From Bacteroidales bacterium (GTDB lineage: Bacteria; Bacteroidota; Bacteroidia; Bacteroidales; JAHJDW01): a stretch of 64,000 nucleotides of DNA. The stretch spans positions 6,255 through 70,254 of the forward strand of contig JBAZBZ010000011.1 of assembly GCA_041671145.1 (NCBI GenBank), read 5' to 3'. Made by a program: the position numbers and the translations under genes. Under the pieces are notes generated by a model. It saw only the letters and a list, made by a program, of their open reading frames with translations, ran no database searches and was not told the DNA's origin. Shown piece by piece: positions 1 to 64,000 of the stretch. The number at the start of each line of letters is the position of its first letter. The stretch's first letter is position 1.

Positions 1-657
1 AAGAAAAAATTTGAATATGCAGGTGGCGCTGGAGGGTACATTGATAAGTTCGGTTATCCGTTTTGCAGAGGAAGAATTTTTCAAAATATTGAAGAAGATA
101 AAAGTCAATATAATGATGCAGTTGAAATTTTTTGGGCAACCGGTGCATGTATGTTTGTGAGAGCCGATTTGTTCAGAGTTATTGGAGGACTCGATGACGA
201 TTTTTTTGCACACATGGAAGAAATAGATTTTTGCTGGCGTTTGAAAAATGCCGGCTATAAAATAATGTACTGCCCCGATTCTGTGGTTTATCACGTTGGA
301 GGGGGTACATTACCGAAAAATAATTCACGCAAAACATATCTGAATTTCAGAAACAATCTTTCATTGCTTTACAAAAATCTTCCTGAAAATAAATTTCACA
401 GAATATTTTTATTGCGATTTATTTTAGATGGCATTGCCGCTTTTCGTTTTTTAGCCGAAGGACATATTTTAGATTTTATTGCAGTTGCAAAAGCTCATTT
501 TTCATTTTATTTTTCAATACGAAAACTTGATAAAAAAAGAAAACTCATGAGCCACCGTAAAGTAAGTTGCATTTATCAAAGAAATATTGTTTGGGATTAT
601 TTTGTAAATAAAATAAAACTCTTCACGCAATTAAATTCATCTGATTTTTCAAAATAA
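1..657 (+). CDS. glycosyltransferase family 2 protein, C-terminal part (5' end outside window)
   Basis: Frame 1 is open from base 1 (KKKFEYAGGAGGYIDKFGYPFCRG...) and runs into the listed ORF 151..657. WATGACMFVR and DDFFAHMEEIDFCWR are GT2-like. Confidence 0.75.
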   Translation, partial: KKKFEYAGGAGGYIDKFGYPFCRGRIFQNIEEDKSQYNDAVEIFWATGACMFVRADLFRVIGGLDDDFFAHMEEIDFCWRLKNAGYKIMYCPDSVVYHVGGGTLPKNNSRKTYLNFRNNLSLLYKNLPENKFHRIFLLRFILDGIAAFRFLAEGHILDFIAVAKAHFSFYFSIRKLDKKRKLMSHRKVSCIYQRNIVWDYFVNKIKLFTQLNSSDFSK

Positions 658-792
658 AAATTACTTTACCGCAGAGACGCTAGGGTTTTAAAATAAATAT
701 TTTATTTTTGCGATTCAGCGTATTAGCGGTTATAAATAAAACTTTTGAAATATCCTATTTTAATATTTTTTAGCAAATCAATTCAGATTTCT

Positions 793-800
793 TATTTTTG
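793..800 (+). promoter_or_regulatory. -7 box TATTTTTG upstream of the PBP1A gene
   Basis: TAnnTTTG match 20 nt upstream of the start at 820. Confidence 0.4.
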
Positions 801-819
801 CATTCCCAAAACTTAAAGA

Positions 820-3165
820 GTGAAAGATTTTTTAAAAAATATTTCTGCAAAAGTTTTAGAAAAAATAAAATCTTTTCGCAAAAAAGATAAGCCGAAGCTG
901 CCGCTAAAAAAGCGAATTCTTAGATATGTTATTTATTTTTTCGTATTTTTATTTTTATATTTTGGTTGCGTTGACCTCAATATTCTGTGGCTTTTCGGAA
1001 GGTCGCCGAAAATGCGTGAACTCAAAAATCCCAAACTTAATGTTGCCTCCGAATTATATTCAGCCGACGGAAAATTAATAGGAAAATTTTTTAACGAAAA
1101 TCGAACCCCTGTCAAATATAAACAAATTTCACCTATTTTAATTAAAGCATTAATTGCAACCGAAGACAACAGATTTTATGAACATTCCGGAATTGACTTC
1201 AAAGCACTTCTTTCTGTTTTCTGGTCAATAATGAAAGGTGATGCACGCGGAGGCAGTACTATTACACAGCAATTAGTAAAAAACTTATTCAAAACCAGAG
1301 CAAATTATTCGAGAGGTTTATTCGGATATATTCCTTTTGTTAAAACAATTATTTATAAAACAAAAGAATGGATAACGGCAGTTAAAATTGAAGCAAACTT
1401 CAAAAAAGAAGAAATTCTTACGATGTATTTCAACACCGTTGACTTCGGAAGCAACGCCTACGGGATAAAAACAGCAGCAAAAACTTTTTTTAACACAACT
1501 CCCGATAACTTAAATGCCGAACAATCAGCTTTGCTTGTGGGTATTTTAAAGGCACCAACATTTTACAGTCCGATTATGAATCCCGAAAATGCTTTGAAAA
1601 GAAGAAATATAGTTCTCCGACAAATGCTGAAATACGCTATAATTAATCAGAAAGAACATGATAAATATGTTACACTTCCGATTTTACTCGATTACAAAGT
1701 TGAAAATAATTACGACGGAAATGCTTCATATTTCAGGGAAGCCGTTTATAATTCACTCAAAGAATGGCTGAAGGAAAATAATTACGATTTATATGCAGAT
1801 GGCTTGAAAATTTATTCAACTATAGATTCAAAATTACAGCAATACGCCGAAGCAGCAGTGGCTGAGCACATGAAGAAATTGCAAAAAAAATTCAATCAAC
1901 ATTGGGAAGATAAAAACCCGTGGATTGATGGAAGAGGCAATGAAATAAGCGGTTTTATTGAAAATGTAGCAAGGGAAACAAGCACTTACAAATATCTTTC
2001 AATAAAATATAAAAATAATAAGGATTCTGTAAATTATTATATGAACAAACCTCATAGGATGAGAGTTTTTACTTGGAAAGGTGAAAGAGATACAACGCTC
2101 AGTCCGATGGATTCAATAAGATACTATAAAAAATTTCTTCATGCAGGCTTTTTTACAATCGACCCTTTTACAAGTTTCATTAAAACATGGGTTGGTGATA
2201 TTAATTTTAAATATTTTAAATACGACCATGTAAAGCAATCGAAGCGTCAACCCGGTTCAACATTTAAAGCATTTGTTTATGCGGCAGCGTTGGAAAACGG
2301 ATTCGGTCCTTGCGACAAAATGATTGACAAACCCGTAATAGTTAATTATGTTGAAAAAGGTCAAAAGAAAACATGGACTCCACATAACGCCGATGGTGTA
2401 TTTACAGGCGAAGAAGTTACTCTGAAATATGCTTTTGCAAAATCAATCAATTGCATTGCCGTTCAGGTTATGCAGGAAATAGGATGGAAAAAGGTAATTG
2501 AATATGCACATAAACTCGGAATAAAAACTCCTTTAGCTGATGTTCCTTCTGTATGTCTTGGCTCATGCGATGTTTCGCTTTATGAACTTGTTAATGCATT
2601 TTGTCCTTTTATAAATGAAGGATATTATATCGAGCCGGTTTTGGTTACAAAAATTACAGATAAAAACGGAAAGGTTTTATATGAATATAAAGAAAATAAA
2701 AAGCGTGTTCTGACTGAAGAAACTGCTTTTCTGATGCAGGAAATGCTGAGAGGTGGATTACATGAGCCCGGTGGAACCACACAGGCATTGTTTGAATATG
2801 ATTTATTCAAAGATTGGCGAAATGATTTCGGCGGAAAAACAGGTACTTCTACAAATTATTCCGACGGATGGTTTATCGGTGTTACAAAAAACCTTATTTC
2901 CGGCTCATGGGTTGGCGGCGAACAAAGATGCATTCATTTTAGAAATCCCGAAAACGGAGAAGGATGCCATACAGCATTGCCTATTTACGGAATTTTTATG
3001 GAAAAAGTTTTTAAAGATAATAAATTTGATTACGTGAAAGGACAATTTCCAAAGCCAAAAATTAAAATTTCAAAATCATACACCTGCCATACACGTATTG
3101 AAAAACTTGATAGCATAGGAGCTGCCAAAGATACTATTAAAACTTCCGGAGATTTGGGAGAGTAA
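820..3165 (+). CDS. class A penicillin-binding protein (PBP1A-type transglycosylase/transpeptidase)
   Basis: GT51 motifs EDNRFYEHSGID and GGSTITQQLVKN. Transpeptidase motifs STFK, SIN and KTGT. N-terminal membrane anchor. The only start upstream of the anchor is GTG at 820. Confidence 0.9.
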   Translation: MKDFLKNISAKVLEKIKSFRKKDKPKLPLKKRILRYVIYFFVFLFLYFGCVDLNILWLFGRSPKMRELKNPKLNVASELYSADGKLIGKFFNENRTPVKYKQISPILIKALIATEDNRFYEHSGIDFKALLSVFWSIMKGDARGGSTITQQLVKNLFKTRANYSRGLFGYIPFVKTIIYKTKEWITAVKIEANFKKEEILTMYFNTVDFGSNAYGIKTAAKTFFNTTPDNLNAEQSALLVGILKAPTFYSPIMNPENALKRRNIVLRQMLKYAIINQKEHDKYVTLPILLDYKVENNYDGNASYFREAVYNSLKEWLKENNYDLYADGLKIYSTIDSKLQQYAEAAVAEHMKKLQKKFNQHWEDKNPWIDGRGNEISGFIENVARETSTYKYLSIKYKNNKDSVNYYMNKPHRMRVFTWKGERDTTLSPMDSIRYYKKFLHAGFFTIDPFTSFIKTWVGDINFKYFKYDHVKQSKRQPGSTFKAFVYAAALENGFGPCDKMIDKPVIVNYVEKGQKKTWTPHNADGVFTGEEVTLKYAFAKSINCIAVQVMQEIGWKKVIEYAHKLGIKTPLADVPSVCLGSCDVSLYELVNAFCPFINEGYYIEPVLVTKITDKNGKVLYEYKENKKRVLTEETAFLMQEMLRGGLHEPGGTTQALFEYDLFKDWRNDFGGKTGTSTNYSDGWFIGVTKNLISGSWVGGEQRCIHFRNPENGEGCHTALPIYGIFMEKVFKDNKFDYVKGQFPKPKIKISKSYTCHTRIEKLDSIGAAKDTIKTSGDLGE

Positions 3166-3319
3166 AGAAATAAGTACTTCGAGTACTTCAAATACTTAAA
3201 GCTATAAAAAAGATACATTTTAATATAGAGATTCTTTTTTCTTTTTAATCAATATTTACTGGAAAAAGTTTTCGGTTTGTAGTTTGTTTATAAGTTTCTT
3301 TAAATTAAATAAATTTATG

Positions 3320-3327
3320 TATATTTG
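3320..3327 (+). promoter_or_regulatory. -7 box TATATTTG upstream of the TA pair
   Basis: TAnnTTTG match 78 nt upstream of 3405. Confidence 0.35.
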
Positions 3328-3404
3328 TTAATTCAATTCTGTATGGAATTTTGTGTTTTTATTTATAACAAACAATTTTATACATACCAACTAAAATTAT
3401 TAAT

Positions 3405-3593
3405 ATGCAATCCCTTAAAGATATTTCTGTTGACGTTATAAAAGGACTACCTGATACTTGCTCCATTGAAGAGATTATGTATCAGATTGATATTGTTGCT
3501 AATGTTATTGATGGTCTTAATGATATTGAAAAAGGCAAAACTATTTCTACTGAAGAACTTTTAAAAAGAGTTGATAAATGGCAACAAAAATAG
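3405..3593 (+). CDS. putative antitoxin of a type II TA pair
   Basis: 62-aa ORF that overlaps the downstream ParE/RelE-like toxin ORF by 16 nt. No family recognised from the sequence. Confidence 0.55.
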   Translation: MQSLKDISVDVIKGLPDTCSIEEIMYQIDIVANVIDGLNDIEKGKTISTEELLKRVDKWQQK

Positions 3594-3907
3594 AATGGTC
3601 TGAAAAATCCGTCAGTAATTTAAATCATATATACGATTTTATTGCTAAAGATTCTCCTACTTATGCTAAACGTTTTGTTAAAAGTTTAATAGAAACTACC
3701 GAAAAACAACTTTTTAAATTTCCTCTTATCGGCAGACCTGCGCCTGAGTTTCAGAATACTCCTGTTAATTTCCTTAAAGAAGTTATGTACAAAGGATATA
3801 GAATTATTTATCTGCATTCAGATTCTTCTGAGAAAATTTGTATAATTGCTGTTATTAATGGCAGGCAGGATATAATTAAAAATGTGAAGCCGGATTGGGT
3901 TTTATAA
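3578..3907 (+). CDS. type II toxin-antitoxin system RelE/ParE family toxin
   Basis: 109 aa. IEWSEKSVSNLNHIYDFIAKDSP...GRPAPEF...YRIIY...ICIIAVINGRQD is a typical ParE-like layout. Confidence 0.75.
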   Translation: MATKIEWSEKSVSNLNHIYDFIAKDSPTYAKRFVKSLIETTEKQLFKFPLIGRPAPEFQNTPVNFLKEVMYKGYRIIYLHSDSSEKICIIAVINGRQDIIKNVKPDWVL

Positions 3908-4071
3908 TTTTTTTTGCTATTATACCTAATAAAAAAAGAAAACTTCTTTCCTTATTATCTTTTATTTTCTTCAAAATTCATTATTTATATTCGATATTTT
4001 TTAAATCTGTGAATTAAGCGAAGCGTTCTCATGAGCACCTTTAAAAATGAATGTTCGCAAATAATCTGTGG

Positions 4072-5358
4072 TTATTTTATTATTCTTTCTTTTGGTGGAT
4101 TGAAGTATCCATACACAAGTTTCGGAAATTCTTTTTTTAATTCATTCATTATATTTTTTATTCCGAGAATTTCTGTAGTTTCTTTTATGCCAACCTTTTC
4201 CATATACCAATCGGGGTCAATATTAAAATTGCGCCACTGAATCATTGAAGCATTGGTGTATTTTAATATTTTTTTTAATTCCTCAAATTCATCAACAGAA
4301 TCGGTAATTCCGGGAAAAGTAAAATAATTTATCGAAACCCACTTTTTGTATTTTCTTCCTATTTTCATTGATTCAATTACATCTTCGAAAGAATAATTTT
4401 TAGGTAAATAATATATATTATATAATTCTTTTTGCGAACTGTTCAAACTTACACGAATACTGTCTAATCCAGCTTTAAAAAGCTCATCAACTGTATCGGG
4501 TTTGCTGCCGTTTGTGTTCAAATTTATAATTCCCTTATCGGTTTTTTTTCGTATTTCTTTTATTGCATCACGAATTACTTTCCACACAAGCAATGGCTCG
4601 CCTTCGCAGCCCTGTCCGAAACTAACAATTGGTTTGGGTGCATTTTCAAGATGTGGCACAGCTATTTCAACAATTTCATCAACTGTAGGAACAAATTCTA
4701 TTCTGTTTTGCGTAGATTTTATTTTATTTTCTTTCGGCTGATATGAAATGCAACCAAGACAATTTGAATTGCATGAAGGGGAAGTTGGCAGAGGCATTTC
4801 CCATCGTTTTAAAAAATAATTTCGTGCAGCAGGACAAAAATAAACTGTTGCACAATGTCCAATATGCGTCAGTAAACGATTTTTCGGATTTGCCTTTAGC
4901 ATTTGCTTTGCATTGCGTATTACAATTTTCTGATTGAATTGCTCACAATCCTGCCTTATATCATCATCGATTCTTATTGCGGTTGTATAAAATTTATTGT
5001 CGAGCCAGCCGATTGCGGTGTATGCATATAAAGGAAGAATGACCGCATCATTATTTTTTTCGTAAGCAGAAAAATAAAGTTGTGTATATGCAGGGGCAAC
5101 AAAAGCGGCAACAGCAGAACCTTTGCTACATATTTCAAATTTATTTGTTTTTGGATTGAAGCCAATTGGTTTTCTTTCGGGCAATTGAAAAAAATCACTT
5201 CCATCGGGAAGTTCAATAAAATCTTCGGGTTTTAATTTTAATATTTTTTTCCCTGCTTTGCCAACTGCCTCCATATTTTTATCTTCAAATAAATTTCCCT
5301 TCTCATCACTGAAAAGTAAATACGGAACTTTGCGTGGATGTTTGTTTTTCATTGACAT
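4072..5358 (-). CDS. radical SAM protein with uncharacterised ~190-aa N-terminal domain
   Basis: CxxxCxxC cluster motif CNSNCLGC, followed by GQGCEGEPLL and a TIM-barrel-like pattern. ATG at 5358 or 5352 is preferred over the TTG at 5367. Confidence 0.75.
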   Translation of the reverse strand: MSMKNKHPRKVPYLLFSDEKGNLFEDKNMEAVGKAGKKILKLKPEDFIELPDGSDFFQLPERKPIGFNPKTNKFEICSKGSAVAAFVAPAYTQLYFSAYEKNNDAVILPLYAYTAIGWLDNKFYTTAIRIDDDIRQDCEQFNQKIVIRNAKQMLKANPKNRLLTHIGHCATVYFCPAARNYFLKRWEMPLPTSPSCNSNCLGCISYQPKENKIKSTQNRIEFVPTVDEIVEIAVPHLENAPKPIVSFGQGCEGEPLLVWKVIRDAIKEIRKKTDKGIINLNTNGSKPDTVDELFKAGLDSIRVSLNSSQKELYNIYYLPKNYSFEDVIESMKIGRKYKKWVSINYFTFPGITDSVDEFEELKKILKYTNASMIQWRNFNIDPDWYMEKVGIKETTEILGIKNIMNELKKEFPKLVYGYFNPPKERIIK

Positions 5359-5401
5359 ATATTGCAAATATAAAAAATTAAAATCGTATCCGATTTTTCT
5401 T

Positions 5402-5409
5402 TACTTTTG
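5402..5409 (+). promoter_or_regulatory. -7 box TACTTTTG upstream of dut
   Basis: TAnnTTTG match 28 nt upstream of 5437. Confidence 0.45.
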
Positions 5410-5436
5410 AAGTTAATTTTGTAATTAGAAAGAGAA

Positions 5437-5871
5437 ATGAAAATAAAAATTGTCTCCAAATCAAAGCACAACCTTCCTGAATATGAAACAGGAGCATCCG
5501 CAGGAATGGACTTAAGAGCAAATATTGACGAGTCGGTTTTATTAAAACCTTTAGAACGGGCTTTAATTCCTACGGGTTTATTTATTGAACTGCCGGTTGG
5601 ATATGAAGCACAGGTGCGTCCAAGAAGCGGACTTGCATTTAAAAAAGGAGTTACCGTTTTAAATACTCCCGGAACTATTGATGCCGATTATCGCGGTGAA
5701 ATAAAAGTTATTTTAGTAAATTTATCAAACGAAAATTATTCAGTTGAGAATGGCGAAAGAGTGGCGCAGATGATAATTTCATCACACGAAAAAGCTGAAT
5801 GGCTCAAGGTTGAAGAACTTGAGGAAACAAAACGGGGAGCAGGCGGGTTCGGACACACAGGAGTTAAATAA
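5437..5871 (+). CDS. dut: dUTP diphosphatase
   Basis: 144 aa. Motifs [27 protein letters not shown] and [10 protein letters not shown]. Confidence 0.95.
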
Positions 5872-5896
5872 ATTAATAATTAATAAATAATAATTA

Positions 5897-6907
5897 ATGA
5901 AGATTATAATTCCAATGGCGGGGATGGGGAAAAGAATGCGTCCTCATACTCTTACAATACCAAAGCCATTAATACCGATTGCAGGAAAGCCCATAATACA
6001 ACATCTGGTTGAAGATTTATCAAAAGTATGCAAGGAAAAAATTGAAGAAATAGCTTTTGTTACAGGTTTTTTTGGTGATGATGTTGAACAGGACTTGCTT
6101 AGAATTGCAAAAAACGCAGGTTCTAAAGGCAAAATTTTTTATCAGGAAAATGCACTCGGTACGGCACATGCGGTTCTTTGTGCTGAAAAAATACTCGAAG
6201 GAAAAATTATTGTTGCTTTTGCAGATACCTTATTTAAAGCTAATTTTGCAATAGATGATTCTTATGACGGAACGGTATGGGTTCATAAAGTCAGCAATCC
6301 AAGTGCTTTCGGCGTTGTAAAAATAAACAACGAAAATATTATCACAGACTTTATCGAGAAACCTAAAACTTTCGTTTCCGACCTTGCAATTATCGGGATT
6401 TATTATTTTAAAGATGGTGAAAATCTTAAAAAAGAATTACAACATCTTGTTAACAGCAACATTCAAAAAGAAGGTGAATTCCAGCTTACCGATGCTTTGC
6501 AGAATATGACAAAAAATGGAAAAAAATTAACTGTCGGCAAGATTGATGAATGGCTAGATTGCGGAAATAAAAATGCTACGGTTTATACAAATCAGCGAAT
6601 TCTTGGATTGAAAAAAAACGAAAACCTTGTTTCTAAAAATATTATTGTAAATAATTCTCTGATAATAAAACCGTGCTATATAGGAGAAGAAGTTGAACTT
6701 GCAAATTCAATTATAGGTCCTTATGTTTCCATTGGTAATGGTACAAAAATAAGCAACTCTTTAATTGCAAACAGCATCATTCAGGAAAATGCAGTAATTG
6801 AAAATGCAAACATTGATAATTCAATGATTGGAAGTTATGTTGAATATCAGGGAAACAGAAATAATCTTAACATTGGCGATTATACTTCAATTACACAGGA
6901 CTTGTAA
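5897..6907 (+). CDS. sugar-phosphate nucleotidyltransferase with C-terminal left-handed beta-helix
   Basis: N-terminal PMAGMGKRMRPHTLTIPKPLIPIAGKPII signature. C-terminal hexapeptide-like repeats (IGPYVSIGNGTKISNSLIANSII). Confidence 0.75.
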   Translation: MKIIIPMAGMGKRMRPHTLTIPKPLIPIAGKPIIQHLVEDLSKVCKEKIEEIAFVTGFFGDDVEQDLLRIAKNAGSKGKIFYQENALGTAHAVLCAEKILEGKIIVAFADTLFKANFAIDDSYDGTVWVHKVSNPSAFGVVKINNENIITDFIEKPKTFVSDLAIIGIYYFKDGENLKKELQHLVNSNIQKEGEFQLTDALQNMTKNGKKLTVGKIDEWLDCGNKNATVYTNQRILGLKKNENLVSKNIIVNNSLIIKPCYIGEEVELANSIIGPYVSIGNGTKISNSLIANSIIQENAVIENANIDNSMIGSYVEYQGNRNNLNIGDYTSITQDL

Positions 6908-7007
6908 ATTAATTAATAAATAATAATTTTTAAAATAAATCACATTAGATAGTGTTTGTCCATAAAGTAGAGAATTTATAAACATGCATTAAATTATTGA
7001 ATAAAAC

Positions 7008-8756
7008 ATGAGCAACAAATTTTTTTCTTTTTTTAAAATTCAGATTTTGGTTATTGTCTGCTTGTGTTTCACTATTTCGTCATGCAAGATTTTTAAACAT
7101 ACTGAAAAACCTTTATCAGAAATATCACAACAACAGCAGCAAGAATTTAATTCAAACTTTTTTAATGCAACAAAAGAAAGATTGCTTGGCAATAATGAGA
7201 ATGCTGTAAAATATTACAATCAATGCCTGAGGATTGACAACAATAATGCGGAAGTTTTGTATGAGTGTGCAAACCTATTTTTTAAAAACCATCAATTAAA
7301 GGAAGCACTTCTTTATTCAAAAAAATCAGTAGAAAACGACGATAAAAATATATGGTATAAATTACTTTTATCCGACATTTACACAAAGACCGGAAAATAT
7401 CAAGATGCAGCTGATTTATGTGAAAAAATTACAGCAATGCAACCCAACAATCTGAATTATTATTTCGATTGGATTAATAATCTCACTTTTGCCGGAAAAT
7501 ATAATGATGCTATTAAAGTTTGTAACAAAGTTCAGGATAAATTCGGAATACTCGAAGAACTTTCTTTTCAGAAAGAAAAACTTTACCTTCAAATGAAAAA
7601 GCTTGATATGGCGATGAAAGAAATCGAAACATTAATACAAAAATATCCCAAAGAAATAAAATATTACGGAATTCTCGCTGAGTTGTATCTGATGGATAAT
7701 AAAAAAACGGAAGCATTCGAATTATACAAAAAAATGCTCGAAATAGAACCCGACAACGGAATGGTTCATATTTCTATAGCAAACTATTATCAAAATATCG
7801 GGGAAAAAGAAAAAGCATTCGAAGAAATTAAACTTGCGTTTGCCAATGGTAATCTTAATATTGATGCTAAAGTCAAGATTCTGCTTGACTATTATGCTTT
7901 TTCTGAAAAAGATACATCGCTGAAAAATCAGGCGTTTCAGCTTTTAAAAATATTGGTTGAAGTACATCCTGAAAATGCAAAAGCACATTCCATATACGGC
8001 GATTTTTTGTATAGGGATAAAAAAACAGAAGAATCAAAAAAAGAATTTCTGAAAGTAGTTTCCCTCGACAGCAGCAAGTACGTGGTATGGGAACAATTAA
8101 TAATAATTGATAATGAATTAAAAGATTATACGTCACTTGAAAAAACATGTTTAACAATAATAGAGCTTTTCCCTAACCAGCCGGTGCCATACATCTATTG
8201 TGGCATGGCAAGAATGTTTATGAAAAAATACGATGTTGCAATTGAAATATTGAAGAAAGGAAAAGATTATGCAGGAGCAAACAAGCAAATGCTTTCCGAA
8301 TTTTTTTCAATGCTCGGTGAAGCATATAACGAAACAAAAGATTACTATGCATCCGATAAATCTTACGAAAAATGTCTTGAGGTTGACCCTAAAAATGCCG
8401 GTGCTCTCAACAACTACAGTTACTTTCTTGTTTTAAGAAATAAGAATCTGGAAAAAGCAGAAGAGATGGCAAAAAAAGCCAATACTCTGAGCCCCGATAA
8501 TTCTGCTTATGAGGATACTTACGGCTGGGTCTTATATAAAAAACAAAATTATAACGAAGCAAAAAAATGGCTCGAAAAAGCCATGAATCATGATGGTGGT
8601 AATGACCCTGTGATGTTGGAACATTATGGAGATATTTTATATAAACTCGGTGAAGCCGAAAAATCTTTGGAATATTGGAATAAAGCAAAATCAAAAGGAA
8701 AAGGTTCCGATTTGCTTGATAAAAAAATACAGGAAAAAAAATTAATTGAGGAGTAA
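7008..8756 (+). CDS. TPR repeat lipoprotein
   Basis: Signal peptide ending in SSC. Many 34-aa TPR-like units (A..Y..aL..dP.n). Confidence 0.7.
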   Translation: MSNKFFSFFKIQILVIVCLCFTISSCKIFKHTEKPLSEISQQQQQEFNSNFFNATKERLLGNNENAVKYYNQCLRIDNNNAEVLYECANLFFKNHQLKEALLYSKKSVENDDKNIWYKLLLSDIYTKTGKYQDAADLCEKITAMQPNNLNYYFDWINNLTFAGKYNDAIKVCNKVQDKFGILEELSFQKEKLYLQMKKLDMAMKEIETLIQKYPKEIKYYGILAELYLMDNKKTEAFELYKKMLEIEPDNGMVHISIANYYQNIGEKEKAFEEIKLAFANGNLNIDAKVKILLDYYAFSEKDTSLKNQAFQLLKILVEVHPENAKAHSIYGDFLYRDKKTEESKKEFLKVVSLDSSKYVVWEQLIIIDNELKDYTSLEKTCLTIIELFPNQPVPYIYCGMARMFMKKYDVAIEILKKGKDYAGANKQMLSEFFSMLGEAYNETKDYYASDKSYEKCLEVDPKNAGALNNYSYFLVLRNKNLEKAEEMAKKANTLSPDNSAYEDTYGWVLYKKQNYNEAKKWLEKAMNHDGGNDPVMLEHYGDILYKLGEAEKSLEYWNKAKSKGKGSDLLDKKIQEKKLIEE

Positions 8757-8765
8757 GTTTGATAT

Positions 8766-9614
8766 ATGATTAAATTAATAAAAAGTTTTTTAGTAATATT
8801 TTTTGGCTTGATTGTTTTATCATGTCATACTTCAAAGAAAATTATAATTAACGAGAAAAAAGTAGAAACTCCTATTGATACTGTAAAAACAAAACCTGCT
8901 GAAGACCCCACAGTATTCCTGTTTAATAAATTACAAAGCAACCAATTCAAATATAAATGGATAAATGCAAAATTCAATGCTTCTGCAACAATTGATAAAA
9001 AAGAAATATCCTTTAACGGCAATCTGAAAATACGCTGCGACAGTGCTATATGGTTCTCTTTGTCGGCAATGGGGATTGAAGTTACGCGAATTTTAATTTC
9101 CAATGATTCCCTGAAATATATTTATAGATTAAAGTCAAAGTATTTTGTCGGTGATTTTAAGTATTTGAATCAGTTGTTTAACACCGACCTTGATTATGAC
9201 ATGCTTGAGTCATTCCTTACAGGCAACGATTTCAGATATTATGAAAACGATAAATTCAAATCATCTATATCAAAAGATAATTATTTGCTTTGGACGGTTG
9301 GCAGACGCAAATTAAAAAAATCAAAAACTGATACCGACCCTTCACGGCTTTTTATTGAAGATATATGGCTTAATCCCGAAAATTACAAAATCATAAAACA
9401 TTTTATAAATGAATTCAAGCAGGGAAGAAAGCTTGAAGTAGAATATTCGGATTTTAGAAGTGTTGACGGGCAGATTTTCCCATTTAAAATGAATTTTGAT
9501 ATTAATGCTGAGAAAAAAATAAATATCAAAATAAATTTTACGAAATTTGTTGTTGATGAGCCGCAAACATTTCCATTCAATATTCCTGATAGTTTTAATA
9601 AAATAATAAAATAA
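8766..9614 (+). CDS. DUF4292-like (LolB-fold) lipoprotein
   Basis: Signal peptide with LSC lipobox. Sits between a TPR protein and an M23 peptidase, an arrangement I recall as conserved in Bacteroidota. Confidence 0.5.
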   Translation: MIKLIKSFLVIFFGLIVLSCHTSKKIIINEKKVETPIDTVKTKPAEDPTVFLFNKLQSNQFKYKWINAKFNASATIDKKEISFNGNLKIRCDSAIWFSLSAMGIEVTRILISNDSLKYIYRLKSKYFVGDFKYLNQLFNTDLDYDMLESFLTGNDFRYYENDKFKSSISKDNYLLWTVGRRKLKKSKTDTDPSRLFIEDIWLNPENYKIIKHFINEFKQGRKLEVEYSDFRSVDGQIFPFKMNFDINAEKKINIKINFTKFVVDEPQTFPFNIPDSFNKIIK

Positions 9615-9621
9615 TTTTTTT

Positions 9622-10902
9622 ATGCTGCATCAGAACAGAATAAGGTTTGGTTTTATATTAATCTTACTTTGTTTATTATTTTTTTTTAATACCCTGAATT
9701 TATCATATTCTCAAAGCAAAGACAAATTACAGAAAGATAAAAGTAAAATTGAAAAAGATATTGAATATACAAACAAGCTTCTCAAGGAAACAAAAAAGAA
9801 CAAACAAATTTCGCTCAGCCAGTTGATGATTCTTAATAATAAAATAAGCATGCGCGAAGATTTAATTGAAGCTCTGAGCGAAGATATTACAGGATTGGAT
9901 AATAAAATATTAAGCACTTCGTCAATAATAAAAAATCTGGAACAACAACTTCATGGATTAAAAGATGAATATGCACAAATGATTTATTATGCCAATAAAA
10001 ACAGAAGCTCATACAATATTTTACTTTTTATTTTTTCTGCAAAAGATTTTAATCAGGCATATAAACGACTTAAATATATGCAGCAATACAGCAAATATCG
10101 AAAAGAGCAAGCTGAGATGATTATTAAAACCGAAATGAAACTTTCACAAAAAGTTTCGGAATTGAAAGAGAAAAAAAACAGTAAGGAAACAATACTGAAA
10201 AATAAAGAAACCGAAAAAGAAAAATTGTCAAGGGAAAAAGAGGAAAAAAATATTGCAGTAAAAAAACTTAAAGTAAAAGAAAAGGAACTTATTGCTACAT
10301 TGAAAGAAAAAGAAAAAGCAGCTAAGAAACTTCAACGAGCTATTGAGTCTATTATTGCTGAAGAAATAAGAAAATCAACGGAAGTGAAAAAAGCAAAAAA
10401 AGTTAAGGATAAGATTAAGGTTAAGGATAAGGAAGAAAAAAATGTTAATTCAATATATGAATTAACTCCCGAAGAGCAGATTATTTCAGATGATTTTGCA
10501 AACAACAAGGGGAAATTGCCATGGCCATCGGAAAAAGGAGTTATAGTAAGCTCTTTCGGTTCGCACCCGCATCTTGTATTGCCGAATGTTAAAATTAATA
10601 ATAACGGTATTGATATAGGTACAAATCAGGGAGCGACATGCAGGGCAATATTCAGTGGAAAAGTTACGGGCATTGTTTCAATTCCCGGAGCGAATAAAGC
10701 CGTAATTGTCCGACACGGCAACTACCTGACTGTTTATTCAAACTTGTTCGAGGTTTATGTTAAAATGGGCGAAAATATAAAAACAAAACAAAACATAGGT
10801 AAAATATATACCGACCCAAGCGATTCAAAAACCGAACTTCATTTCGAAATATGGAATGGCAAAAAAACTCTTGACCCTTCATTGTGGATTAGTAGGAAAT
10901 AA
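9622..10902 (+). CDS. M23 family peptidase with coiled-coil N-terminus (EnvC-like)
   Basis: Long K/E-rich coiled coil followed by a C-terminal LytM/M23 domain (GIDIG...VIVRHGNYLTVYSNL...LHFEIW). Confidence 0.8.
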   Translation: MLHQNRIRFGFILILLCLLFFFNTLNLSYSQSKDKLQKDKSKIEKDIEYTNKLLKETKKNKQISLSQLMILNNKISMREDLIEALSEDITGLDNKILSTSSIIKNLEQQLHGLKDEYAQMIYYANKNRSSYNILLFIFSAKDFNQAYKRLKYMQQYSKYRKEQAEMIIKTEMKLSQKVSELKEKKNSKETILKNKETEKEKLSREKEEKNIAVKKLKVKEKELIATLKEKEKAAKKLQRAIESIIAEEIRKSTEVKKAKKVKDKIKVKDKEEKNVNSIYELTPEEQIISDDFANNKGKLPWPSEKGVIVSSFGSHPHLVLPNVKINNNGIDIGTNQGATCRAIFSGKVTGIVSIPGANKAVIVRHGNYLTVYSNLFEVYVKMGENIKTKQNIGKIYTDPSDSKTELHFEIWNGKKTLDPSLWISRK

Positions 10903-10930
10903 TAGTCATTTGTCAATAGTCGTTAGTAAA
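10903..10930. repeat. heptamer array x4
   Basis: tagtcat ttgtcaa tagtcgt tagtaaa, immediately after the M23 peptidase stop. Confidence 0.7.
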
Positions 10931-10965
10931 AACTTCGAAGTTTATTATTCGATGTTTGATTTATT

Positions 10966-10973
10966 TATCTTTG
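10966..10973 (+). promoter_or_regulatory. -7 box TATCTTTG upstream of nnr
   Basis: TAnnTTTG match 20 nt upstream of 10993. Confidence 0.45.
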
Positions 10974-10992
10974 TATTTTCAAAATCTTTGCC

Positions 10993-12507
10993 ATGAGAAT
11001 TCTTTCTGCAAAACAAATCAAAGAGGCCGATGCATATACGATAACAAACGAGCCGGTAGAATCCATTGACTTGATGGAACGTGCCGCAAAGGCATGTTCG
11101 GGGTGGCTCACAGATAACTTCAATAAAAATTATAAAATAAAAATATTCTGCGGATGCGGAAATAATGGAGGTGATGGATTGGCTGTTGCCCGCCTTTTAT
11201 CTGCAAAAAAATATAATGTTGAGGTTTTTATTATTAAACATTCCGACAAGTTTTCGGATGATTTTAAAATAAATGAACAACGTTTGAAAAAAATCAAAAC
11301 AGTTAAAATAACCGCCATTTCATCAAAAGAACAAATTAAAAATTTTAAATGTGAACAAAAGTGCGTTATTATTGATGCAATTTTCGGTTCGGGTTTATCC
11401 AAACCTGTTGAGGGATTAGCTGCCGATGTTATTTATATAATGAATAAAACAGAAGCAGTGAAAATTGCAATTGATGTTCCATCGGGTTTATTTTGTGAAG
11501 ATAATTCAAAAAATATTTTTAATAATATTTTTAAAGCCGACTATACTCTCACTTTTGAATTGCCGAAATTATCTTTTATGTTTCCGGAAAATGCCGAATA
11601 CATTGGCGATTTTGTGGTGTTGCCTATCGGCTTAAATTCTGATTTTATAAATAAAGCAGAAACGCAAAATTTTATTTTAACATTTGGAGATGTAATACCT
11701 AATCTTAAAAAACGTAAGAAATTTGCACATAAAGGAAATTTCGGACATGCTTTGCTTTTATCGGGAAGTTATGGAAAAATTGGTGCCGCTGTGCTGGCTT
11801 CAAAAGCATGTTTACGCACCGGTGTGGGATTGCTGACCGCACATATTCCGAAGTGCGGCTATAACATTTTGCAAACCGCTATTCCCGAAACAATGCTCGA
11901 CATTGATGAAAATGAAAATATTATTTCATCTTTTATTGATATTTCGAAATATTCTGCCGTTGGTATTGGTCCCGGAATAGGCACTGAAAAAGAAACTCAA
12001 AGCGCTTTAAAGCTGATAATTCAGAATGCAAGCTGGCCATTGGTTTTTGATGCAGATGCAATAAACATTATTGCCGAAAATAAAACTTGGCTTTCATTTT
12101 TACCATTGAATTGCATATTCACTCCCCATCCGCGTGAGTTCGAACGATTATGCGGAAAGCCAAAAAATGAAGTAGAACGCCAGCAAATACAACGCGATTT
12201 TACGTATAAACATCAGGCATACCTTGTTTTAAAAGGCGCGCACACTTCCATAACCTGTCCCGATGGAAATATTTATTATAATTCTACGGGAAATCCAGGA
12301 ATGGCTACAGCCGGCAGCGGTGATGTGTTGACAGGAATGATTTTATCATTGGTGGCTCAAGGATATTCTTCAAAGGAAGCATGCATTATCGGAGTTTATC
12401 TGCATGGGCTGGCAGGTGATATTGCAGCCGAAGAAACCGGCTATGAATCTCTCATAGCAGGTGACATTATCGAAAATATCGGGATGGCATTTAAAATGCT
12501 GAAATAA
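10993..12507 (+). CDS. nnr: bifunctional NAD(P)H-hydrate epimerase/dehydratase
   Basis: YjeF_N motif GCGNNGGDGLAVAR. C-terminal carbohydrate-kinase part KGNFGHALLLSGS...GMATAGSGDVLTG. Confidence 0.9.
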   Translation: MRILSAKQIKEADAYTITNEPVESIDLMERAAKACSGWLTDNFNKNYKIKIFCGCGNNGGDGLAVARLLSAKKYNVEVFIIKHSDKFSDDFKINEQRLKKIKTVKITAISSKEQIKNFKCEQKCVIIDAIFGSGLSKPVEGLAADVIYIMNKTEAVKIAIDVPSGLFCEDNSKNIFNNIFKADYTLTFELPKLSFMFPENAEYIGDFVVLPIGLNSDFINKAETQNFILTFGDVIPNLKKRKKFAHKGNFGHALLLSGSYGKIGAAVLASKACLRTGVGLLTAHIPKCGYNILQTAIPETMLDIDENENIISSFIDISKYSAVGIGPGIGTEKETQSALKLIIQNASWPLVFDADAINIIAENKTWLSFLPLNCIFTPHPREFERLCGKPKNEVERQQIQRDFTYKHQAYLVLKGAHTSITCPDGNIYYNSTGNPGMATAGSGDVLTGMILSLVAQGYSSKEACIIGVYLHGLAGDIAAEETGYESLIAGDIIENIGMAFKMLK

Positions 12508-12536
12508 ATATAATTTGTTCGTTAACAAAAAATGAT

Positions 12537-12544
12537 TATATTTG
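12537..12544 (+). promoter_or_regulatory. -7 box TATATTTG upstream of the RRM protein gene
   Basis: TAnnTTTG match 31 nt upstream of 12575. Confidence 0.45.
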
Positions 12545-12574
12545 TAACTTAACCAATTAATTTAAATAATTTTT

Positions 12575-12928
12575 ATGAACATTTTTATTGGAAGTCTTCC
12601 TTATAGTTTAGAAGAATCTAAACTGGGGGAGTATTTTGAAAACTACGGTGAAGTTTCCTCAGTTAAAATCATTACTGATAAATTCACAGGAAGAAGTAAA
12701 GGTTTTGGATTTGTTGAAATGCCAGATGATGAGCTAGCTCAAAAAGCAATTGATGAATTAAATGGTACTGAAATCCAGGGACGTTCTATTGTTGTTAATA
12801 AAGCGGAAGAGAAAAAAGAAAGAACCGGAGGAAGCGATTCCAGAAGAGGAAATGACCGCGGAGGTTACAATAAAGGCGGTTATAATAAAGGAAATAGCAG
12901 AGACGGTAACAGACGATCTAGTTATTAA
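12575..12928 (+). CDS. RRM-type RNA-binding protein with Gly/Arg/Asn-rich tail
   Basis: RNP-2 NIFIGSL and RNP-1 KGFGFVEM. Tail RRGNDRGGYNKGGYNKG. Confidence 0.85.
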   Translation: MNIFIGSLPYSLEESKLGEYFENYGEVSSVKIITDKFTGRSKGFGFVEMPDDELAQKAIDELNGTEIQGRSIVVNKAEEKKERTGGSDSRRGNDRGGYNKGGYNKGNSRDGNRRSSY

Positions 12929-13143
12929 GGATTTTTCAGGTATTTGAATCCCTTTTAATCAGAAAAGTTTATTAATTCTAATTAATCCCGACAACTAAGT
13001 TAGTCAGGATTGGTTCTGTTATTTTATTAACGAAATCAGAAAATGTTTTATTTTATCGAATTTTGTTAGTATACTGCTGTATTTTATTTTTCTATCTCAC
13101 CGCCGCTACATTTCCCAGCACTTATCATTATAGAACCAAAACT

Positions 13144-14370
13144 TTATTCAATAATAATCTTACTTGTTTTTACAAACCTGCTGTTTATCAATTTTACAAA
13201 ATAAATTCCCTTTGAATAATTTGTAATATTTACAGGCATTATAAAATTATCATTACAAACAACTCTTTTAGAAAGAACAATCTGTCCGTTTAGATTTTGC
13301 ATTTCAATAAGTAAATCACTTTCAATTTTAATATCGGTTAATATTTTTACATAAAAAACATTTATACATGGATTAGGAAAAATGGAAATATTTATTTTAT
13401 CGATAAGTTTTTCTTTCACAAAATCAACACCACCATCAGTGGTTTTAAGTATTAGTCCGTTGTTTCCTACAACATATCCCGTATCGGGATTAAGGAAGAA
13501 CAATGAATTTATATGGCTTGATGTATTTGAAATCTGACTGCTCCAGCTTGCATCATTTGATGACTTGAATATAACACCGTTGTTACCGACAGTATAGCAT
13601 TTCCCGTTTTGGTAACAAAAAATACCATTCAGATTTTCATTAGTAAAATTAATTAATGAATCCCAGTCGCTGCCTGCGTTTGTGGTTTTATATATTTTCC
13701 CGTTGTTTCCTGCAATATAGCAAATACTATCGTTTATTAATGATAAACTATTTAACGTATTGGTTGTATTTAATGTGCCGGTTACCCAGAAATTTCCGCC
13801 ATCGGTAGTTTTAATAATTGTTCCGTTAATGCCAACAGCATAGCCGGTATTATTACGAAAAGAAACAGCTTTTAAAATATAAATAGAAGGGGATAAAACG
13901 TAAGTCCAATTGTTGCCGCTATCCGTGGATTTAAGAATAATTCCGTTGTCACCAACGGCAATGCCGGTGGAAGAATTAATGAAATGCAAACTGTTCAACC
14001 GGCAATTGTAAGCATTTGAAATTGTTATCCATGTACTTCCGGCATTTGTTGTTTTTAAAATTATTCCACTGTCGCCAACCATGTATCCGTTTGTTAAATC
14101 CGTAAAATAAAGAGCATTAAAATATTTATTTTGCGGAGTGGACAATGCTTTCCATGAATTTCCGCCATCGGTTGTTTTAATTACTATTCCACTGTAGTCT
14201 GTAATATATCCCGTAGAAATGTTATTAAAAAAAACAGAATTGAAATTATACAGCATCGACAGGGAAATGTCGTTCCACTGTGCATTAACGTTGCTCATTT
14301 GAAGCAATAAAAAGAATGAGAATAAATAAAGAAATTTGATTTTTTTCATGTGTATATTTTTTTCATTCAA
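13144..14370 (-). CDS. BNR/Ycf48-like beta-propeller protein with T9SS type A sorting domain
   Basis: Repeated TTDGGNSW, TTNAGSTW and STDSGNNW BNR motifs. C-terminal FPNPC...GIYFVKL CTD. Start may be the Met at 14349 (MKKIKF signal peptide). Confidence 0.7.
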   Translation of the reverse strand: MNEKNIHMKKIKFLYLFSFFLLLQMSNVNAQWNDISLSMLYNFNSVFFNNISTGYITDYSGIVIKTTDGGNSWKALSTPQNKYFNALYFTDLTNGYMVGDSGIILKTTNAGSTWITISNAYNCRLNSLHFINSSTGIAVGDNGIILKSTDSGNNWTYVLSPSIYILKAVSFRNNTGYAVGINGTIIKTTDGGNFWVTGTLNTTNTLNSLSLINDSICYIAGNNGKIYKTTNAGSDWDSLINFTNENLNGIFCYQNGKCYTVGNNGVIFKSSNDASWSSQISNTSSHINSLFFLNPDTGYVVGNNGLILKTTDGGVDFVKEKLIDKINISIFPNPCINVFYVKILTDIKIESDLLIEMQNLNGQIVLSKRVVCNDNFIMPVNITNYSKGIYFVKLINSRFVKTSKIIIE

Positions 14371-14448
14371 TGTTCAGAGTTCAATTTTTTATGCTTTACG
14401 CCTTATTTTTCTTATTACTTACGCCTAAATTCTTACGACTTTTTCGTT

Positions 14449-16506
14449 TTAATCTTGTTTATAAAATTCGCCAATAATTTTAAATTCAACTCTTCTGTTT
14501 TGTTGTCTTCCTTGCGGATTATCGGTTCCGTCAATATTCGTATTTGGAGCTAAGGGATTTGTTTTTCCACATCCTTTCGGAATTAAAAGCTTTTCACTGA
14601 TTCCCTTATCAACAAGATACTGTACGACACTATTGGCGCGATTTTGCGATAAAATCAGATTATATTGTTCGTCGCCTATACTGTCTGAATATGCCGCTAT
14701 TTCTACAATTGCATTTGGTAATTTTTTAAGAATGCTTACAAGATAATTTAATTCTTCCATCGATTCGGCTGTTAATGTTGCTTTATCAAATTCGAAATAA
14801 ATATTTTTCAGTGAATATGTTTTATTTTGTTCCGGTTTTTTCTTGAGGTTAAAATTCAACTTATAATTTTCAAGCTTGGTTAATCCTGTTGTGTTTATGC
14901 TGTATTGTTCATCAAAATATCCTTCTTCCGATACATTAAGCTGATAATTTGTATTAGGTTTTAATTTGAGAATAAATTCTTCATTGCTTAAAATCGAATC
15001 GGTTGATAAAATAGAAACCGTGTCGGTAATAACTGAGAGAGTGATTACGGAATTCGTAGGCACCTTTGAATCGGAATGTTGTTCAAATACTTTTCCTGTA
15101 ATGACAAATTCGTTATTATTAAGATATTGAAATTTATAAATATCATCACAGCATGTATTTCCTTCGTCGGTTGTATCATTTACAGCACGATTAGAACTAA
15201 AAAAACCCTCTTTGTTTTTTTCAGTGCCTGAGTTTATCAAAATATAATAAAAATCATCAACGCTTGAATTTATAGGACAACCGATATTCACAGCATCTTT
15301 CCATTTCGAAAGCGAACCATTAGAACTGAAAACATCAAGACCTCCTATGCTTTTCAATCCGTCGGAACTGAAATATAATGTTTCGTTTTTTTCGTCATAA
15401 AAAGGAGTGATTTCATTTCCGGGAGTGTTTATTTTTGTGCCGGAGTTCACCACTTCGGAATAATTATTCTTATTAGTTATGATAGAGTACCAGATATCAT
15501 AACCACCGTTTCCGCCAGGTCTGTCGGAAGAAAAATATAAAATTTCCTGAGTGCTGTCACTTGCACTAATTGAAATGTTTGGTTGTGTGGTTGAATATCC
15601 GGGATAATTAATTACATCAGGTAGTTTGACGGGCTCCTGCCATTTAAGGTTTTTAAATTCGCTTACATATAAATTACATATTGTTTTTGAATTATCATCG
15701 GTTTTACAACGTGTAAAATAAAATCTTTTTTTATCGGCTGAAAAAGTTCCATTGGCAGTATGTGCTTTTTCGCTGTTTAAAGTACTGTCAAATTCTTTTT
15801 TTAAAATATATTTTCCGTTATCATTTTTTTCGGCAAGATATAATTTTGTTTTGGGTAAACATAAATTATTATTTTCGGAACTGTTGAGCCGCAGAGATGA
15901 AAAAATAAGTTTGGTGCTGTCGAATGGTATTGCTGCGAAATCGGAATTTTCCCTGTTTATGCTTGTATCAAGATGCTCAATGATGACAGCGGATGAGTCA
16001 ATACTTGCTGCTAAAGCAAATTCACAATCTTTAATTTCTTTCTTAACGAGTTTTTTATAATACTGTGCATCCTGACCTTTATATGTTTTAGAGAACTCTG
16101 AAAAAGCATTTATTGCCGCTTTGTAATTTCCGTTATATTTCATCATTGAAGCGTATTTAAATTTTGCAAGCGGGTATGCATTGGGGTCAGAAAAGCAGGT
16201 TTCTTTATACCATATTTCCGCCTTTTTGTACTTGCGGAGATTGTAATATGACTCTGCAATGTTGTATGAAATATATGCTTTGTTGGGTTCAGTTTCGTAA
16301 ATTTTAAGATACAAGTCAACCGCAGCATTGTAATTCCCGTTAGTAAAAGCATAATCAGCAAGGCGGATAGTTTTAAATTTATTTGCTTTATTCTTTTTAT
16401 TAAAATTGAAAAGTTGTGCTGACGCATTGGAAAAGCAAAACGTTAAAACAAATAATATAAAAAATATATGTATTTTATTTTTGAGCATTTTTACAATCTT
16501 ATACAA
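14449..16506 (-). CDS. PorE-like OmpA family protein (TPR + beta-propeller + OmpA_C)
   Basis: N-terminal TPR. TolB/WD40-like repeats (FSSDR, GGYDIWYS, LYFSSDG). C-terminal OmpA motif NRRVEF. Lies directly after PorP/SprF. Confidence 0.7.
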   Translation of the reverse strand: MYKIVKMLKNKIHIFFILFVLTFCFSNASAQLFNFNKKNKANKFKTIRLADYAFTNGNYNAAVDLYLKIYETEPNKAYISYNIAESYYNLRKYKKAEIWYKETCFSDPNAYPLAKFKYASMMKYNGNYKAAINAFSEFSKTYKGQDAQYYKKLVKKEIKDCEFALAASIDSSAVIIEHLDTSINRENSDFAAIPFDSTKLIFSSLRLNSSENNNLCLPKTKLYLAEKNDNGKYILKKEFDSTLNSEKAHTANGTFSADKKRFYFTRCKTDDNSKTICNLYVSEFKNLKWQEPVKLPDVINYPGYSTTQPNISISASDSTQEILYFSSDRPGGNGGYDIWYSIITNKNNYSEVVNSGTKINTPGNEITPFYDEKNETLYFSSDGLKSIGGLDVFSSNGSLSKWKDAVNIGCPINSSVDDFYYILINSGTEKNKEGFFSSNRAVNDTTDEGNTCCDDIYKFQYLNNNEFVITGKVFEQHSDSKVPTNSVITLSVITDTVSILSTDSILSNEEFILKLKPNTNYQLNVSEEGYFDEQYSINTTGLTKLENYKLNFNLKKKPEQNKTYSLKNIYFEFDKATLTAESMEELNYLVSILKKLPNAIVEIAAYSDSIGDEQYNLILSQNRANSVVQYLVDKGISEKLLIPKGCGKTNPLAPNTNIDGTDNPQGRQQNRRVEFKIIGEFYKQD

Positions 16507-17513
16507 GGTATTGAAAATGGAATTTTATTTTTTCCTGATAAAAATTTATCGGTATAAATTATTGAAAATTCAAAACCTCCATTGAAATTAGTTGCCGGAT
16601 GCAGCTTTGAATTATTAATATCATAGCTAACGCAGACATCCCATTTTTCATATTTAATTCCTGTAATTACAATTATTGCATCTGATGTGCGATAAGCGGC
16701 GCCAATTGTAAAATTCAAAAAAACTCCGTTAGTGGTTTTAAAGATATATTCCAATCTGCTGCCAAGATTCAATTCTTTGGCTTTATTCTGCATAATAAAT
16801 AATATATCTGGTTTTATATTTATTTTTTCGTTAATGACTTTTTTCGCATTGAAGTATAATCCAAATAATAATGGCATTGGTGCAATATTTCCCGATAACG
16901 ATTCATTGGGCTTTGTTATGTGATGTACGGAAAATCCTCCGTTAATATTTAGATTACCGGGCTTTTGCAATTGGTAGGAAATCCCCGAACTCATATCGAA
17001 TTTACTGATGTTAAAATTCAAAGTGTTTTCTCCGCTTTGAATATTTGTGTTGAAATCACCAGCTAAATACTGACTTTCGAAAGATAATTTCGTAAAATCA
17101 ATTTTCTTCTGAAAAAAACCGGCTTGAAATCCTATTGATATTGAATGTTCTTTTTTTGCATCAAGTTTTTTGCAATATGATGTGCTTAACATAAACTGGA
17201 AATTACTCAAATGACCTTCACCGCTTCTGTCGTTAATAATTATCAGTCCTGCACCTATAGCATCATCTTTTAACCGGTCCTCAAGAAATTTTGAATCGAA
17301 AGAAATGGAGGAAGTTATATAAGGAACGGAAATGCTGTTCCATTGATTTCTGTAATTAGTAATAGCTCTCATGTTTCCATCAATATTTCCTGTGAGGGCT
17401 GGATTTAAAGACAGGGGAGAGTTATAAAATTGTGAAAAATGAATATCCTGACAAAAAATAAAATCAGAAACAAGCAATAAAAATAATAATAATATTTTAT
17501 TTGCATAGGGCAT
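16491..17513 (-). CDS. type IX secretion system membrane protein PorP/SprF family
   Basis: Signature QDIHFSQFYNSPLSLNPALTG. Start placed at the ATG at 17513 (MPYANKILLLF signal peptide), because the longer ORF-track N-terminus is encoded by heptamer repeats. Confidence 0.8.
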   Translation of the reverse strand: MPYANKILLLFLLLVSDFIFCQDIHFSQFYNSPLSLNPALTGNIDGNMRAITNYRNQWNSISVPYITSSISFDSKFLEDRLKDDAIGAGLIIINDRSGEGHLSNFQFMLSTSYCKKLDAKKEHSISIGFQAGFFQKKIDFTKLSFESQYLAGDFNTNIQSGENTLNFNISKFDMSSGISYQLQKPGNLNINGGFSVHHITKPNESLSGNIAPMPLLFGLYFNAKKVINEKINIKPDILFIMQNKAKELNLGSRLEYIFKTTNGVFLNFTIGAAYRTSDAIIVITGIKYEKWDVCVSYDINNSKLHPATNFNGGFEFSIIYTDKFLSGKNKIPFSIPCIRL

Positions 17514-17537
17514 AGGGCATAGGGCATGGGGCGTACA
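17503..17537. repeat. heptamer array (GCATAGG-like)x5
   Basis: gcatagg gcatagg gcatagg gcatggg gcgtaca, at the 5' end of the PorP/SprF gene. Confidence 0.85.
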
Positions 17538-17561
17538 GCTATATGTCAGCAATATTTTCTT

Positions 17562-17579
17562 AACTTTAAACATTAAACT
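17562..17579 (-). repeat. TTTAAAG-type element, partial copy
   Basis: AACTTTAAACATTAAACT, 9 nt after the stop of the giant PKD gene. Confidence 0.6.
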
Positions 17580-17587
17580 ATTTTAAT

Positions 17588-20500
17588 TTACCTTACTAAT
17601 GTTACATTTCCCTTTAATAATTTGGGAGTTGTTGAGCTTATCATTTTTGCCAGAATATAATAACTGTATGTTCCTTCTTCCTGTGGTTTACCTTTATAAG
17701 TGCCGTCCCAACCAGTATTTATATCATTTGTTTCGAATACCATTTCGCCCCATCTGTTGAAAATTCTGAACTCCAGTGATTGAATAACTCCGCTGTATAA
17801 TATTCTGAATTTATCGTTCCGTCCATCTCCATTAGGAGAAAATGCTTCGGGAACTTTTATGAAATCTTCGGAAGAAACATAAATAGTTTTGCGTATTGTA
17901 TCACTGCATCCGGAGCTGTTGAATGTTATAAGTGTAATAGTATATGTTCCGGATGTTTTATAAGTATAAATAGGATTTTTAAGAATCGAAGAATCACCAT
18001 TACCAAAATACCAAAGCCATCTGTTTCCATAAGAAGATATATTTCTGAAAATAATTGCAGGATTTGTCAAAGAAGGATTTATAGGATTGAAAGTAAAATC
18101 GGAAACAGGCCATTTGAATGCATTAATATGAATGATATTATTTTTTGTGCAAATATTATTGGCATATATTACATTCAAATTTACCATATAAGAACCTTGA
18201 TTTATAAAAGTGTGAGTTGTAATATTGCCTGTGCCGTTGTGTCCATCGCCGAAGTTCCACAGCCATGAGTTAACATATACTGATGTGTCGGAATTGTTTC
18301 CCGAAAATGTTAAACTAAAAGGAATACAGCCGGCAGTATCTTCGGGAGACAAAATAATAACGGGAGCTTTGTTAACTTTTATTGTTTTTGTTATGGTTGA
18401 TAAACAACCGATGTCGCTTAATGCGTAAAGAGAAATGTTATATTTACCCTGATTGCTGAATGAGTGAGTGGGTGATACGACAATGCTTGTATTTCCGTCT
18501 CCAAAATTCCATGTATATGAATCGGGAAAAATATGTGTTGTTGTATTTATTAGAGCCATATTTCCAGTGTTGCAAAATACAGTATCGTCAAGATTAAAAC
18601 CGGCAATAATATTTTCGAGATATATTTTTTCTGTTTTCGGAACTATATAAGTGCAACCGAGAGAATCCCGCAATAGTAAACTTGGAGTATATGTTCCGGG
18701 TTTTGAATAGAAATGTATTATGCTGTCTTTATTGCTTGATGAAGAACGATAAACAACGCTGCCATCACCAAAATCCCAAAAATAATCAATGGTGTTTTTG
18801 GTATTTGCAGCAAACAAAACCGTATCGGGGTTGCAAATTGAATCAGGATTGAAAGACAGATTTCCTACGGGTCCGCCTACCTTTACAAATGTGTTTTTTA
18901 TCAATGAGTCGGAACATCCTTCATTATTTGAAACAATTAATTTAACATCGAAATTACCAGAAGTAATAAATAGATGAGCTGCATTTTGCTGGTTTGAAAA
19001 GTTGCCATCGCCAAAATCCCAGTGCCATTGGTTTACATCGGAAGAAGACAAATCGAAAAAGATTACTGCTAATGGTGGACAATCTGTAGAAACAGGATTT
19101 CCGTTGAAGTTTGCAGTTGGCTTTTGTTTCATGAGTATATTACTCATCGTTTTTTTATGACTGCAACCCGATGAATCAGTTACTGTGAGAGAAACAGTAT
19201 ATGTTCCTATTGAGTTGTATTTATGTTTTGGATTTAAAACGCTACTTGTGGTGCCATCACCGAAATTCCATGAGTATGTTAGTTTATAACCCGAAGAAGA
19301 ATTCATAAAGAATAAAGAATCGCCATAGCAAAGGTTACTGTTTTGTATTGAAAAATTTGCTAAAGGTCTAATGTGTATGAGTTGTTTTTTTATAACAGTA
19401 TCTTCACATCCAAAGATATTTTTCACATAAAGTGTTACGGAATAATTACCGGAAATTGAATATGAATGAACAGGATTTTGAACTGTATCGAAAGGACTGC
19501 CATCGCCAAAGTCCCATCGCCATTTGGTTACCGTATAATCGGAAATTGTAGTATCTGTAAAAAAAACCGGAGCTCCGGGACATGCTGTGGTATTGCTGAC
19601 TGTAAATCCTCCTTTTATACCTGCTTTGCTAACGATTTTGATAGTGTCTGTTGATACATAAGTACAGACCAGAGTATCATTTTTTAAATCACCACAACAC
19701 AAATAATAAACGTTTACTTTCAATATGCGTTTTACAATATAAGTTCCGATGTCTTTATAGGTATGAATGGGATTTCTGTATGTGCCTTTAGTTCTCCCGT
19801 TGTGATTGCCATCATGGTTATGTTTGGGATAAATAATTGTATCGGTACCCGTAACTCTGTACGGGAAAATTATTTCGTTAATACCGGGAATATAATCCAA
19901 GAAATCATAATAAATAGAATATTGAACTTTATCATTAACAAGAGTATCACCATCACCAAATTCCCAGTAATATTGTTTTATTTCACCATAGAAACTTATA
20001 GAAGTATCTTTAAAATAAAATGTTATTCCCTGGCAGGTAGTATCTGCAGTGGGGGTAAACCCATTAACAACACTATCAATTACCAGCATATAATCCGGGT
20101 TACAATCGCCGCAGCCGCCAGTTTTTGAAGTGAAGTTTCTTGTTATAATGTTAAAACCATAACGTCCGGCTTTAGTAAAATTAATAAATGTAGTATCCAA
20201 AGGATTTAAGATGGTATTTATTCCCGTTTGTAAATCTGTCATTTTGAAATCAACTGTAGTATCAGCCCCGATGGAGCAGTCGTAAAAACCTAATTTTACG
20301 GGAGGATAGCAGGCAGCCATATCAGTAGTTGAACCTTCAGATGAATCAGGTCTGAGATGACATATTCCCGACCTGGGTTTTACATTCCATATTCTTTTAT
20401 ATATTGTATCATTACAACCGTTAAATCCTGCAACAAAAAAAATAGTATCCAAACCCATTGGTATATGTCCTGTATTGAAAACAGGATTTTGTACTTTAGA

Positions 20501-22336
20501 TGAGTCCATAAGTTTAAGTTTTAAATATGGAATGTATACAAAACTCCAGAACCAATTATTGGTATGGATTGAAGTATCGTTGAATCCTGATAGGTCCCAG
20601 GATTGATACCAATTATGAAAGCACAAAGTATCAACAGAAAATACAGAATTGAAACAATTGCCTGCTGGAGTAATTGTAAAATCAATGAAATCGGGCTTGA
20701 TTCCTGCTTTTATATAATCTGAAATTGCAAGTGTATCATTGCAACCATTAATTGTTTTTATTATTAAAGTAACTGAATATTTTCCGGTATCTGTATAAAT
20801 ATGAGTTGGGGTTGGCAGATTTGATGTTGTCCCGTCACCGAAATTCCATAAACGGAAATTTATAGCTTCAATAGAAATGCTTTTATCTGTGAACTGAACC
20901 TGTAACGGAATACAACCTTCAGTAGGAGTGGCTTCAAACTTTGCAATAGTTCTGACTATTGATATAACTTTTGTAATAGTATCAGTGCATCCGAAATTGT
21001 TTGTAACGATAAGTTTTACATTGAAGTTTTTGAACTTTACTGAGGAAGCAACAGAATATATATGAACCGGATTTTGAACTACTGAACTATCACCATCACC
21101 GAAAACCCAAAAATAACTTGAAATATTCGTGCCTGTGGAAGTATTTATAAAATTTACCTGAAACGGGGATGAACAAGAAATACTGTCAGCAGTGAAATTT
21201 GCCTTGGGTGGAATATATACTTTTGTTGTTGTATCCATACATCCATTGCCGATTGTGGATATCAGCGTTATAGTAAAAGGGGTTTTCAAATAATAATCAT
21301 GAGAAGGGTTTTGTATATTTGAGTTAAACCCATCGCTAAAACTCCAGTTCCACGATGAAGGAGACGGAGTTGATAAATCGTGAAAATTGACAATGAAAAA
21401 AGGGGCAACAGTATCGCAGTTGACGTCGTAAATGAAATCTGTTTTATAATTTTTTACAATTAAATCTTTCGGAAATGTATCTCTGCATCCTATGTTATCT
21501 GTAACAATCAAGTTGACTTTAAAAGTGTCGGCTGTATTGTAAATATGTGTCGGATTTACCGCAATAGAAATTGTACCATCGCCAAAATTCCATCGGTATG
21601 ATAGCTTGTCACCGCTTGATGAATCAATAAAAATAACATTTGCCGGAGGTGCGCAGCCAACAATGGAATCGTTAAAATGAGCTTTTGGTTTATGTACTTT
21701 TATGTAATTGTTGATAAAGAAAAAATTCTGACAACCGTTAGCATCTTTAACTATAAGATAAACGGTATAATTGCCTGCCGAGTCATAGGTATGTGTTGGG
21801 TTTTGTGAAGTTGAATAACTTCCGTCTCCGAAATTCCAGAACCAGCTTGTAATGACACTTGATTGCGGAACTGATGCATCGGTGAAATTAACCTTGAAGG
21901 GTGCACAGCCAGCAGTATCTTTTGTATTAAATTTACTTTCAGGCGATGAATATGCTCTGATATAATAAGGTTTTATTAAAGTATCACTTCCGGAAATATT
22001 AGATGCTACAAGCTTTACCGTATATGCACCCGGCGTGACATAAAATGATGTCGGATTTTGCAGAATCGAAGTGTTTCCATTACCGAAATCCCAAAACCAT
22101 GATGTGGGATTGCCTGTCGACAAATCAGTAAACTGAATGATGGCTGGTGTGCATTCAACTGTTTTGTCGGAAGAAAAAATAGCAGTTGGCTGAGCAAAAA
22201 GGAATGATGTTATAAATAGAAGAAAAAATGAAAGTATGAGTTTTATTGACTGACTGTACGAACTACTCCGGGCGTTCTTAAAAAAAATATTATGAGCTTT
22301 CATATTCATTGTTGTCAATCTGATAAAATAAAACAT
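17588..22336 (-). CDS. giant multi-PKD surface protein with T9SS type B (gliding-associated) C-terminal domain
   Basis: About 14 W.FGDG PKD signatures. C-terminal PEAFSPNGDGRNDKF...GWDGTYKG motif of the type B CTD. Start may be Met10 or Met12. Confidence 0.85.
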   Translation of the reverse strand: MFYFIRLTTMNMKAHNIFFKNARSSSYSQSIKLILSFFLLFITSFLFAQPTAIFSSDKTVECTPAIIQFTDLSTGNPTSWFWDFGNGNTSILQNPTSFYVTPGAYTVKLVASNISGSDTLIKPYYIRAYSSPESKFNTKDTAGCAPFKVNFTDASVPQSSVITSWFWNFGDGSYSTSQNPTHTYDSAGNYTVYLIVKDANGCQNFFFINNYIKVHKPKAHFNDSIVGCAPPANVIFIDSSSGDKLSYRWNFGDGTISIAVNPTHIYNTADTFKVNLIVTDNIGCRDTFPKDLIVKNYKTDFIYDVNCDTVAPFFIVNFHDLSTPSPSSWNWSFSDGFNSNIQNPSHDYYLKTPFTITLISTIGNGCMDTTTKVYIPPKANFTADSISCSSPFQVNFINTSTGTNISSYFWVFGDGDSSVVQNPVHIYSVASSVKFKNFNVKLIVTNNFGCTDTITKVISIVRTIAKFEATPTEGCIPLQVQFTDKSISIEAINFRLWNFGDGTTSNLPTPTHIYTDTGKYSVTLIIKTINGCNDTLAISDYIKAGIKPDFIDFTITPAGNCFNSVFSVDTLCFHNWYQSWDLSGFNDTSIHTNNWFWSFVYIPYLKLKLMDSSKVQNPVFNTGHIPMGLDTIFFVAGFNGCNDTIYKRIWNVKPRSGICHLRPDSSEGSTTDMAACYPPVKLGFYDCSIGADTTVDFKMTDLQTGINTILNPLDTTFINFTKAGRYGFNIITRNFTSKTGGCGDCNPDYMLVIDSVVNGFTPTADTTCQGITFYFKDTSISFYGEIKQYYWEFGDGDTLVNDKVQYSIYYDFLDYIPGINEIIFPYRVTGTDTIIYPKHNHDGNHNGRTKGTYRNPIHTYKDIGTYIVKRILKVNVYYLCCGDLKNDTLVCTYVSTDTIKIVSKAGIKGGFTVSNTTACPGAPVFFTDTTISDYTVTKWRWDFGDGSPFDTVQNPVHSYSISGNYSVTLYVKNIFGCEDTVIKKQLIHIRPLANFSIQNSNLCYGDSLFFMNSSSGYKLTYSWNFGDGTTSSVLNPKHKYNSIGTYTVSLTVTDSSGCSHKKTMSNILMKQKPTANFNGNPVSTDCPPLAVIFFDLSSSDVNQWHWDFGDGNFSNQQNAAHLFITSGNFDVKLIVSNNEGCSDSLIKNTFVKVGGPVGNLSFNPDSICNPDTVLFAANTKNTIDYFWDFGDGSVVYRSSSSNKDSIIHFYSKPGTYTPSLLLRDSLGCTYIVPKTEKIYLENIIAGFNLDDTVFCNTGNMALINTTTHIFPDSYTWNFGDGNTSIVVSPTHSFSNQGKYNISLYALSDIGCLSTITKTIKVNKAPVIILSPEDTAGCIPFSLTFSGNNSDTSVYVNSWLWNFGDGHNGTGNITTHTFINQGSYMVNLNVIYANNICTKNNIIHINAFKWPVSDFTFNPINPSLTNPAIIFRNISSYGNRWLWYFGNGDSSILKNPIYTYKTSGTYTITLITFNSSGCSDTIRKTIYVSSEDFIKVPEAFSPNGDGRNDKFRILYSGVIQSLEFRIFNRWGEMVFETNDINTGWDGTYKGKPQEEGTYSYYILAKMISSTTPKLLKGNVTLVR

Positions 22337-22349
22337 AAAATATTTTTAT

Positions 22350-22357
22350 CAAATATA
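22350..22357 (-). promoter_or_regulatory. Bacteroidota sigma-A -7 box (TATATTTG) for the giant PKD gene
   Basis: Exact TAnnTTTG on the minus strand, 13 nt upstream of the first ATG. Confidence 0.4.
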
Positions 22358-22540
22358 GTAAATTTATTGCTTTTTTTAATCTTGATTTTAAGTAATTATG
22401 ACTCTAAAGTTTATTATACGAAGAAAAGGTATTTTTGTTTGCTTTTACTAACGTGAGTTTGGAATTTTAAAAATGAGAATTAAAAAGATAATTATTTTGT
22501 TTTGGAAGATAAGTTGGTTTATTTTGAGGAGTTAGCCACA

Positions 22541-22672
22541 ACTGTGATAATTCAAAGCTGTATTACCCATTAATTTTAATTTCTCTTTTTAATAAGGCAC
22601 CATAAATATAGTAAAGTTGCCTGAGAAAAATATTTTTTTAACCGGTAGGTTTTTAGCATAGTATTACTAAAA
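22541..22672 (-). pseudogene. relic of the ECF sigma gene 5' end (promoter + leader + ATG joined to codons ~85-94)
   Basis: 22581..22672 matches 26381..26465 with about 6 mismatches. 22543..22570 matches 26098..26126 inside the sigma CDS (MVNTALNYH). The ~240 bp between these blocks is absent. Confidence 0.6.
22593..22621 (-). promoter_or_regulatory. ECF-type promoter-like motif P3 (variant -10) inside the sigma-gene relic, upstream of the giant PKD gene
   Basis: Minus strand reads GGCAAC-N15-GTGCCTTA, one T-to-C change from P1. About 256 nt upstream of the start at 22336. Confidence 0.35.
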
Positions 22673-22695
22673 TTTCAAAGTTTAGTAAAGCTAAT

Positions 22696-22723
22696 AAAAA
22701 AACCCGCAGGAATTTCCTGCAGG
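22696..22723 (-). terminator. intrinsic terminator after the PKD/T9SS type A gene
   Basis: Minus strand reads CCTGCAGGAAATTCCTGCGGG followed by TTTTTTT. 6-bp GC-rich stem plus 2 further pairs. 35 nt after the stop. Confidence 0.65.
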
Positions 22724-22757
22724 TTCTTTGCACTGACAATCGAAACAAGAAGTTTTT

Positions 22758-24017
22758 CTATTTTACAATCATTATTTTTTCTTGAATTGTATTACTTTCC
22801 AAAACAACAGAAAGAGTATAATACCCTGCCGGAAGTGTTGAAACATCAACTATGATATTTTTTGAATTAACTTTTTCATTATATACTTCCCTGCCTGTAA
22901 TATCTGTAATTTTCAGTTCTCCCTGTATTGACTGACTTAACGAAACTTCTATCCTGTTATTAGAAGGATTTGGGAAAACAGAATTCAGAGAAACTGTATT
23001 TTCTCTAATACCTGCTGCTGCATCCACAACTATAAGTTGTTGAATAAAACCTGATTCTCCTCTGTTGGCTTTGGTTGTTTCACATGTAGAACTGCTGCAT
23101 CCATTGGCATCAGTAATGGTTAAGCATATATTATAATGACCGGGAGTAGCATAAGTATGCGATGGATATTGCAGTGTGGAAGTACTTCCATCACCAAAAT
23201 CCCAAAGATAGCTGAATGGAGCAGTGCCTGTTACAGAAGGGTAGGCATACCATAATAATGAATTTGTACCACTACTATCTTGCACTAAATATATGTCTGC
23301 ATTGCAATTATTCTGTCCGTTTCCAATAACAATTGTATTGCAATACGCATCACTGCATACTACATTTTGTTGATTTGAAATTTCAGATACTGTCAGACAA
23401 ACATTAAATGTGCCGGTAGTTGAATAAATATGGCTCGGATTTTGAATATTTGATGTTGTACCATCACCAAAATCCCATACCCAATTATTTATGTTGCTGC
23501 TTGATGATGTACTGTTAAAATAATATGTGTTATTAATATTAACAGAATCCTTATAAGAAATAAATGAAGCAACACAGTTTCCGGTCGGGATGGAATCGTT
23601 TCCATTATCATTGCCAACTATCACATTACTGCAATACGTGTCACTGCATATTATATTTTGCAGATTAGAAATTTCAGATACTGTCAGACAAACATTAAAT
23701 GTGCCGGTAGTTGAATAAATATGGCTCGGATTCTGGATATTTGATGTTGTACCATCACCAAAATCCCATACCCAATTATTTATGTTGCTGCTTGATGATG
23801 TACTGTTAAAATAATATGTGTTATTAACAGAATCTTTTTGATAAATAAATGAAGCAATACAAGCGGAGTCATTTCCATTCGGGATGGAGTCATTTCCGCC
23901 TTTTAGCGTTTTCATGGAGGTTGAATTAAAATCAACCCTGTTGTTTGCGGTATAACCGCTTGCTATAATTCCTGTAAATATCAGGTTTAACAGCAACTTT
24001 AGAATAATCTTTTTCAT
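22758..24017 (-). CDS. PKD-domain protein with T9SS type A sorting domain
   Basis: Three WDFGDG PKD units, two of them near-identical. C-terminal FPNPSNNRIEV...GYYTLSV CTD. Signal peptide present. Confidence 0.8.
   Translation of the reverse strand: MKKIILKLLLNLIFTGIIASGYTANNRVDFNSTSMKTLKGGNDSIPNGNDSACIASFIYQKDSVNNTYYFNSTSSSSNINNWVWDFGDGTTSNIQNPSHIYSTTGTFNVCLTVSEISNLQNIICSDTYCSNVIVGNDNGNDSIPTGNCVASFISYKDSVNINNTYYFNSTSSSSNINNWVWDFGDGTTSNIQNPSHIYSTTGTFNVCLTVSEISNQQNVVCSDAYCNTIVIGNGQNNCNADIYLVQDSSGTNSLLWYAYPSVTGTAPFSYLWDFGDGSTSTLQYPSHTYATPGHYNICLTITDANGCSSSTCETTKANRGESGFIQQLIVVDAAAGIRENTVSLNSVFPNPSNNRIEVSLSQSIQGELKITDITGREVYNEKVNSKNIIVDVSTLPAGYYTLSVVLESNTIQEKIMIVK
23377..23827 (-). repeat. tandem in-frame duplication of a PKD module inside the type A CTD gene
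   Basis: 23377..23536 and 23668..23827 differ at 2 of 160 nt (offset 291 nt). The full unit is about 291-297 bp and spans about 23334-23900. Confidence 0.9.
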
Positions 24018-24059
24018 TTTTTTAAGTTTTTAGTGATTAATGATTTTTAATTTCATCAA

Positions 24060-24087
24060 TAAGACACTAACTTTTAAAAAGGTTGCC
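24060..24087 (-). promoter_or_regulatory. ECF-type promoter-like motif P2 upstream of the PKD/T9SS type A gene
   Basis: Minus strand reads GGCAAC-N14-GTGTCTTA. Shares the plus-strand 14-mer GTTGCCTGAGAAAA and 10-mer AATAAGACAC with P1. 42 nt upstream of the ATG at 24017. Confidence 0.45.
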
Positions 24088-24110
24088 TGAGAAAATAAAA
24101 AAAGAATTTA

Positions 24111-25775
24111 TTAGAATTTAAAATTCACACCGGCATTTAATCCTGCCGATTTTATTTTTTGATTTATCCCAAATGAATTTTTGAAGATAGAATTAAACGT
24201 ACAATTGAATGAAGGTTCCGCAACAATACTTATTTTATCATTTAACTTATAACAAAAGCCCAACCTGCATATAAAATTAAAGAAATTGCTTTGGAAAGGG
24301 AAATAATTTTTATTAAAATCAACTACTTCTTTTAAATCGGTTGAAATAATTTTGCCTTTTGAAGAAAGATAAAATGCAACTGACGCTCCCATGGTAACCC
24401 GCAATGTAAATTTGTTCTTTCCAAATTCGTATCCGATGAGCAAAGGTATTTCAAAATACCTTAATGAGTTTATTGACTTTATGTTTTCATCTTTCGATAC
24501 AGGTGAGCTAATGTGTTTCCAATTACTATCTAACATTGGTAAATTTTGATTGGTGCTATCATAGCCAATTGTATCAATTTTCAAAAAACTTTTACTTGTA
24601 TCATAACCTGTGATTTTATTTATTGAAAATTTACTTTTTGTTATATATTCAGAATAGTTAATTCCACTTTTAATAAAAAACTTTTTGATATTATATTTTG
24701 CTTCTGCTCCAAAAGAATATGATAATGCTGGTTTTTCATATTCTTTTATTTTATTTATATAATCTTTAAATTCAACAGAAGACAAAGTATTAATTGCACA
24801 AAACGGAGAACCATAAATATCAACAGAAAATTTATTTTTACGAACGTAATCTGCAGGTAATGGTGGATTATTCTGAGTGATGCTTGTTGAGTCGGATTTA
24901 ACATTAGTTAAAGTGTCTTTTTGTGATTTTTTGTTTTCTGCAGGCAAATTATTTTGAGGTTGTTGTTGATTTGAAACTTCATTTGGATTATTCGTCTTTT
25001 CATTATTTTCTTTACTTGTTATATTATTTGTGTTTGGAATATTGTTAGTAATAGTATTTGTTTTAATTATCGGTTTTTTATTACTCGTTTTCGTGGAAGC
25101 AACATTTTTTTTATTTGTACTGGAATTAGAATTTCTTGACTTGGTTTCATTATTATTTGTTTTATCAATCCCGGCAGTTGATTTAGTTTCTTTAAACATT
25201 TTCTTCTTTTCTGTATTGCCTGCAACAAATGGCTTTTCATTTGCCTTTCCTGATTGCTTTTTAATGTTTTTCTCGTTCTTTGTTGTTTTGGATTCAGTAT
25301 TTATTTCAGCAGATTCTGTTTTTGTTTTTTCTTTTCCCGCTTTTAAATTGCCTGATTTTTCGGCACTTTGCTTTCCTTCATTTCTTTCTATTTCAATATT
25401 TTCGGTATTATTACCTTTAGCATTGTTTGAAAAAGTTGCGTTTACAGCTTTTTTCTGAATTGCATCATGATTAGTTTCATTTGATGAATTTTTAATGCTG
25501 AAATTTCTTGAAATAAGAACTTTGTTATAAGCAGTATTAACATTTGATTTGGCATTATAGCTAAAATAAGTAGTTGCACAGAAAGAAAATATTATAAGAA
25601 TATCAACTATCTCAAATAAAAACAAATTTGTGCCATTTAAAAATCCTTTTGTCAAAATCTTTTTAAGGAATAAATCTTTTTTTACTCCTTTCAAAAGCCC
25701 GGAACCGGGTTCGACGCGATAGTTTTCCAAACCTCCTTTAAAAAACTTATCTATATTTTCTAAATCATTTTTCAT
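24111..25775 (-). CDS. anti-sigma-like membrane protein with low-complexity linker and C-terminal outer-membrane beta-barrel-like domain
   Basis: ATGA start/stop overlap with the ECF sigma gene. One TM segment at about residues 50-72. ~230-aa N/K/T/S-rich linker. C-terminal alternating-strand domain with RYFEIPLLIGYEFG, ending ...GVNFKF. Confidence 0.5.
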   Translation of the reverse strand: MKNDLENIDKFFKGGLENYRVEPGSGLLKGVKKDLFLKKILTKGFLNGTNLFLFEIVDILIIFSFCATTYFSYNAKSNVNTAYNKVLISRNFSIKNSSNETNHDAIQKKAVNATFSNNAKGNNTENIEIERNEGKQSAEKSGNLKAGKEKTKTESAEINTESKTTKNEKNIKKQSGKANEKPFVAGNTEKKKMFKETKSTAGIDKTNNNETKSRNSNSSTNKKNVASTKTSNKKPIIKTNTITNNIPNTNNITSKENNEKTNNPNEVSNQQQPQNNLPAENKKSQKDTLTNVKSDSTSITQNNPPLPADYVRKNKFSVDIYGSPFCAINTLSSVEFKDYINKIKEYEKPALSYSFGAEAKYNIKKFFIKSGINYSEYITKSKFSINKITGYDTSKSFLKIDTIGYDSTNQNLPMLDSNWKHISSPVSKDENIKSINSLRYFEIPLLIGYEFGKNKFTLRVTMGASVAFYLSSKGKIISTDLKEVVDFNKNYFPFQSNFFNFICRLGFCYKLNDKISIVAEPSFNCTFNSIFKNSFGINQKIKSAGLNAGVNFKF

Positions 25776-26371
25776 TTTACTATAATATTAGTTAAATGAT
25801 TTTTATTTTCAAATTTAAAGTACTCATTTACTTTTTTCTTTAAATAATTTCTTGCTTTAAATAATTGCGATTTTGATGTGCTTTCGGTTATTCCAAGCAT
25901 TTCGGCAATTTCCTTGTGTCCGTATTCTTCAAAAACATAAAGGTTAAATACGGCTCTGTAACCTTCGGGTAAACTCTGAATTATTTCGAGCAACTCTTTT
26001 TCACTTAGTATTGCTTCTTCGTAATTTTCTTCTTCCACTTCTAATTTGTCTTCAATTTCATCAATATCCTTATGGAAGAAATGCTTAAGATTATCCCTGT
26101 GATAATTCAAAGCTGTATTAACCATTATTTTCTTCATCCATCCTTCGAAAGAACCTTCAAACTTGTAATCTTTTATTTTTAAAAATATTTTCACAAAACC
26201 CTCCTGTGCAATATCTTCGGCTTCATCTTTATTTCTCGAATATCTCATGCAAATAACCAGCATAGTTGGTGCATACCTGTCGAAAAGCATGGTTTCAAAA
26301 CTACGCTTTCCAGCCATACATCCCTCAATTAAAACCTTATCGTCTAACTGTATTCTTTCTGAAATACTCAT
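25772..26371 (-). CDS. RNA polymerase ECF-type sigma-70 family factor
   Basis: Region 2 (DEAEDIAQEGFVKIF, W.KKIMVNTALNYHR) and region 4 (LPEGYRAVFNLYVFEEYGHKEIAEMLGITESTSKSQL). Confidence 0.85.
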   Translation of the reverse strand: MSISERIQLDDKVLIEGCMAGKRSFETMLFDRYAPTMLVICMRYSRNKDEAEDIAQEGFVKIFLKIKDYKFEGSFEGWMKKIMVNTALNYHRDNLKHFFHKDIDEIEDKLEVEEENYEEAILSEKELLEIIQSLPEGYRAVFNLYVFEEYGHKEIAEMLGITESTSKSQLFKARNYLKKKVNEYFKFENKNHLTNIIVK

Positions 26372-26393
26372 TAACTTATATTTCTCTTTTTAA

Positions 26394-26422
26394 TAAGACA
26401 CCATAAATATAGTAAAGTTGCC
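26394..26422 (-). promoter_or_regulatory. ECF-type promoter-like motif P1 upstream of the sigma/anti-sigma operon
   Basis: Minus strand reads GGCAAC-N15-GTGTCTTA, ending 22 nt before the sigma ATG. No TAnnTTTG box nearby. Confidence 0.5.
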
Positions 26423-26473
26423 TGAGAAAAATATTTTTTTAACTGGTAGTGTTTTAGTATGAGACAACCTCTG

Positions 26474-27922
26474 TCAAATAGGTGCTATGAAATGCAGAAA
26501 AACTGCCGATTCGCCAAGCATATTTATAGAATATTCCAAGCGGAAAACCTTATCGTAATATGTTACAAAATCAATACCTATGCCACCGCCGTATATGAAT
26601 GTATTTGAAAGAGGATTGTTTCGCTTTAATTGCTCATCTGATACATAAGCGGCGTCACCGAATAAATTCACGTATAAAGCATAATGTATAGTATTAAATT
26701 TTTCGGTTTTTATGAAATTGAATTTATGAATTCTTGTTGGTAAAAGTGCATATTTAAAGTTCGATTTATATAATGCAAAATGTTGTCCATCCATCACGTA
26801 GTATTCAAATGAACGAACAAAGTCGTTTCCATAACCTAATGATTTCTGAATGTAATATGGCTGAAATGATTTATTAGAAATCTTAGCGCTCAAACTGTTT
26901 GCAAAATATAACCTTTTACTTATAGTGAAATATTCACAGAACGAAGTATTGATATATGTTATGTAGAGATTATTATCATTTATTATGCCTATTCCGTCTT
27001 TTGTCAGACTAATATCAAAATAATAACCACTTAAAGGATATGCTTTCGAATCCCTGCAATCTCTTTTATAAAGATAACTCAGTGATAAGTATTCTCTCTG
27101 AGTTTTACCATTATTAATATATTCTTTGCTTAAAACTGATAGTGAATCTGAGATTCTGGTATTATTATAATAAATTTCAAGATTATGTGTGTTGTAAATT
27201 CCTTGCCTGTATGAATAAATTATTTCTCCTTCATAATCAATTCTTGCAAAGCGTTGGTGCTCCCTGAAATATACAAGTTTATTACTTGTAGAGGTATAAG
27301 GTATTTCGTGAAAGCGTGAATGAGCAAAAGAAACGCTAATGCCGCTTCTCTGATTTTTATTCAAATAAGGAATTTTATACGAAAATCCGTATTCTTCTTC
27401 GTAGCCCATTTTTACAAGAAATTTAAGTATTTCTTTTCTTCCCCTGAAATTTTCTCTTACGAGAAAAAGTCCGTAGTTAGTGCGACTCAAATCTTTTTCT
27501 TCGAGCCATGTATTAAAGTTTCTGTCGGCAATTTCAAACAGGGGATACGGCCATGTGTACCATCTCTCAATAACATTTATTCTAAGTGTTACTTTTTTGT
27601 TTTCTTTAATATTATAATCAATGTTTACAAAATTGAACAATGATGTATTTAAAAGGTTTTCCCTGCTCGTCTTTATGTATTTGCCGAACATTATTTTCCC
27701 GACAGTATCATTTTCTTTATACTGAAGCTCGCGCAATATTATATGCCTTCTTGTGATATTGTTGCCGGTAATGATTATACTATCTATTATATAATATTCA
27801 TCTGTAGATTTATCGGGAAAAATTTTCCCTGTAGCATTATTTAGAGCAATATCCTGCGATTTTAAAAAAAAAGTAAAAAACAAAAAAAATACAATGATAA
27901 ATATTGGAATTATTCTTTTCAA
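26474..27922 (-). CDS. Omp85/BamA-family outer membrane protein (POTRA + surface-antigen barrel)
   Basis: Signal peptide. POTRA-like IIDSIIITGNNITRRHIILREL. Beta-rich C-terminus ending in an aromatic-rich strand. Confidence 0.6.
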   Translation of the reverse strand: MKRIIPIFIIVFFLFFTFFLKSQDIALNNATGKIFPDKSTDEYYIIDSIIITGNNITRRHIILRELQYKENDTVGKIMFGKYIKTSRENLLNTSLFNFVNIDYNIKENKKVTLRINVIERWYTWPYPLFEIADRNFNTWLEEKDLSRTNYGLFLVRENFRGRKEILKFLVKMGYEEEYGFSYKIPYLNKNQRSGISVSFAHSRFHEIPYTSTSNKLVYFREHQRFARIDYEGEIIYSYRQGIYNTHNLEIYYNNTRISDSLSVLSKEYINNGKTQREYLSLSYLYKRDCRDSKAYPLSGYYFDISLTKDGIGIINDNNLYITYINTSFCEYFTISKRLYFANSLSAKISNKSFQPYYIQKSLGYGNDFVRSFEYYVMDGQHFALYKSNFKYALLPTRIHKFNFIKTEKFNTIHYALYVNLFGDAAYVSDEQLKRNNPLSNTFIYGGGIGIDFVTYYDKVFRLEYSINMLGESAVFLHFIAPI

Positions 27923-28058
27923 GCGGATTTATCCTTATTAATTCATCAACTTTTTTATTTTTAGATACGAGCTGCAAGCTTCGAGCCAAGAGAAAGAAAG
28001 AAAATAACAACAAATAAAGAATCTTTTAATTTTTTAATCTTTCAATCTTTTATTTTTT

Positions 28059-28721
28059 TTAAATATTTAAGTAATTCATAAAAGAATCATATCTTTCTTT
28101 TAAATCATCATAAAAATTATCTTCACCGAAAGATGCTTTTATAACATAATCGTATCGCGTAAATGTCTTTAAAATGGGAGTTATATCGGTTCTGTTAACT
28201 TTAAGAGTAACATCAATTTTTGTAGAATCGGGATGTGCTGTTACGAACATATTCAGAATTTTTGCATCATTGGATTCCACAATCTGCGAAATCTGTGCAA
28301 GTGTATAGTCGTTGCTGTTTAACTCAAGGATTATTATTCCACCGGGATTTTGAATTGCAGTGAATTCGGCGAATTTTATTAAAAGAGTTTTTAAAGTTAT
28401 TGCTCCCAGATAATTATTTTTATCGTCGAGCACCGGAATTAATGATAATTGTAGGAACGACATTAATTTTAAAACATCAAGTATATGCTGACTTCTCAAT
28501 ACATAAGGTTTGGTTAATGAAAGTGAATGATTTCCGAGTGGTTCATCTGGCTCGTTGATATCCAGAATATCATTTTCGGAAATCAATCCGAGAAACTGTT
28601 CATTATTAACAATAGGAAGATGTGTAACTTTATATTCCTCCATCATAGTTAATGCTTTGTTGGCATTATCCGATGTTTTCAGTGAAGGGATTGAATATGA
28701 TATTAATTCTTCTGCAATCAT
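28059..28721 (-). CDS. CBS domain pair protein
   Basis: Two CBS-like units (VTHLPIVNNEQFLGLISENDIL and LIPVLDDKNNYLGAITLKTLL). Confidence 0.7.
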   Translation of the reverse strand: MIAEELISYSIPSLKTSDNANKALTMMEEYKVTHLPIVNNEQFLGLISENDILDINEPDEPLGNHSLSLTKPYVLRSQHILDVLKLMSFLQLSLIPVLDDKNNYLGAITLKTLLIKFAEFTAIQNPGGIIILELNSNDYTLAQISQIVESNDAKILNMFVTAHPDSTKIDVTLKVNRTDITPILKTFTRYDYVIKASFGEDNFYDDLKERYDSFMNYLNI

Positions 28722-28752
28722 AAAAATAAATCCGTATTAAGTTTTTATTTGT

Positions 28753-28787
28753 GCTGCAAGCCAAGAGCTACGAGCTACAAGCCAGAT
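28753..28787. repeat. heptamer array (GCYRMRA)x5
   Basis: gctgcaa gccaaga gctacga gctacaa gccagat. A related array, gctgcaa gcttcga gccaaga, lies at 27971..27991. Confidence 0.8.
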
Positions 28788-28886
28788 ATTTTAATCTTTT
28801 AATCTTTATTTTTTTTATCTTTTTAAATAATATATTACACAAACATACATTTTTTTTTAGTTTTGTAATTAATTTTATTAAAAAAG

Positions 28887-29609
28887 ATGACAAAGTTAAG
28901 TATCAACATAAATAAAATAGCAACACTCCGAAATGCAAGAGGAGGAAATCTGCCAGATGTTATTAAGGTTGCTATTGACTGCGAAAGATTCGGTGCCGAT
29001 GGAATTACCGTTCACCCGCGTCCCGATGAGAGGCACATTAAATATAAAGATGTTTATGATTTGAAAGATGTGTTAAAAACCGAATTCAATATTGAAGGAT
29101 ATCCATCAGAAAAATTCATAAAGCTTGTTTGCAATGTTAAACCTGCTCAGGTTACTTTAGTTCCCGACCCTCCCGATGCCATCACTTCAAACGCAGGATG
29201 GAATACAAAATTGAATAAAAAATTTCTATCAGATATTATTGAGAAATTTAAAAATGAAAATATAAGAGTTTCAATATTCATTGACCCTATTGTGGAAATG
29301 CTCGAAAATGCTGTGGAAACCGGTACCGACAGAATTGAATTATATACCGAAGCTTTTGCAAAAGATTTTTATTCCAATAGGGAAAAAGCAATAAAGCCAT
29401 ATATAGAAGCTGCAAAATATGCCAACGAACTCGGATTCGGAATTAACGCAGGACATGATTTGAATATCGACAATCTGAATTATTTCGCAAAAAATATCCC
29501 ATCTCTCCTCGAAGTTTCCATAGGTCATGCTTTAATCTCCGATGCTATTTATTTTGGATTGGAAAATACAATTAAAATGTATTTGAATAGTTTAAAGTTT
29601 AAGGTCTAA
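28887..29609 (+). CDS. pdxJ: pyridoxine 5'-phosphate synthase
   Basis: [32 protein letters not shown] and GHDLN motifs. The last 6 codons and the stop lie inside a 32-nt repeat. Confidence 0.9.
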
Positions 29610-29620
29610 AGTTTAAAGTT
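29589..29620 (+). repeat. 32-nt TTTAAAG-type element, copy A
   Basis: AGTTTAAAGTTTAAGGTCTAAAGTTTAAAGTT. Contains the pdxJ stop codon. Confidence 0.9.
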
Positions 29621-29756
29621 TTGCGAAATTTCGCATTTGTCAATATTTCTTGGCAGTTTGCAGTTGAATATTTTTTTAAGTTTCTCGCAGAGCCGCAAAG
29701 TTTTTCTTTGTTTGACTTTTGACCCGTTAGGCAATTGTTAATGTTGAATGACCAAT

Positions 29757-29788
29757 AACTTTAAACTTTAGACCTCAAACTTTAAACT
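29757..29788 (-). repeat. 32-nt TTTAAAG-type element, copy A' (inverted)
   Basis: 31/32 match to the reverse complement of copy A. 5 nt past the C25 peptidase stop. Confidence 0.9.
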
Positions 29789-29792
29789 CTCT

Positions 29793-32522
29793 TCATTTTC
29801 GAACAACTATTTTTTTTACAAACTTTTTAGTATCACTTTTAATTTCCATGAAGTATATACCATCAGCAATGCTTTTGAGGTCAATGGAATTAGTTTGTAT
29901 TTTATTGACAAGAATTTTATCCGAATATATTATTTCGCCGGTAAGATTATAAATTTTAATATTTACCGTTTCAACATTTTTAAACAAAAAATCCATAGTG
30001 AATTCGCCGTTGTTGGGATTTGAATAAATTGCAACTTCGCTTGTATCGCTGCTATACCTGACGCACCCGATAACAGTTTCACCCATTCTGGAACATCCAT
30101 TTGCATCAGTTACGGTAACAGAATAATCTCCGCAATGTAGATTAACCGCAACCATATTGGTTTGCATCGGTTTCGTATTCCATGAATATGTGTATGGCAA
30201 TGTTCCTTCATTCACATTGACCAACAAAGACCCATCATCGCAAGTCAGACAAAGAGATTTTTTTATATTGAAATCTGTAATTTTGGGCACGGAATTCACG
30301 GTAATAATGGAGTTTCCTGTAACTTGATTTAAAGCAGCATCTGTAATTGTAACCGAATATGTAGCAGTAGTATCAGGAGTTACAGTAATTGTGGATGTGG
30401 TTTGAGTGTTGCTCCATGAGTAGCTGTAATAATTCGCACCGCAAATCGCATTTGCAGTTATAGTTGACGTTTCTCCCCTGCAAATAGTATCTTTTGCACT
30501 AAAATTAACAGACATTACATTGCAAACAAAAAATTCTCCGATATATGGAACATAATTATATGCAGTACAGCAAACTCTAAATGTATCGCCAAGATTTAAC
30601 ACGGGAAGGGTGAAGGATACGCTTCCACTTGATATTGTTCCTGTTCCGATAATGTCATAATTATCTTTTCTGGTCAAAGCAACACTTGCACCTTCAATAG
30701 GGCAATTAACATCAAAAGATAATGTTCCGGGTAATATGCTTGGGAAATGGTTTGCTGTAAGTACTTTCGGAGTATCAGTTCTGAGCATCAATGATGGGTC
30801 GCCGAAAATTGTCCATGTGTCTGCCATTAATGTATCGGAATAAGCATCAAGCATTTTGTTTATGCCGTTAAAGGAAATTCCACCGAAAGTATGTTTTATA
30901 TTGCCTGAATATGACTCGGTAAGAATATTATTCATTTCATCTTGTCCTGCCATTGGCGGGTCCCATGATTGATTAACAGTTGACATTAATGCAGCTACAG
31001 CTCCTTTCGGATTTCCTGAAATATCAACTGCTCTTAGCCATGCTTCGGCAAAGCATGTCTTTCCGTCGAAATCGCCATTTATACAGGCAACAGAAAAAAT
31101 AAAAGGCAGACAACTTATATTATTCAAGGTACTATTAATATAAGAATTACTGAATCCCGAAGTGGTCCATGCATAGGTTGAGCCATGCCCCGTATAATTT
31201 ATAATTCCTGCTCCATTATTAATTTCCGAAGCGACCATTGATGCTGATGGATTGTTGGCAGCATCCTGCTCGTCATGGCTTCCATCGAACAGTTCGGCAC
31301 AATAATGATATTTGTAATTTATTAGTATATTTCTGATAGCACGTTCATGTTGCCAGTCGTATTCACTATTATCGCCAGGACCTTGGTCGGAACCAATGCA
31401 TAACCCTTTTCCGAAATCACCTGTAATTACCGGATTTTTTTCATACTCCAGAAATCTTCTCACCTGTGTTTGCACATGCGAAATATTTTCTGCTGATATA
31501 CGTCCTACAAGTATTTCAGAATAATGGTCGTTTCCTGTAATGTAGCCATATATATTGTCAGAAGTATTTCCCGAATTGTCGTTTGAAGGAATCTGAGCAG
31601 CATCGCCCACAAGAACAAGAAAAGCTAGTCCTTTGGTATTATAATAATTAGCAACAAATGTTTTAATATCCGATGAAGTGTTTCCAATGGAATCAATATT
31701 TACTATTTCACAGGAAATTCCTTCGGTTTTTTTCCAGTTGACGAAAGGTTGCATTTCAGCCATAAACTGTCCGTAGCAAATTACAAGCATATTTCCCTTT
31801 TCAGTAACCGGAGTATATTTTAAGGAGTTGTAATTCAGAAAATGTCTTGAATATAAATTGTTAAATTCCTCAACAATTTTATTTGTATTTTTTGTTTTGT
31901 GAAATTGATTTTTTCCGTTTTTACTTTTTGATGAAATTTGAATTGTTAAATCAAGATATACACGCAGGATTTTTGTAACCGGATTATACCGAAAAGGATA
32001 AATAACAATTGTTTGACCGCGGTAATCCCTTAGAATATAGGGTTCTTTCAAATCAACAAGTTTTGCAGGAAAAAATTCATTTTTCGAATATTGTTCTCCG
32101 TATTTATAAGGAACATCGTCAGGATTGACATTGCGAAGAAGATTTCCTTTTGAGGGAGCTATCAAAATGTTAGGATAATCTTTATATTTTGAAGAGATGA
32201 CTTCCGCCCGCATTTCATCCATATCAGGAATAAGAATTGATGAAGTAAACTTAACTAAATCGGGTGCACCGGCAATAAGTATGGAGGTTGCGTTTTCGGT
32301 ATTAATAGAATATTCGGTTCTATTGTTTACTTTTCTTTCAACAAATGTAAAATCATCAAGCGAATAATTTATAATAGTCGTTGTTAAGTTTGATGATACT
32401 AATTCTATTTTTCCGGAATTTGCTTTTTTGGAGTTCGAATACTTAATGCAAAAAGAAATATTTGCATTAAGTAATAATGCAATTACAATAAAAAATATTT
32501 TTATAATCTTTCTGTCAAACAC
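29793..32522 (-). CDS. peptidase C25 (gingipain-like) family protein with SprB-type repeats and T9SS type A sorting domain
   Basis: LVLVGDAAQIPS, catalytic-type YTGHGS and FSVACINGDF. CGDYSVTVTDANGC repeat. C-terminal NPNNGEF...GIYFMEI CTD. Confidence 0.75.
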   Translation of the reverse strand: MFDRKIIKIFFIVIALLLNANISFCIKYSNSKKANSGKIELVSSNLTTTIINYSLDDFTFVERKVNNRTEYSINTENATSILIAGAPDLVKFTSSILIPDMDEMRAEVISSKYKDYPNILIAPSKGNLLRNVNPDDVPYKYGEQYSKNEFFPAKLVDLKEPYILRDYRGQTIVIYPFRYNPVTKILRVYLDLTIQISSKSKNGKNQFHKTKNTNKIVEEFNNLYSRHFLNYNSLKYTPVTEKGNMLVICYGQFMAEMQPFVNWKKTEGISCEIVNIDSIGNTSSDIKTFVANYYNTKGLAFLVLVGDAAQIPSNDNSGNTSDNIYGYITGNDHYSEILVGRISAENISHVQTQVRRFLEYEKNPVITGDFGKGLCIGSDQGPGDNSEYDWQHERAIRNILINYKYHYCAELFDGSHDEQDAANNPSASMVASEINNGAGIINYTGHGSTYAWTTSGFSNSYINSTLNNISCLPFIFSVACINGDFDGKTCFAEAWLRAVDISGNPKGAVAALMSTVNQSWDPPMAGQDEMNNILTESYSGNIKHTFGGISFNGINKMLDAYSDTLMADTWTIFGDPSLMLRTDTPKVLTANHFPSILPGTLSFDVNCPIEGASVALTRKDNYDIIGTGTISSGSVSFTLPVLNLGDTFRVCCTAYNYVPYIGEFFVCNVMSVNFSAKDTICRGETSTITANAICGANYYSYSWSNTQTTSTITVTPDTTATYSVTITDAALNQVTGNSIITVNSVPKITDFNIKKSLCLTCDDGSLLVNVNEGTLPYTYSWNTKPMQTNMVAVNLHCGDYSVTVTDANGCSRMGETVIGCVRYSSDTSEVAIYSNPNNGEFTMDFLFKNVETVNIKIYNLTGEIIYSDKILVNKIQTNSIDLKSIADGIYFMEIKSDTKKFVKKIVVRK

Positions 32523-32544
32523 TTTATTTGAGAATTAAAAAAAA

Positions 32545-33294
32545 TTAAATACATCCTTTATTTTCCGAAGCCAATTTATTAATAGTTTCGGGAGGTAATT
32601 TTGTTTTTGCAATATTAAAAACTTCCTTTTTCTGTTGGCAAGTAACGCTTTTAAGCAAATTCATTATGTTTTCATTGTTCAAACTGTTCATAGCAGCAAA
32701 TCTTATGCCATCCTCTTTATCATTTTTTGCTATGTCAAACAATAATTTCTGGTCGGTTATTTTTTCAGCAGCAGCTTTTCTTGCTTCGGGAAATTCACAG
32801 TCCTTGACAATGCTGTAAAGTAAACTGTTGTCGCTTATTTTTTCAATAGCAAATTTTCGTATTTCAGTAAAGTGTGATTTTCGTGCAATATCGGTAAGCA
32901 CGTTCTGGTCGTTAATTCTTTTCACTGCCGCTCTCACGGCTTCCATGTCTTCATCGTGCTTTGCAATATATACCAATGTATTTAGGTCGTTTATTTTTCC
33001 AATTGCCACTCTGCGTACATCGATATAAGAAGAATTTTTGGCAATGTCAATTAATAATGCTTCTTCGGTTATTCGCGACATAGCCGTTCTTCTGATGTTT
33101 TTAATGACAGTATTCATTACAATATCGGCAAGTGCTTTCTGACTTTGTATTTTATGAATTGCACCAATGCGAACTTCATTATTGAGTGTATCGTTTGATG
33201 CTGTTTTTATTAATTCTTCCTGACTCTGACAAAAAGAATTTGCAAACGAAAACAGCGATATTACCATTAAAAAAGCAATTCTTTTGAATTTCAT
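32545..33294 (-). CDS. HEAT-like repeat protein (about seven 31-aa units), probable lipoprotein
   Basis: Signal peptide ending in FANSFC. Repeated L.DIAKN....vR.aA...I.D...L units. 22 nt upstream of the C25 peptidase gene on the same strand. Confidence 0.5.
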   Translation of the reverse strand: MKFKRIAFLMVISLFSFANSFCQSQEELIKTASNDTLNNEVRIGAIHKIQSQKALADIVMNTVIKNIRRTAMSRITEEALLIDIAKNSSYIDVRRVAIGKINDLNTLVYIAKHDEDMEAVRAAVKRINDQNVLTDIARKSHFTEIRKFAIEKISDNSLLYSIVKDCEFPEARKAAAEKITDQKLLFDIAKNDKEDGIRFAAMNSLNNENIMNLLKSVTCQQKKEVFNIAKTKLPPETINKLASENKGCI

Positions 33295-33403
33295 AATAGC
33301 TTTAAGTTTAGGATAAATAAATTCAAATATAGCATTTTTTTACATAAAATAAAAAAGCACCCAATAAATTATTTTGAATGCTTTTTTAATGAAAAAATAT
33401 TTT

Positions 33404-34429
33404 TTATTCTTCAACAATATTAACCCATCCGTATTTATCGGGTTCTTCGCCATATTGGATGGCTCTTAATTTATTATAAAGTTTCGTGGAAATTGCACCT
33501 GCTTTTCCATCTTTGCAATATAGATATTCTTTCTTTGTTTCTCTGTCAATTATTTTTTTGATTGGAGTTATAACGGCAGCTGTGCCACATGCTCCAACTT
33601 CATCAAATTCGCTTAATTCTTCGAGGGGAATTTTTCTTCTTTCAACTTCCAGTCCCATGTCTTTTGCGAGTTCAATCAAACTCATGTTGGTAATTGAAGG
33701 AAGTACTGATGTTGATTCGGGTGTTATGTATTTCTTGCCTTTTATAGCGAAAAAATTAGCAGGACCTGCTTCATCAATGTATTTTTTTTCTTTAGCATCC
33801 AGATATAAAACGGTTGAGAATCCTTCGTCATGTGCTCTGCCGAGAGATTTTAAACTTGCTGCATAATTTCCTCCTACTTTTATATTGCCTGTTCCAAGTG
33901 GTGCGGCTCTATCAAAATCTTTAACAATCTGTATGTTCACAGGGTTAAAACCTTCTTTAAAATAAGGACCAACAGGAGAAACAAAAACCAAAAATAAATA
34001 TTCAATTGCCGGCTTAACGCCAACCTGTGCACCGGTGCCAATAAGCAAAGGACGAATGTATAAAGAAGCACCAGATTCCATCGGTGGAACATATTTTGTG
34101 TTTGATTTTATAGCAGTAATGACAGCTTTTTTAAATAACTCTTTGGGAACTTCAGCCATCATAATGCCTTTCGCCGAATTTGCCATTCGCTTCCAATTTT
34201 CTTCCCATCTGAAAATTCTTATTTTGCCATCCTTTCCCCTGAATGCCTTTAATCCTTCAAATGCTTCCTGTCCATAATGAAGACACGTTGCAGCCATGTG
34301 TATGTTTATGTTTTCCGAATCGGTGGTTTCAAGTTCGCCCCATTTCCCATTTCTGAAATAACTGCGAACATTATAATCGGTTTTAAAATAACCGAACGAA
34401 AGTTTTCCCCAATCAATATTGTTTGCCAT
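33404..34429 (-). CDS. ilvE: branched-chain amino acid aminotransferase
   Basis: 341 aa. YGQEAFEGLKAFR, ASLYIRP, GNYAASL and GTAAVITP motifs. Confidence 0.9.
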   Translation of the reverse strand: MANNIDWGKLSFGYFKTDYNVRSYFRNGKWGELETTDSENINIHMAATCLHYGQEAFEGLKAFRGKDGKIRIFRWEENWKRMANSAKGIMMAEVPKELFKKAVITAIKSNTKYVPPMESGASLYIRPLLIGTGAQVGVKPAIEYLFLVFVSPVGPYFKEGFNPVNIQIVKDFDRAAPLGTGNIKVGGNYAASLKSLGRAHDEGFSTVLYLDAKEKKYIDEAGPANFFAIKGKKYITPESTSVLPSITNMSLIELAKDMGLEVERRKIPLEELSEFDEVGACGTAAVITPIKKIIDRETKKEYLYCKDGKAGAISTKLYNKLRAIQYGEEPDKYGWVNIVEE

Positions 34430-34521
34430 GTTTTATGTTTTTTTAATTATTTTTTATTTAATTTTTCTTTATTTGACATCCATGTTTTAAACTTTGTGAA
34501 CTTTGCAAAAACCTTTGTGTT

Positions 34522-34553
34522 CTTTGTAGTTTTACAAAAAGACAACTACAAAG
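34522..34553. repeat. CTTTGTRGTT / AACYACAAAG hairpin with flanking CAAAG word repeats
   Basis: 10-bp perfect stem CTTTGTAGTT...AACTACAAAG with a 12-nt loop. Arms extend imperfectly over about 34478-34585. Confidence 0.7.
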
Positions 34554-34741
34554 TTCACAAAAAAAATTATACAAAGAATACAGAGAACTATAATTAATTA
34601 TATTATTTTAGTACATAATAATAATGTTATAAAATTAAATAAAATATTTTTTTCAATCAAAATATTTTAAAAGAATAATTATAAAGTAAGTAAAAACACT
34701 ACTTGTGGCTAATGATTTTACTTAACCTGTATTACTCTGAT

Positions 34742-36634
34742 TTAAGCAAAAGATTTTATTTTGTTAAAAATGCTTTCGGGGTCGAGTTTGCATTCTTTCT
34801 GGAGTTCTTCAATAGTTCCCTGCTCAATAAAATAATCGGGAATTCCTAATTTAAGAATATCACCTTTATATTTTTTTTCGTTAGCATAATCAAGTACAAC
34901 ACTTCCAAACCCTCCTTTAATAATGCCATCTTCGATTGTAACAATTTTTTTATAATTTGATAAAACATGATTTAATATTTCTTCATCAACAGGTTTCACA
35001 AAACGCATATCAAAATGAGCAATATTAAGTTCCTCGCTTTTCAGTCGTTCGTAAATTTTTGAAATATTGTTTCCAATGTGTCCGATTGAAAGAACGGCAA
35101 TATCCTTGCCATCACAAATTTTTCTGCCCTTGCCAATAGGGATTTCATTAAAGGATTTCCTCCAGTCGAGCATCATACCTTTTCCTCGCGGATAGCGTAT
35201 GCTAAATGGTCCATTATTATTAAGCTGTGCAGTGTACATGAGATTGCGTAATTCCTCTTCATTCATAGGTGCAGAAACTATCATGTTGGGAATAGATGTC
35301 ATGTATGCAATATCGAACAATCCTTGATGTGTTGCTCCATCTTCGCCGACAAGTCCTGCTCTGTCTAAGCAAAAAACAACGTGGAGTTTTTGTATGGCAA
35401 CATCATGAATTATCTGGTCGTAAGCTCTCTGAATAAATGAAGAGTAAATATTGCAAAACGGAATTAGTCCACGGTTAGCCATACCTGCAGAAAAAGTAAC
35501 AGCATGCTGTTCCGCAATACCGACATCAAAAACTCTTTCAGGCATTTTATCTTGCATAATATTTAATGAGCTACCGGTAGCCATTGCAGGTGTTACAGCC
35601 ACTATTGCAGAATTCATTTCAGCAAGTTCAAGAATAGTTTCACCGAAAACATTCTGGTATTTTGGAGGACCCGGTTCTTTAACTGAAGGTACGATTATTT
35701 CTCCTGTTTTTTTATCAAAGTATCCTGGTGCATGCCACTTTATCTGGTCTTTTTCGGCTTTTTCAAAACCTTTTCCTTTTAATGTGAGAACATGAAGAAT
35801 TTTCGGACCCTTAATATCTTTTAAATCATCGAGAATTTTAACCAATCTAACAACATCGTGTCCGTCAACAGGCCCAAAGTAACGAAGATTTAATGATTCG
35901 AATAAATTACTTTGTTTCAGAAGCGATGATTTCAAGCCCCTTCCGAGTTTTTGTAGAACCGAACGAAAGAAAATTCCAATATTTCTGTATGCACTTAATA
36001 AATTCCAAACATTTGTTTTAACTCTGTTGTAGGCATGTGATATTGTGATGTCGGTTAAATATTCTTTTAATGCACCTACATTCTGGTCAATTGCCATCTG
36101 GTTATCATTAAGAATTATCAGTATGTTTGCGTTTTCAACTCCGGCGTGGTTTAACGCCTCAAAAGCCATTCCTCCTGTCATCGAACCATCACCTATTACT
36201 GCAATATGATTTCTTTCTTTGTCATTGTTATGTCTTGATGCAACTGCCATTCCGAGAATTGCAGAAATTGAAGTTGAAGAATGTCCGGTCCCGAAGCAAT
36301 CATATTCACTTTCCGACTTGCGTGGAAAACCGCTTATTCCTTTATAAGAGCGGTTTGTATAAAATAAATCCTTGCGTCCCGTCAGTATTTTATGAGCATA
36401 CGCTTGATGCCCTACATCCCAAACAAGAAGGTCGTTGGGGGTATTGAAAACATAATGTATGGCAACAGTAAGTTCTATAACTCCAAGATTTGCGCCAAGG
36501 TGTCCCGGATTCTTTGAAACTGCGTCAATAACGAATTCTCTGAGTTCATCGCATAATTGCGGCAACTCTTCTTCTTTTAGCTTGCGAAGGTCCGCAGGGT
36601 ACTGTATTTTATCAAGAAGAGGTTTGGGTTTCAT
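34742..36634 (-). CDS. dxs: 1-deoxy-D-xylulose-5-phosphate synthase
   Basis: GHLGANLGVIELT, DVGHQAYAHKILTGR, GDGSMTGGMAFEALN and IAEQHAVTF. Confidence 0.95.
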   Translation of the reverse strand: MKPKPLLDKIQYPADLRKLKEEELPQLCDELREFVIDAVSKNPGHLGANLGVIELTVAIHYVFNTPNDLLVWDVGHQAYAHKILTGRKDLFYTNRSYKGISGFPRKSESEYDCFGTGHSSTSISAILGMAVASRHNNDKERNHIAVIGDGSMTGGMAFEALNHAGVENANILIILNDNQMAIDQNVGALKEYLTDITISHAYNRVKTNVWNLLSAYRNIGIFFRSVLQKLGRGLKSSLLKQSNLFESLNLRYFGPVDGHDVVRLVKILDDLKDIKGPKILHVLTLKGKGFEKAEKDQIKWHAPGYFDKKTGEIIVPSVKEPGPPKYQNVFGETILELAEMNSAIVAVTPAMATGSSLNIMQDKMPERVFDVGIAEQHAVTFSAGMANRGLIPFCNIYSSFIQRAYDQIIHDVAIQKLHVVFCLDRAGLVGEDGATHQGLFDIAYMTSIPNMIVSAPMNEEELRNLMYTAQLNNNGPFSIRYPRGKGMMLDWRKSFNEIPIGKGRKICDGKDIAVLSIGHIGNNISKIYERLKSEELNIAHFDMRFVKPVDEEILNHVLSNYKKIVTIEDGIIKGGFGSVVLDYANEKKYKGDILKLGIPDYFIEQGTIEELQKECKLDPESIFNKIKSFA

Positions 36635-36695
36635 CCGGCAAATAAATTTGTGAAATTGTGAAGAAAATCTTGTTAATCTTAAAGTTTCAAACTTT

Positions 36696-37208
36696 TTATT
36701 TTACTTTGTGTTTAAACTTCACTTTAGAAAGTTCATCATTTGCTTTAATAATCTTTATTTTTAAATTTTCCTTATAATCAATAATCTTATTTAAAATTTC
36801 TTTATTTCCTGTTGCAAGAATCTGAGCGGCAAGAATACCTGCATTTGCAGCACCATTCAAAGCTACCGTAGCAACCGGAATTCCGGCGGGCATTTGCAGA
36901 ATCGAAAGAATGGAATCCCATCCATCAATGGAATTAGATGATTTAATGGGTACGCCAATAACCGGAATTGGAGTGCTGGCTGCAATGACACCCGGCAGAT
37001 GAGCTGCTCCGCCTGCTCCAGCAATTATGACTTTCACGCCTCTTGAATATGCTTTTTTTGCAAACTCCATAACTTTGTCGGGAGTTCTGTGTGCTGAAAG
37101 TGCATTGATTTCAAAAGGAATTCCAAATTCATCGAGAACTTTGGCAGCTTCTTCCATAACAGGCAAATCGGAAGTGCTTCCCATAATAATACTAACTTTT
37201 GGTTCCAT
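36696..37208 (-). CDS. purE: 5-(carboxyamino)imidazole ribonucleotide mutase
   Basis: VSIIMGSTSDLPVM, SAHRTP, AGGAAHLPGV and GVPI motifs. Confidence 0.95.
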   Translation of the reverse strand: MEPKVSIIMGSTSDLPVMEEAAKVLDEFGIPFEINALSAHRTPDKVMEFAKKAYSRGVKVIIAGAGGAAHLPGVIAASTPIPVIGVPIKSSNSIDGWDSILSILQMPAGIPVATVALNGAANAGILAAQILATGNKEILNKIIDYKENLKIKIIKANDELSKVKFKHKVK

Positions 37209-37439
37209 ATTTTAAATTTTATGCAAACGTAATTGTTTTTTTAATAATTATCAATTCGTATTCAAATAAAAATTTAATTTCTTTTACTGAATTTATATTT
37301 ATATTAGCGGAAATAATTGTTGCTGATTAAGCATTTATATTTCGTGAAATGCTCATAACTAAAAAGTTTGTGAACTGTTGTTTTTATTTTTAACGCTAAA
37401 ACAGAAATTAATCATTAATAACTAAAAAAAATCAAAACC

Positions 37440-38015
37440 ATGCTAAATATTGTATTATTCGGACCTCCGGGTTCAGGAAAAGGAACGCAATCTGAAAAAC
37501 TAATTGAGAAATACAACCTTGTTCATTTATCAACAGGTGATATTTTGAGAGCTGAAGTTAAAGGAGGAACCACACTCGGTTTAAAAGTAAAAGGAATAAT
37601 GGAACGCGGAGAACTTGTTTCAGATGAATTAATAATTGAAATTCTTCTCGACAGAGTTTCTAAAAATCAAAATGCAAAAGGTTTTATTTTCGATGGTTTC
37701 CCGCGAACAATAATGCAGGCAGAAAAACTCGACCAGAATTTAAACAATAATAATTCTCCTGTTTCAATAACTGTTGCACTCGATGTTCCCGAAGACATAC
37801 TTATGAAACGATTGCTTCACAGAGCACAACAAACTGGCAGAACCGATGATACAGAAGAAGTAATTAAAAACAGAATTGAAGTTTATAAAAAACAAACATT
37901 TCCTTTGCTTGATTATTACAAGAAACAAAATAAACTTTCATTGATTCATGGCGTGGGTAGTATCGATGATATTTTTGTAAACGTTGCTAAAGTGATTGAT
38001 TCGTTGAAAAAATAA
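37440..38015 (+). CDS. adk: adenylate kinase
   Basis: GPPGSGKGTQ P-loop, LSTGDILR and FDGFPRT. Confidence 0.95.
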   Translation: MLNIVLFGPPGSGKGTQSEKLIEKYNLVHLSTGDILRAEVKGGTTLGLKVKGIMERGELVSDELIIEILLDRVSKNQNAKGFIFDGFPRTIMQAEKLDQNLNNNNSPVSITVALDVPEDILMKRLLHRAQQTGRTDDTEEVIKNRIEVYKKQTFPLLDYYKKQNKLSLIHGVGSIDDIFVNVAKVIDSLKK

Positions 38016-38019
38016 ATAG

Positions 38020-38052
38020 AGTTTTAAAGTTTAATGTCTAAAGTTTAAAATT
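38020..38052 (+). repeat. TTTAAAG-type element, copy B
   Basis: AGTTTTAAAGTTTAATGTCTAAAGTTTAAAATT. Starts 5 nt after the adk stop. Confidence 0.8.
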
Positions 38053-38191
38053 TTTTACTTTTAAACTAATGGCTAATAACTTAAAAGATTTTATAATAAA
38101 AAAATATCGAATTTCGAACATTGAGGAATTGCTGATAAATAAACTTTACATTAAAAATAAAGGTAGTGTTAACCAAATACAGTTCTTTGCC

Positions 38192-38222
38192 CTTTGTGGT
38201 TATCTTTTTTTTAACCACAAAG
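38192..38222. repeat. CTTTGTGGTTA / TAACCACAAAG hairpin
   Basis: 11-bp perfect stem with a T-rich 9-nt loop. Right flank reads ACACAAAGTTCACAAAG. Confidence 0.7.
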
Positions 38223-38354
38223 AACACTAAGGTTTACACAAAGTTCACAAAGTTTAATTTTGCACATGCGGGATATTACCATACCAAATTAATTGTAAAT
38301 ATTATTTTTTAACAAGCCATGAATATTAATTTTAAAGATTTTATAATAAAAAAA

Positions 38355-38389
38355 TATCGAACATCGAATAATGAATATCGAATTTCGAA
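38355..38389. repeat. heptamer array (NNTCGAA)x5
   Basis: tatcgaa catcgaa taatgaa tatcgaa tttcgaa. Confidence 0.85.
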
Positions 38390-38442
38390 GTTTTTCTTAC
38401 TAATGACCAATTAATAGTAGCTTCAAACCCTGAATTACGAAC

Positions 38443-38474
38443 AACTTTAAACTTTAAACATTAAACTTTAAACT
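38443..38474 (-). repeat. TTTAAAG-type element, copy B' (inverted)
   Basis: AACTTTAAACTTTAAACATTAAACTTTAAACT, 30/32 match to the reverse complement of copy A. Ends 8 nt before the obg ATG. Confidence 0.85.
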
Positions 38475-38481
38475 ACCTAAA

Positions 38482-39474
38482 ATGTCCGAATCTAATTTTA
38501 TTGATTACGTAAAAATTTTTTGTAAATCGGGAAAAGGCGGAGGTGGTTCCGTTCATTTGCGCCATGAAAAATCAAAACCGAGAGGCGGTCCCGATGGCGG
38601 AAATGGCGGCAGAGGCGGGCATGTTATTATTAAAGGCAATAAACAATTGTGGACACTTCTTCATTTAAAATACACAAAACATATTACCGCAAAAGACGGA
38701 GGAAAGGGGAGCCATAATTTATGTACAGGCGCTGATGGAAATGATGCCATTATTGAAGTTCCTCTTGGCACAATAATTAAAAACTTCGAAACAAATGAAA
38801 CGGAACTTGAAATTACTGAAGACGGCGAAACAAAAATTTTTATGTCGGGTGGGAGAGGAGGCATGGGAAATCATTATTTCAGAACAGCAACTCATCAAAC
38901 TCCAAGATTTGCACAGCCGGGAGAAAAAGGAACTGAAGGATGGAAAATATTTGAATTAAAATTATTGGCTGACGTTGGTCTGGTTGGATTTCCTAATGCA
39001 GGGAAATCAACATTGCTGTCTGTATTGTCAGCAGCAAAACCTGAAATTGCCGATTATCCTTTTACTACACTTGTTCCTAATTTGGGAGTGGTTGCCTACC
39101 GTGAACACAGGTCATTTGTAATGGCTGATATTCCAGGTATCATAGAGGGGGCAAGCGAAGGGAAAGGACTTGGGTTGCGATTCCTTCGACACATCGAAAG
39201 AAATTCTCTGCTTTTATTTATTGTTCCTGCAAATTCGGAAAATATAAAAAAAGAATATGAGGTTTTGTTGAATGAATTAAAAACTTATAATCCCGAACTT
39301 CTTGATAAGAAGAGAATACTTGCAATTTCAAAATCGGATTTGATAAATGAAAATGAAATGAAAAAAATTAAAAAAAATATTCCGAAAATTCCATTTGTTT
39401 TTATTTCTTCGCATACTGGTTTTGGACTCATGGAATTAAAAGATGTTTTGTGGAAAGAATTGAACAATGAATAA
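38482..39474 (+). CDS. obg: GTPase Obg/CgtA
   Basis: [18 protein letters not shown] Obg fold. G1 [10 protein letters not shown]3 DIPGIIEGA. Confidence 0.95.
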
Positions 39475-39523
39475 TTAACAAATAATAATTAATAATTTGT
39501 TGTCAGTTGTTTTATTTTTCTCT

Positions 39524-39568
39524 GCGTCTCTGCGAGAAACCAAAAAAAATATTTAACCGCAAAGACGC
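39524..39568. repeat. GCGTCTCTGCG / CGCAAAGACGC hairpin
   Basis: 10/11-bp stem with a 23-nt A-rich loop. The reverse complement of the same 11-mer, CGCAGAGACGC, also occurs at 670..680. Confidence 0.6.
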
Positions 39569-39615
39569 CAAGTCGCCAAGTTGCTTGGCAATTGAGCAAT
39601 TCAACAATGTTTTTA

Positions 39616-39650
39616 CTAATGACTAATGTCTTATGACTGATGACTAATTT
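39616..39650. repeat. heptamer array (CTAATGA-like)x5
   Basis: ctaatga ctaatgt cttatga ctgatga ctaattt. Overlaps the PAP2 start codon. Confidence 0.8.
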
Positions 39651-40215
39651 CATCGAAATATTAAACAGCATTGATACCAGAATAACATTATTCCTGAATC
39701 AATTTCACAACAGTTTTTTTGACTTTGTTATGTATTGGATTAGCGACAAATTCATTTGGATTCCGTTGTATTTATTCTTATTGTATCTTGTTATTAAAAC
39801 TGAAAAAAAGAAAACATATCTTGTTTTATTTTTTATTTTAGTTCTAATAATTATAAGCGACCAAACTTCTTGTTTTATTAAAGACATGGTAAAACGAACA
39901 CGTCCTTGCCACGATGATGGTATTATTTTAAAAATTCATATTGTAAAAAATTATTGTGGAGGCGAATATGGTTTTGTTTCATCGCATGCTTCAAATATTT
40001 TTGCAATTTCAATATTCATAATAAAACTTTTGAAACAAAATTTTAAATGGCTTGCTCCTTCTTTAATTATATGGGCAAGCATAGTTTCATTCAGCAGAAT
40101 TTATCTTGGTGTACATTATTTAGGCGATGTTATTTGTGGTGCGGTTTTCGGAGCTTGTGTGGCTTTGATGGTTTTTAAAATTTATACTATTGTGAAAAAT
40201 AAAATTTTTAATTAG
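39640..40215 (+). CDS. PAP2 family phosphatase
   Basis: KDMVKRTRP, SSHAS and SRIYLGVHYLGD tripartite PAP2 motif. Multiple TM segments. Confidence 0.8.
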   Translation: MTNFIEILNSIDTRITLFLNQFHNSFFDFVMYWISDKFIWIPLYLFLLYLVIKTEKKKTYLVLFFILVLIIISDQTSCFIKDMVKRTRPCHDDGIILKIHIVKNYCGGEYGFVSSHASNIFAISIFIIKLLKQNFKWLAPSLIIWASIVSFSRIYLGVHYLGDVICGAVFGACVALMVFKIYTIVKNKIFN

Positions 40216-40322
40216 TTTAATATATTCTGAAGCTCTTCGCATTATAAATTATATTTTTACACAAAAAAAGATTAAAAAAAGAAAACAATCAATAAAATCA
40301 AAAACCTTAAAACTAAAAAATC

Positions 40323-41159
40323 ATGAACAGAGCATTATTAGTAGGGATTAACAAATATCCAGGTGCACCGCTAAGCGGATGCGTAAACGACATCACCGAC
40401 ATGGCAAATTTTCTTGTAAAAAATTGCAAATTCAAAATGCAAGAGATTCGATTGCTTACCGATTCGCGTGCAACTGCAAAAGAAATTTTAGCTCGTTTGA
40501 AGTGGCTTATAACTGGAGTAAAGAAAGGCGACAGAATTTTATTTCATTACAGCGGACACGGTGCACAGGTTGTCACAAGAGATAAAAAAGGTGAAGTTGA
40601 CGGGAAAGACGAAGTTATTTGTCCCGTTGATTTTGACTGGACCGATAAACATATGATTAGAGACAAAGATTTTGCAAAGTTGTTTTCTGCGGTTCCTAAA
40701 GGAGTTGAATTTGTCTGGATTTCCGATTCATGTCACTCTGGAGACATGAGCAAATATTTTCCAAAAACAAAACAAACAGCCAAAACAATGATGCCTCCTG
40801 CTGATATAGAATGGCGATTGCAAACTTTTAATAATCAAACAAAAATACAACCAAATAGTTTACCAAAGGAAGCAAGTAAACTTAATGTTGCTTTAATTTC
40901 CGGATGTCAGTCAAATCAGACTTCTGCCGATGCAACATTTAACAACAGACCAAATGGTGCATTAACTTATTTTTTATTGAAAGAACTTCAAAAACCGAAT
41001 GGTTTATCAGAATCACTTGTTACTGTTGTAAAAAATATTAACAAAGCTTTGGATGCAAATGATTTTAAACAAAATCCGCATCTTGAAGGAAGCAAGGAAA
41101 TTGAGAAAAAAGGATTTTTGGATTCAAGCAAGGTGAAAGAATTTTATTTGGTTAATTAA
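40323..41159 (+). CDS. caspase-family (C14, metacaspase-like) protease, single domain
   Basis: ALLVGINKY, catalytic His in FHYSGHG and catalytic Cys in SDSCHSG. No signal peptide and no extra domains. Confidence 0.8.
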   Translation: MNRALLVGINKYPGAPLSGCVNDITDMANFLVKNCKFKMQEIRLLTDSRATAKEILARLKWLITGVKKGDRILFHYSGHGAQVVTRDKKGEVDGKDEVICPVDFDWTDKHMIRDKDFAKLFSAVPKGVEFVWISDSCHSGDMSKYFPKTKQTAKTMMPPADIEWRLQTFNNQTKIQPNSLPKEASKLNVALISGCQSNQTSADATFNNRPNGALTYFLLKELQKPNGLSESLVTVVKNINKALDANDFKQNPHLEGSKEIEKKGFLDSSKVKEFYLVN

Positions 41160-41205
41160 AATAACTTTTTTTTCTTTGTGCCCCTTAGTGCTATCTTTTG
41201 TGCGA

Positions 41206-41234
41206 CTTTGTGGTTGATTTTTTTTACCACAAAG
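41206..41234. repeat. CTTTGTGGT / ACCACAAAG hairpin
   Basis: 9-bp perfect stem with a T-rich 11-nt loop. Imperfect arms over about 41170-41275 carry repeated CACAAAG words. Confidence 0.7.
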
Positions 41235-41343
41235 GCACACAAAGGTTTTCGCAAAGTACCACAAAGGGCTTTTAAGATAATTTTATTGTTTTATACTAAA
41301 CACACGATAAATTTGTATATTTTGAAATCACTATATCAAAAAA

Positions 41344-42186
41344 ATGAAAGGTAAAATTGTTTTAATAACGGGAGCCACATCAGGTATTGGCGAGGCAACA
41401 GCAATGGCTCTGGCGAAAATGCAGGCGACATTGGTTTTGGTTGCACGCGATAAAAATAAAGCAATAGAAACTGTTGAAGAAATAAAATCGGAAAGTAAAA
41501 ACCCGAATGTTGAATACCTGCTCTGCGATTTATCTTCTCTTTCTTCAGTTCGGCAACTCGCTGCGGAATTCAAAAATAAATACAATCGTCTCGATGTTTT
41601 AATCAATAATGCAGGGCTTATTTTAAGCAAAAGAGAAACTACTATAGATGGTTTTGAAAAAACACTTGCTGTTTGTCATCTTGCACATTTCCTGCTCACA
41701 AATTTATTACTTGATACAATAAAATCAAGCAAGCCGTCACGGATTATCAATGTTTCCTCAGTTGCTCACCTTATGGGACATATTGATTTTGATGATTTAA
41801 TGTTTGAAAAAAAATACAGTTCAGCAAAATCTTATGGACAAGCAAAACTCGCAAATGTATTATTTACAAAAAAACTTGCCGAAAAACTTGAAGGCACCGA
41901 AGTAACAGTAAATTCGGTTCATCCAGGAGGGGTTAATACAAAATTCGACAGAGATTTAAAAGGATTTTATAAATTCGCGTGGAGTTCATTTAAGCCATTT
42001 TTATTAACTCCCGAAAAAGGTGCAGAAACTTCAATTTACCTTGCATCTTCTCCTGAAGTTGACGGCGTGTCGGGTGAATATTTTGCTAAGAAAAAAATAA
42101 AGAGAACATCAAAAGAATCATACGACTCCGAAATTGCGGACAAACTCTGGAAAGTAAGTGAAAAATTTGCGGGACTTGTTGCATAG
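41344..42186 (+). CDS. SDR family oxidoreductase
   Basis: TGATSGIG cofactor motif, NNAG and YGQAK active-site motif. Confidence 0.85.
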   Translation: MKGKIVLITGATSGIGEATAMALAKMQATLVLVARDKNKAIETVEEIKSESKNPNVEYLLCDLSSLSSVRQLAAEFKNKYNRLDVLINNAGLILSKRETTIDGFEKTLAVCHLAHFLLTNLLLDTIKSSKPSRIINVSSVAHLMGHIDFDDLMFEKKYSSAKSYGQAKLANVLFTKKLAEKLEGTEVTVNSVHPGGVNTKFDRDLKGFYKFAWSSFKPFLLTPEKGAETSIYLASSPEVDGVSGEYFAKKKIKRTSKESYDSEIADKLWKVSEKFAGLVA

Positions 42187-42257
42187 ATATTTAAATATAA
42201 AAATGACTAATTGTTATACTACAAATGGTTAAAAATTCAGCAATTTGACAATTCTTG

Positions 42258-42283
42258 AAACTTTAGTCCTTAAACTTTAAACT
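42258..42283 (-). repeat. TTTAAAG-type element, copy C (inverted, 26 nt)
   Basis: AAACTTTAGTCCTTAAACTTTAAACT, 25/26 match to the reverse complement of copy A. Overlaps the stop of the PduO-type gene. Confidence 0.85.
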
Positions 42284-42794
42284 CTTTTCTGGCAAGAACA
42301 AAAAGATAATCGGAAAGGCGATTTAGATATTTTAATATAAATTCATCAACTTTTTCTTTTTCGGAAAGATTAATGGTAATACGCTCTGCTCTGCGGCATA
42401 CTGTGCGTGCAATATGACAATGTGAAGATATTTGGTTCCCTCCGGGAATTACAAATTCTTTGAGTGCAGGTAATTTTTTTTCTATTTTATCAATTTCTTT
42501 TTCAAGAAAATTCAAGTCATTTTCTTTTAAAAAATTAATATTTGGTTTTTTTATTTTTTTTGATTTATCATAACCGACAGCAAGTGCTGACTGGATAGCG
42601 AAAAGATTTTTTTGAATTACAAATAAATTATTTTTTGAAATTTTATCAATTTTCTGAGAGCAAATTAAACCGAGCCACGAATTGAGTTCGTCAACACTTC
42701 CTAAAGCATCAATTCTATGATGACATTTGGAAACACGCAATCCCCCAATTAATGAGGTTTTTCCTTTGTCTCCGGTTTTTGTGTATATTTTCAT
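42270..42794 (-). CDS. PduO-type ATP:cob(I)alamin adenosyltransferase
   Basis: MKIYTKTGDKGKTSLIGG..V.K N-terminus and helical bundle. The last codons (EFKV) and the stop lie inside a 32-nt repeat copy. Confidence 0.85.
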   Translation of the reverse strand: MKIYTKTGDKGKTSLIGGLRVSKCHHRIDALGSVDELNSWLGLICSQKIDKISKNNLFVIQKNLFAIQSALAVGYDKSKKIKKPNINFLKENDLNFLEKEIDKIEKKLPALKEFVIPGGNQISSHCHIARTVCRRAERITINLSEKEKVDEFILKYLNRLSDYLFVLARKEFKV

Positions 42795-42811
42795 TTTCCG
42801 TTTATTATTTA

Positions 42812-43555
42812 TTAGTCGTTGCTTTCAACTGCTAACTTCAGTTTTTCATTTTCAAAAGTTCTTATATCGTTATTTTTTTCATCACTGATAATCATGCCGT
42901 CGTTTAGTTTGATTATGCGGTGGGCATATTTAGCAATATCTGGCTCATGAGTAACAACAATGATTGTGTTTCCGCTTTTATGAATTTCTTCAAAAAGTCC
43001 CATTATTTCCACTGAAGTTTTTGAATCGAGATTACCTGTTGGTTCATCGGCAAGCATTATAGCAGGTGAATTTACCAGAGCCCTTGCAATTGCAACCCTT
43101 TGTCGCTGTCCGCCTGAAAGCTCATTCGGTTTATGTTTAATCCTGTCGGTAAGCCCCACGTTATTCATGACTATACTTGCTCTTTCAATTCTTTTATTTT
43201 TATTAAGCCCTGCATAAACAAGTGGCAGCATAACATTTTCAAGAGCAGAAGAACGGGGCAATAGATTAAACGTTTGGAAAACAAAGCCCACTTGCTTGTT
43301 TCTTACTTCAGCAAGTTCGTTGTCGCTCATTTTGCTCACATTAATTTCGTTTAAAAAATATTCACCTGAAGTAGGTGTATCAAGGCATCCGAGAATATTC
43401 ATAAGTGTTGATTTTCCTGAACCAGACGGACCCATTAATGCAACGTATTCATTTTTATAAATAGCGAGATTTATCAAACGCAACGCCCTGATGATTTCAG
43501 TTCCGACTTTGTAATTTTTTACAAGATTTTTTAAAACTATCAATTCTTCTGCCAT
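42812..43555 (-). CDS. ABC transporter ATP-binding protein (MacB/LolD-like)
   Basis: Walker [10 protein letters not shown], signature [15 protein letters not shown] and Walker B MLADEPT. Confidence 0.9.
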
Positions 43556-43566
43556 TACTTTTAAAA

Positions 43567-43598
43567 AGTTTAAAGTTTAAGGTCTAAAGTTTAAAGTT
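43567..43598 (+). repeat. 32-nt TTTAAAG-type element, copy D
   Basis: 32/32 identical to copy A. 12 nt upstream of the minus-strand ABC ATPase start. Continues into five more heptamers up to 43631. Confidence 0.9.
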
Positions 43599-43631
43599 CG
43601 AACAACGAACCACAAACTACGAACCACAAAC
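43569..43631. repeat. array of nine consecutive degenerate heptamers
   Basis: tttaaag tttaagg tctaaag tttaaag ttcgaac aacgaac cacaaac tacgaac cacaaac. Confidence 0.85.
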
Positions 43632-43649
43632 ATAATTCTGCAAATTTAG

Positions 43650-44432
43650 TTAAAATCTGATAATAAAATTTTGTTTTGTTATTCCTTTTCTGAAAAAAAT
43701 CAAACCCATGAAAAACAAATCAATTGATATGCTAACCTTCTCGTGATTTTTGATATATTTCCATGCATTTTCCATTTCATCAGACCAGTGAATATCATCA
43801 AAAACAAATAGCGAATTATCGTTTGCTTTTTCCAGACATTGCTCAAAATAGCTTATTGTCGGTTCGTAGCGATGATTGCCATCAAAAAAAACATAATCTG
43901 TGTTTTTAATATATTTCAATATTTGAGGTAAAACACGAGTAAATTCACCGGTGATTACATCAATTTTCTGACCTGAAATCTTGAAATTATTTCTTGCTAT
44001 TGCAGCAGTATTTTCACAACCTTCAATTGTAATTACTTTTGGATGATAGTTTGGTAGTGCCTGATAAAGGGTGCTGATGCCAAGTGATGTTCCCAATTCC
44101 AAAATTGTTTTTGGCTTGAAAGAATCTACAAGTCGAAATAATAAAGCACAGTATTTTTGGGACTTTGCGGATTTTTTTGCAATGTCGGAAATTTTTCTTT
44201 TTGTGTTATTTCCTTCCGAGCCGCTTGCCCCATAATCAATGCAGTCAATAATTTCATTTGAGGCAAGCATTGAATTTCTTATGTTTTTAATACTTTTAAA
44301 AATCGAAGAATCTGTTTTTTTATTAATTACGTTTGCAAATAAATCATACACAAAAGGAGAATGAATGGAATGACCTCCAGAAGAAGTTAAGAGATAACGA
44401 AAATATTTTAATGCAAAACAAAAAGTAGTCAT
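43650..44432 (-). CDS. class I SAM-dependent methyltransferase (O-methyltransferase-like)
   Basis: ILELGTSLGIST motif I and FFDGNH. Start placed at the ATG at 44432, because the longer N-terminus is encoded by heptamer repeats. Confidence 0.6.
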   Translation of the reverse strand: MTTFCFALKYFRYLLTSSGGHSIHSPFVYDLFANVINKKTDSSIFKSIKNIRNSMLASNEIIDCIDYGASGSEGNNTKRKISDIAKKSAKSQKYCALLFRLVDSFKPKTILELGTSLGISTLYQALPNYHPKVITIEGCENTAAIARNNFKISGQKIDVITGEFTRVLPQILKYIKNTDYVFFDGNHRYEPTISYFEQCLEKANDNSLFVFDDIHWSDEMENAWKYIKNHEKVSISIDLFFMGLIFFRKGITKQNFIIRF

Positions 44433-44441
44433 TGGGGAAAA

Positions 44442-44531
44442 GTTAATAGTTAATCGTAAATCGTAAAAAAAAATTACAAATTCAAAATTTCGCAAATTAT
44501 TTTAAATCCTAAATCCTAATTTCTAAATTTT
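44442..44531. repeat. long degenerate heptamer-periodic tract
   Basis: gttaata gttaatc gtaaatc gtaaaaa ... aaatcct aaatcct aatttct aaatttt. Confidence 0.7.
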
Positions 44532-44681
44532 ATAATCTTCAGTCAAACTTAAAATTTAGTTTTACGCAATTATACAATTTTTTTTAATCTTAATGTAAAT
44601 ATTGTGTACTTTTGGGCAGGTTAAATAAAAGGTTGTTATTAGCCAACAAGTTTTTTATTATTAATTATTCATTTACTTTAA

Positions 44682-45560
44682 ATGTTTTTTAGAAAAAATA
44701 TAAATATAATTTCGGTTGCACTTATCACATTGTTTATTTTCTCATGTTCGTATTTTAAAAAAGAAAAAAATAATGAAGTTGTTGCGAGAGTTTATGATAA
44801 ATACCTTGACAAAAGTAATTTGCTCAATATTGTTCCTCAGAATACAAAATCAAAGGACAGTGAAATTATTGTTCGGAACTACATAAACAGTTGGATAAAA
44901 CTAAATCTGCTTCTTCATAAAGCCGAAGAAAATCTTACAAAAGAGCAAAAGAATTTTGATGTTCAACTCGAAGATTACCGGAATTCACTTATTACTTATG
45001 CTTATGAAAAGGAACTTGTTCGTCAGAAACTTGACACTGTTGTTACCGAAGAACAAATAAAAGATTATTATAACAAAAATGAAAAGGATTTTTTATTAAA
45101 AGATAATATTGTAAAGGTGTTATATGTAAAAACTCCTTTAAAAGCACCTGCTTTATTGAAAGTAAAAGCGTGGTGTAAATCAAATAATCCAAAAGACAGA
45201 ATGTTGCTTGAAGAATATTGCAGGGAAAATGCCGAGAATTATTTTCTTGATGACCAGTCGTGGCTGCTTTTTGATGATGTGTTGAAAGAAATTCCTATAA
45301 AAACTTATGACCAAGAAAATTATTTGATGAACCATACATTTATCGAAATACAGGATGCCGAAAGCAATTATTTTATAAATATTAAAGGATTTAAAATAAA
45401 AGAGAGTATTTCTCCGTTAAGTTTTGAAAAGGAAAATGTAAAAAACATTATAATAAACAAAAGAAAAATTGATTTGATAAATGAAATGGAAAAACAGGTA
45501 CTTAAAGACGCATTTAAAAATAAAGATTTTGAGATATATGATAAAAAACATAAAAAATAA
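44682..45560 (+). CDS. SurA-N-like periplasmic chaperone domain protein
   Basis: Lipobox FSC. Sits directly upstream of, and overlaps, the parvulin-type PPIase gene. Confidence 0.45.
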   Translation: MFFRKNINIISVALITLFIFSCSYFKKEKNNEVVARVYDKYLDKSNLLNIVPQNTKSKDSEIIVRNYINSWIKLNLLLHKAEENLTKEQKNFDVQLEDYRNSLITYAYEKELVRQKLDTVVTEEQIKDYYNKNEKDFLLKDNIVKVLYVKTPLKAPALLKVKAWCKSNNPKDRMLLEEYCRENAENYFLDDQSWLLFDDVLKEIPIKTYDQENYLMNHTFIEIQDAESNYFINIKGFKIKESISPLSFEKENVKNIIINKRKIDLINEMEKQVLKDAFKNKDFEIYDKKHKK

Positions 45561-46905
45561 AAGCATTTTAAAAGAAATAATTTTAATCCTGGGTTGTATT
45601 ATTTTCGTAAACAATACTGCCTCTTCGCAGGGTAAAGTTATTGACCAAGTTATTGCAACAGTCGGCAACAGCATAATACTTCAATCCGATTTGGAAAATC
45701 AATATATGCAGGCAATGGGTCAGGGAATGACATCCGGTAACGATATAGATATGAAATGTTCGGTTTTTGAAGATATGCTGTTCCAGAAATTATTGCTGAA
45801 TCAGGCACAGCTCGATAGTTTGAAAGTTACCGATTCGCAGGTGGAATCGGAACTTGACAGGCGATTGCGGTATTTCGTAAATCAAATCGGCTCACAGGAA
45901 AAGCTTGAGGAGTATTATAAAAAATCAATTATTGAAATAAAAGAGGACTTCAGGGAAACAGTGAGGGAACAAATTTTGTCGGAACAAATGCAGCGAAAAA
46001 TTACAGATGATATTAAAGTTACTCCATCGGAAGTAAGAGCATATTTCAAAAAAATTCCTGCCGATAGTTTGCCTCTTGTAAATTCGGAAGTTGAAATATT
46101 GCAAATTGTTAAAAATCCCGAGATAAACATCGAAGAAAAGAAAGAAGCACAGGAAAAAATCGAACAAATCAGAAAAAGAATTATCAATGGGGAGGACTTT
46201 GTTACTCTTGCTGCATTATACTCCGAAGATGTAGAATCGGCAAAAAAAGGTGGTGATATAGGATTTAAAGTCAGAAGCGACCTCCCTGCCGAAATATGTT
46301 CTGTTGCATTCAACCTTAAAGAAAAAGAAGTTTCAACCGTAATAGAAAGTCCAGCAGGTTATCATATTCTGCAGCTTTTGGAACGGCGCGGTGAAAGTAT
46401 TGACCTTCGCCAGATACTTGTTGTCCCTAAAATTTCTGCCATAGATATTACAAAAGCTAATAATTTTCTTGACAGCATTTCCACGTTAATTAAAAATAAA
46501 AAATATATATTTAGCGATGCTGCTGCAAAGTTCTCTAATGATGACAGCAGGAACAACGGAGGATTAATTGTAAATCCGGCAACAAGCTCGTCGAGATTTC
46601 AGATGAATGAAATCGACCCTTCATTATTTTTTGTAGTTGATAAAATGACTGTAGGCGAAATTTCAAAACCTGTGATAATGAAAGATAAAAACGGTAAACA
46701 GGCATTAAGAGTTGTAATGTTGAAAAGTCGCACGGCACCCCATAAAGCCAACCTTACCGAAGATTATCAGCAAATACAAAATGCTGCATTAACCGAAAAA
46801 CAAAATAGAGCTATTAAAGAATGGATAAATAAAGCAAAGCAACATTCCTACATTAAAATAAACAGTATATATAAAGGATGTAATTTTAAATATAACTGGT
46901 TATAG
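45538..46905 (+). CDS. peptidylprolyl isomerase (SurA-like, parvulin domain)
   Basis: SurA_N-like region (VIATVGNSIILQSDLE). Parvulin motifs (GGDIGF, AGYHILQLLERR). Start at the ATG at 45538 gives a signal peptide. Confidence 0.75.
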   Translation: MIKNIKNKSILKEIILILGCIIFVNNTASSQGKVIDQVIATVGNSIILQSDLENQYMQAMGQGMTSGNDIDMKCSVFEDMLFQKLLLNQAQLDSLKVTDSQVESELDRRLRYFVNQIGSQEKLEEYYKKSIIEIKEDFRETVREQILSEQMQRKITDDIKVTPSEVRAYFKKIPADSLPLVNSEVEILQIVKNPEINIEEKKEAQEKIEQIRKRIINGEDFVTLAALYSEDVESAKKGGDIGFKVRSDLPAEICSVAFNLKEKEVSTVIESPAGYHILQLLERRGESIDLRQILVVPKISAIDITKANNFLDSISTLIKNKKYIFSDAAAKFSNDDSRNNGGLIVNPATSSSRFQMNEIDPSLFFVVDKMTVGEISKPVIMKDKNGKQALRVVMLKSRTAPHKANLTEDYQQIQNAALTEKQNRAIKEWINKAKQHSYIKINSIYKGCNFKYNWL

Positions 46906-46917
46906 TTAGAATTTGTC

Positions 46918-47019
46918 CAGAATGTCCGATTTCTTCGTTACTCTCGTTTTAAAATCAGTCATTTACTTTAGTAAACTCCTGATTTTAAAACTTCGAAAGC
47001 CTCGAACTCGGACATTCTG
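46918..47019 (+). repeat. three-helix structured intergenic element, copy E1
   Basis: Outer 12-bp perfect stem (46918-46929 with 47008-47019). Middle 13-bp perfect stem (46946-46958 with 46979-46991). Apical TTTAC/GTAAA stem. Conserved TCATTTAC and GTAAACTCC. Confidence 0.75.
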
Positions 47020-47048
47020 AACCAAACTCTCGACTTTATGGACAGGCA

Positions 47049-47111
47049 CTAGTTAGTTCTTAGTTCGCAATTTTACTAATGACTTATGACTCTAAACTGA
47101 AAACCGAAAAC
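47049..47111. repeat. degenerate heptamer-periodic tract
   Basis: ctagtta gttctta gttcgca attttac taatgac ttatgac tctaaac tgaaaac cgaaaac. Confidence 0.7.
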
Positions 47112-47116
47112 TTATT

Positions 47117-47614
47117 TTATTTCGACTTGGTAATTATTAAATATACAGCAAGCGCAATACAGATAATAAGAATGCATGTAATTGCAATATTCCAGAAATC
47201 GTGCCCTCTTCCTCCTCTCGGTGCTGCTTTTGTATCAGATTTTTTCACATCCTGCTTGTAATTTTGTTTTTTTACATCATTAGAATTTGAAACTGAAAGT
47301 TTTTTTGTTGCTTTTTTTAAAATAAAAGGAATTAATGCTTCTTCGTGAGAAGTTGAAATGCTATTTTTATTTTCAGGAATATATGAAAGTAAATCGTTGT
47401 TCTTATCTGGAACATAATTTTCATCTTCTGCTGTAATTACTTTAGATTTTTCTGGTATTTTATTGCTGTTGCAATAATTTGCTCCGTCGCTGTTTACAGC
47501 AGCTTTCTGAAGTTTGTCATATCTTTTTTGTGTAAATTGCTTTTCATGCGAGCAAGATGCAATCAAAAAAAAGCAAACTGAAATTGAAATTAATCGTAAT
47601 GCTTTATTTTTCAT
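47117..47614 (-). CDS. hypothetical lipoprotein with C-terminal TM helix
   Basis: Lipobox LIASC. Low-complexity middle region. C-terminal hydrophobic helix. Confidence 0.4.
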   Translation of the reverse strand: MKNKALRLISISVCFFLIASCSHEKQFTQKRYDKLQKAAVNSDGANYCNSNKIPEKSKVITAEDENYVPDKNNDLLSYIPENKNSISTSHEEALIPFILKKATKKLSVSNSNDVKKQNYKQDVKKSDTKAAPRGGRGHDFWNIAITCILIICIALAVYLIITKSK

Positions 47615-47753
47615 CTTTAATTTATTTTAAAAGTTTATAAAAAAAATAATTCAGCGAAACATTATGTTCCTACAAATGTAAAATAATAATTTATTATATC
47701 AACACTTTTTATGTTACCTCATTTTACTTAATTTTGCCTGATAAAGTAATTTT

Positions 47754-49628
47754 ATGCGAGTTGCAATAAAATATTTTCTGAAATTCTTTATTTTCTGGTA
47801 CATTTTCTTTTTTATGCAAAGAATAATTTTTCTGCTTTTCAGCTTTAAAATGCTCAAAAATGTTTCTGTTCAGGAAATCTTATCATGCAATTATTACTCT
47901 ATTGGCGTTGATATTTCAGCAATATGCTATTTAATTGTTTTTCCGGTATTATTTTTTATAATCTATTTATTTATTGCAAAAAATATATTTCTTAATATAA
48001 TAAATAGCATTACCATAATTTTAATAATTCTTAATATCCTTGTTGGTGCAGCTGACATAGGGCTTAATTTATCGTGGGGTTCGAAAATAAATGCAATGGC
48101 AATGGAAAGTTTTAGATATCCGCGTGAGGCATTCGGACTTATTTTTTCAAAAGAACATTTACTTTTATTTATTCTTATTATTCTTCAAAGTTTTATCTGG
48201 ATTTATTTTTATTCGCAATTTATTTATTTTAAGAATAGCATTAATTTAAATATTTTCAAAAAAATATTATTTTCTGTTTTGTTGATTTTTCTTTGTATTA
48301 CAGGCATCAGAGGCGGATTGCAGAAATATCCTATAAGTAAAAGCTGGGCTTACTATTCGACAAATTCAACTTTAAATAATGCTTCACTTAATGGATTTTG
48401 GAATTTTGCAGAAATATTTTTCAAGAAACAGGTTACAAAAAATCCATATAATTATTTTAATCAAAAAGAAGCTGATAAAATTATTAAAGAATTATATCCC
48501 TATATAAAAGATACGACAGAAATTATAATAAATACAAATCGTCCAAATATAATTTTAATACTTATTGAAAGCTTAAGTGCCGATGCAGTAGGGTGTTTAG
48601 ATGGTGAAAAAAACATTACCCCGCAAATTGATTCATTAAGTAAATCGGGTTATCTTTTTACTGATTTTTATGCAACAGGATTTCGTACCGACCAGGGTTT
48701 AGTTGCTTTGCTTAGCGGTTTTCCGGCACAGCCCCAAAATTCAGTAATTAAAGATTTCGGAAAATTCGAAAAACTTCCTAATCTCATTTCTGTTTTGAAA
48801 AATAAAAATTATTATACTTCATACTATTGCAGTGGAAAATTATGGTTTGCAAATACCGATGTTTACCTTAAAACCGCCGGAATTGATAAACTTATCGGAG
48901 AAAATGACTTTAACATTAAAAGAAAAACATTGTGGGGGGCTTATGATGAAGAATTATTTGATTTTCATTTGAGAGATATTAAAAACATAAAACAACCTTT
49001 TTTCTCAATCATAATGACAAGCACATCCCACGAGTGGTTCGATGCCGATGTTGAAAATATTTTCGGCAATGATAATATTTGTGAGAAATATAAAAACACT
49101 ATTCACTACACCGATAAATGCTTATCGCAATACCTGCAAAAAGCAAAGCAACAGGAATGGTATAAAAATACTTTGTTCATTATTACAGCCGACCATGCTC
49201 ATTCATTCCCGAAATGCAGAAATTACAACGAAATTGGCAGACACCATATTCCATTTCTATTTTATGGCGATGTATTAAAAAAAGAATACCGTGGTGTGAA
49301 AAACAATAAAATTGCTTCGCATATTGATTTCGCTGCAACTCTGCTTTCACAGCTAAATATAAATTGCAGCAAATTCAGATTCAGTAAAAATATTTTTAAT
49401 AAAAATTCCGAAGGTTTTGCATTTTATACTTTCGACAACGGCTTTGGATTTATTGATAAAAACCAATCAGTTATTTTCGACCACAATCTTAATAAAACAG
49501 TTTATGAAAAAAATAAATTGCCTGCAATTCTCAATGAAAATAACTTAAACAAAGGAAAAGCACTTATGCAAAGTGTATTTCAGCAATATCTCGATTTATC
49601 AATAATGAAACGAACTCCTGCGTTTTAA
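47754..49628 (+). CDS. LTA synthase/sulfatase family membrane protein (alkaline phosphatase superfamily)
   Basis: About five N-terminal TM helices followed by a sulfatase-type domain (NIILILIESLSAD, TADHAH). Confidence 0.7.
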   Translation: MRVAIKYFLKFFIFWYIFFFMQRIIFLLFSFKMLKNVSVQEILSCNYYSIGVDISAICYLIVFPVLFFIIYLFIAKNIFLNIINSITIILIILNILVGAADIGLNLSWGSKINAMAMESFRYPREAFGLIFSKEHLLLFILIILQSFIWIYFYSQFIYFKNSINLNIFKKILFSVLLIFLCITGIRGGLQKYPISKSWAYYSTNSTLNNASLNGFWNFAEIFFKKQVTKNPYNYFNQKEADKIIKELYPYIKDTTEIIINTNRPNIILILIESLSADAVGCLDGEKNITPQIDSLSKSGYLFTDFYATGFRTDQGLVALLSGFPAQPQNSVIKDFGKFEKLPNLISVLKNKNYYTSYYCSGKLWFANTDVYLKTAGIDKLIGENDFNIKRKTLWGAYDEELFDFHLRDIKNIKQPFFSIIMTSTSHEWFDADVENIFGNDNICEKYKNTIHYTDKCLSQYLQKAKQQEWYKNTLFIITADHAHSFPKCRNYNEIGRHHIPFLFYGDVLKKEYRGVKNNKIASHIDFAATLLSQLNINCSKFRFSKNIFNKNSEGFAFYTFDNGFGFIDKNQSVIFDHNLNKTVYEKNKLPAILNENNLNKGKALMQSVFQQYLDLSIMKRTPAF

Positions 49629-49677
49629 TTTTCGATATTTTTTCTCTCTGTTCATGGCTCGCAGCTTATTACTTTTA

Positions 49678-50316
49678 CTATTCTTCATTATCATCTTCAT
49701 CTTCCCAATCATATTTTTCGCGTTGCGGTCCTTTTTTTCTAAAAATAATTGCAATAATAAAGCCTGAAATTGCTCCCATTAAATGGGCTTCCCATGAAAT
49801 ATCGGGAGGATAAAATTTAGGAAAAATTCCCCAAATCATTCCTCCATACATAAAAGTTATAAGCAAAGAAATTGCAAGCAATTTTGTACTTCTTCTGATA
49901 ATACCGCTGAAAAACAAAAAAGAACCGGTGGCATAAACCAATCCGCTTGCCCCGATATGACTTGCATCTCTTGCGAAAATCCACACAAGAATGTCGGTCA
50001 TAAAAAACAGCAAAATAAAAATCAGGAATGCAATTTCATAATAAAAATAAAACAACGCCCAAAGCATTAAAAACAAGGGGATGGAATTTGATACCAAATG
50101 CGATAAATTGGCATGAATAAAAGGAGATGTTATTATCCCTATTAATCCTTCTTTTGTACGAGGTATAATTCCATAACTTATAAAATTTAAATCATACGAA
50201 ACCTCAATGTATTCAACAATCCATATTGTTAAAACAAGGAACATCGGAAAAATCATGCTTTTAAATACCTTGTTATCCTTATTCATAAGAGAAGCAAATT
50301 TAATAAAATATTTCAT
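49678..50316 (-). CDS. rhomboid family intramembrane serine protease
   Basis: HANLSHL and GASG catalytic motifs in TM helices. Acidic C-terminal tail. Confidence 0.75.
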   Translation of the reverse strand: MKYFIKFASLMNKDNKVFKSMIFPMFLVLTIWIVEYIEVSYDLNFISYGIIPRTKEGLIGIITSPFIHANLSHLVSNSIPLFLMLWALFYFYYEIAFLIFILLFFMTDILVWIFARDASHIGASGLVYATGSFLFFSGIIRRSTKLLAISLLITFMYGGMIWGIFPKFYPPDISWEAHLMGAISGFIIAIIFRKKGPQREKYDWEDEDDNEE

Positions 50317-50493
50317 TGACTAAGCACAAAATCCAAATCGGTTTTTTATAAATTCTAAAAATATTACTGCAAATTCTAAATAAACTTAAGCTAATTCTAA
50401 AATATGCTTGATGCGATAATTTTATTGTTATTTATTTGTCGTTAAATAAAAAATATGCCACTAAGACACGAGGACATCAAGTATCACAAAAGC

Positions 50494-50535
50494 GTTTAGC
50501 AACTACTTGCGACTTAATACTTACGACTTGCGACT
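50494..50535. repeat. heptamer array (NNNNACT)
   Basis: gtttagc aactact tgcgact taatact tacgact tgcgact. Confidence 0.75.
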
Positions 50536-50638
50536 AATAATGTTAATATCTTAAACAAAAAGAAATTGATTAATTGATTAAAAATATTTTAATTTGTAAA
50601 ACAATAACAGGAAATTATAAACTGAAAACTAAATAATC

Positions 50639-51652
50639 ATGGCAAAAGAAGTAAATGAAACAAGCGAAAAAGTAAAAGCTCTTAATCTTACTATTGATAA
50701 ACTCGAAAAAACTTATGGCAAGGGAACTATAATGAAATTGGGAGACAATGCGATTGAAGCGGTAGAAGTTATTTCCACGGGCTCGTTGTCACTTGATGTT
50801 GCATTAGGAGTTGGCGGATTACCAAAAGGAAGAGTAGTTGAGATATATGGTCCTGAATCGTCAGGGAAAACCACTCTTGCGCTGCATGCAATTGCAGAGT
50901 CGCAGAAGAAAGGCGGAATTGCAGCATTAATTGATGCCGAACATGCTTTCGATAGGTTTTACGGACAAAAGCTTGGCGTTGATGTTGAAAATCTTTTAAT
51001 TTCCCAGCCCGATAACGGGGAACAAGCGCTGGAAATTGCCGATAATCTTATACGTTCCGGAGCAATTGACATTCTTGTAATTGACTCGGTTGCGGCACTT
51101 ACACCTAAAAGCGAAATTGAAGGCGAGATGGGCGATTCAAAAATGGGACTTCATGCGCGACTTATGTCGCAGGCATTACGTAAGTTAACTGCTACTATCA
51201 GCAGAACAAAATGTTGTTGCATTTTCATCAACCAGCTTCGCGAAAAAATAGGGATTATGTTTGGCAATCCTGAAACAACAACCGGAGGAAATGCATTAAA
51301 ATTTTATGCATCCATTCGTCTTGACATAAGAAGAATAAGCCAGATAAAGGAAGGTGAAATTGCTGTCGGTAACAGAGTAAAAGTTAAAGTTGTGAAAAAT
51401 AAAGTTGCTCCTCCTTTCCGAATTGCAGAATTTGATATAATTTTTGGTGAAGGCATTTCCAAAGTTGGAGAAATAATTGACATTGGAGTAGATAATAACA
51501 TAATCAAAAAAAGCGGTTCATGGTTTAGTTACAAAGACACCAAACTCGGACAAGGACGCGATGCCGTCAAGCAAATCATGAACGACAATGTAGAACTTGC
51601 AGAAGAAATTGAAAGTAAAATAAAAGAAGTTCTTGCTGCAAAAGCTAATTAA
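50639..51652 (+). CDS. recA: recombinase RecA
   Basis: [13 protein letters not shown] Walker [15 protein letters not shown] and [10 protein letters not shown]. Confidence 0.97.
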
Positions 51653-51658
51653 CATAAT

Positions 51659-52696
51659 ATGAGAAATTTATTTTGTGTTTTTATTTTATTATTTTTCATT
51701 TCCTGCGGAAATAATGGCAAGGAAAAAGAAAAAAACAGAACAAATTCCAAAGACACAATTACCGCAAAATTTGATGATTTAAATAAAAAAATAGAAGAAA
51801 GTCCTACCAATATTGATTTATATTTCGAGAGGGCAAAACTTTACGTATTAATGCAGGATGCTGGCAAAGCACTTGAAGATATGAGAAAAGTTCTTACTGT
51901 TGATACTAACAAAGCCAGCTATTTTTATACACTTTCCGATATCTATTTCATGATTGGTAAGGCAAAAGCATCTAAATCAGCTCTTGAAAAGTGTATTTCT
52001 CTTGACCCTAAAAACACTGATGCTATTTTAAAACTTGCTGAGCTGCATTTTTATTTCAAAGAATATCCCGAAGCTATTGAATGTACAAGCAAAGCGCTTA
52101 AAGTAGATAAATTTCTCGCAAAAGCATATTTTATAAAAGGAATGATATACAAGGAAAACGGTGATACCGCAACTTCAGTTAAATGCTTTCAGATAACAAC
52201 CGATATGGACCCGAAGTATTTCAAGGCTTATGAGGAATTGGGGTTGTTATTTTTTAAAAAGAAAAATAAACTTGCTTTGGATTATTTTGAAAATGCGTTG
52301 AAAATAAATCCTAAAAGTATTGACATTTATTATGATGTCGCTATGTTTTATCAGGAAACAAAAAATTATAAAAAAGCTATAGAAACTTATTTTGGCTTAT
52401 TGCAATTAGACCCGAAATATAAAAATGCTTATTACAATATCGGTTATATAAATCTTCTGTTTTATAAAGATTATAAGGAAGCGATAAATCAATTTACGAA
52501 AGCCATACAAGTTGATTCGGCATACTCAGAGGCATATTACATGAGAGGTTTATCGTATGAGGAATCGGGTGATAAAAAAAATGCTTACATGAATTATCTG
52601 AAAGCAAATATGCTTAAAACAAATTTTGAAGAAGCAATTGAAGGCATAAACAGAATCGAAGGACATAAAAAAATAAATCCAAAAAAGCATAAATAA
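51659..52696 (+). CDS. TPR repeat lipoprotein
   Basis: Lipobox ISC followed by successive TPR units. Confidence 0.7.
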   Translation: MRNLFCVFILLFFISCGNNGKEKEKNRTNSKDTITAKFDDLNKKIEESPTNIDLYFERAKLYVLMQDAGKALEDMRKVLTVDTNKASYFYTLSDIYFMIGKAKASKSALEKCISLDPKNTDAILKLAELHFYFKEYPEAIECTSKALKVDKFLAKAYFIKGMIYKENGDTATSVKCFQITTDMDPKYFKAYEELGLLFFKKKNKLALDYFENALKINPKSIDIYYDVAMFYQETKNYKKAIETYFGLLQLDPKYKNAYYNIGYINLLFYKDYKEAINQFTKAIQVDSAYSEAYYMRGLSYEESGDKKNAYMNYLKANMLKTNFEEAIEGINRIEGHKKINPKKHK

Positions 52697-52708
52697 AATA
52701 ATTAATAA

Positions 52709-53458
52709 ATGAGAAAGCTTGGTATCATTGGTGGTTCAGGATTAGAAAATCTGAATATTTTTCAAAATGCAAAAGAAAATGAAATTGATACACCCTACGG
52801 CAAACCGAGTTCATCAATATTAACTGGTACTATCGAAGGAGTTGAAGTTGCCATACTTTCTAGGCATGGAAGAACACACTGCATTCCTCCAACTCAGATA
52901 AATAACAGAGCAAACATTAATGCGCTAAAGCAAATTTCCTGCACACACATTTTTGCAACAACCGCATGCGGAAGTTTAAGAGAGGAAATTGGCAGGGGAC
53001 ACATTGTTTTCCCCGACCAGTTTATTGATTTTACGCGACACCGCGCTGTTTCATTTCACGAAACATTTGAAAACGGCAATCTTGCCCACACTCCAATGGC
53101 AGAACCATTTTCAAAAGAGCTTAGAAATATTTTATGCAATAAAGCAAAAGAATTAAAATTAAAGTTTCATCAGGCAGGAACCGTAATAACAATAGAAGGA
53201 CCGAGATTTTCAACAAGGGCGGAATCAAATATGTTCAGATTATGGAATGCAGATATTATAAATATGTCAACTGCTCCTGAATGTATTCTTGCAAATGAAG
53301 CCGGTATTCCTTATGCCGCTATCGCCCTCAGCACCGATTACGATTGCTGGAAAACCGATGAAGCACCCGTTACATGGGAAGAAGTTCTGAAAGTATTTAA
53401 TCGGAACATCGCAAATGTTACTGATTTATTGATTAACGTGATTAAAGCATTCCGATAG
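52709..53458 (+). CDS. mtnP: S-methyl-5'-thioadenosine phosphorylase
   Basis: LGIIGGSG, LSRHGR.H, GPRFSTRAES and NMSTAPE motifs. Confidence 0.85.
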   Translation: MRKLGIIGGSGLENLNIFQNAKENEIDTPYGKPSSSILTGTIEGVEVAILSRHGRTHCIPPTQINNRANINALKQISCTHIFATTACGSLREEIGRGHIVFPDQFIDFTRHRAVSFHETFENGNLAHTPMAEPFSKELRNILCNKAKELKLKFHQAGTVITIEGPRFSTRAESNMFRLWNADIINMSTAPECILANEAGIPYAAIALSTDYDCWKTDEAPVTWEEVLKVFNRNIANVTDLLINVIKAFR

Positions 53459-53483
53459 CTACAATCCGAATATTTCAGGCAAA

Positions 53484-55010
53484 TTATTTTTTTCTTTTTT
53501 TTAATTGATAATTTCCTTTCTTTTTATTTTCAGCAGTAACATTTTTTTTGGAAGGGCTTATTGATTTATACCAGAAGTATAAGCTAATTACAGAGGCAAT
53601 AAACAAAAACATCCAGAAATATATTCCCGTTTCGGGTTTTACATTAAGTACTATTGTTAAAAGATTATTTGCATTAAATCTGTGAGCAGTAAATTCGGGA
53701 ATTATGATACTTGAAAAAGTATTTGAAAATTCATTGCTTTTCTGAAAGTAATCGGGTACCATGTATACCAAAGTTGATTTTGCATACCAAGAACTGATAA
53801 TGCCAAATAAAGCAAATCCGATAAAAACAAATATGTTTACTTTGGTTTTTGAAATAAATATTAATCCTTCGTATAGCAAAACTATTGCAAGTACAATCAA
53901 ATATCTCGGCCCGTATGACCATCCTCCCCACCAAACAAAATATGAAGAGATGATTAAAAAAAATACAATACTGAATATAAAAAGATAATTTGTTTTGATT
54001 TTATTTATGAATTTTTCATCTTTAATAATGGATTTAATAATAAAAAATAGGACTATAAGAAGCGTAGGAACAAAAATAAATAATCCCATTGAGCCGCTAA
54101 AAGACAATCCCCATAACGCTTCGATTGAAGGTAATTTGAATCCATAATTGTGACCAACTTCTTTGTAAGCTTCTAACGCATTGTATGCTATAAGCATTTT
54201 AAAAGGGTAGCCGGTTATAAACCAATTATAAATAGAGATAATAATTATTGAAGGTAGTGTTCCGAGAGCAAAATAGAAAGGAAATTTTATTTTTTTTTCT
54301 TTAATAAGAATAAGAATACACCAGATTGGAGCAGCAATTAAAATAGGATATTCACACAAGAAGCTTAATCCCAGAAAAACGCCTGATAAAAAATATTTTT
54401 TTTCTTTTAGTTCAATGTAGCTTAACAAAAGGAATAATCCTGCTAATATATGATTAAAATATGTACCCGAAAAAACAAAAATAAACGAACCGTAAAATGC
54501 AAGCATTACCAATAATACCGGAGAAAATGATGGTTTGAGTTTTCTTAATGCTAAAAAAGTGAGCGTAATTATTATAACAAAAGGCAGCGAACCGAAAAGA
54601 AAACCTCCGAGGATAAGAAGAGGAATAATTTCAGGGAACATAAAATCGCGTGAGTCATATTTTCCAATCGGACGCCACACGTAAACAGGAAATTTTTTTC
54701 CAGCATCTTTGCTCACTTTAGTCAATCCAGCTAATTTGATGAATTCATAAAATGGTATTGCCAGAAGTGTTGGCAACGGTGCTTTATCTGAATAAAAATG
54801 ATTTCCGACTTTGCTTTTATCAATTGTTTGGTCGGCGTATTTATCAATTATAAGAGTTCTGCTTTCGGAAAAAGTTAAAACAGGCAATGCCCGGGAAACA
54901 GGATTTGGCGTAGGCCATATATCAATAAAATATGAAGATAAAAAAAGATTTACAATGAAGAAAACTATTATAAAAACCTTCCATTTTCTTTTATCATCAA
55001 CTGTTTTCAT
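53484..55010 (-). CDS. polytopic membrane protein, possible GT-C (PMT_2/ArnT-like) glycosyltransferase
   Basis: More than 10 predicted TM helices. First-loop motif YSDKAPLPTLLAIPFY resembles the DKPPL loop of PMT_2-type transferases. Confidence 0.45.
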   Translation of the reverse strand: MKTVDDKRKWKVFIIVFFIVNLFLSSYFIDIWPTPNPVSRALPVLTFSESRTLIIDKYADQTIDKSKVGNHFYSDKAPLPTLLAIPFYEFIKLAGLTKVSKDAGKKFPVYVWRPIGKYDSRDFMFPEIIPLLILGGFLFGSLPFVIIITLTFLALRKLKPSFSPVLLVMLAFYGSFIFVFSGTYFNHILAGLFLLLSYIELKEKKYFLSGVFLGLSFLCEYPILIAAPIWCILILIKEKKIKFPFYFALGTLPSIIIISIYNWFITGYPFKMLIAYNALEAYKEVGHNYGFKLPSIEALWGLSFSGSMGLFIFVPTLLIVLFFIIKSIIKDEKFINKIKTNYLFIFSIVFFLIISSYFVWWGGWSYGPRYLIVLAIVLLYEGLIFISKTKVNIFVFIGFALFGIISSWYAKSTLVYMVPDYFQKSNEFSNTFSSIIIPEFTAHRFNANNLLTIVLNVKPETGIYFWMFLFIASVISLYFWYKSISPSKKNVTAENKKKGNYQLKKRKK

Positions 55011-55194
55011 AATTTAAACTCTGTAAATTAAAATATTTAAAAAGTGCTAAATTATTAAAATAGTGTGAAAATAAAAAGTCGTAAATATAAAGTCGTAAGA
55101 GAAAAATAGAGTTGCTGAAAATTTCACCACTTCATAAATTAAAAAAGGTAACCCTCCGAAAAAGATTACCTCATAATTTTATGATATTCGGGTA

Positions 55195-55542
55195 CTAAAT
55201 ATTTTCTTCTTTAATGCGGGCGCTTTTGCCTTTGAGTTTTCTTAAATAGAATATTTTTGCTCTTCTCACTTTACCGCGTTTGTTGACTTCAATTTCATCA
55301 ATAAACGGTGAGTTAAGGGGAAATATTCTTTCAACACCTACATTGCCCGATATTTTTCTCACTGTAAAAGTTTTTGATAATCCTGTGCCTTTTCTTTGAA
55401 GTACGGTTCCCTGAAATTGCTGTATGCGTTCTTTTGCACCTTCCTTTATTTTATAAGAAACGGTAATTGTATCTCCGGCTTTGAATGCGGGCAGGTTTTT
55501 TTTCTCTGATAATAAATCTTCAATTTCTTTAATCTTATCCAT
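55195..55542 (-). CDS. rplS: 50S ribosomal protein L19
   Basis: MDKIKEIE...[25 protein letters not shown]... Start at the ATG at 55542. Confidence 0.9.
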
Positions 55543-55627
55543 TGCTGTAATATTTATATATATGTCTAAAAAAACGGAGTACAAATATATGGAATAATTT
55601 TGGAAAAACAGAAAAAAGTTAAAAAAA

Positions 55628-56305
55628 TCATTCTTTTAACAAATCGGGATAACGTTTTTTAGTTTTTTCAATTGCTTTTTCAGACCGCCATTTCTGGATT
55701 TCCTTATCGTTGCCCGATAGCAAAACATCGGGAACTTTCAGCCCTTTGTAGTCGGAGGGACGTGTATAAACAGGTGGGGATAGCAAATCGTCCTGAAATG
55801 AATCACTAAGAGCAGATGTTTCGTCTGATAAAACTCCAGGAATTATGCGGATAATGGCATCGCAAAGAATTGCAGCCGGCAGTTCACCTCCCGAAAGGAC
55901 ATATTTTCCTATCGAAATTTCTTTTGTAATAAAATTCTCACGTATTCTTTCGTCCACACCTTTGTAATGACCACAAAGTATGATTATATTTTTCAATGTA
56001 GATAAGTGGTTTGAAGTTTTCTGGTCAAGCAAATCGCCATCGGGTGTCATAAAAATAACTTCATCATATTTTCTTTTTTTCTTCAGATTTTCAATGCACT
56101 TTGCAATTGGTTCAACCATCATTACCATTCCTGCACCCCCACCATAAGAATAATCATCAACTTGCTTGTGTTTGGTCGAACTATAATCCCTGATGTCGTG
56201 AAAATAAATTCTTACTATTTTTTTTTTAATAGCCCTTTTAATGATTGAGTGTTCAAAAGGACTTTTCAGAAGTTTGGGAAATATTGTGAGAATATCTATT
56301 CGCAT
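55628..56305 (-). CDS. trmD: tRNA (guanosine(37)-N1)-methyltransferase
   Basis: [10 protein letters not shown]..., [13 protein letters not shown] and [10 protein letters not shown]. Start at the ATG at 56305. Confidence 0.9.
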
Positions 56306-56376
56306 TGACTTGAAAATTTTATTCACAAATATCAGTTTTTTTATCGACATTTTACTCATCAATTAATAAAATCTAA

Positions 56377-56384
56377 TACTTTTG
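56377..56384 (+). promoter_or_regulatory. -7 box TACTTTTG at the start of a ~310-nt leader before the USP-antiporter operon
   Basis: TAnnTTTG match. A second match (TATTTTTG) lies near 56443. Confidence 0.3.
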
Positions 56385-56703
56385 TGAAACTAATTAAAGC
56401 AATTGAAAAATTATGATATGTGAAGTATAAGATAACATATTGATATTTTTGTGTAACAGTTGTTGAGTGAGTGCTTGAGTTGTAAAGTTAAATTGATATT
56501 AATTATATGAAATATCCATGCAAACAAAAATAGGTTGTACAAACCGTAAATGATTAAAAATTCAGTGCTGTTTTCAACGAAGAAAGGCATGGATATTCGC
56601 GACCAGAATGTGTTTCGGTTGTGGGAGGGAGCAACTAAGAAGGTTAATAAACAAAACATCAAATTAACAGCAGCAATTTCAATCACTTACAAAATTTAAA
56701 CAG

Positions 56704-57576
56704 ATGAAAAACACCATAGAACCTGACTTTTTAAAGAAACATTTTAATAAAATAGCTGTTGCGGTTACGTTCTCAAGCCGTCTGGAGCCAATAATTGCAG
56801 AATCGGGCAGATTAAAAAAGATTGCCGACAGCGAATATTATTTTATTCATGTAGGACATAAAACATCTGAAAAGGAACAAATACTTGATGAACTTTTTAA
56901 AAAATATGAATTTGAAAAGGCAAACATTATATGGGGTACTGGGAATAAAGTTAATGCAATACTTGATATTTGTGAAAGCATGAAAATCGAGCTTCTTATT
57001 GCCGGTGCATTATCAAGGGAAACAATGCTGCAATATTATATTGGTTCTGTAGCGAGGCAAATTATCAGAAAGTCATATTGCTCCGTTTTATTGCTCAGCG
57101 AACCTGCAATTTCACCACGTCCGTACAAAAGAATTGCAATAAATTTTTCAGAAGAAAGGGATAACGAAACTTTGGCTTTAATAGGAATTTCAATTGCTGT
57201 TTCTCATAAATCAGAAAAAGTTTTTCTGACAAAAGAAACAGATGCCAACCGTTTTAAATTGCTTCTTAATAAAGACCTTTCTGAAGCGGAACTTAAAGAA
57301 ACCCAAAAAGAAATCATAAAAGAAGAAAATGAAGTTTTTGATAGTTTATTGAAAAAGATTGAAAAATTTGACGTAGGTGAATTGGATATTTCATCAAAAC
57401 TACTTTATGGTAAACCGGGAAGTGAAATAAGAGATTTTGCTCTTGAAAACAGGGTGGATTTTCTTGTTATACATTCACCTTATAAAAAACTTAATCTGAT
57501 TGACAGAATTTTTCAGCATGACTTGGAATATTTACTTGAAAACTTACCATCGGATATATTGATGGTTCATTCGTAA
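56704..57576 (+). CDS. tandem universal stress protein domain protein
   Basis: Two USP-like halves (...LLIAGALSRE..., ...DFLVIHSPYKK...). 3 nt upstream of the antiporter gene. Confidence 0.7.
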   Translation: MKNTIEPDFLKKHFNKIAVAVTFSSRLEPIIAESGRLKKIADSEYYFIHVGHKTSEKEQILDELFKKYEFEKANIIWGTGNKVNAILDICESMKIELLIAGALSRETMLQYYIGSVARQIIRKSYCSVLLLSEPAISPRPYKRIAINFSEERDNETLALIGISIAVSHKSEKVFLTKETDANRFKLLLNKDLSEAELKETQKEIIKEENEVFDSLLKKIEKFDVGELDISSKLLYGKPGSEIRDFALENRVDFLVIHSPYKKLNLIDRIFQHDLEYLLENLPSDILMVHS

Positions 57577-57579
57577 AAC

Positions 57580-58884
57580 ATGGCGAAACTCGAATATACC
57601 GAATTAATAACACTATTGCTTCAGCTAAGTTTGATGCTGATTGCTGCCAGAATATTCGGTGAATTTGCACGAAAATTACGTCAGCCGGTTATTGTCGGAG
57701 AAATTTTGGCAGGCGTTATTTTAGGTCCTTCTGTTCTCGGTACAATTTCACCACACTCATTCAATTCGATTTTTCCACATATTGGCGGAACCCCGCTTGC
57801 TTTAGATGGAATAATTTCTTTGTCTGTAATTTTACTTTTGTTTATTGCAGGACTTGAAATAGAACTTGACTTATTGTGGAAATATGGAAAATCAGCATTA
57901 TCTATAAGTTTATTAGGCGTGATTATTCCTTTAACAGTTGGTTTTTTTGTTCCTTATTATTATCCCGGATTATTTTATATAACAGATGATAAACAAAAAA
58001 TTATTTTCTGCTTGTTTTTCGGAACTTCACTTTCCATTACCGCCTTGCCTGTTATAGCAAAAATTCTGATTGATTTGAATTTGTTGAAATCAAAATTGGG
58101 AATTCCGATTATTTCATCTGCAATGATAGATGATGTTATTGGATGGCTTATTTTTTCAATTATATTGTCGCATTTTAAAACAACAGGAAAAGAAACAACT
58201 TATTTTTATACAATAATTCTTACAATTGGATTTGTTCTTCTTATGTTTATTGTCGGCAAAAGGATTCTTGACCATTTTTTGCCATGGATAAATAAACATC
58301 TTGCATGGCCCGGAGGTTTTCTTTCACTTTCGCTCGCACTTTGTTTTCTTTGTGCTGCTTTTACCGAATATATAGGTATTCACGCTGTATTCGGTGCTTT
58401 CGTGCTTGGCATAACTTTGCGAGATGTTTCAGCTCTTAACGAAAAAGCTAAAGAAATCGTTTATCAGTTTGTAAATAATGTTTTTGCTCCGCTGTTTTTC
58501 GTTTCAATAGGATTAAAAGTGAATTTTGTTACAAATTTTGATTTGCAATTGGTTTTAATCGTTATAGTTCTTGCATTTTTCGGAAAAATAATCGGCTGCG
58601 GACTTGGAGCATATTTAAGCAAACATAATTTAAGGGAATCTTTAGCCATAGGATTTGCAATGAATGCAAGAGGTGCAATGGAAATTATACTCGGACTTCT
58701 CGCATTGCAAAATAAACTTATAAAAGAAAGTATGTTTGTTGCTATTGTTGTAATGGCTCTGTTTACAAGTATTTTAGCAGGTCCGTTCATGAAACTATTT
58801 CTGAAAAAATCATCGGTATTAAAACCAATATCTCCGCAAAATCCAACACAACTCAAGCTGACAATCGAAGAAACTAAAGAATAA
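57580..58884 (+). CDS. cation:proton antiporter (CPA2/Kef-type)
   Basis: About 12 TM helices. GEILAGVILGPS and AMIDDVIGW motifs. Confidence 0.85.
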   Translation: MAKLEYTELITLLLQLSLMLIAARIFGEFARKLRQPVIVGEILAGVILGPSVLGTISPHSFNSIFPHIGGTPLALDGIISLSVILLLFIAGLEIELDLLWKYGKSALSISLLGVIIPLTVGFFVPYYYPGLFYITDDKQKIIFCLFFGTSLSITALPVIAKILIDLNLLKSKLGIPIISSAMIDDVIGWLIFSIILSHFKTTGKETTYFYTIILTIGFVLLMFIVGKRILDHFLPWINKHLAWPGGFLSLSLALCFLCAAFTEYIGIHAVFGAFVLGITLRDVSALNEKAKEIVYQFVNNVFAPLFFVSIGLKVNFVTNFDLQLVLIVIVLAFFGKIIGCGLGAYLSKHNLRESLAIGFAMNARGAMEIILGLLALQNKLIKESMFVAIVVMALFTSILAGPFMKLFLKKSSVLKPISPQNPTQLKLTIEETKE

Positions 58885-58887
58885 AGA

Positions 58888-59004
58888 GCATCTCTAAAAA
58901 CTCGCCTCTCTTCGTTGGACTTCAAAATCCAAATCCTCATTAACACACAGTTAACTCCTGTTGGAATTTCTTGTCCGCCTCGATATCCGAGTTTTTAGAG
59001 ATGC
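58888..59004 (+). repeat. three-helix structured intergenic element, copy E3
   Basis: Outer 17-bp perfect stem (58888-58904 with 58988-59004). Middle stem GGAC..TCCAA with TTGGA..GTCC. Apical TTAAC/GTTAA stem. Conserved TCATTAAC and GTTAACTCC. Confidence 0.7.
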
Positions 59005-59068
59005 CCTAAAGTAACCGGTACTGGTATGTGGCATTCAGTAAAAAACTCTAAGCTCCTTGCTCTATGCC

Positions 59069-60307
59069 CTAATTCGTACTTAAATTTTTAACATCGAAGA
59101 AATTGCTTTTTCTTAGTTGTCGTATAGGATACCATGAGGTAAGTAGAGCAATTAAAAATACTGTTATAAAAACATATATAAAATCCTTTATGTGTAATTC
59201 TACGGGATAAGTATTTATAACAAATGTACCGGTTGCCTGAATTTTGATTAATCCGAATTTTTGCTGAATAATGCAGATTAAAGCACCAAGAGCAAGTCCG
59301 GCAATCGCTCCGAGCAAATTTATCATCAATCCTTCTATTAAAAATATTCTGCTTATTAATTTATTGCTTGCACCAAGCGATTTAAGAATCATCGCATCTT
59401 TTTTCTTTTCAAGTATGAGCATAGTCAGCGAGCCGATAATATTAAATGTGGCGATTATCAATATAAAACTTAAAATAAGAAACACTGCCCATTTTTCATT
59501 TTTCATGACTTTGTAAAGCAATTTATGCTGCTGGTAGCGATTTTCGACAATAAATCCGCTGCCAACTAATTTCTGAATTTCCTTTTGTACATTTTCCTTA
59601 TCTGTATTTTTTGAAAGTCCAATTTCTATTGCAGTAATATCTTCTTTGTATTCGAGCAATCTGCGGGCAAACCGAAGCGGAACCAAAACATACTTTATGT
59701 CAAAGTCCTGCTGAATAGAAAAAACTCCTGTAGGAAGAATTGCCAGATTATTGAAAGCACTCATCTGGTTGTAAATATTTTTTGTTCGACGCGGAACATA
59801 AATACTCAGTGGTGTAGAAAAATCCTTTAAATTTAAAGAAAGAAAATATGCAATTCCCTGTCCTACAATAGCAAAGTTGTTGCTGTCAGATTCAAGTGTA
59901 AATGAACCGCCAACAATCATTGTATCGAGCTTGCTCATTTTCTTAAAATCACTTTCAACTCCTTTTATTGTGGCAATGTATTGTTTGTCGTGGTACTTCA
60001 AAAGTGCATTTTCTTCAAGTATATTTGTGTAAAAAATAACTCCATTAATTTTTTTAATCTTTTCAATCGGTATATTATGTGGATTAAATGTTTTACCGAG
60101 TTTTGCAGTAATTTTTATATCAGGGTCGAACGAATTGAAAAGTGAAATCACAACACTTTCGAAACCGTTGAAGACAGAAAGAACAATTATCAGAGCCATT
60201 GTTCCTACCATAACTCCGATAACTGAAATCAATGAAATAACATTTATTATATTGTGTGATTTCTTTGAAAAAATATATCGCTTCGCTATGAAAAATGAAA
60301 AATTCAA
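59069..60307 (-). CDS. FtsX-like ABC transporter permease (LolC/E family)
   Basis: N-terminal FFIAKRYIFSKK, large periplasmic loop and C-terminal FtsX 3-TM module. Confidence 0.8.
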   Translation of the reverse strand: MNFSFFIAKRYIFSKKSHNIINVISLISVIGVMVGTMALIIVLSVFNGFESVVISLFNSFDPDIKITAKLGKTFNPHNIPIEKIKKINGVIFYTNILEENALLKYHDKQYIATIKGVESDFKKMSKLDTMIVGGSFTLESDSNNFAIVGQGIAYFLSLNLKDFSTPLSIYVPRRTKNIYNQMSAFNNLAILPTGVFSIQQDFDIKYVLVPLRFARRLLEYKEDITAIEIGLSKNTDKENVQKEIQKLVGSGFIVENRYQQHKLLYKVMKNEKWAVFLILSFILIIATFNIIGSLTMLILEKKKDAMILKSLGASNKLISRIFLIEGLMINLLGAIAGLALGALICIIQQKFGLIKIQATGTFVINTYPVELHIKDFIYVFITVFLIALLTSWYPIRQLRKSNFFDVKNLSTN

Positions 60308-60605
60308 ATTCAGAAGTTTAATTGTTATCAGGCAAAAGTAAGTAAAGTTTTCTTAATATATTTTTACAAGGAATGAATTTTAAAAGTTTGTGGTTTGTCG
60401 TTTGGTAATATGTATGAAATAAATTCCTATTTTTAAATAAAAAATTACTTGTTGTTATTTATTGCAATATTTCGGCAATTTTTTCTCAAGGCATACAGAG
60501 TTTTATTAGCTCTCAATAACATTTTTTAACTATAAACAACAAACATTTTAAACGACAAACGTATTATAAAAGTGAGAAGTTAATAATGGTTAAAATATAT
60601 TTAAT

Positions 60606-60613
60606 TATATTTG
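60606..60613 (+). promoter_or_regulatory. -7 box TATATTTG upstream of nadK
   Basis: TAnnTTTG match 20 nt upstream of the ATG at 60633. Confidence 0.45.
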
Positions 60614-60632
60614 TTTGTTAAAATTATATTTT

Positions 60633-61517
60633 ATGAAAATAGGCATATACGGGAAAAATTTAAATGAGAAGTGCAGAAATAATGCTGTTAAACTCATTGA
60701 AAAACTTGAAAAACATAAATTCGGGTTGTTTGTTTATGAGCCGTTTTATAACTTACTTTTAAAAAAAAATAAAATAAAATTTTCTTCGAAAATAATTCCT
60801 TTTAATTCACATTTGGAAATAAAAAATAAAATTGATTTTCTTTTCGGCATAGGTGGTGACGGAACTATACTAAATACCATAAATCTTGTTTATAATTCAG
60901 GAATTCCGATAATGGGAATTAATACCGGAAGATTGGGTTTTTTATCAAGTACATCCGTCGAAGATTGCGACAAAGCAATTCAGTGCCTCATTGATAAAGA
61001 TTATTATCTTGATAAAAGAACACTTTTAAAACTTGAAACAGAAAATAATTTATTTAGAAATGAAAATTACGCTTTGAATGATGTTACAATTCAGAAAAAA
61101 GATATTTCGTCAATGGTAAATATTCACGCATATATAAATGGTGAATTTCTGAATTCGTACTGGGCTGACGGCTTATTGGTTTCAACTCCCACCGGCTCCA
61201 CAGCGTACTCGCTAAGTTGCGGAGGACCGATTGTAGTGCCTGAATCAAAAAATTTTGTAATCAATCCTATTGCACCACATAACCTTAATGTGCGTCCCAT
61301 AATAATTCCCGATGATAAAACAATAACTTTGAAAATTGAGGGAAAAAGTAAAAGTTTTTTAATTTGTCTCGATTCACGCGTTGAAACAATTGATTCAAAA
61401 ATCGAATTAAAAATTACAAAAGCTAACTTTTGCATAAACCTTGTCAGATTAAAGAATCAGAATTTTTTTTCTACAATCCGTAATAAACTCATGTGGGGAA
61501 TGGATAAAAGAAATTAA
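60633..61517 (+). CDS. nadK: NAD kinase
   Basis: GGDGT motif, NDV and STPTGSTAYSLSCGGPIV. Start at the ATG at 60633. Confidence 0.9.
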   Translation: MKIGIYGKNLNEKCRNNAVKLIEKLEKHKFGLFVYEPFYNLLLKKNKIKFSSKIIPFNSHLEIKNKIDFLFGIGGDGTILNTINLVYNSGIPIMGINTGRLGFLSSTSVEDCDKAIQCLIDKDYYLDKRTLLKLETENNLFRNENYALNDVTIQKKDISSMVNIHAYINGEFLNSYWADGLLVSTPTGSTAYSLSCGGPIVVPESKNFVINPIAPHNLNVRPIIIPDDKTITLKIEGKSKSFLICLDSRVETIDSKIELKITKANFCINLVRLKNQNFFSTIRNKLMWGMDKRN

Positions 61518-61586
61518 TTAATTTTGTTACATCAAGAAAAATAGTTTTGTTAATTTTTTTTATTTTTAATACTTAAAAATGATTTT

Positions 61587-62900
61587 ATGCTTAAACAAAC
61601 TGTTTTTATCATCACGCTTATAGCTACAATTGCTGCTTTCACTTATTCTGTTTCAAAAATCATTGCTTTGCTTAATATTACAAAAAAAGCTTATCCGATA
61701 AAAGATATATGGAAGAGAATAATAATGACAATAAACGTTGCTTTTTCCCAGAGCAAAATATTCAGACGTCCGGTGATAGGTTTTTTACATGCCTTGGTAT
61801 TCTGGGGATTTCTGGTGATTTGTGTGGGAAGCAGCGAAATTATTTTTGATGGTGTTACCGGAAGTGAAAAGGTTTTTTCTTCTTGGGGCATAATATATGA
61901 TATCATCACGACATCGGGAGATATTTTCGGTTTGCTGGTTTTAATTTCAATTATTGTTTTTCTTGTCCGTCGCGTATTCATGCACATCAAGAGATTTTAT
62001 GGCATTGAAATGAAAAAGAAATTTCACACCGATGCCAATATAGCATTGTCAATAATTTTGTTGCTTATGATTTCATTGCTAAGCATGAATTCCTCATATA
62101 TCACTTTTACTCCGTCTTATGATGTTGTTGGAACATACCCTGTAAGCAGATTTATTGCACCTTATTTTCATGGTATGGATTTCAGTGTTATTTATGTGAT
62201 TAATCAGGTAAGCTGGTGGACGCATATTTTACTAGTTTTCTTTTTTGCAAATTATCTTCCTTACTCAAAACATTTTCATGTTTTCATGTCAATACCGAAT
62301 GTTTTTGTCAGCAGATTAGAGCCGCTTGGAAAATTACCGAATATGGAAAATGTTACAAAAGAAGTTAAATTAATGCTTGATACCTCAACTGCTTATTCAG
62401 CAACTGCTGAAGCAGGAGCAGAGCTATCGCGTTTTGGTGTTAAGGATGTTGAAGACGGAACATGGAAAAATTTTGCCGATTCGCTTTCATGCACGCAATG
62501 CGGAAGATGCACATCTGTTTGTCCGGCAAATATTACAGGAAAAAAACTTTCACCGCGAAAAATATTAATGGACTTCAGAGCAAGGATGAAAGAAAAAGGA
62601 AAATTTTTATTGAAAGATAAAAAGTACACAGACAACAAATCTTTGCTTAGAGATTTTATAAGCGAAGAAGAAATATGGGCTTGTACAACCTGCAATGCGT
62701 GTGCAAAGGAATGTCCAGTAAACATAAATCATCCTACATTAATTGTTGATTTGCGAAGATATCTTGTAATGGAAGAAGCCAAAGCACCAAGCGGATTGAA
62801 TGCAATTTTTGCAAATATTGAAAACAATGGAGCACCTTGGCAATTTTCACCGCAGGACAGGTTGTTGTGGGCAAATGATTTGTGTATGAATAAGAAATAG
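61587..62900 (+). CDS. membrane-anchored (Fe-S)-binding protein with two 4Fe-4S ferredoxin motifs
   Basis: About 5-6 N-terminal TM helices followed by CTQCGRCTSVCP and CTTCNACAKECP. Confidence 0.7.
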   Translation: MLKQTVFIITLIATIAAFTYSVSKIIALLNITKKAYPIKDIWKRIIMTINVAFSQSKIFRRPVIGFLHALVFWGFLVICVGSSEIIFDGVTGSEKVFSSWGIIYDIITTSGDIFGLLVLISIIVFLVRRVFMHIKRFYGIEMKKKFHTDANIALSIILLLMISLLSMNSSYITFTPSYDVVGTYPVSRFIAPYFHGMDFSVIYVINQVSWWTHILLVFFFANYLPYSKHFHVFMSIPNVFVSRLEPLGKLPNMENVTKEVKLMLDTSTAYSATAEAGAELSRFGVKDVEDGTWKNFADSLSCTQCGRCTSVCPANITGKKLSPRKILMDFRARMKEKGKFLLKDKKYTDNKSLLRDFISEEEIWACTTCNACAKECPVNINHPTLIVDLRRYLVMEEAKAPSGLNAIFANIENNGAPWQFSPQDRLLWANDLCMNKK

Positions 62901-62925
62901 TTTATGGCTTTTAGTTAGCGGCTGC

Positions 62926-63032
62926 AAGAAAACGCCAACTACTGCGTTATTCTCGTCTTGAAAAAAAGTCATTTACAAAAAGTAAACTCCATATTTTCAA
63001 AACATCGAAAGCCTTGTATTTGGCGTTTTCTT
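62926..63032 (+). repeat. three-helix structured intergenic element, copy E2
   Basis: Outer 13-bp perfect stem (62926-62938 with 63020-63032). Interior closely similar to E1 (CGTTAYTCTCGT, TCATTTAC, GTAAACTCC, TCGAAAGCC). Confidence 0.75.
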
Positions 63033-63212
63033 ATCACCAACTTAAAATTTTAATAGTTTTCTTACAAACACTGGTTAAAGGTTTTGCCAGCAAACGCTTT
63101 ATCTCTATAAAATCCTAAGCCAAACATAGTAATATCGTCACAATAAATGTATAATATGCCATAAAGTCGTTTGAATAAATGTACTCATAATACAATTTGT
63201 CAAATAACTTTT

Positions 63213-63220
63213 GTATCTTT
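63213..63220 (+). promoter_or_regulatory. -7 box TATCTTTG upstream of the AAA ATPase gene
   Basis: TAnnTTTG match 14 nt upstream of the ATG at 63234. Confidence 0.4.
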
Positions 63221-63233
63221 GTAAAAAAAATAT

Positions 63234-64000
63234 TATGGAACGGTTTCAATTCGAGAAACTTATTAATTGGAAAAATTCCAATAATCGCAAACCCTTGATT
63301 ATTCGGGGTGCCAGACAAGTTGGCAAAACATGGCTTATGAAGGAATTTGGGCAACGCGAATACAGTCAGATTGCTTACGTAAATTTTGAAAGTTCTAAAT
63401 CTTTAAGAAATTTATTTATCAATGATTTTGATATTCAGCGAATAATTGTTGCCATTCAGATAGAAACCGGTGTGCAAATCAATCCAAAAAATACCCTTAT
63501 TATTTTCGATGAGATTCAGGAATGTGAGGGAGCCATTACATCATTAAAATACTTTTTCGAAAATGCACCACAATACCACGTCATTGAAGCGGGTTCATTG
63601 TTGGGAGTGGCATCACATCAGCATACTTCATTTCCAGTGGGCAAAGTTGGTTTTTTAGACCTTTACCCATTGAGCTTTGGTGAGTTTTTGCTGGCACTCA
63701 ATAAAAAATCTTTATATGAACTTTTATTGAAACGCGATTGGTTGTTGATTACAAGTTTCAAACCGAAATACATTGAACTTTTGCGTCAATACTATTTTAT
63801 TGGAGGAATGCCCGAAGCCGTAAATTCTTTTTCAACTGAAAATGATTTTAAAAAAGTGCGGGACATACAAATAAATATTTTAAGTGCCTATGAACAAGAT
63901 TTCTCAAAACATGCACCAAATGAAATTGTTCCAAGAATTAGAATGATATGGCAATCCATACCCTCGCAATTGGCAAAAGAGAATAGAAAGTTCATTTATG
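63234..64000 (+). CDS. AAA family ATPase (AAA_14/DUF4143-type), 3' end outside window
   Basis: Not in the ORF track because it runs off the window. My translation is MERFQFEKLINW...IIRGARQVGKTWL (Walker A) ...LIIFDEIQE (Walker B) ...FIGGMPEAV, with no stop before 64000. Confidence 0.8.

What the first reader, a model, noticed from the sequence alone, without database searches (positions are those of the whole stretch)
22593..26422. Same ECF-type promoter-like motif three times: before the sigma operon, the PKD type A gene and the giant PKD operon
The plus-strand 14-mer GTTGCCTGAGAAAA and the 10-mer AATAAGACAC lie 14-15 nt apart at 26392-26430 and 24058-24095. At 22591-22629 the 10-mer is AATAAGGCAC. 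On the coding (minus) strand these read GGCAAC-N14/15-GTGTCTTA. That fits the generic ECF layout: an AAC-containing -35, a spacer of about 15-17 nt, and a GTC-containing -10. The first copy ends 22 nt from the sigma start, which fits autoregulation. The second lies 42 nt upstream of the PKD gene, where I found no TAnnTTTG housekeeping box.
Basis: seen in the sequence. Interest (0 to 1): 0.7.

Follow-up and report, generated by a model that had tools for sequence, protein, structure and literature searches.

The report
Autoregulated ECF sigma promoter, three copies
A two-part DNA motif found three times is most likely the promoter read by the neighbouring alternative sigma factor, which would switch on its own operon and the adjacent secreted PKD protein; this is a well-supported but ordinary bacterial gene switch, and the third copy is a damaged duplicate.

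Summary
TTTTCTCAGGCAAC-N14/15-GTG(T/C)CTTATT occurs three times on the minus strand and nowhere else in the 64 kb; none is expected by chance.

The ECF-promoter reading is strongly supported for two copies: the one before the sigma gene and the one before the PKD/T9SS type-A gene.
- The same GCAAC(C)-N-GTCT motif lies 20-60 nt upstream of sigma homologues across Bacteroidota.
- A second copy sits behind the anti-sigma gene in at least five other genomes.
- In the closest relative, that promoter and its leader are as conserved as the sigma gene, although the downstream gene is unrelated.

[quoted passage not shown] The system is therefore a new member of a known kind. Its apparent targets are T9SS-secreted PKD proteins rather than NigD lipoproteins.

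The third copy is not independent. It lies in a ~100-nt duplicate of the sigma promoter fused to a 36-nt relic of the sigma gene. Its -10 carries T>C at a position that is T in every family site I compiled. It lies 256 nt from the giant gene, which has its own housekeeping-type box. Whether it still fires cannot be told. No transcription-start data exist.

The parts
26394..26430 (-). Promoter P-sigma: extended -35 TTTTCTCAGGCAAC (26430-26417), 15-nt spacer, -10 GTGTCTTA (26401-26394). Predicted start about 26388-26391, giving a 5'UTR of about 17-20 nt.
   Evidence: PWM score 24.2 bits against a shuffle maximum of 18.7. The equivalent site is conserved upstream of sigma homologues. The start position is inferred from ECF promoter geometry.
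25772..26371 (-). ECF (group 4) sigma factor, 199 aa.
   Evidence: PF04542 and PF08281. TIGR02937 scores 97.3 bits against a cut-off of 42.9. 6788 homologues at E<=1e-10.
24111..25775 (-). [quoted passage not shown] Conserved N-terminal ~45 aa, TM helix at about residues 51-69, a 240-aa N/K/T/S-rich tether, and a C-terminal outer-membrane beta-barrel. Its start overlaps the sigma stop by 4 nt.
   Evidence: AF2 model of residues 316-554: pLDDT 84.8, all-beta. Foldseek top hits are Ail, OpcA, NspA, OmpX, OmpA and Pla. Orthologues hit PF13568. Family described in PMC10927553.
24060..24095 (-). Promoter P2: extended -35 TTTTCTCAGGCAAC (24095-24082), 14-nt spacer, -10 GTGTCTTA (24067-24060). Predicted start about 24054-24057, giving a 5'UTR of about 37-40 nt.
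   Evidence: Best PWM score in the window, 27.2 bits. Promoter core 90.5% identical to L001, while the downstream genes are unrelated. Equivalent sites in L060, L007, L009 and L019.
22758..24017 (-). Target gene: 419-aa protein with 3 PKD domains and a T9SS type-A C-terminal sorting domain.
   Evidence: PF18911 E 9e-47; PF18962 E 1.4e-11; TIGR04183.
22697..22729 (-). Intrinsic terminator-like hairpin (15-pair stem plus T run), 29 nt after the PKD gene stop.
   Evidence: sequence.
22664..22690 (.). 27-nt palindrome CTTTACTAAACTTTGAAATTTTAGTAA. In relative L001 it flanks the sigma/anti-sigma/cargo module on both sides.
22593..22629 (-). Promoter copy 1: a duplicate of P-sigma with a variant -10, GTGCCTTA (22600-22593). 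Activity is uncertain.
   Evidence: Part of the 91%-identical repeat. The -10 sub-score drops from 10.0 to 5.7 bits; total 19.9 against a shuffle maximum of 18.7.
22542..22577 (-). Relic of a second sigma gene. The start-codon region is fused to codons ~80-91 (M-G-N-T-A-L-N-Y-H, compare MVNTALNYH in the intact gene). No similarity continues beyond it.
   Evidence: (D18).
22350..22357 (-). TATATTTG, a match to the Bacteroidota housekeeping -7 box TAnnTTTG, 13 nt before the first ATG of the giant ORF.
   Evidence: The box as such occurs at chance frequency in the window (112 found, 114 expected), so it is only a candidate.
17588..22336 (-). Giant 1582-aa protein with 13 PKD domains and a T9SS type-B sorting domain. 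Possible third target.
   Evidence: PF18911 (13 stretches), PF13585, TIGR04131 57.2 bits against a cut-off of 35. Signal-peptide-like N-terminus.
16491..17573 (-). PorP/SprF-family T9SS outer-membrane protein, downstream of the type-B cargo gene.
   Evidence: TIGR03519 195 bits against a cut-off of 90.55; PF11751.
14449..16506 (-). PorE-like TPR/WD40/OmpA protein, last gene of the putative giant operon. It overlaps the PorP gene's 3' end.
   Evidence: NF052230 scores 328 bits, below its cut-off of 600; PF00691.

Best explanation
The motif is most likely the cognate promoter of the ECF sigma factor at 25772-26371.

**Proposed mechanism**
1. At rest, the sigma factor is held at the inner membrane by the N-terminal ~45 residues of the co-translated 554-aa anti-sigma factor. 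That protein has Dma-type architecture: one TM helix, a ~240-aa disordered tether across the periplasm, and a C-terminal outer-membrane beta-barrel.
2. [quoted passage not shown]
3. Free sigma plus core RNA polymerase recognises TCAGGCAAC (-35) and GTGTCTTA (-10). AAC and GTC are 16-17 nt apart.
4. Transcription starts a few bases downstream at two places.
   - P-sigma (26394-30) re-expresses sigma and anti-sigma, a feedback loop.
   - P2 (24060-95) transcribes the PKD/T9SS type-A surface protein up to the strong terminator at 22697-22729.

**The third copy (22593-22629)** is what remains of a recent duplicate of the module: promoter plus a fragment of the sigma gene. Its -10 core is GCC instead of GTC. 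It is probably weakened and may or may not still connect the giant PKD/PorP/PorE operon to this sigma.

**Shown:** sequence, duplication structure, protein architectures, and cross-genome conservation of both promoter positions.
**Inferred:** sigma binding, transcription start sites, the signal, and proteolytic release (the last by analogy with Das1/Dma1 and EcfO/Reo).
For: **Motif in the window**
- 3 matches against 0 expected. They are the top three PWM scores in the window, using a matrix built without window sites.
- Copies 2 and 3 share only the two blocks, with unrelated spacers of 14 and 15 nt. This is the pattern of a bipartite promoter, not of a repeat element.

**Conservation before sigma homologues**
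- Upstream of 49 sigma homologues, CAAC-N15-18-GTC occurs in 12 loci against a 1.4% background (p = 4e-12). GCAAC occurs in 25 against 9.8% (p = 3e-13).
- Across 55 loci (1.66 Mb, both strands), 19 of 29 PWM hits of 18 bits or more end within -120..+40 of the sigma start, on the coding strand.
- Examples: L001 TTCAGGCAAC-N15-GTGTCTTA; L060 TTCAGGCAAC-N14-GAGTCTTA; L078 and L080 TCAGGCAACC-N14/15-AAGTCTAA.

**Second site behind the anti-sigma gene**
- Present in L001, L060, L007, L009 and L019.
- The -10 variant is the same at both sites within a genome. It is GTCTTA in the window, L001 and L060, and GTTA in the L007/L009/L019 group.

**Footprint against L001**
- The P2 intergenic region is 82.5% identical (core 90.5%). 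Compare the sigma gene at 82.9%, the anti-sigma C-terminus at 70%, and a downstream gene that is unrelated.

**Scans of public collections**
- Every exact-pattern hit in low-GC, Bacteroidota-like contigs that has an ORF close behind it lies 6-63 nt upstream, in the right orientation, of a gene with a signal-peptide-like or T9SS-cargo product (L060, L067/L071, L074, L075, L086, L092). L087 is the same but cut by the contig end.

**Proteins and literature**
- Sigma/anti-sigma identity.
- ECF sigmas usually autoregulate, and their motifs are found upstream of their own genes (PMC3817407).
Against: - There are no transcription-start or expression data for this uncultured organism.
- The source genome is not in the searchable collections, so its genome-wide motif distribution could not be examined.
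- Bacteroidota carry many ECF paralogues with similar AAC/GTC promoters, so assigning the motif to this sigma rests on linkage and conservation.
- The PWM enrichment is partly circular, because many upstream sites were used to build the matrix. One search, which used simple patterns, is not circular.
- About half of the homologue loci show no clear motif at the threshold used.
- Copy 1 has C at a -10 position that is T in every family site I compiled (about 30), and it is not an independent occurrence.
Confidence: 0.78

Rival explanations
1. All three copies are fully active promoters of one regulon. On this reading, duplication of the sigma promoter has wired the giant PKD type-B adhesin/PorP/PorE operon to the same sigma factor, with a ~250-nt leader.
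For: - The -35 block and spacer of copy 1 are identical to P-sigma.
- No terminator-like site lies between copy 1 and the giant ORF, whereas a strong terminator upstream insulates it from P2.
- Its total PWM score of 19.9 still exceeds all shuffles.
- The giant gene is the same kind of product (PKD, T9SS cargo) as the conserved target of these modules.
Against: - The -10 is GTGCCTTA. The T that is lost is present in every family site I compiled, and the -10 sub-score falls from 10.0 to 5.7 bits.
- The copy sits in a decaying duplicate next to a sigma pseudogene fragment.
- It is 256 nt from the ORF, whereas the TATATTTG box lies 13 nt before it.
- The relative L001 has no promoter copy at the equivalent position.
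Confidence: 0.35
2. The motif is read by a different regulator: another ECF paralogue encoded elsewhere in the genome, or a DNA-binding protein. Its position next to this sigma gene would then be incidental.
For: - ECF promoters of different groups share AAC/GTC cores, and cross-talk is known (PMC3817407).
- Bacteroidota average about 22 ECF sigmas per genome (PMC7826278).
- The sigma-promoter match itself was not tested.
Against: - The motif stays with the sigma gene across homologues of 37-80% identity in many families of Bacteroidota.
- The lineage-specific -10 variant changes at both sites together.
- No other ECF sigma gene turned up among the window ORFs scanned against Pfam.
- The two-block layout with a variable spacer sequence and fixed spacing is that of a sigma-factor promoter, not of a palindromic operator.
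Confidence: 0.07
3. The copies are merely repeated DNA (duplication debris or a small mobile element) without promoter function.
For: Copies 1 and 3 are indeed part of a ~100-nt segmental duplication.
Against: - Copy 2 shares only the two short blocks with copy 3.
- Both positions are conserved in distant genomes, where flanking DNA and even the downstream gene differ.
Confidence: 0.03

Closest known systems
[quoted passage not shown]
   Same: - An ECF sigma gene is immediately followed by an anti-sigma gene.
- The anti-sigma product has a short N-terminal sigma-binding region, one TM helix, a long disordered periplasmic tether and a C-terminal outer-membrane beta-barrel (OMP_b-brl_2).
- The family is restricted to Bacteroidota.
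- The regulon is small and includes the gene adjacent to the pair (nigD2 in B. thetaiotaomicron; the PKD gene here).
   Different: - The apparent targets here are T9SS-secreted PKD proteins, not NigD lipoproteins.
- I found no promoter motif for Das1 in the papers I could read, so the motifs could not be compared.
- Nothing here is experimentally tested.
EcfO/Reo of Bacteroides fragilis and Phocaeicola vulgatus (PMC9308784, PMC13114119; the original 2013 J Bacteriol paper is not held)
   Same: - The same sigma/anti-sigma architecture.
- The pair is strongly self-induced on envelope stress (a 33-fold rise of the sigma gene), which is what an autoregulatory promoter predicts.
   Different: - Its regulon is nigD paralogues and LPS-related genes.
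- It comes from gut Bacteroidaceae, whereas this is an environmental Bacteroidales lineage with T9SS cargo targets.
SigP with PorXY in Porphyromonas gingivalis, and the SM6 ECF-type motif of Flavobacterium psychrophilum (PMC4800418, PMC9723704)
   Same: An ECF sigma factor is linked to the type IX secretion world. In F. psychrophilum, promoters with an ECF-type -10 precede T9SS genes and a sigma/anti-sigma pair.
   Different: - Those systems control T9SS machinery genes, and SigP is controlled through the PorXY two-component system.
- Here the targets are cargo proteins and control is by a Dma-type anti-sigma factor.
Escherichia coli sigma-E/RseA and other RpoE-like ECF systems (own knowledge; general principle in PMC3817407)
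   Same: An autoregulated operon of sigma plus membrane anti-sigma, and a promoter with an AAC-containing -35 and a GTC-containing -10 about 16-17 nt apart.
   Different: RseA ends in the periplasm and is controlled by DegS/RseP and RseB. The -35 here is GGCAAC rather than GGAACTT.
FecI/FecR/FecA cell-surface signalling
   Same: Information from the outer membrane is passed to an ECF sigma factor through a membrane-spanning anti-sigma factor.
   Different: The outer-membrane receptor and the anti-sigma factor are separate proteins, and FecI-like sigmas do not autoregulate (PMC3817407). Here one polypeptide spans both membranes and the sigma gene carries its own motif.

Membership tests
ECF (group 4) sigma-70 factors | Only sigma-2 and sigma-4 domains, about 200 aa | tested here: met
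   PF04542 (E 7e-14) and PF08281 (E 2e-17). TIGR02937 scores 97.3 bits against a cut-off of 42.9. 199 aa.
ECF-type promoter | -35 with AAC, -10 with GTC/CGT, about 16-17 nt between AAC and GTC | tested here: met
   GGCAAC-N15-GTGTCTTA puts 17 nt between AAC and GTC; the N14 copy puts 16 nt. Copy 1 has GCC instead of GTC, so it does not meet the -10 criterion.
ECF-type promoter | Motif conserved upstream of orthologous sigma genes (the autoregulation signature used by Staron 2009 and Rhodius 2013) | tested here: met
   (p about 1e-12).
ECF-type promoter | Sigma-dependent transcription start 5-10 nt downstream of the -10 | not testable with these tools
   No transcript data are available, and Rfam gave nothing in the window.
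[quoted passage not shown] | Encoded next to, and co-transcribed with, an ECF sigma gene | tested here: met
   A 4-nt ATGA overlap at 25772-25775. The same coupling is seen in most homologous loci.
[quoted passage not shown] | N-terminal ~40 aa cytoplasmic region that binds the sigma factor | tested here: inconclusive
   A conserved N-terminal motif (I/L)D.LF+..L....PS..W is shared by partners in about 40 loci. Binding itself is not testable here. No comparison with the Dma1 or Reo sequence was possible.
[quoted passage not shown] | Single alpha-helical TM segment after the N-terminal region | tested here: met
   Kyte-Doolittle maximum of 2.1 at residues 51-69. This is the highest-scoring 19-residue window in the protein.
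[quoted passage not shown] | Long intrinsically disordered periplasmic tether | tested here: met
   Residues 75-315 are 58% N+K+T+S with mean hydropathy -1.49. This is judged by composition only; no disorder predictor was run.
[quoted passage not shown] | C-terminal outer-membrane beta-barrel (OMP_b-brl_2, 8 strands in Dma1) | tested here: met
   AF2 model with pLDDT 84.8 and pTM 0.73, all-beta. Foldseek probability 1.0 to Ail, OpcA, NspA, OmpX, OmpA and Pla. PF13568 is hit by orthologues but not by the window protein itself at E<=0.01. The strand number was not counted.
ECF21 group of the ECF classification | Assignment by the group HMM (ECF Hub) and the group-specific promoter logo | not testable with these tools
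   No ECF-group HMMs are available. Membership is inferred only from the statement that ECF21 sigmas are encoded next to Dma proteins (PMC13088901). TIGR02985 (96 bits, cut-off 126) and NF058625 (83 bits, cut-off 130) are below their cut-offs.
T9SS cargo (targets) | C-terminal sorting domain of type A or type B; type B followed by a PorP/SprF gene | tested here: met
   PKD419: PF18962 and TIGR04183. Giant protein: TIGR04131 at 57.2 bits against a cut-off of 35, plus PF13585, followed by a TIGR03519 PorP/SprF gene.

The most novel reading that the evidence does not exclude
The triad of sigma gene, Dma-type anti-sigma gene and PKD/T9SS-cargo gene is a self-contained surface-signalling cassette. 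On this reading, the secreted PKD protein is not only the target. It also reports back to the beta-barrel of the anti-sigma factor at the cell surface, much as a receptor and anti-sigma factor do in Fec-type signalling. In one relative the barrel is a PorP/SprF domain, the kind that anchors T9SS cargo.

Such cassettes would multiply by tandem duplication. When the duplicated sigma/anti-sigma genes decay, the orphaned promoter would keep a new adhesin operon (here the giant type-B PKD/PorP/PorE operon) under the surviving sigma factor.
Probability: 0.2. Interest if true: 0.65.

Novelty: new member of a known kind. Interest (0 to 1): 0.42.

Why it matters
Dma-type anti-sigma factors were recognised only in 2024. 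They are known functionally from gut Bacteroides, where their regulons are NigD lipoproteins and their signals are unknown.

This locus and its relatives contribute three things:
- A concrete promoter consensus for a large branch of the associated sigma factors: TCAGGCAAC(C)-N13-15-G(T/A)GTCTTA.
- A compact predicted regulon: the sigma operon itself plus the neighbouring gene.
- A recurrent, previously unremarked link to T9SS-secreted PKD surface proteins.

The consensus makes regulon prediction in environmental Bacteroidota straightforward. It also suggests a simple heterologous test system of sigma factor plus a 60-bp promoter.

The relic promoter is a small but clean example of how module duplication and decay can rewire a regulon. 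In itself, an autoregulated ECF promoter with an adjacent target is textbook biology.

Tried and rejected
- **Source genome.** Exact-pattern scans of genome contigs and metagenome contigs did not find the source genome, so its genome-wide regulon could not be mapped. Only a 2.6-kb contig of the same organism turned up (L077). The MAG of the closest relative has only the two known sites.
- **Published promoter motifs.** I looked for one for ECF21, Das1 or EcfO. None is in PMC10927553, PMC13088901, PMC13114119 or PMC9308784. The ECF re-classification paper has no held supplements. The 2013 EcfO paper is not held.
- **Validated B. thetaiotaomicron promoters.** I could not fetch the das1/nigD loci for lack of a query sequence, so the motif was not tested on experimentally validated targets.
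- **RNA families.** Rfam found nothing in the window.
- **E. coli-type promoter scan.** It gave chance-level hits and is irrelevant for Bacteroidota.
- **Orphan motif copies in other genomes.** I checked whether those in L083 and L081 are followed by sigma relics, as in the window. They are not.
- **Other ECF sigma genes in the window.** None was found among the ORFs scanned.
- **L001's 307-aa gene.** It has no Pfam match, including NigD, and no similarity to PKD419.
- **Rejected: the motif as a repeat element.** Only the two blocks are shared between copies 2 and 3.
- **Rejected: the motif as a housekeeping promoter.** There is no TAnnTTTG box at the right place.

Full report
**1. Observation**

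On the minus strand the window contains TTTTCTCAGGCAAC-N15-GTGTCTTATT at 26392-26430, the same blocks with a 14-nt spacer at 24058-24095, and TTTTCTCAGGCAAC-N15-GTGCCTTATT at 22591-22629. The pattern GGCAAC-N13-17-GTGYCTTA has exactly these three matches in 64 kb. None of 100 dinucleotide-preserving shuffles gave any match. So is the absence of a TAnnTTTG box in those two intergenic regions.

**2. Gene context (all on the minus strand)**

Pfam and NCBIfam give this order:
- Omp85/BamA-like gene, 26474-27922.
- [Motif copy 3.]
- ECF sigma factor, 25772-26371. It has sigma-2 and sigma-4 domains, and TIGR02937 is above its cut-off.
- A 554-aa protein with no Pfam hit, 24111-25775. Its start overlaps the sigma stop by 4 nt.
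- [Motif copy 2.]
- A 419-aa protein with three PKD domains and a T9SS type-A sorting domain, 22758-24017.
- A strong terminator-like hairpin, 22729-22697.
- [Motif copy 1.]
- A 1582-aa protein with 13 PKD domains and a T9SS type-B sorting domain, 17588-22336.
- A PorP/SprF gene, 16491-17573.
- A PorE-like OmpA-family gene, 14449-16506.

**3. The three copies are not independent**

Copies 1 and 3 lie in a longer repeat: 22558-22653 matches 26359-26455 at 91% identity. In copy 1 this is followed by 36 nt that match an internal piece of the sigma gene (22542-22577 vs 26097-26131, 94%). No similarity continues after that. Copy 1 is therefore the promoter of a second, recently duplicated sigma gene that has since been almost entirely deleted.

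Copies 2 and 3 share only the 15-nt and 10-nt blocks, with unrelated spacers. That is what a bipartite promoter looks like, and it is not what a repeated element looks like.

**4. Comparative test of the promoter reading**

The sigma protein retrieved 59 loci from one-genome-per-species contigs. Further loci came through protein homologues.

*Upstream of the sigma gene.* Many homologues of 37-80% identity, from Bacteroidales, Cytophagales, Saprospiraceae and others, carry (T/G)GCAAC(C) followed 14-17 nt later by (G/A/T)TCT(A/T).
- With simple patterns, CAAC-N15-18-GTC is present in 12 of 49 upstream regions against 1.4% of background windows (p = 4e-12). GCAAC is present in 25 of 49 against 9.8% (p = 3e-13).
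- With a two-block matrix, 19 of the 29 hits of 18 bits or more in 1.66 Mb fall within -120..+40 of a sigma start on the coding strand. This second figure is partly circular, because many of those sites built the matrix.
- The closer homologues have the extended -35 of the window. L001 (80% identity) has TTCAGGCAAC-N15-GTGTCTTA. L060, a Marinifilum MAG (50%), has TTCAGGCAAC-N14-GAGTCTTA. L078 and L080 (57% and 55%) have TCAGGCAACC-N14/15-AAGTCTAA.

*The second site.* It is conserved too.
- In L001 it lies just behind the anti-sigma gene.
- In L060 an exact TCAGGCAAC-N14-GTGTCTTATT lies between the anti-sigma gene and a PKD/CarboxypepD_reg/T9SS gene.
- In L007, L009 and L019 (46-51% identity), both the sigma-proximal site and the site before the PKD gene use GGCAACC with a GTTA-type -10. 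The two sites thus share the same lineage-specific -10 variant. This counts as one evolutionary event, not three.

*Footprint against L001.* The P2 intergenic region is 82.5% identical, with the core at 90.5%. The sigma gene is 82.9% identical, the anti-sigma C-terminus 70% and the Omp85-like gene 72%. The downstream genes are unrelated: a 419-aa PKD protein in the window and a 307-aa protein without domains in L001. The promoter and leader therefore belong to the sigma module, while the cargo gene has been exchanged.

*Public collections.* In scans of 596 Gb of genomes and of the JGI metagenomes, the exact patterns gave numbers of hits close to chance. However, every hit in a low-GC, Bacteroidota-like contig that has an ORF close behind it lies 6-63 nt upstream of, and co-oriented with, a gene for a product with a signal-peptide-like N-terminus or a T9SS sorting domain (L060, L067/L071, L074, L075, L086, L092). 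L087 is the same but is cut by the contig end. The high-GC hits lack such a context and look random.

**5. What the system is**

The genes following the sigma homologues encode proteins with a conserved N-terminal ~40 residues, (I/L)D.LF+..L....PS..W, and one TM helix at about residues 45-70. They are usually translationally coupled to the sigma gene. The long versions end in PF13568 (OMP_b-brl_2). One ends in a PorP/SprF domain instead.

The window protein has:
- a hydrophobic peak at residues 51-69;
- a 240-residue N/K/T/S-rich stretch;
- a C-terminal 239 residues that AlphaFold2 models with pLDDT 84.8 as an all-beta domain. Foldseek matches this domain to small outer-membrane barrels: Ail, OpcA, NspA, OmpX, the OmpA transmembrane domain and Pla.

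- Dma1 of B. thetaiotaomicron binds its ECF21-type sigma Das1 with its first 40 residues and spans both membranes.
- Loss of Dma1 induces BT_1287, nigD1 and nigD2, and nigD2 lies next to das1.
- EcfO/Reo of B. fragilis and P. vulgatus are orthologues. The P. vulgatus pair is strongly self-induced under envelope stress (PMC9308784, PMC13114119).

I found no promoter motif in these papers. ECF-group assignment of the window sigma could not be tested here.

**6. A recurrent triad**

Among sigma homologues of about 46-60% identity that have a Dma-like partner, the next gene is very often a PKD/CarboxypepD_reg protein with a T9SS sorting domain. This holds for L002, L007, L009, L011, L019, L060, L081 (twice), L082, L083 and L084 (twice). 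In L081, L084 and L082 the modules stand in tandem.

This makes the origin of copy 1 easy to picture: a tandem duplication of the module followed by deletion of the second sigma/anti-sigma pair.

A 27-nt palindrome may have served as the recombination point. It flanks the module on both sides in L001. In the window it sits just upstream of copy 1, and it is absent from the window's own P-sigma region. This step is inference.

I found no paper that links Dma systems with T9SS cargo.

**7. Is copy 1 alive?**

Its -35 block and spacer are intact, but its -10 is GTGCCTTA. The T that is lost is present in all the family sites I compiled, about 30. The -10 sub-score drops from 10.0 to 5.7 bits, and the total of 19.9 is only just above the best shuffle at 18.7.

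From established knowledge of ECF -10 recognition, the GTC core is the most constrained part of such promoters, so a weakened or dead promoter is likely.

Other considerations:
- The copy lies 256 nt from the giant ORF. A TATATTTG box lies 13 nt before that ORF's first ATG. Such boxes occur at chance frequency in this AT-rich DNA, so this is only a candidate.
- In favour of residual function, no terminator-like site lies between copy 1 and the ORF, and the strong terminator just upstream insulates the region from P2.

I put about 35% on copy 1 being an effective promoter.

**8. Verdict**

The ECF-promoter and autoregulation interpretation is well supported for two sites and uncertain for the third.

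The system is a Das/Dma-type sigma/anti-sigma module, a known kind. What is new is modest:
- a usable consensus for this branch;
- a predicted regulon of T9SS PKD surface proteins;
- an example of module duplication leaving an orphan promoter in front of a giant adhesin operon.

Nothing here has been tested at the RNA level.

Noticed in passing
window 22664-22690; L001 9883-9909 and 13259-13285: A 27-nt palindrome, CTTTACTAAACTTYGAAAKTTTAGTAA. In L001 it flanks the sigma/anti-sigma/cargo module on both sides. In the window it occurs once, between the terminator and promoter copy 1. Its function is unknown; it could be a recombination point or an operator.
   Followed up: partly
L081 4478-11964; L084 1356-10012; L082 8001-12973: The triad of ECF sigma, Dma-like anti-sigma and PKD/CarboxypepD_reg/T9SS-CTD protein recurs widely in Bacteroidales contigs. 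In L081 and L084 it stands as two tandem modules; in L082 one full module is followed by a second sigma gene and a 192-aa ORF.
   Followed up: partly
L029 5635-7515: The anti-sigma-like partner of a 39%-identical sigma homologue ends in a PorP/SprF domain (PF11751, E 6e-15) instead of OMP_b-brl_2. This would be an anti-sigma factor fused to a T9SS cargo-anchoring barrel.
   Followed up: no
L083 13581-13612; L081 11961-11992: High-scoring copies of the motif (25.7 and 19.0 bits) lie just after the module's cargo gene. No ORF and no sigma relic follows them. They may be orphan promoters or drive small transcripts.
   Followed up: partly
window 26474-27922 (-): An Omp85/BamA-like gene (POTRA plus Omp85) lies directly upstream of the sigma operon. 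Among the loci compared it is conserved only in L001. The Dma authors asked how such proteins are inserted into the outer membrane.
   Followed up: no
window 23336-23536 and 23627-23827: A 291-nt tandem duplication (95% identity) inside the PKD419 gene, that is, a very recent PKD-domain duplication.
   Followed up: no
window 29589-29637 and 29740-29788: A 49-nt inverted repeat (82% complementary) built of AAGTTTAA-like units. It lies between the convergent 240-aa gene (28887-29609) and the 909-aa gene.
   Followed up: no
window 29793-32522 (-); 13144-14370 (-): Further T9SS cargo genes lie nearby: a gingipain-like C25 peptidase with a T9SS sorting domain, and a BNR/Ycf48-like protein with a type-A sorting domain. 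Neither has the motif upstream.
   Followed up: partly
L077 1-2631 (Logan SRR18595301): The same organism occurs in a second public sample. That contig ends inside the repeated promoter at one end and in the PKD repeats at the other, which is consistent with assembly breaks at these repeats.
   Followed up: no
window 59208-59241 (-): A perfect extended -35 (TTCAGGCAACC) without a -10, inside the 412-aa ORF 59069-60307. Most likely chance.
   Followed up: no

Follow-up and report, generated by a model that had tools for sequence, protein, structure and literature searches.

The question raised by this locus is whether a hairpin that recurs three times within 16 kb of a Bacteroidales genome is a structured RNA or single-stranded DNA under selection for its fold, as originally predicted, or a piece of mobile DNA. 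In the 64-kb window (the whole stretch of DNA that was analysed) the three copies, E1, E3 and E2, were found again on the plus strand at the places first noted, each carrying the blocks CTKCGTT, TCATTWAC, GTWAACTCC and GCCTYG (3/3 copies) and each lying behind the gene described for it (encoding a SurA-like PPIase, a Na+/H+ exchanger and a 4Fe-4S protein, respectively); E1 and E3 are placed between convergent genes. The combined motif TCATTWAC-N3-8-GTWAACTCC occurs three times in the window as against 0.00 times in 100 shuffles, and a search of the window with the full covariance model R1 (filters off) returned no fourth copy, the next independent match having an E value of 0.2. The copies are 120–154 bp long and have no coding capacity. 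A conserved peptide starting from GGAG...ATG was considered and rejected, since the frames from the internal ATG and their sequences differ between copies; the changes in the stems are compensatory, not synonymous. We propose that the three copies are very probably small non-coding MITEs related to the enterobacterial ERIC repeat, and it is their inverted repeats, their target-site duplications and the ends shared with insertion sequences that lead us to read them as MITEs and not as dedicated RNA genes.

Each copy proved to be larger than had been noted, with target-site duplications beyond its terminal inverted repeats (Table 1). The outer stems of 12, 13 and 17 bp had been taken to be unrelated in sequence. 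Their pairing is indeed perfect, but they are homologous positions that have diverged, with the same variants recurring in other taxa, and they represent the element's inverted repeats instead of freely varying RNA helices. Similarly, where structure had been set against transposition, the covarying hairpin with conserved loops stands, and the supposed lack of transposon termini does not, given the inverted repeats and duplications. E1 and E2 have duplications of 6 bp (TAWWTA type), and E3 has one of 5 bp. The right outer end of E1 is complementary to, and can pair with, its left end, and the two ends of E3 are identical over positions 3–18 (16 nt); relatives show these ends again. The subfamily of E2 is also present in four other loci (L001, L005, L060 and L074), with TAWWTA flanks in each.

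Table 1. Coordinates of the three copies, read here as probable MITEs, of their parts and flanking genes, and of the insertion sequences that share E1-type ends
Feature	Position	Strand	Sequence or remark
SurA-like PPIase gene	45481-46905		TAG stop (46903-46905) inside E1 left duplication
E1	46909-47049	- (ERIC-type, GGAG...TGA model strand)	complete 141-bp MITE
E1 left target-site duplication	46903-46908		TAGTTA; direct repeat, 6/6 with 47050-47055
E1 right target-site duplication	47050-47055		TAGTTA
E1 left end			13/18 match to insertion sequence end GTGTCTGTCCATAAAGTC
E1 right outer end			17/18 identical to insertion sequence end GTGTCTGTCCATAAAGTC
E1 inner hairpin (extent first noted)	46918-47019	-	apical motif 46959-46979
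E1 right-hand inverted repeat, inner copy	47011-47031		pairs with left end
E1 right-hand inverted repeat, outer copy (true terminus)	47032-47049		GACTTTATGGACAGGCAC
E1 match to model R1	46902-47037	-	128.4 bits
Na+/H+ exchanger gene	57580-58884		TAA stop (58882-58884) inside E3 left duplication
E3	58887-59006	-	120-bp MITE, third subfamily; apical stem TTAAC/GTTAA
E3 left target-site duplication	58882-58886		TAAAG
E3 right target-site duplication	59007-59011		TAAAG; 5/5 with left
E3 ends			AGCATCTCTAAAAACTCG / CGAGTTTTTAGAGATGCCC
E3 termini, short form			AGRGCATCTCTAAAAACTCG
E3 match to model R1	58879-59014	-	89.8 bits
E2	62918-63071	-	complete 154-bp MITE, related subfamily, right arm duplicated
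E2 left target-site duplication	62912-62917		TAGTTA
E2 right target-site duplication	63072-63077		TGGTTA, 5/6 match
E2 ends			GCGGCTGCAAGAAAAC... and ...GTTTTCTTACAAACAC
E2 termini, short form			GYGGCTGCAAGAAAAC
E2 match to model R1	62911-63049	-	114.7 bits
Insertion sequences with same 19-20 bp ends	L252:517-2524; L254:82-1723; L257:219-1903; L351:156-1855		

In particular, the E1-type ends (17/18) are those of insertion sequences of 1.6–2.0 kb in other genomes (1642–2008 bp), which are flanked by 6-bp TAATTA duplications and code for a single DDE transposase of the ISNCY family (related to IS5), presumably of the ISDol1 subgroup. The ORF in L254 matches NCBIfam NF033593 (ISNCY; 361.7 bits, cutoff 325), and the ORFs in L254 and L351 match Pfam DDE_Tnp_1, that in L351 additionally matching DUF772. 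In Proteobacteria, elements of 916–946 bp bear the ends of the MITE and match the IS5-family transposase NF033580 (284.7 bits); in Pseudomonas and Halomonas the same module lies between IS5-family termini with TA flanks, and the duplication of proteobacterial relatives is TA or TWA. Near-identical copies are found on many contigs within single genomes, and Anaerophaga and several MAGs have many copies per genome; cultured carriers include Anaerophaga thermohalophila DSM 12881 and Marinilabilia salmonicolor. Of 24 relatives delimited automatically, 7 had perfect 6/6 flanking repeats, compared with 2.7% for flanks taken from different copies; duplications are under-counted here, since the automated delimitation counted the palindromic TA as part of the repeat and in some cases chose the inner right arm. 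Further flanking duplications are visible by eye among the relatives.

The 64-kb window encodes no transposase for these ends, which means that mobilisation, if any, would have to occur in trans, and among the initial loci the search for an autonomous partner gave only pairs of MITEs. The interior does not look as if it arose by deletion from the insertion sequences; similarity to them ends after ~19 nt. The closest relative found of the SurA-like gene, in a Bacteroidales MAG (L123; 84% amino-acid identity), has no element downstream, in a locus too diverged on that side for a clean empty-site alignment. Other vehicles were considered and rejected: true elements made up only 3–4 of the 80 viral-contig pattern matches (phage), there was no plasmid match, and in L073, where three copies lie in ~1.6 kb with their starts ~700 bp apart, the intervening genes (for a cyclophilin, a small conserved protein and a glycosidase) belong to an ordinary co-directional operon and not to an integron cassette. 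In size, in inverted repeats and duplications, and in their dispersed multi-copy occurrence, as well as in the ends that the E1 type shares with transposase-encoding elements, the copies are MITEs; that those in the window have themselves moved is suggested by their ends and duplications and, for the E1 type, by a partner from other genomes.

The interior of the element is a conserved hairpin with strong covariation, and its core motifs are CAAGGC, GGAG-apical stem-N4-5-TGA and AACGMAG. All three copies give much more stable folds than their shuffled versions (z = -8.8, -5.8 and -8.0). The copies had been read on the plus strand, but the minus strand of the window folds better by 6–11 kcal/mol in 3/3 copies, and among relatives the complementary (window-minus-type) strand does so in 80/83, by a mean of 10.6 kcal/mol. 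The exchange of TTTAC/GTAAA for TTAAC/GTTAA in E3 is real. In a MAFFT-only alignment of 29 copies, 84.9% of cells were paired as against 64.6% in shuffles, with double changes at 41 of 48 pairs, and covariation was seen again on two other alignments (112 and 53 further copies). RNAalifold applied to all-phyla MAFFT alignments recovered the apical stem only, because the variable stems misalign, and was replaced by a Bacteroidota-only seed with covariance models. Mismatches are strand-specific (G.T 89 versus A.C 46, with purine–purine exceeding pyrimidine–pyrimidine), and this asymmetry is present in all parts of the hairpin. Covariation in an inverted-repeat transposon is nonetheless inseparable from constraints acting on the DNA.

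ERIC, the enterobacterial repetitive intergenic consensus (also IRU), was reportedly described by Sharples and Lloyd in 1990 and by Hulton and colleagues in 1991. In 49 kb of E. coli sequence, model R2, which contains no enterobacterial sequence, has ERIC as its sole match (E 5e-6; 34.2 bits, against 12.5 bits for the runner-up), and model R1, for which only Bacteroidota copies were used, detects the same ERIC copy with 25.3 bits (E 0.0015); similarity that a sequence search (BLAST) did not find is significant at the level of covariance models. A Bacteroidales copy, L312, bears the ERIC apical sequence GGAGCTTAC...GTAAGTGACTGG, and relatives are spread over at least seven bacterial phyla. Like ERIC (~127 bp), the elements are imperfect palindromes of ~120–150 bp that form one long hairpin, are intergenic and often lie directly after genes; they share the apical GGAG-YTTAC-N4-GTAAR-TGA, in which the T-A versus C-G difference is compensatory, together with a 3' AACGCAG block and a 5' CAAGGC-like block at equal positions. 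They differ from ERIC in their termini and in the rest of its 44-bp central core (GTGAATCCCCAGGAGCTTACATAAGTAAGTGACTGGGGTGAGCG, with which only GGAG-YTTAC-N4-GTAAR-TGA and the nearby AACGMAG are in common), in duplicating 5–6 bp (TAWWTA, TAAAG in the window copies) rather than TA, in the doubling of the inverted repeat at one end in the E1 and E2 types, and in a host that is neither enterobacterial nor a vibrio; the published range of ERIC comprises Enterobacteriaceae, Vibrionaceae and other Gammaproteobacteria (PMC10969869, PMC2267715). The reviews and papers on ERIC consulted here name no mobilising transposase for it, and a literature search for the core motif as a sequence string yielded nothing relevant.

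The comparison with Rfam that had been proposed produced no family matching the window copies. Neither the window nor any of 16 related loci gave a match at the gathering threshold, and at an E-value threshold E1 matched long hairpins of a generic kind, namely precursors of plant miRNAs, together with a chance match to RmaA (E 0.15–0.23). The Rfam family V_AS5 (RF02818, Vibrio RNA AS5) matches the E. coli ERIC copy with 46.9 bits (gathering score 96), as does part of isrH (RF01391) below threshold, so ERIC-type repeats appear already to have been recorded as expressed RNAs under other names; at E <= 5 the window copies match neither of the two families.

Considering the strong covariation and conserved unpaired motifs, the strand-specific excess of G.T over A.C and of purine–purine mismatches, and the ERIC-derived small RNA entries in Rfam, the copies could be thought to be dedicated cis-acting structured RNAs or 3'-UTR-derived small RNAs that are selected locus by locus, their repetition reflecting function. 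We find this scarcely credible in view of the target-site duplications, the ends shared with transposase-encoding insertion sequences, the near-identical multi-copy families, the element-free gene in L123 and the lack of Rfam matches for the window copies; moreover, among relatives the element is found in either orientation with respect to genes (26 versus 11 in tandem contexts, a bias and not a fixed orientation). A role as bidirectional intrinsic terminators would suit the convergent genes around E1 and E3 and the outer stem of E2 and E3, in which an A-tract and a T-tract pair up and enclose a stem richer in G+C (AAGAAAACGCCAA...TTGGCGTTTTCTT, CTAAAAACTCG...CGAGTTTTTAG). The original view that these are not classical terminators holds for E1, which has no T-tract and in whose region a terminator scan finds none; E2 and E3 have T-runs, but only within the 3' arm. 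Since relatives also lie between co-directional operon genes (as in L073), and a terminator role leaves the duplications and conserved loops unexplained, we consider it improbable.

Two further readings place the constraint on DNA. An enzyme that reads the bulges of one folded strand, as for IS200/IS605, REP/RAYT or attC, would be consistent with the better folding of that strand in nearly all relatives, with the tolerance of G.T and G.A mismatches on it alone and with structure being conserved above stem sequence. This is highly improbable, and the copies do not belong with IS200/IS605 or REP/RAYT, as they have symmetric inverted repeats and duplications of 5–6 bp or TA (duplications of this kind are not known from IS200/IS605 elements or attC recombination) and the partners found are classical DDE transposases; the orientation bias is also, weakly, at odds with a top strand on the lagging-strand template. 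Purely selfish DNA, with a functionless hairpin whose arms are kept by transposase recognition and by palindrome-templated repair (template switching), has the following in its favour: the entire element is one long palindrome, its outer helix is the inverted repeat that a transposase must recognise at both ends, and the same ends also cap unrelated interiors and tiny end-to-end palindromes. Template switching at quasi-palindromes is an established mutational mechanism and generates 'compensatory' double changes in one event. We nevertheless think this account rather unlikely as a whole, because CAAGGC, GGAG...TGA and AACGMAG are kept from Bacteroidota to E. coli while stems and termini change, because the interior stays the same despite ends and duplication lengths belonging to different transposase groups, and because symmetric processes at the DNA level do not predict mismatches that are strand-asymmetric throughout the hairpin.

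The reading that we prefer, ERIC-related MITEs, has points against it in the imperfect (5/6) duplication of E2, in the left end of E1 and in the cross-phylum conservation of the loops, which transposase recognition does not explain. The three window copies are probably old and diverged, and E1, its left end being degenerate, may no longer be mobile. We suggest that the elements would have inserted into TA-rich sites, which for E1 and E3 include the stop codon of the upstream gene; this would account for the nearness to stop codons and would have left the reading frame intact. They may then be transcribed together with neighbouring genes, and a long interrupted hairpin at the 3' end of an mRNA could affect the stability or processing of the transcript. 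By analogy with ERIC in Yersinia, for which an effect at the RNA level has been reported (reviews PMC3184786 and PMC10969869, citing De Gregorio 2005), a co-transcribed hairpin at mRNA 3' ends would be the likeliest function beyond mobility; against it, the orientation bias among relatives places the strand that folds less well in the upstream gene's mRNA.

Among known systems, IS5-related MITEs are likewise short, non-coding, multi-copy and intergenic, with ends identical to those of transposase-encoding insertion sequences and duplications of the same length as theirs. In contrast to such MITEs, the interior here is not the remnant of an internal deletion, but a separate structured module found across phyla and transposase groups (ISNCY, 6 bp; IS5, TA). 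The Correia/NEMIS repeats of Neisseria and the SPRITE, RUP and BOX repeats of pneumococcus form RNA hairpins that are RNase targets or terminator-like (PMC10969869, PMC3184786); judged by their descriptions they too are small palindromic mobile repeats co-transcribed with their neighbours, but they are genus-specific families, whereas the core described here spans several phyla. In a large survey (preprint) MITE clusters were mostly genus-specific.

Finally, the ~90-nt core (CAAGGC, helix, GGAG-apical stem-TGA, helix, AACGMAG) may be an ancient functional module and not transposon filler, a possibility that we entertain tentatively while leaning against it. The core rides with ISNCY (6 bp), with IS5 (TA) and with at least one more group giving 5-bp duplications, and in at least seven phyla it is retained with invariant bulges and stems that covary. 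This would suggest that the GGAG strand in its folded form, be it RNA or single-stranded DNA, benefits the host or is bound by some host factor of wide conservation; ERIC would then be only the enterobacterial tip of the family. For annotation, the case cautions against taking covariation for evidence of an RNA gene when the element is palindromic and mobile. ERIC has been in use for typing for 35 years; ERIC-type hairpin elements are now seen in a Bacteroidales genome, and the family is tied to concrete transposases (of the ISNCY family in Bacteroidota, of the IS5 family in Pseudomonas and Halomonas), with the interior and not the ends as its conserved part, the reverse of an ordinary MITE. 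This transposase link and the conserved interior make two old questions testable, namely what moves ERIC-like repeats and why their core is conserved.

The three hairpin copies in the window, E1, E2 and E3, are ERIC-like MITEs (ERIC, enterobacterial repetitive intergenic consensus). Both their predicted positions and the four sequence blocks common to them were verified in the sequence, and the window has three occurrences of the apical pattern TCATTWAC-N3-8-GTWAACTCC, vs none in 100 shuffles. Each copy forms one long interrupted hairpin (z −5.8 to −8.8), the fold of the minus strand (the GGAG strand) being 6–11 kcal/mol better than that of the plus strand in all three, and over all window positions the covariance-model matches were E1–E3 only (128, 115 and 90 bits; next independent match, E 0.2). 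Pfam agreed with the products first assigned to the upstream genes (SurA-like PPIase, Na+/H+ exchanger and 4Fe-4S protein); convergent genes flank E1 and E3.

Extent of the three copies in the window
Copy	Span first predicted	Full extent	Length	Duplication
E1	46918-47019	46909-47049	141 bp	TAGTTA / TAGTTA
E2	62926-63032	62918-63071	154 bp	TAGTTA / TGGTTA
E3	58888-59004	58887-59006	120 bp	TAAAG / TAAAG

The original prediction regarded these copies as structured RNA or single-stranded DNA 3' of plus-strand genes and argued against a transposon. The latter argument was wrong: inverted-repeat ends and target-site duplications were found, and E1 matches the end of an insertion sequence (IS), with 17 of 18 positions identical at the outer right end and 13 of 18 at the left. 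Beyond the spans first predicted, the Bacteroidota copies, read in TCATTTAC orientation, share one layout: a direct repeat is followed by GTGTCTGTCC..., by the core and by a right part made of an inner right-arm copy, a short spacer and an outer copy ...GGACAGACAC, after which the direct repeat recurs. Since this repeat is equal within a copy and variable among copies (TATTTA, TAAATA, TAATTA, TATATA, TAGTTA, TAACATA), it represents a target-site duplication of 6 bp (7 bp in one case); among 24 copies delimited automatically, the two repeats agreed perfectly in 7, vs 2.7 % for mismatched flanks. Proteobacterial copies with TAGGCTNNGTACGAAAA termini have TA flanks, and another type, with GAGCCTGTTCAC, has TWA. 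In E1 and E3 the left duplication includes the stop codon of the upstream gene, which explains the placement just after a gene with no need for a 3'-UTR function. The closest SurA-like gene found (84 % identity, Bacteroidales MAG, locus L123) has no element 3' of it; a different palindromic repeat of GTAATCGGTAATCAGTAACCGGTAATCAG units lies there (L123:560-660).

Right of E3, at 59040-59075, a partial second copy of an E3-type arm (GTAAAAAACTCTAAGC ... CTCTATGCCCTAA) overlaps the stop codon (59069-59071) of a convergent gene for an FtsX/MacB-type permease; it may be left over from a further insertion. In the last ~900 bp of the window (63078-64000) no ORF of at least 80 aa, tRNA or Rfam match was found, the sole feature being a 22-nt direct repeat (63130-63151 and 63162-63183).

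The predicted conserved hairpin with covarying stems held on three alignments.

Pairing and covariation in the three alignments (values for shuffled alignments in brackets)
Alignment	Copies	Paired cells	Covariation score
A4	29, Bacteroidota, MAFFT only	84.9 % (64.6 %)	0.531 (0.18)
A5	112, all phyla, model-aligned	85.8 % (55.5 %)	0.541 (0.142)
A6	53, found via termini, not core	88.1 % (70.7 %)	0.421 (0.16)

Double changes occur at 41 of the 48 pairs of the A4 hairpin, and shifting partners by 1–3 columns gave scores of at most 0.15. In A6, which is free of search-pattern bias because its copies were recruited by their termini, the apical stem covaries (TATAC/GTATA, AATAC/GTATT, TGTAC/GTACA, CTTAC/GTAAG, TTGAC/GTCAA, CCCGA/TCGGG), and GGAG and TGA beside it, CAAGGC and AACGMAG are largely kept. 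The GGAG strand gave the stabler fold in 80 of 83 elements (mean difference 10.6 kcal/mol). Helix mismatches are more often G.T than A.C (89 vs 46 in the MAFFT alignment, 255 vs 116 in the model alignment) and purine–purine than pyrimidine–pyrimidine (303 vs 54), an asymmetry equal in kind across the outer, middle and inner helices. We know of no strand-symmetric DNA process that would yield it and, given the gene orientations, we infer that a simple deamination bias tied to replication or transcription would have the opposite sign. Small G+C-rich hairpins (e.g. CCCCGnnnnnCGGGG, TCCCGA...TCGGGA) are inserted into ERIC-like copies or substitute the apical stem at L115, L306, L315, L331 and L305; L331 retains GGAG and TGA on both sides of the foreign stem.

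ERIC belongs to this very large family. Read on the opposite strand, the family core is GGAGTTTAC-N4-GTAAATGA and resembles the ERIC core GGAGCTTAC-ATAA-GTAAGTGA. The ERIC 44-mer was found without mismatch in 5424 of 5426 E. coli genomes. In an E. coli ERIC copy (L121:259-382, ybhI–ybhJ spacer), AACGCAG and a block resembling CAAGGC occupy the same places, and GGAGCTTAC...GTAAGTGACTGG is present in one Bacteroidales copy (L312). A covariance model of 29 Bacteroidota copies (R1) matched the E. coli copy end to end in ERIC orientation (25.3 bits, E 0.0015); for a model of 113 copies without enterobacteria (R2) this copy was the sole match in 49 kb of E. coli (34.2 bits, E 5e-6; runner-up 12.5). 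No Rfam family reached E1–E3. The E. coli copy matched, below threshold, V_AS5 (Vibrio RNA AS5; 46.9 bits) and part of isrH (its ends), so that some Rfam ‘sRNA’ families represent ERIC repeats under a different name. Reviews and surveys confine ERIC to Enterobacteriaceae, Vibrionaceae and other Gammaproteobacteria, and class it as a MITE with a TA duplication (PMC3184786, PMC10969869, PMC2267715), whereas duplications in the window are of 6 bp (E1, E2) or 5 bp (E3).

A search for the apical pattern in a single genome of each species gave at least 120 loci; among the matches listed, most carry the flanking blocks CTGCGTT and GCCTTG, and in 101 of 123 the core is enclosed by 25 pairs or more. 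Hosts also supported by the covariance model, among the matches listed, are many Bacteroidota and Pseudomonadota, Arcobacter, Mucispirillum, a Vampirovibrionales MAG, an Oligoflexales MAG and Clostridia MAGs, the last matching the central part of the model only. An element on a contig binned as Petrotogales (L043) is near-identical to Anaerophaga TTAAC-type copies (L015/L073/L085), which suggests either a contaminated bin or recent transfer. In variant copies from Pseudomonas (L023, L024, L055, L056, L076, L092) and Nitrosomonadales (L025, L084) the apical module runs into a different, longer lower stem (e.g. ...GGCGAGCGGAGCGAGT / ACTCGCGATGCTCGCC...) or is broken at a single constant position; they represent additional subfamilies or nested insertions.

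A terminus scan with TAGTGTCTGTCYATAAWG identified partner elements, all counts being among the matches listed. This 19-nt end is found on ERIC-like copies, on unrelated interiors, on tiny end-to-end palindromes and on at least four full ISs (1642-2008 bp, one ORF each of ~450-480 aa), two of the four having TAATTA duplications. The L254 ORF, the one scanned against NCBIfam, scored 361.7 with the ISNCY transposase model (cutoff 325), and Pfam placed DDE_Tnp_1 in the L254 and L351 ORFs and also DUF772 in L351; full IS size and the 6–7 bp duplication presumably fit the ISDol1 subgroup. No such transposase was found within the 64-kb window. Proteobacterial elements of 916-946 bp with TAGGCTNNGTACGAAAA termini have an IS5-family transposase encoded in two ORFs (NF033580, 284.7 bits vs cutoff 110), and MITE–IS similarity ends past the terminal repeat in ISNCY and IS5 cases alike.

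Loci with the 19-nt terminus on unrelated interiors are L253, L265, L291, L336 and L340; L250, L294, L298, L309, L314 and L337; and L271, L288, L334 and L347. In Thermodesulfovibrionales and Nitrospira MAGs one such interior contains a GTCATTCC...GGAATGAC palindrome; a second is found chiefly in Saprospiraceae MAGs, and Treponema MAGs have ~38-nt terminus-to-terminus palindromes. A fourth trace of the IS end in the window (approx. 6948-6986, between plus-strand genes 5897-6907 and 7008-8756) is a mini end-to-end palindrome without the ERIC-like core: TAGTGTTTGTCCATAAAGTA, with two mismatches to the IS terminus, then a degenerate inverted copy.

Taken together, we show that the copies are non-autonomous transposons whose ends and duplication length are those of known DDE transposase groups, and that their interior is a conserved ERIC-type hairpin. 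Insertion would be into TA-rich sites, often including stop codons; the median distance from one particular element end to the nearest stop is 13–15 nt in relatives, and tandem gene contexts show an orientation bias (26 vs 11), the better-folding strand usually being antisense to the adjacent upstream gene. The elements may be transcribed together with neighbouring genes and serve as hairpins at mRNA 3' ends, by analogy with ERIC in Yersinia, for which this was reported (PMC3184786, PMC10969869). Bulges are kept across phyla while termini and duplication lengths vary. The wider pattern, of moderate interest, is one structured core carried in many phyla by MITEs of different transposase groups.
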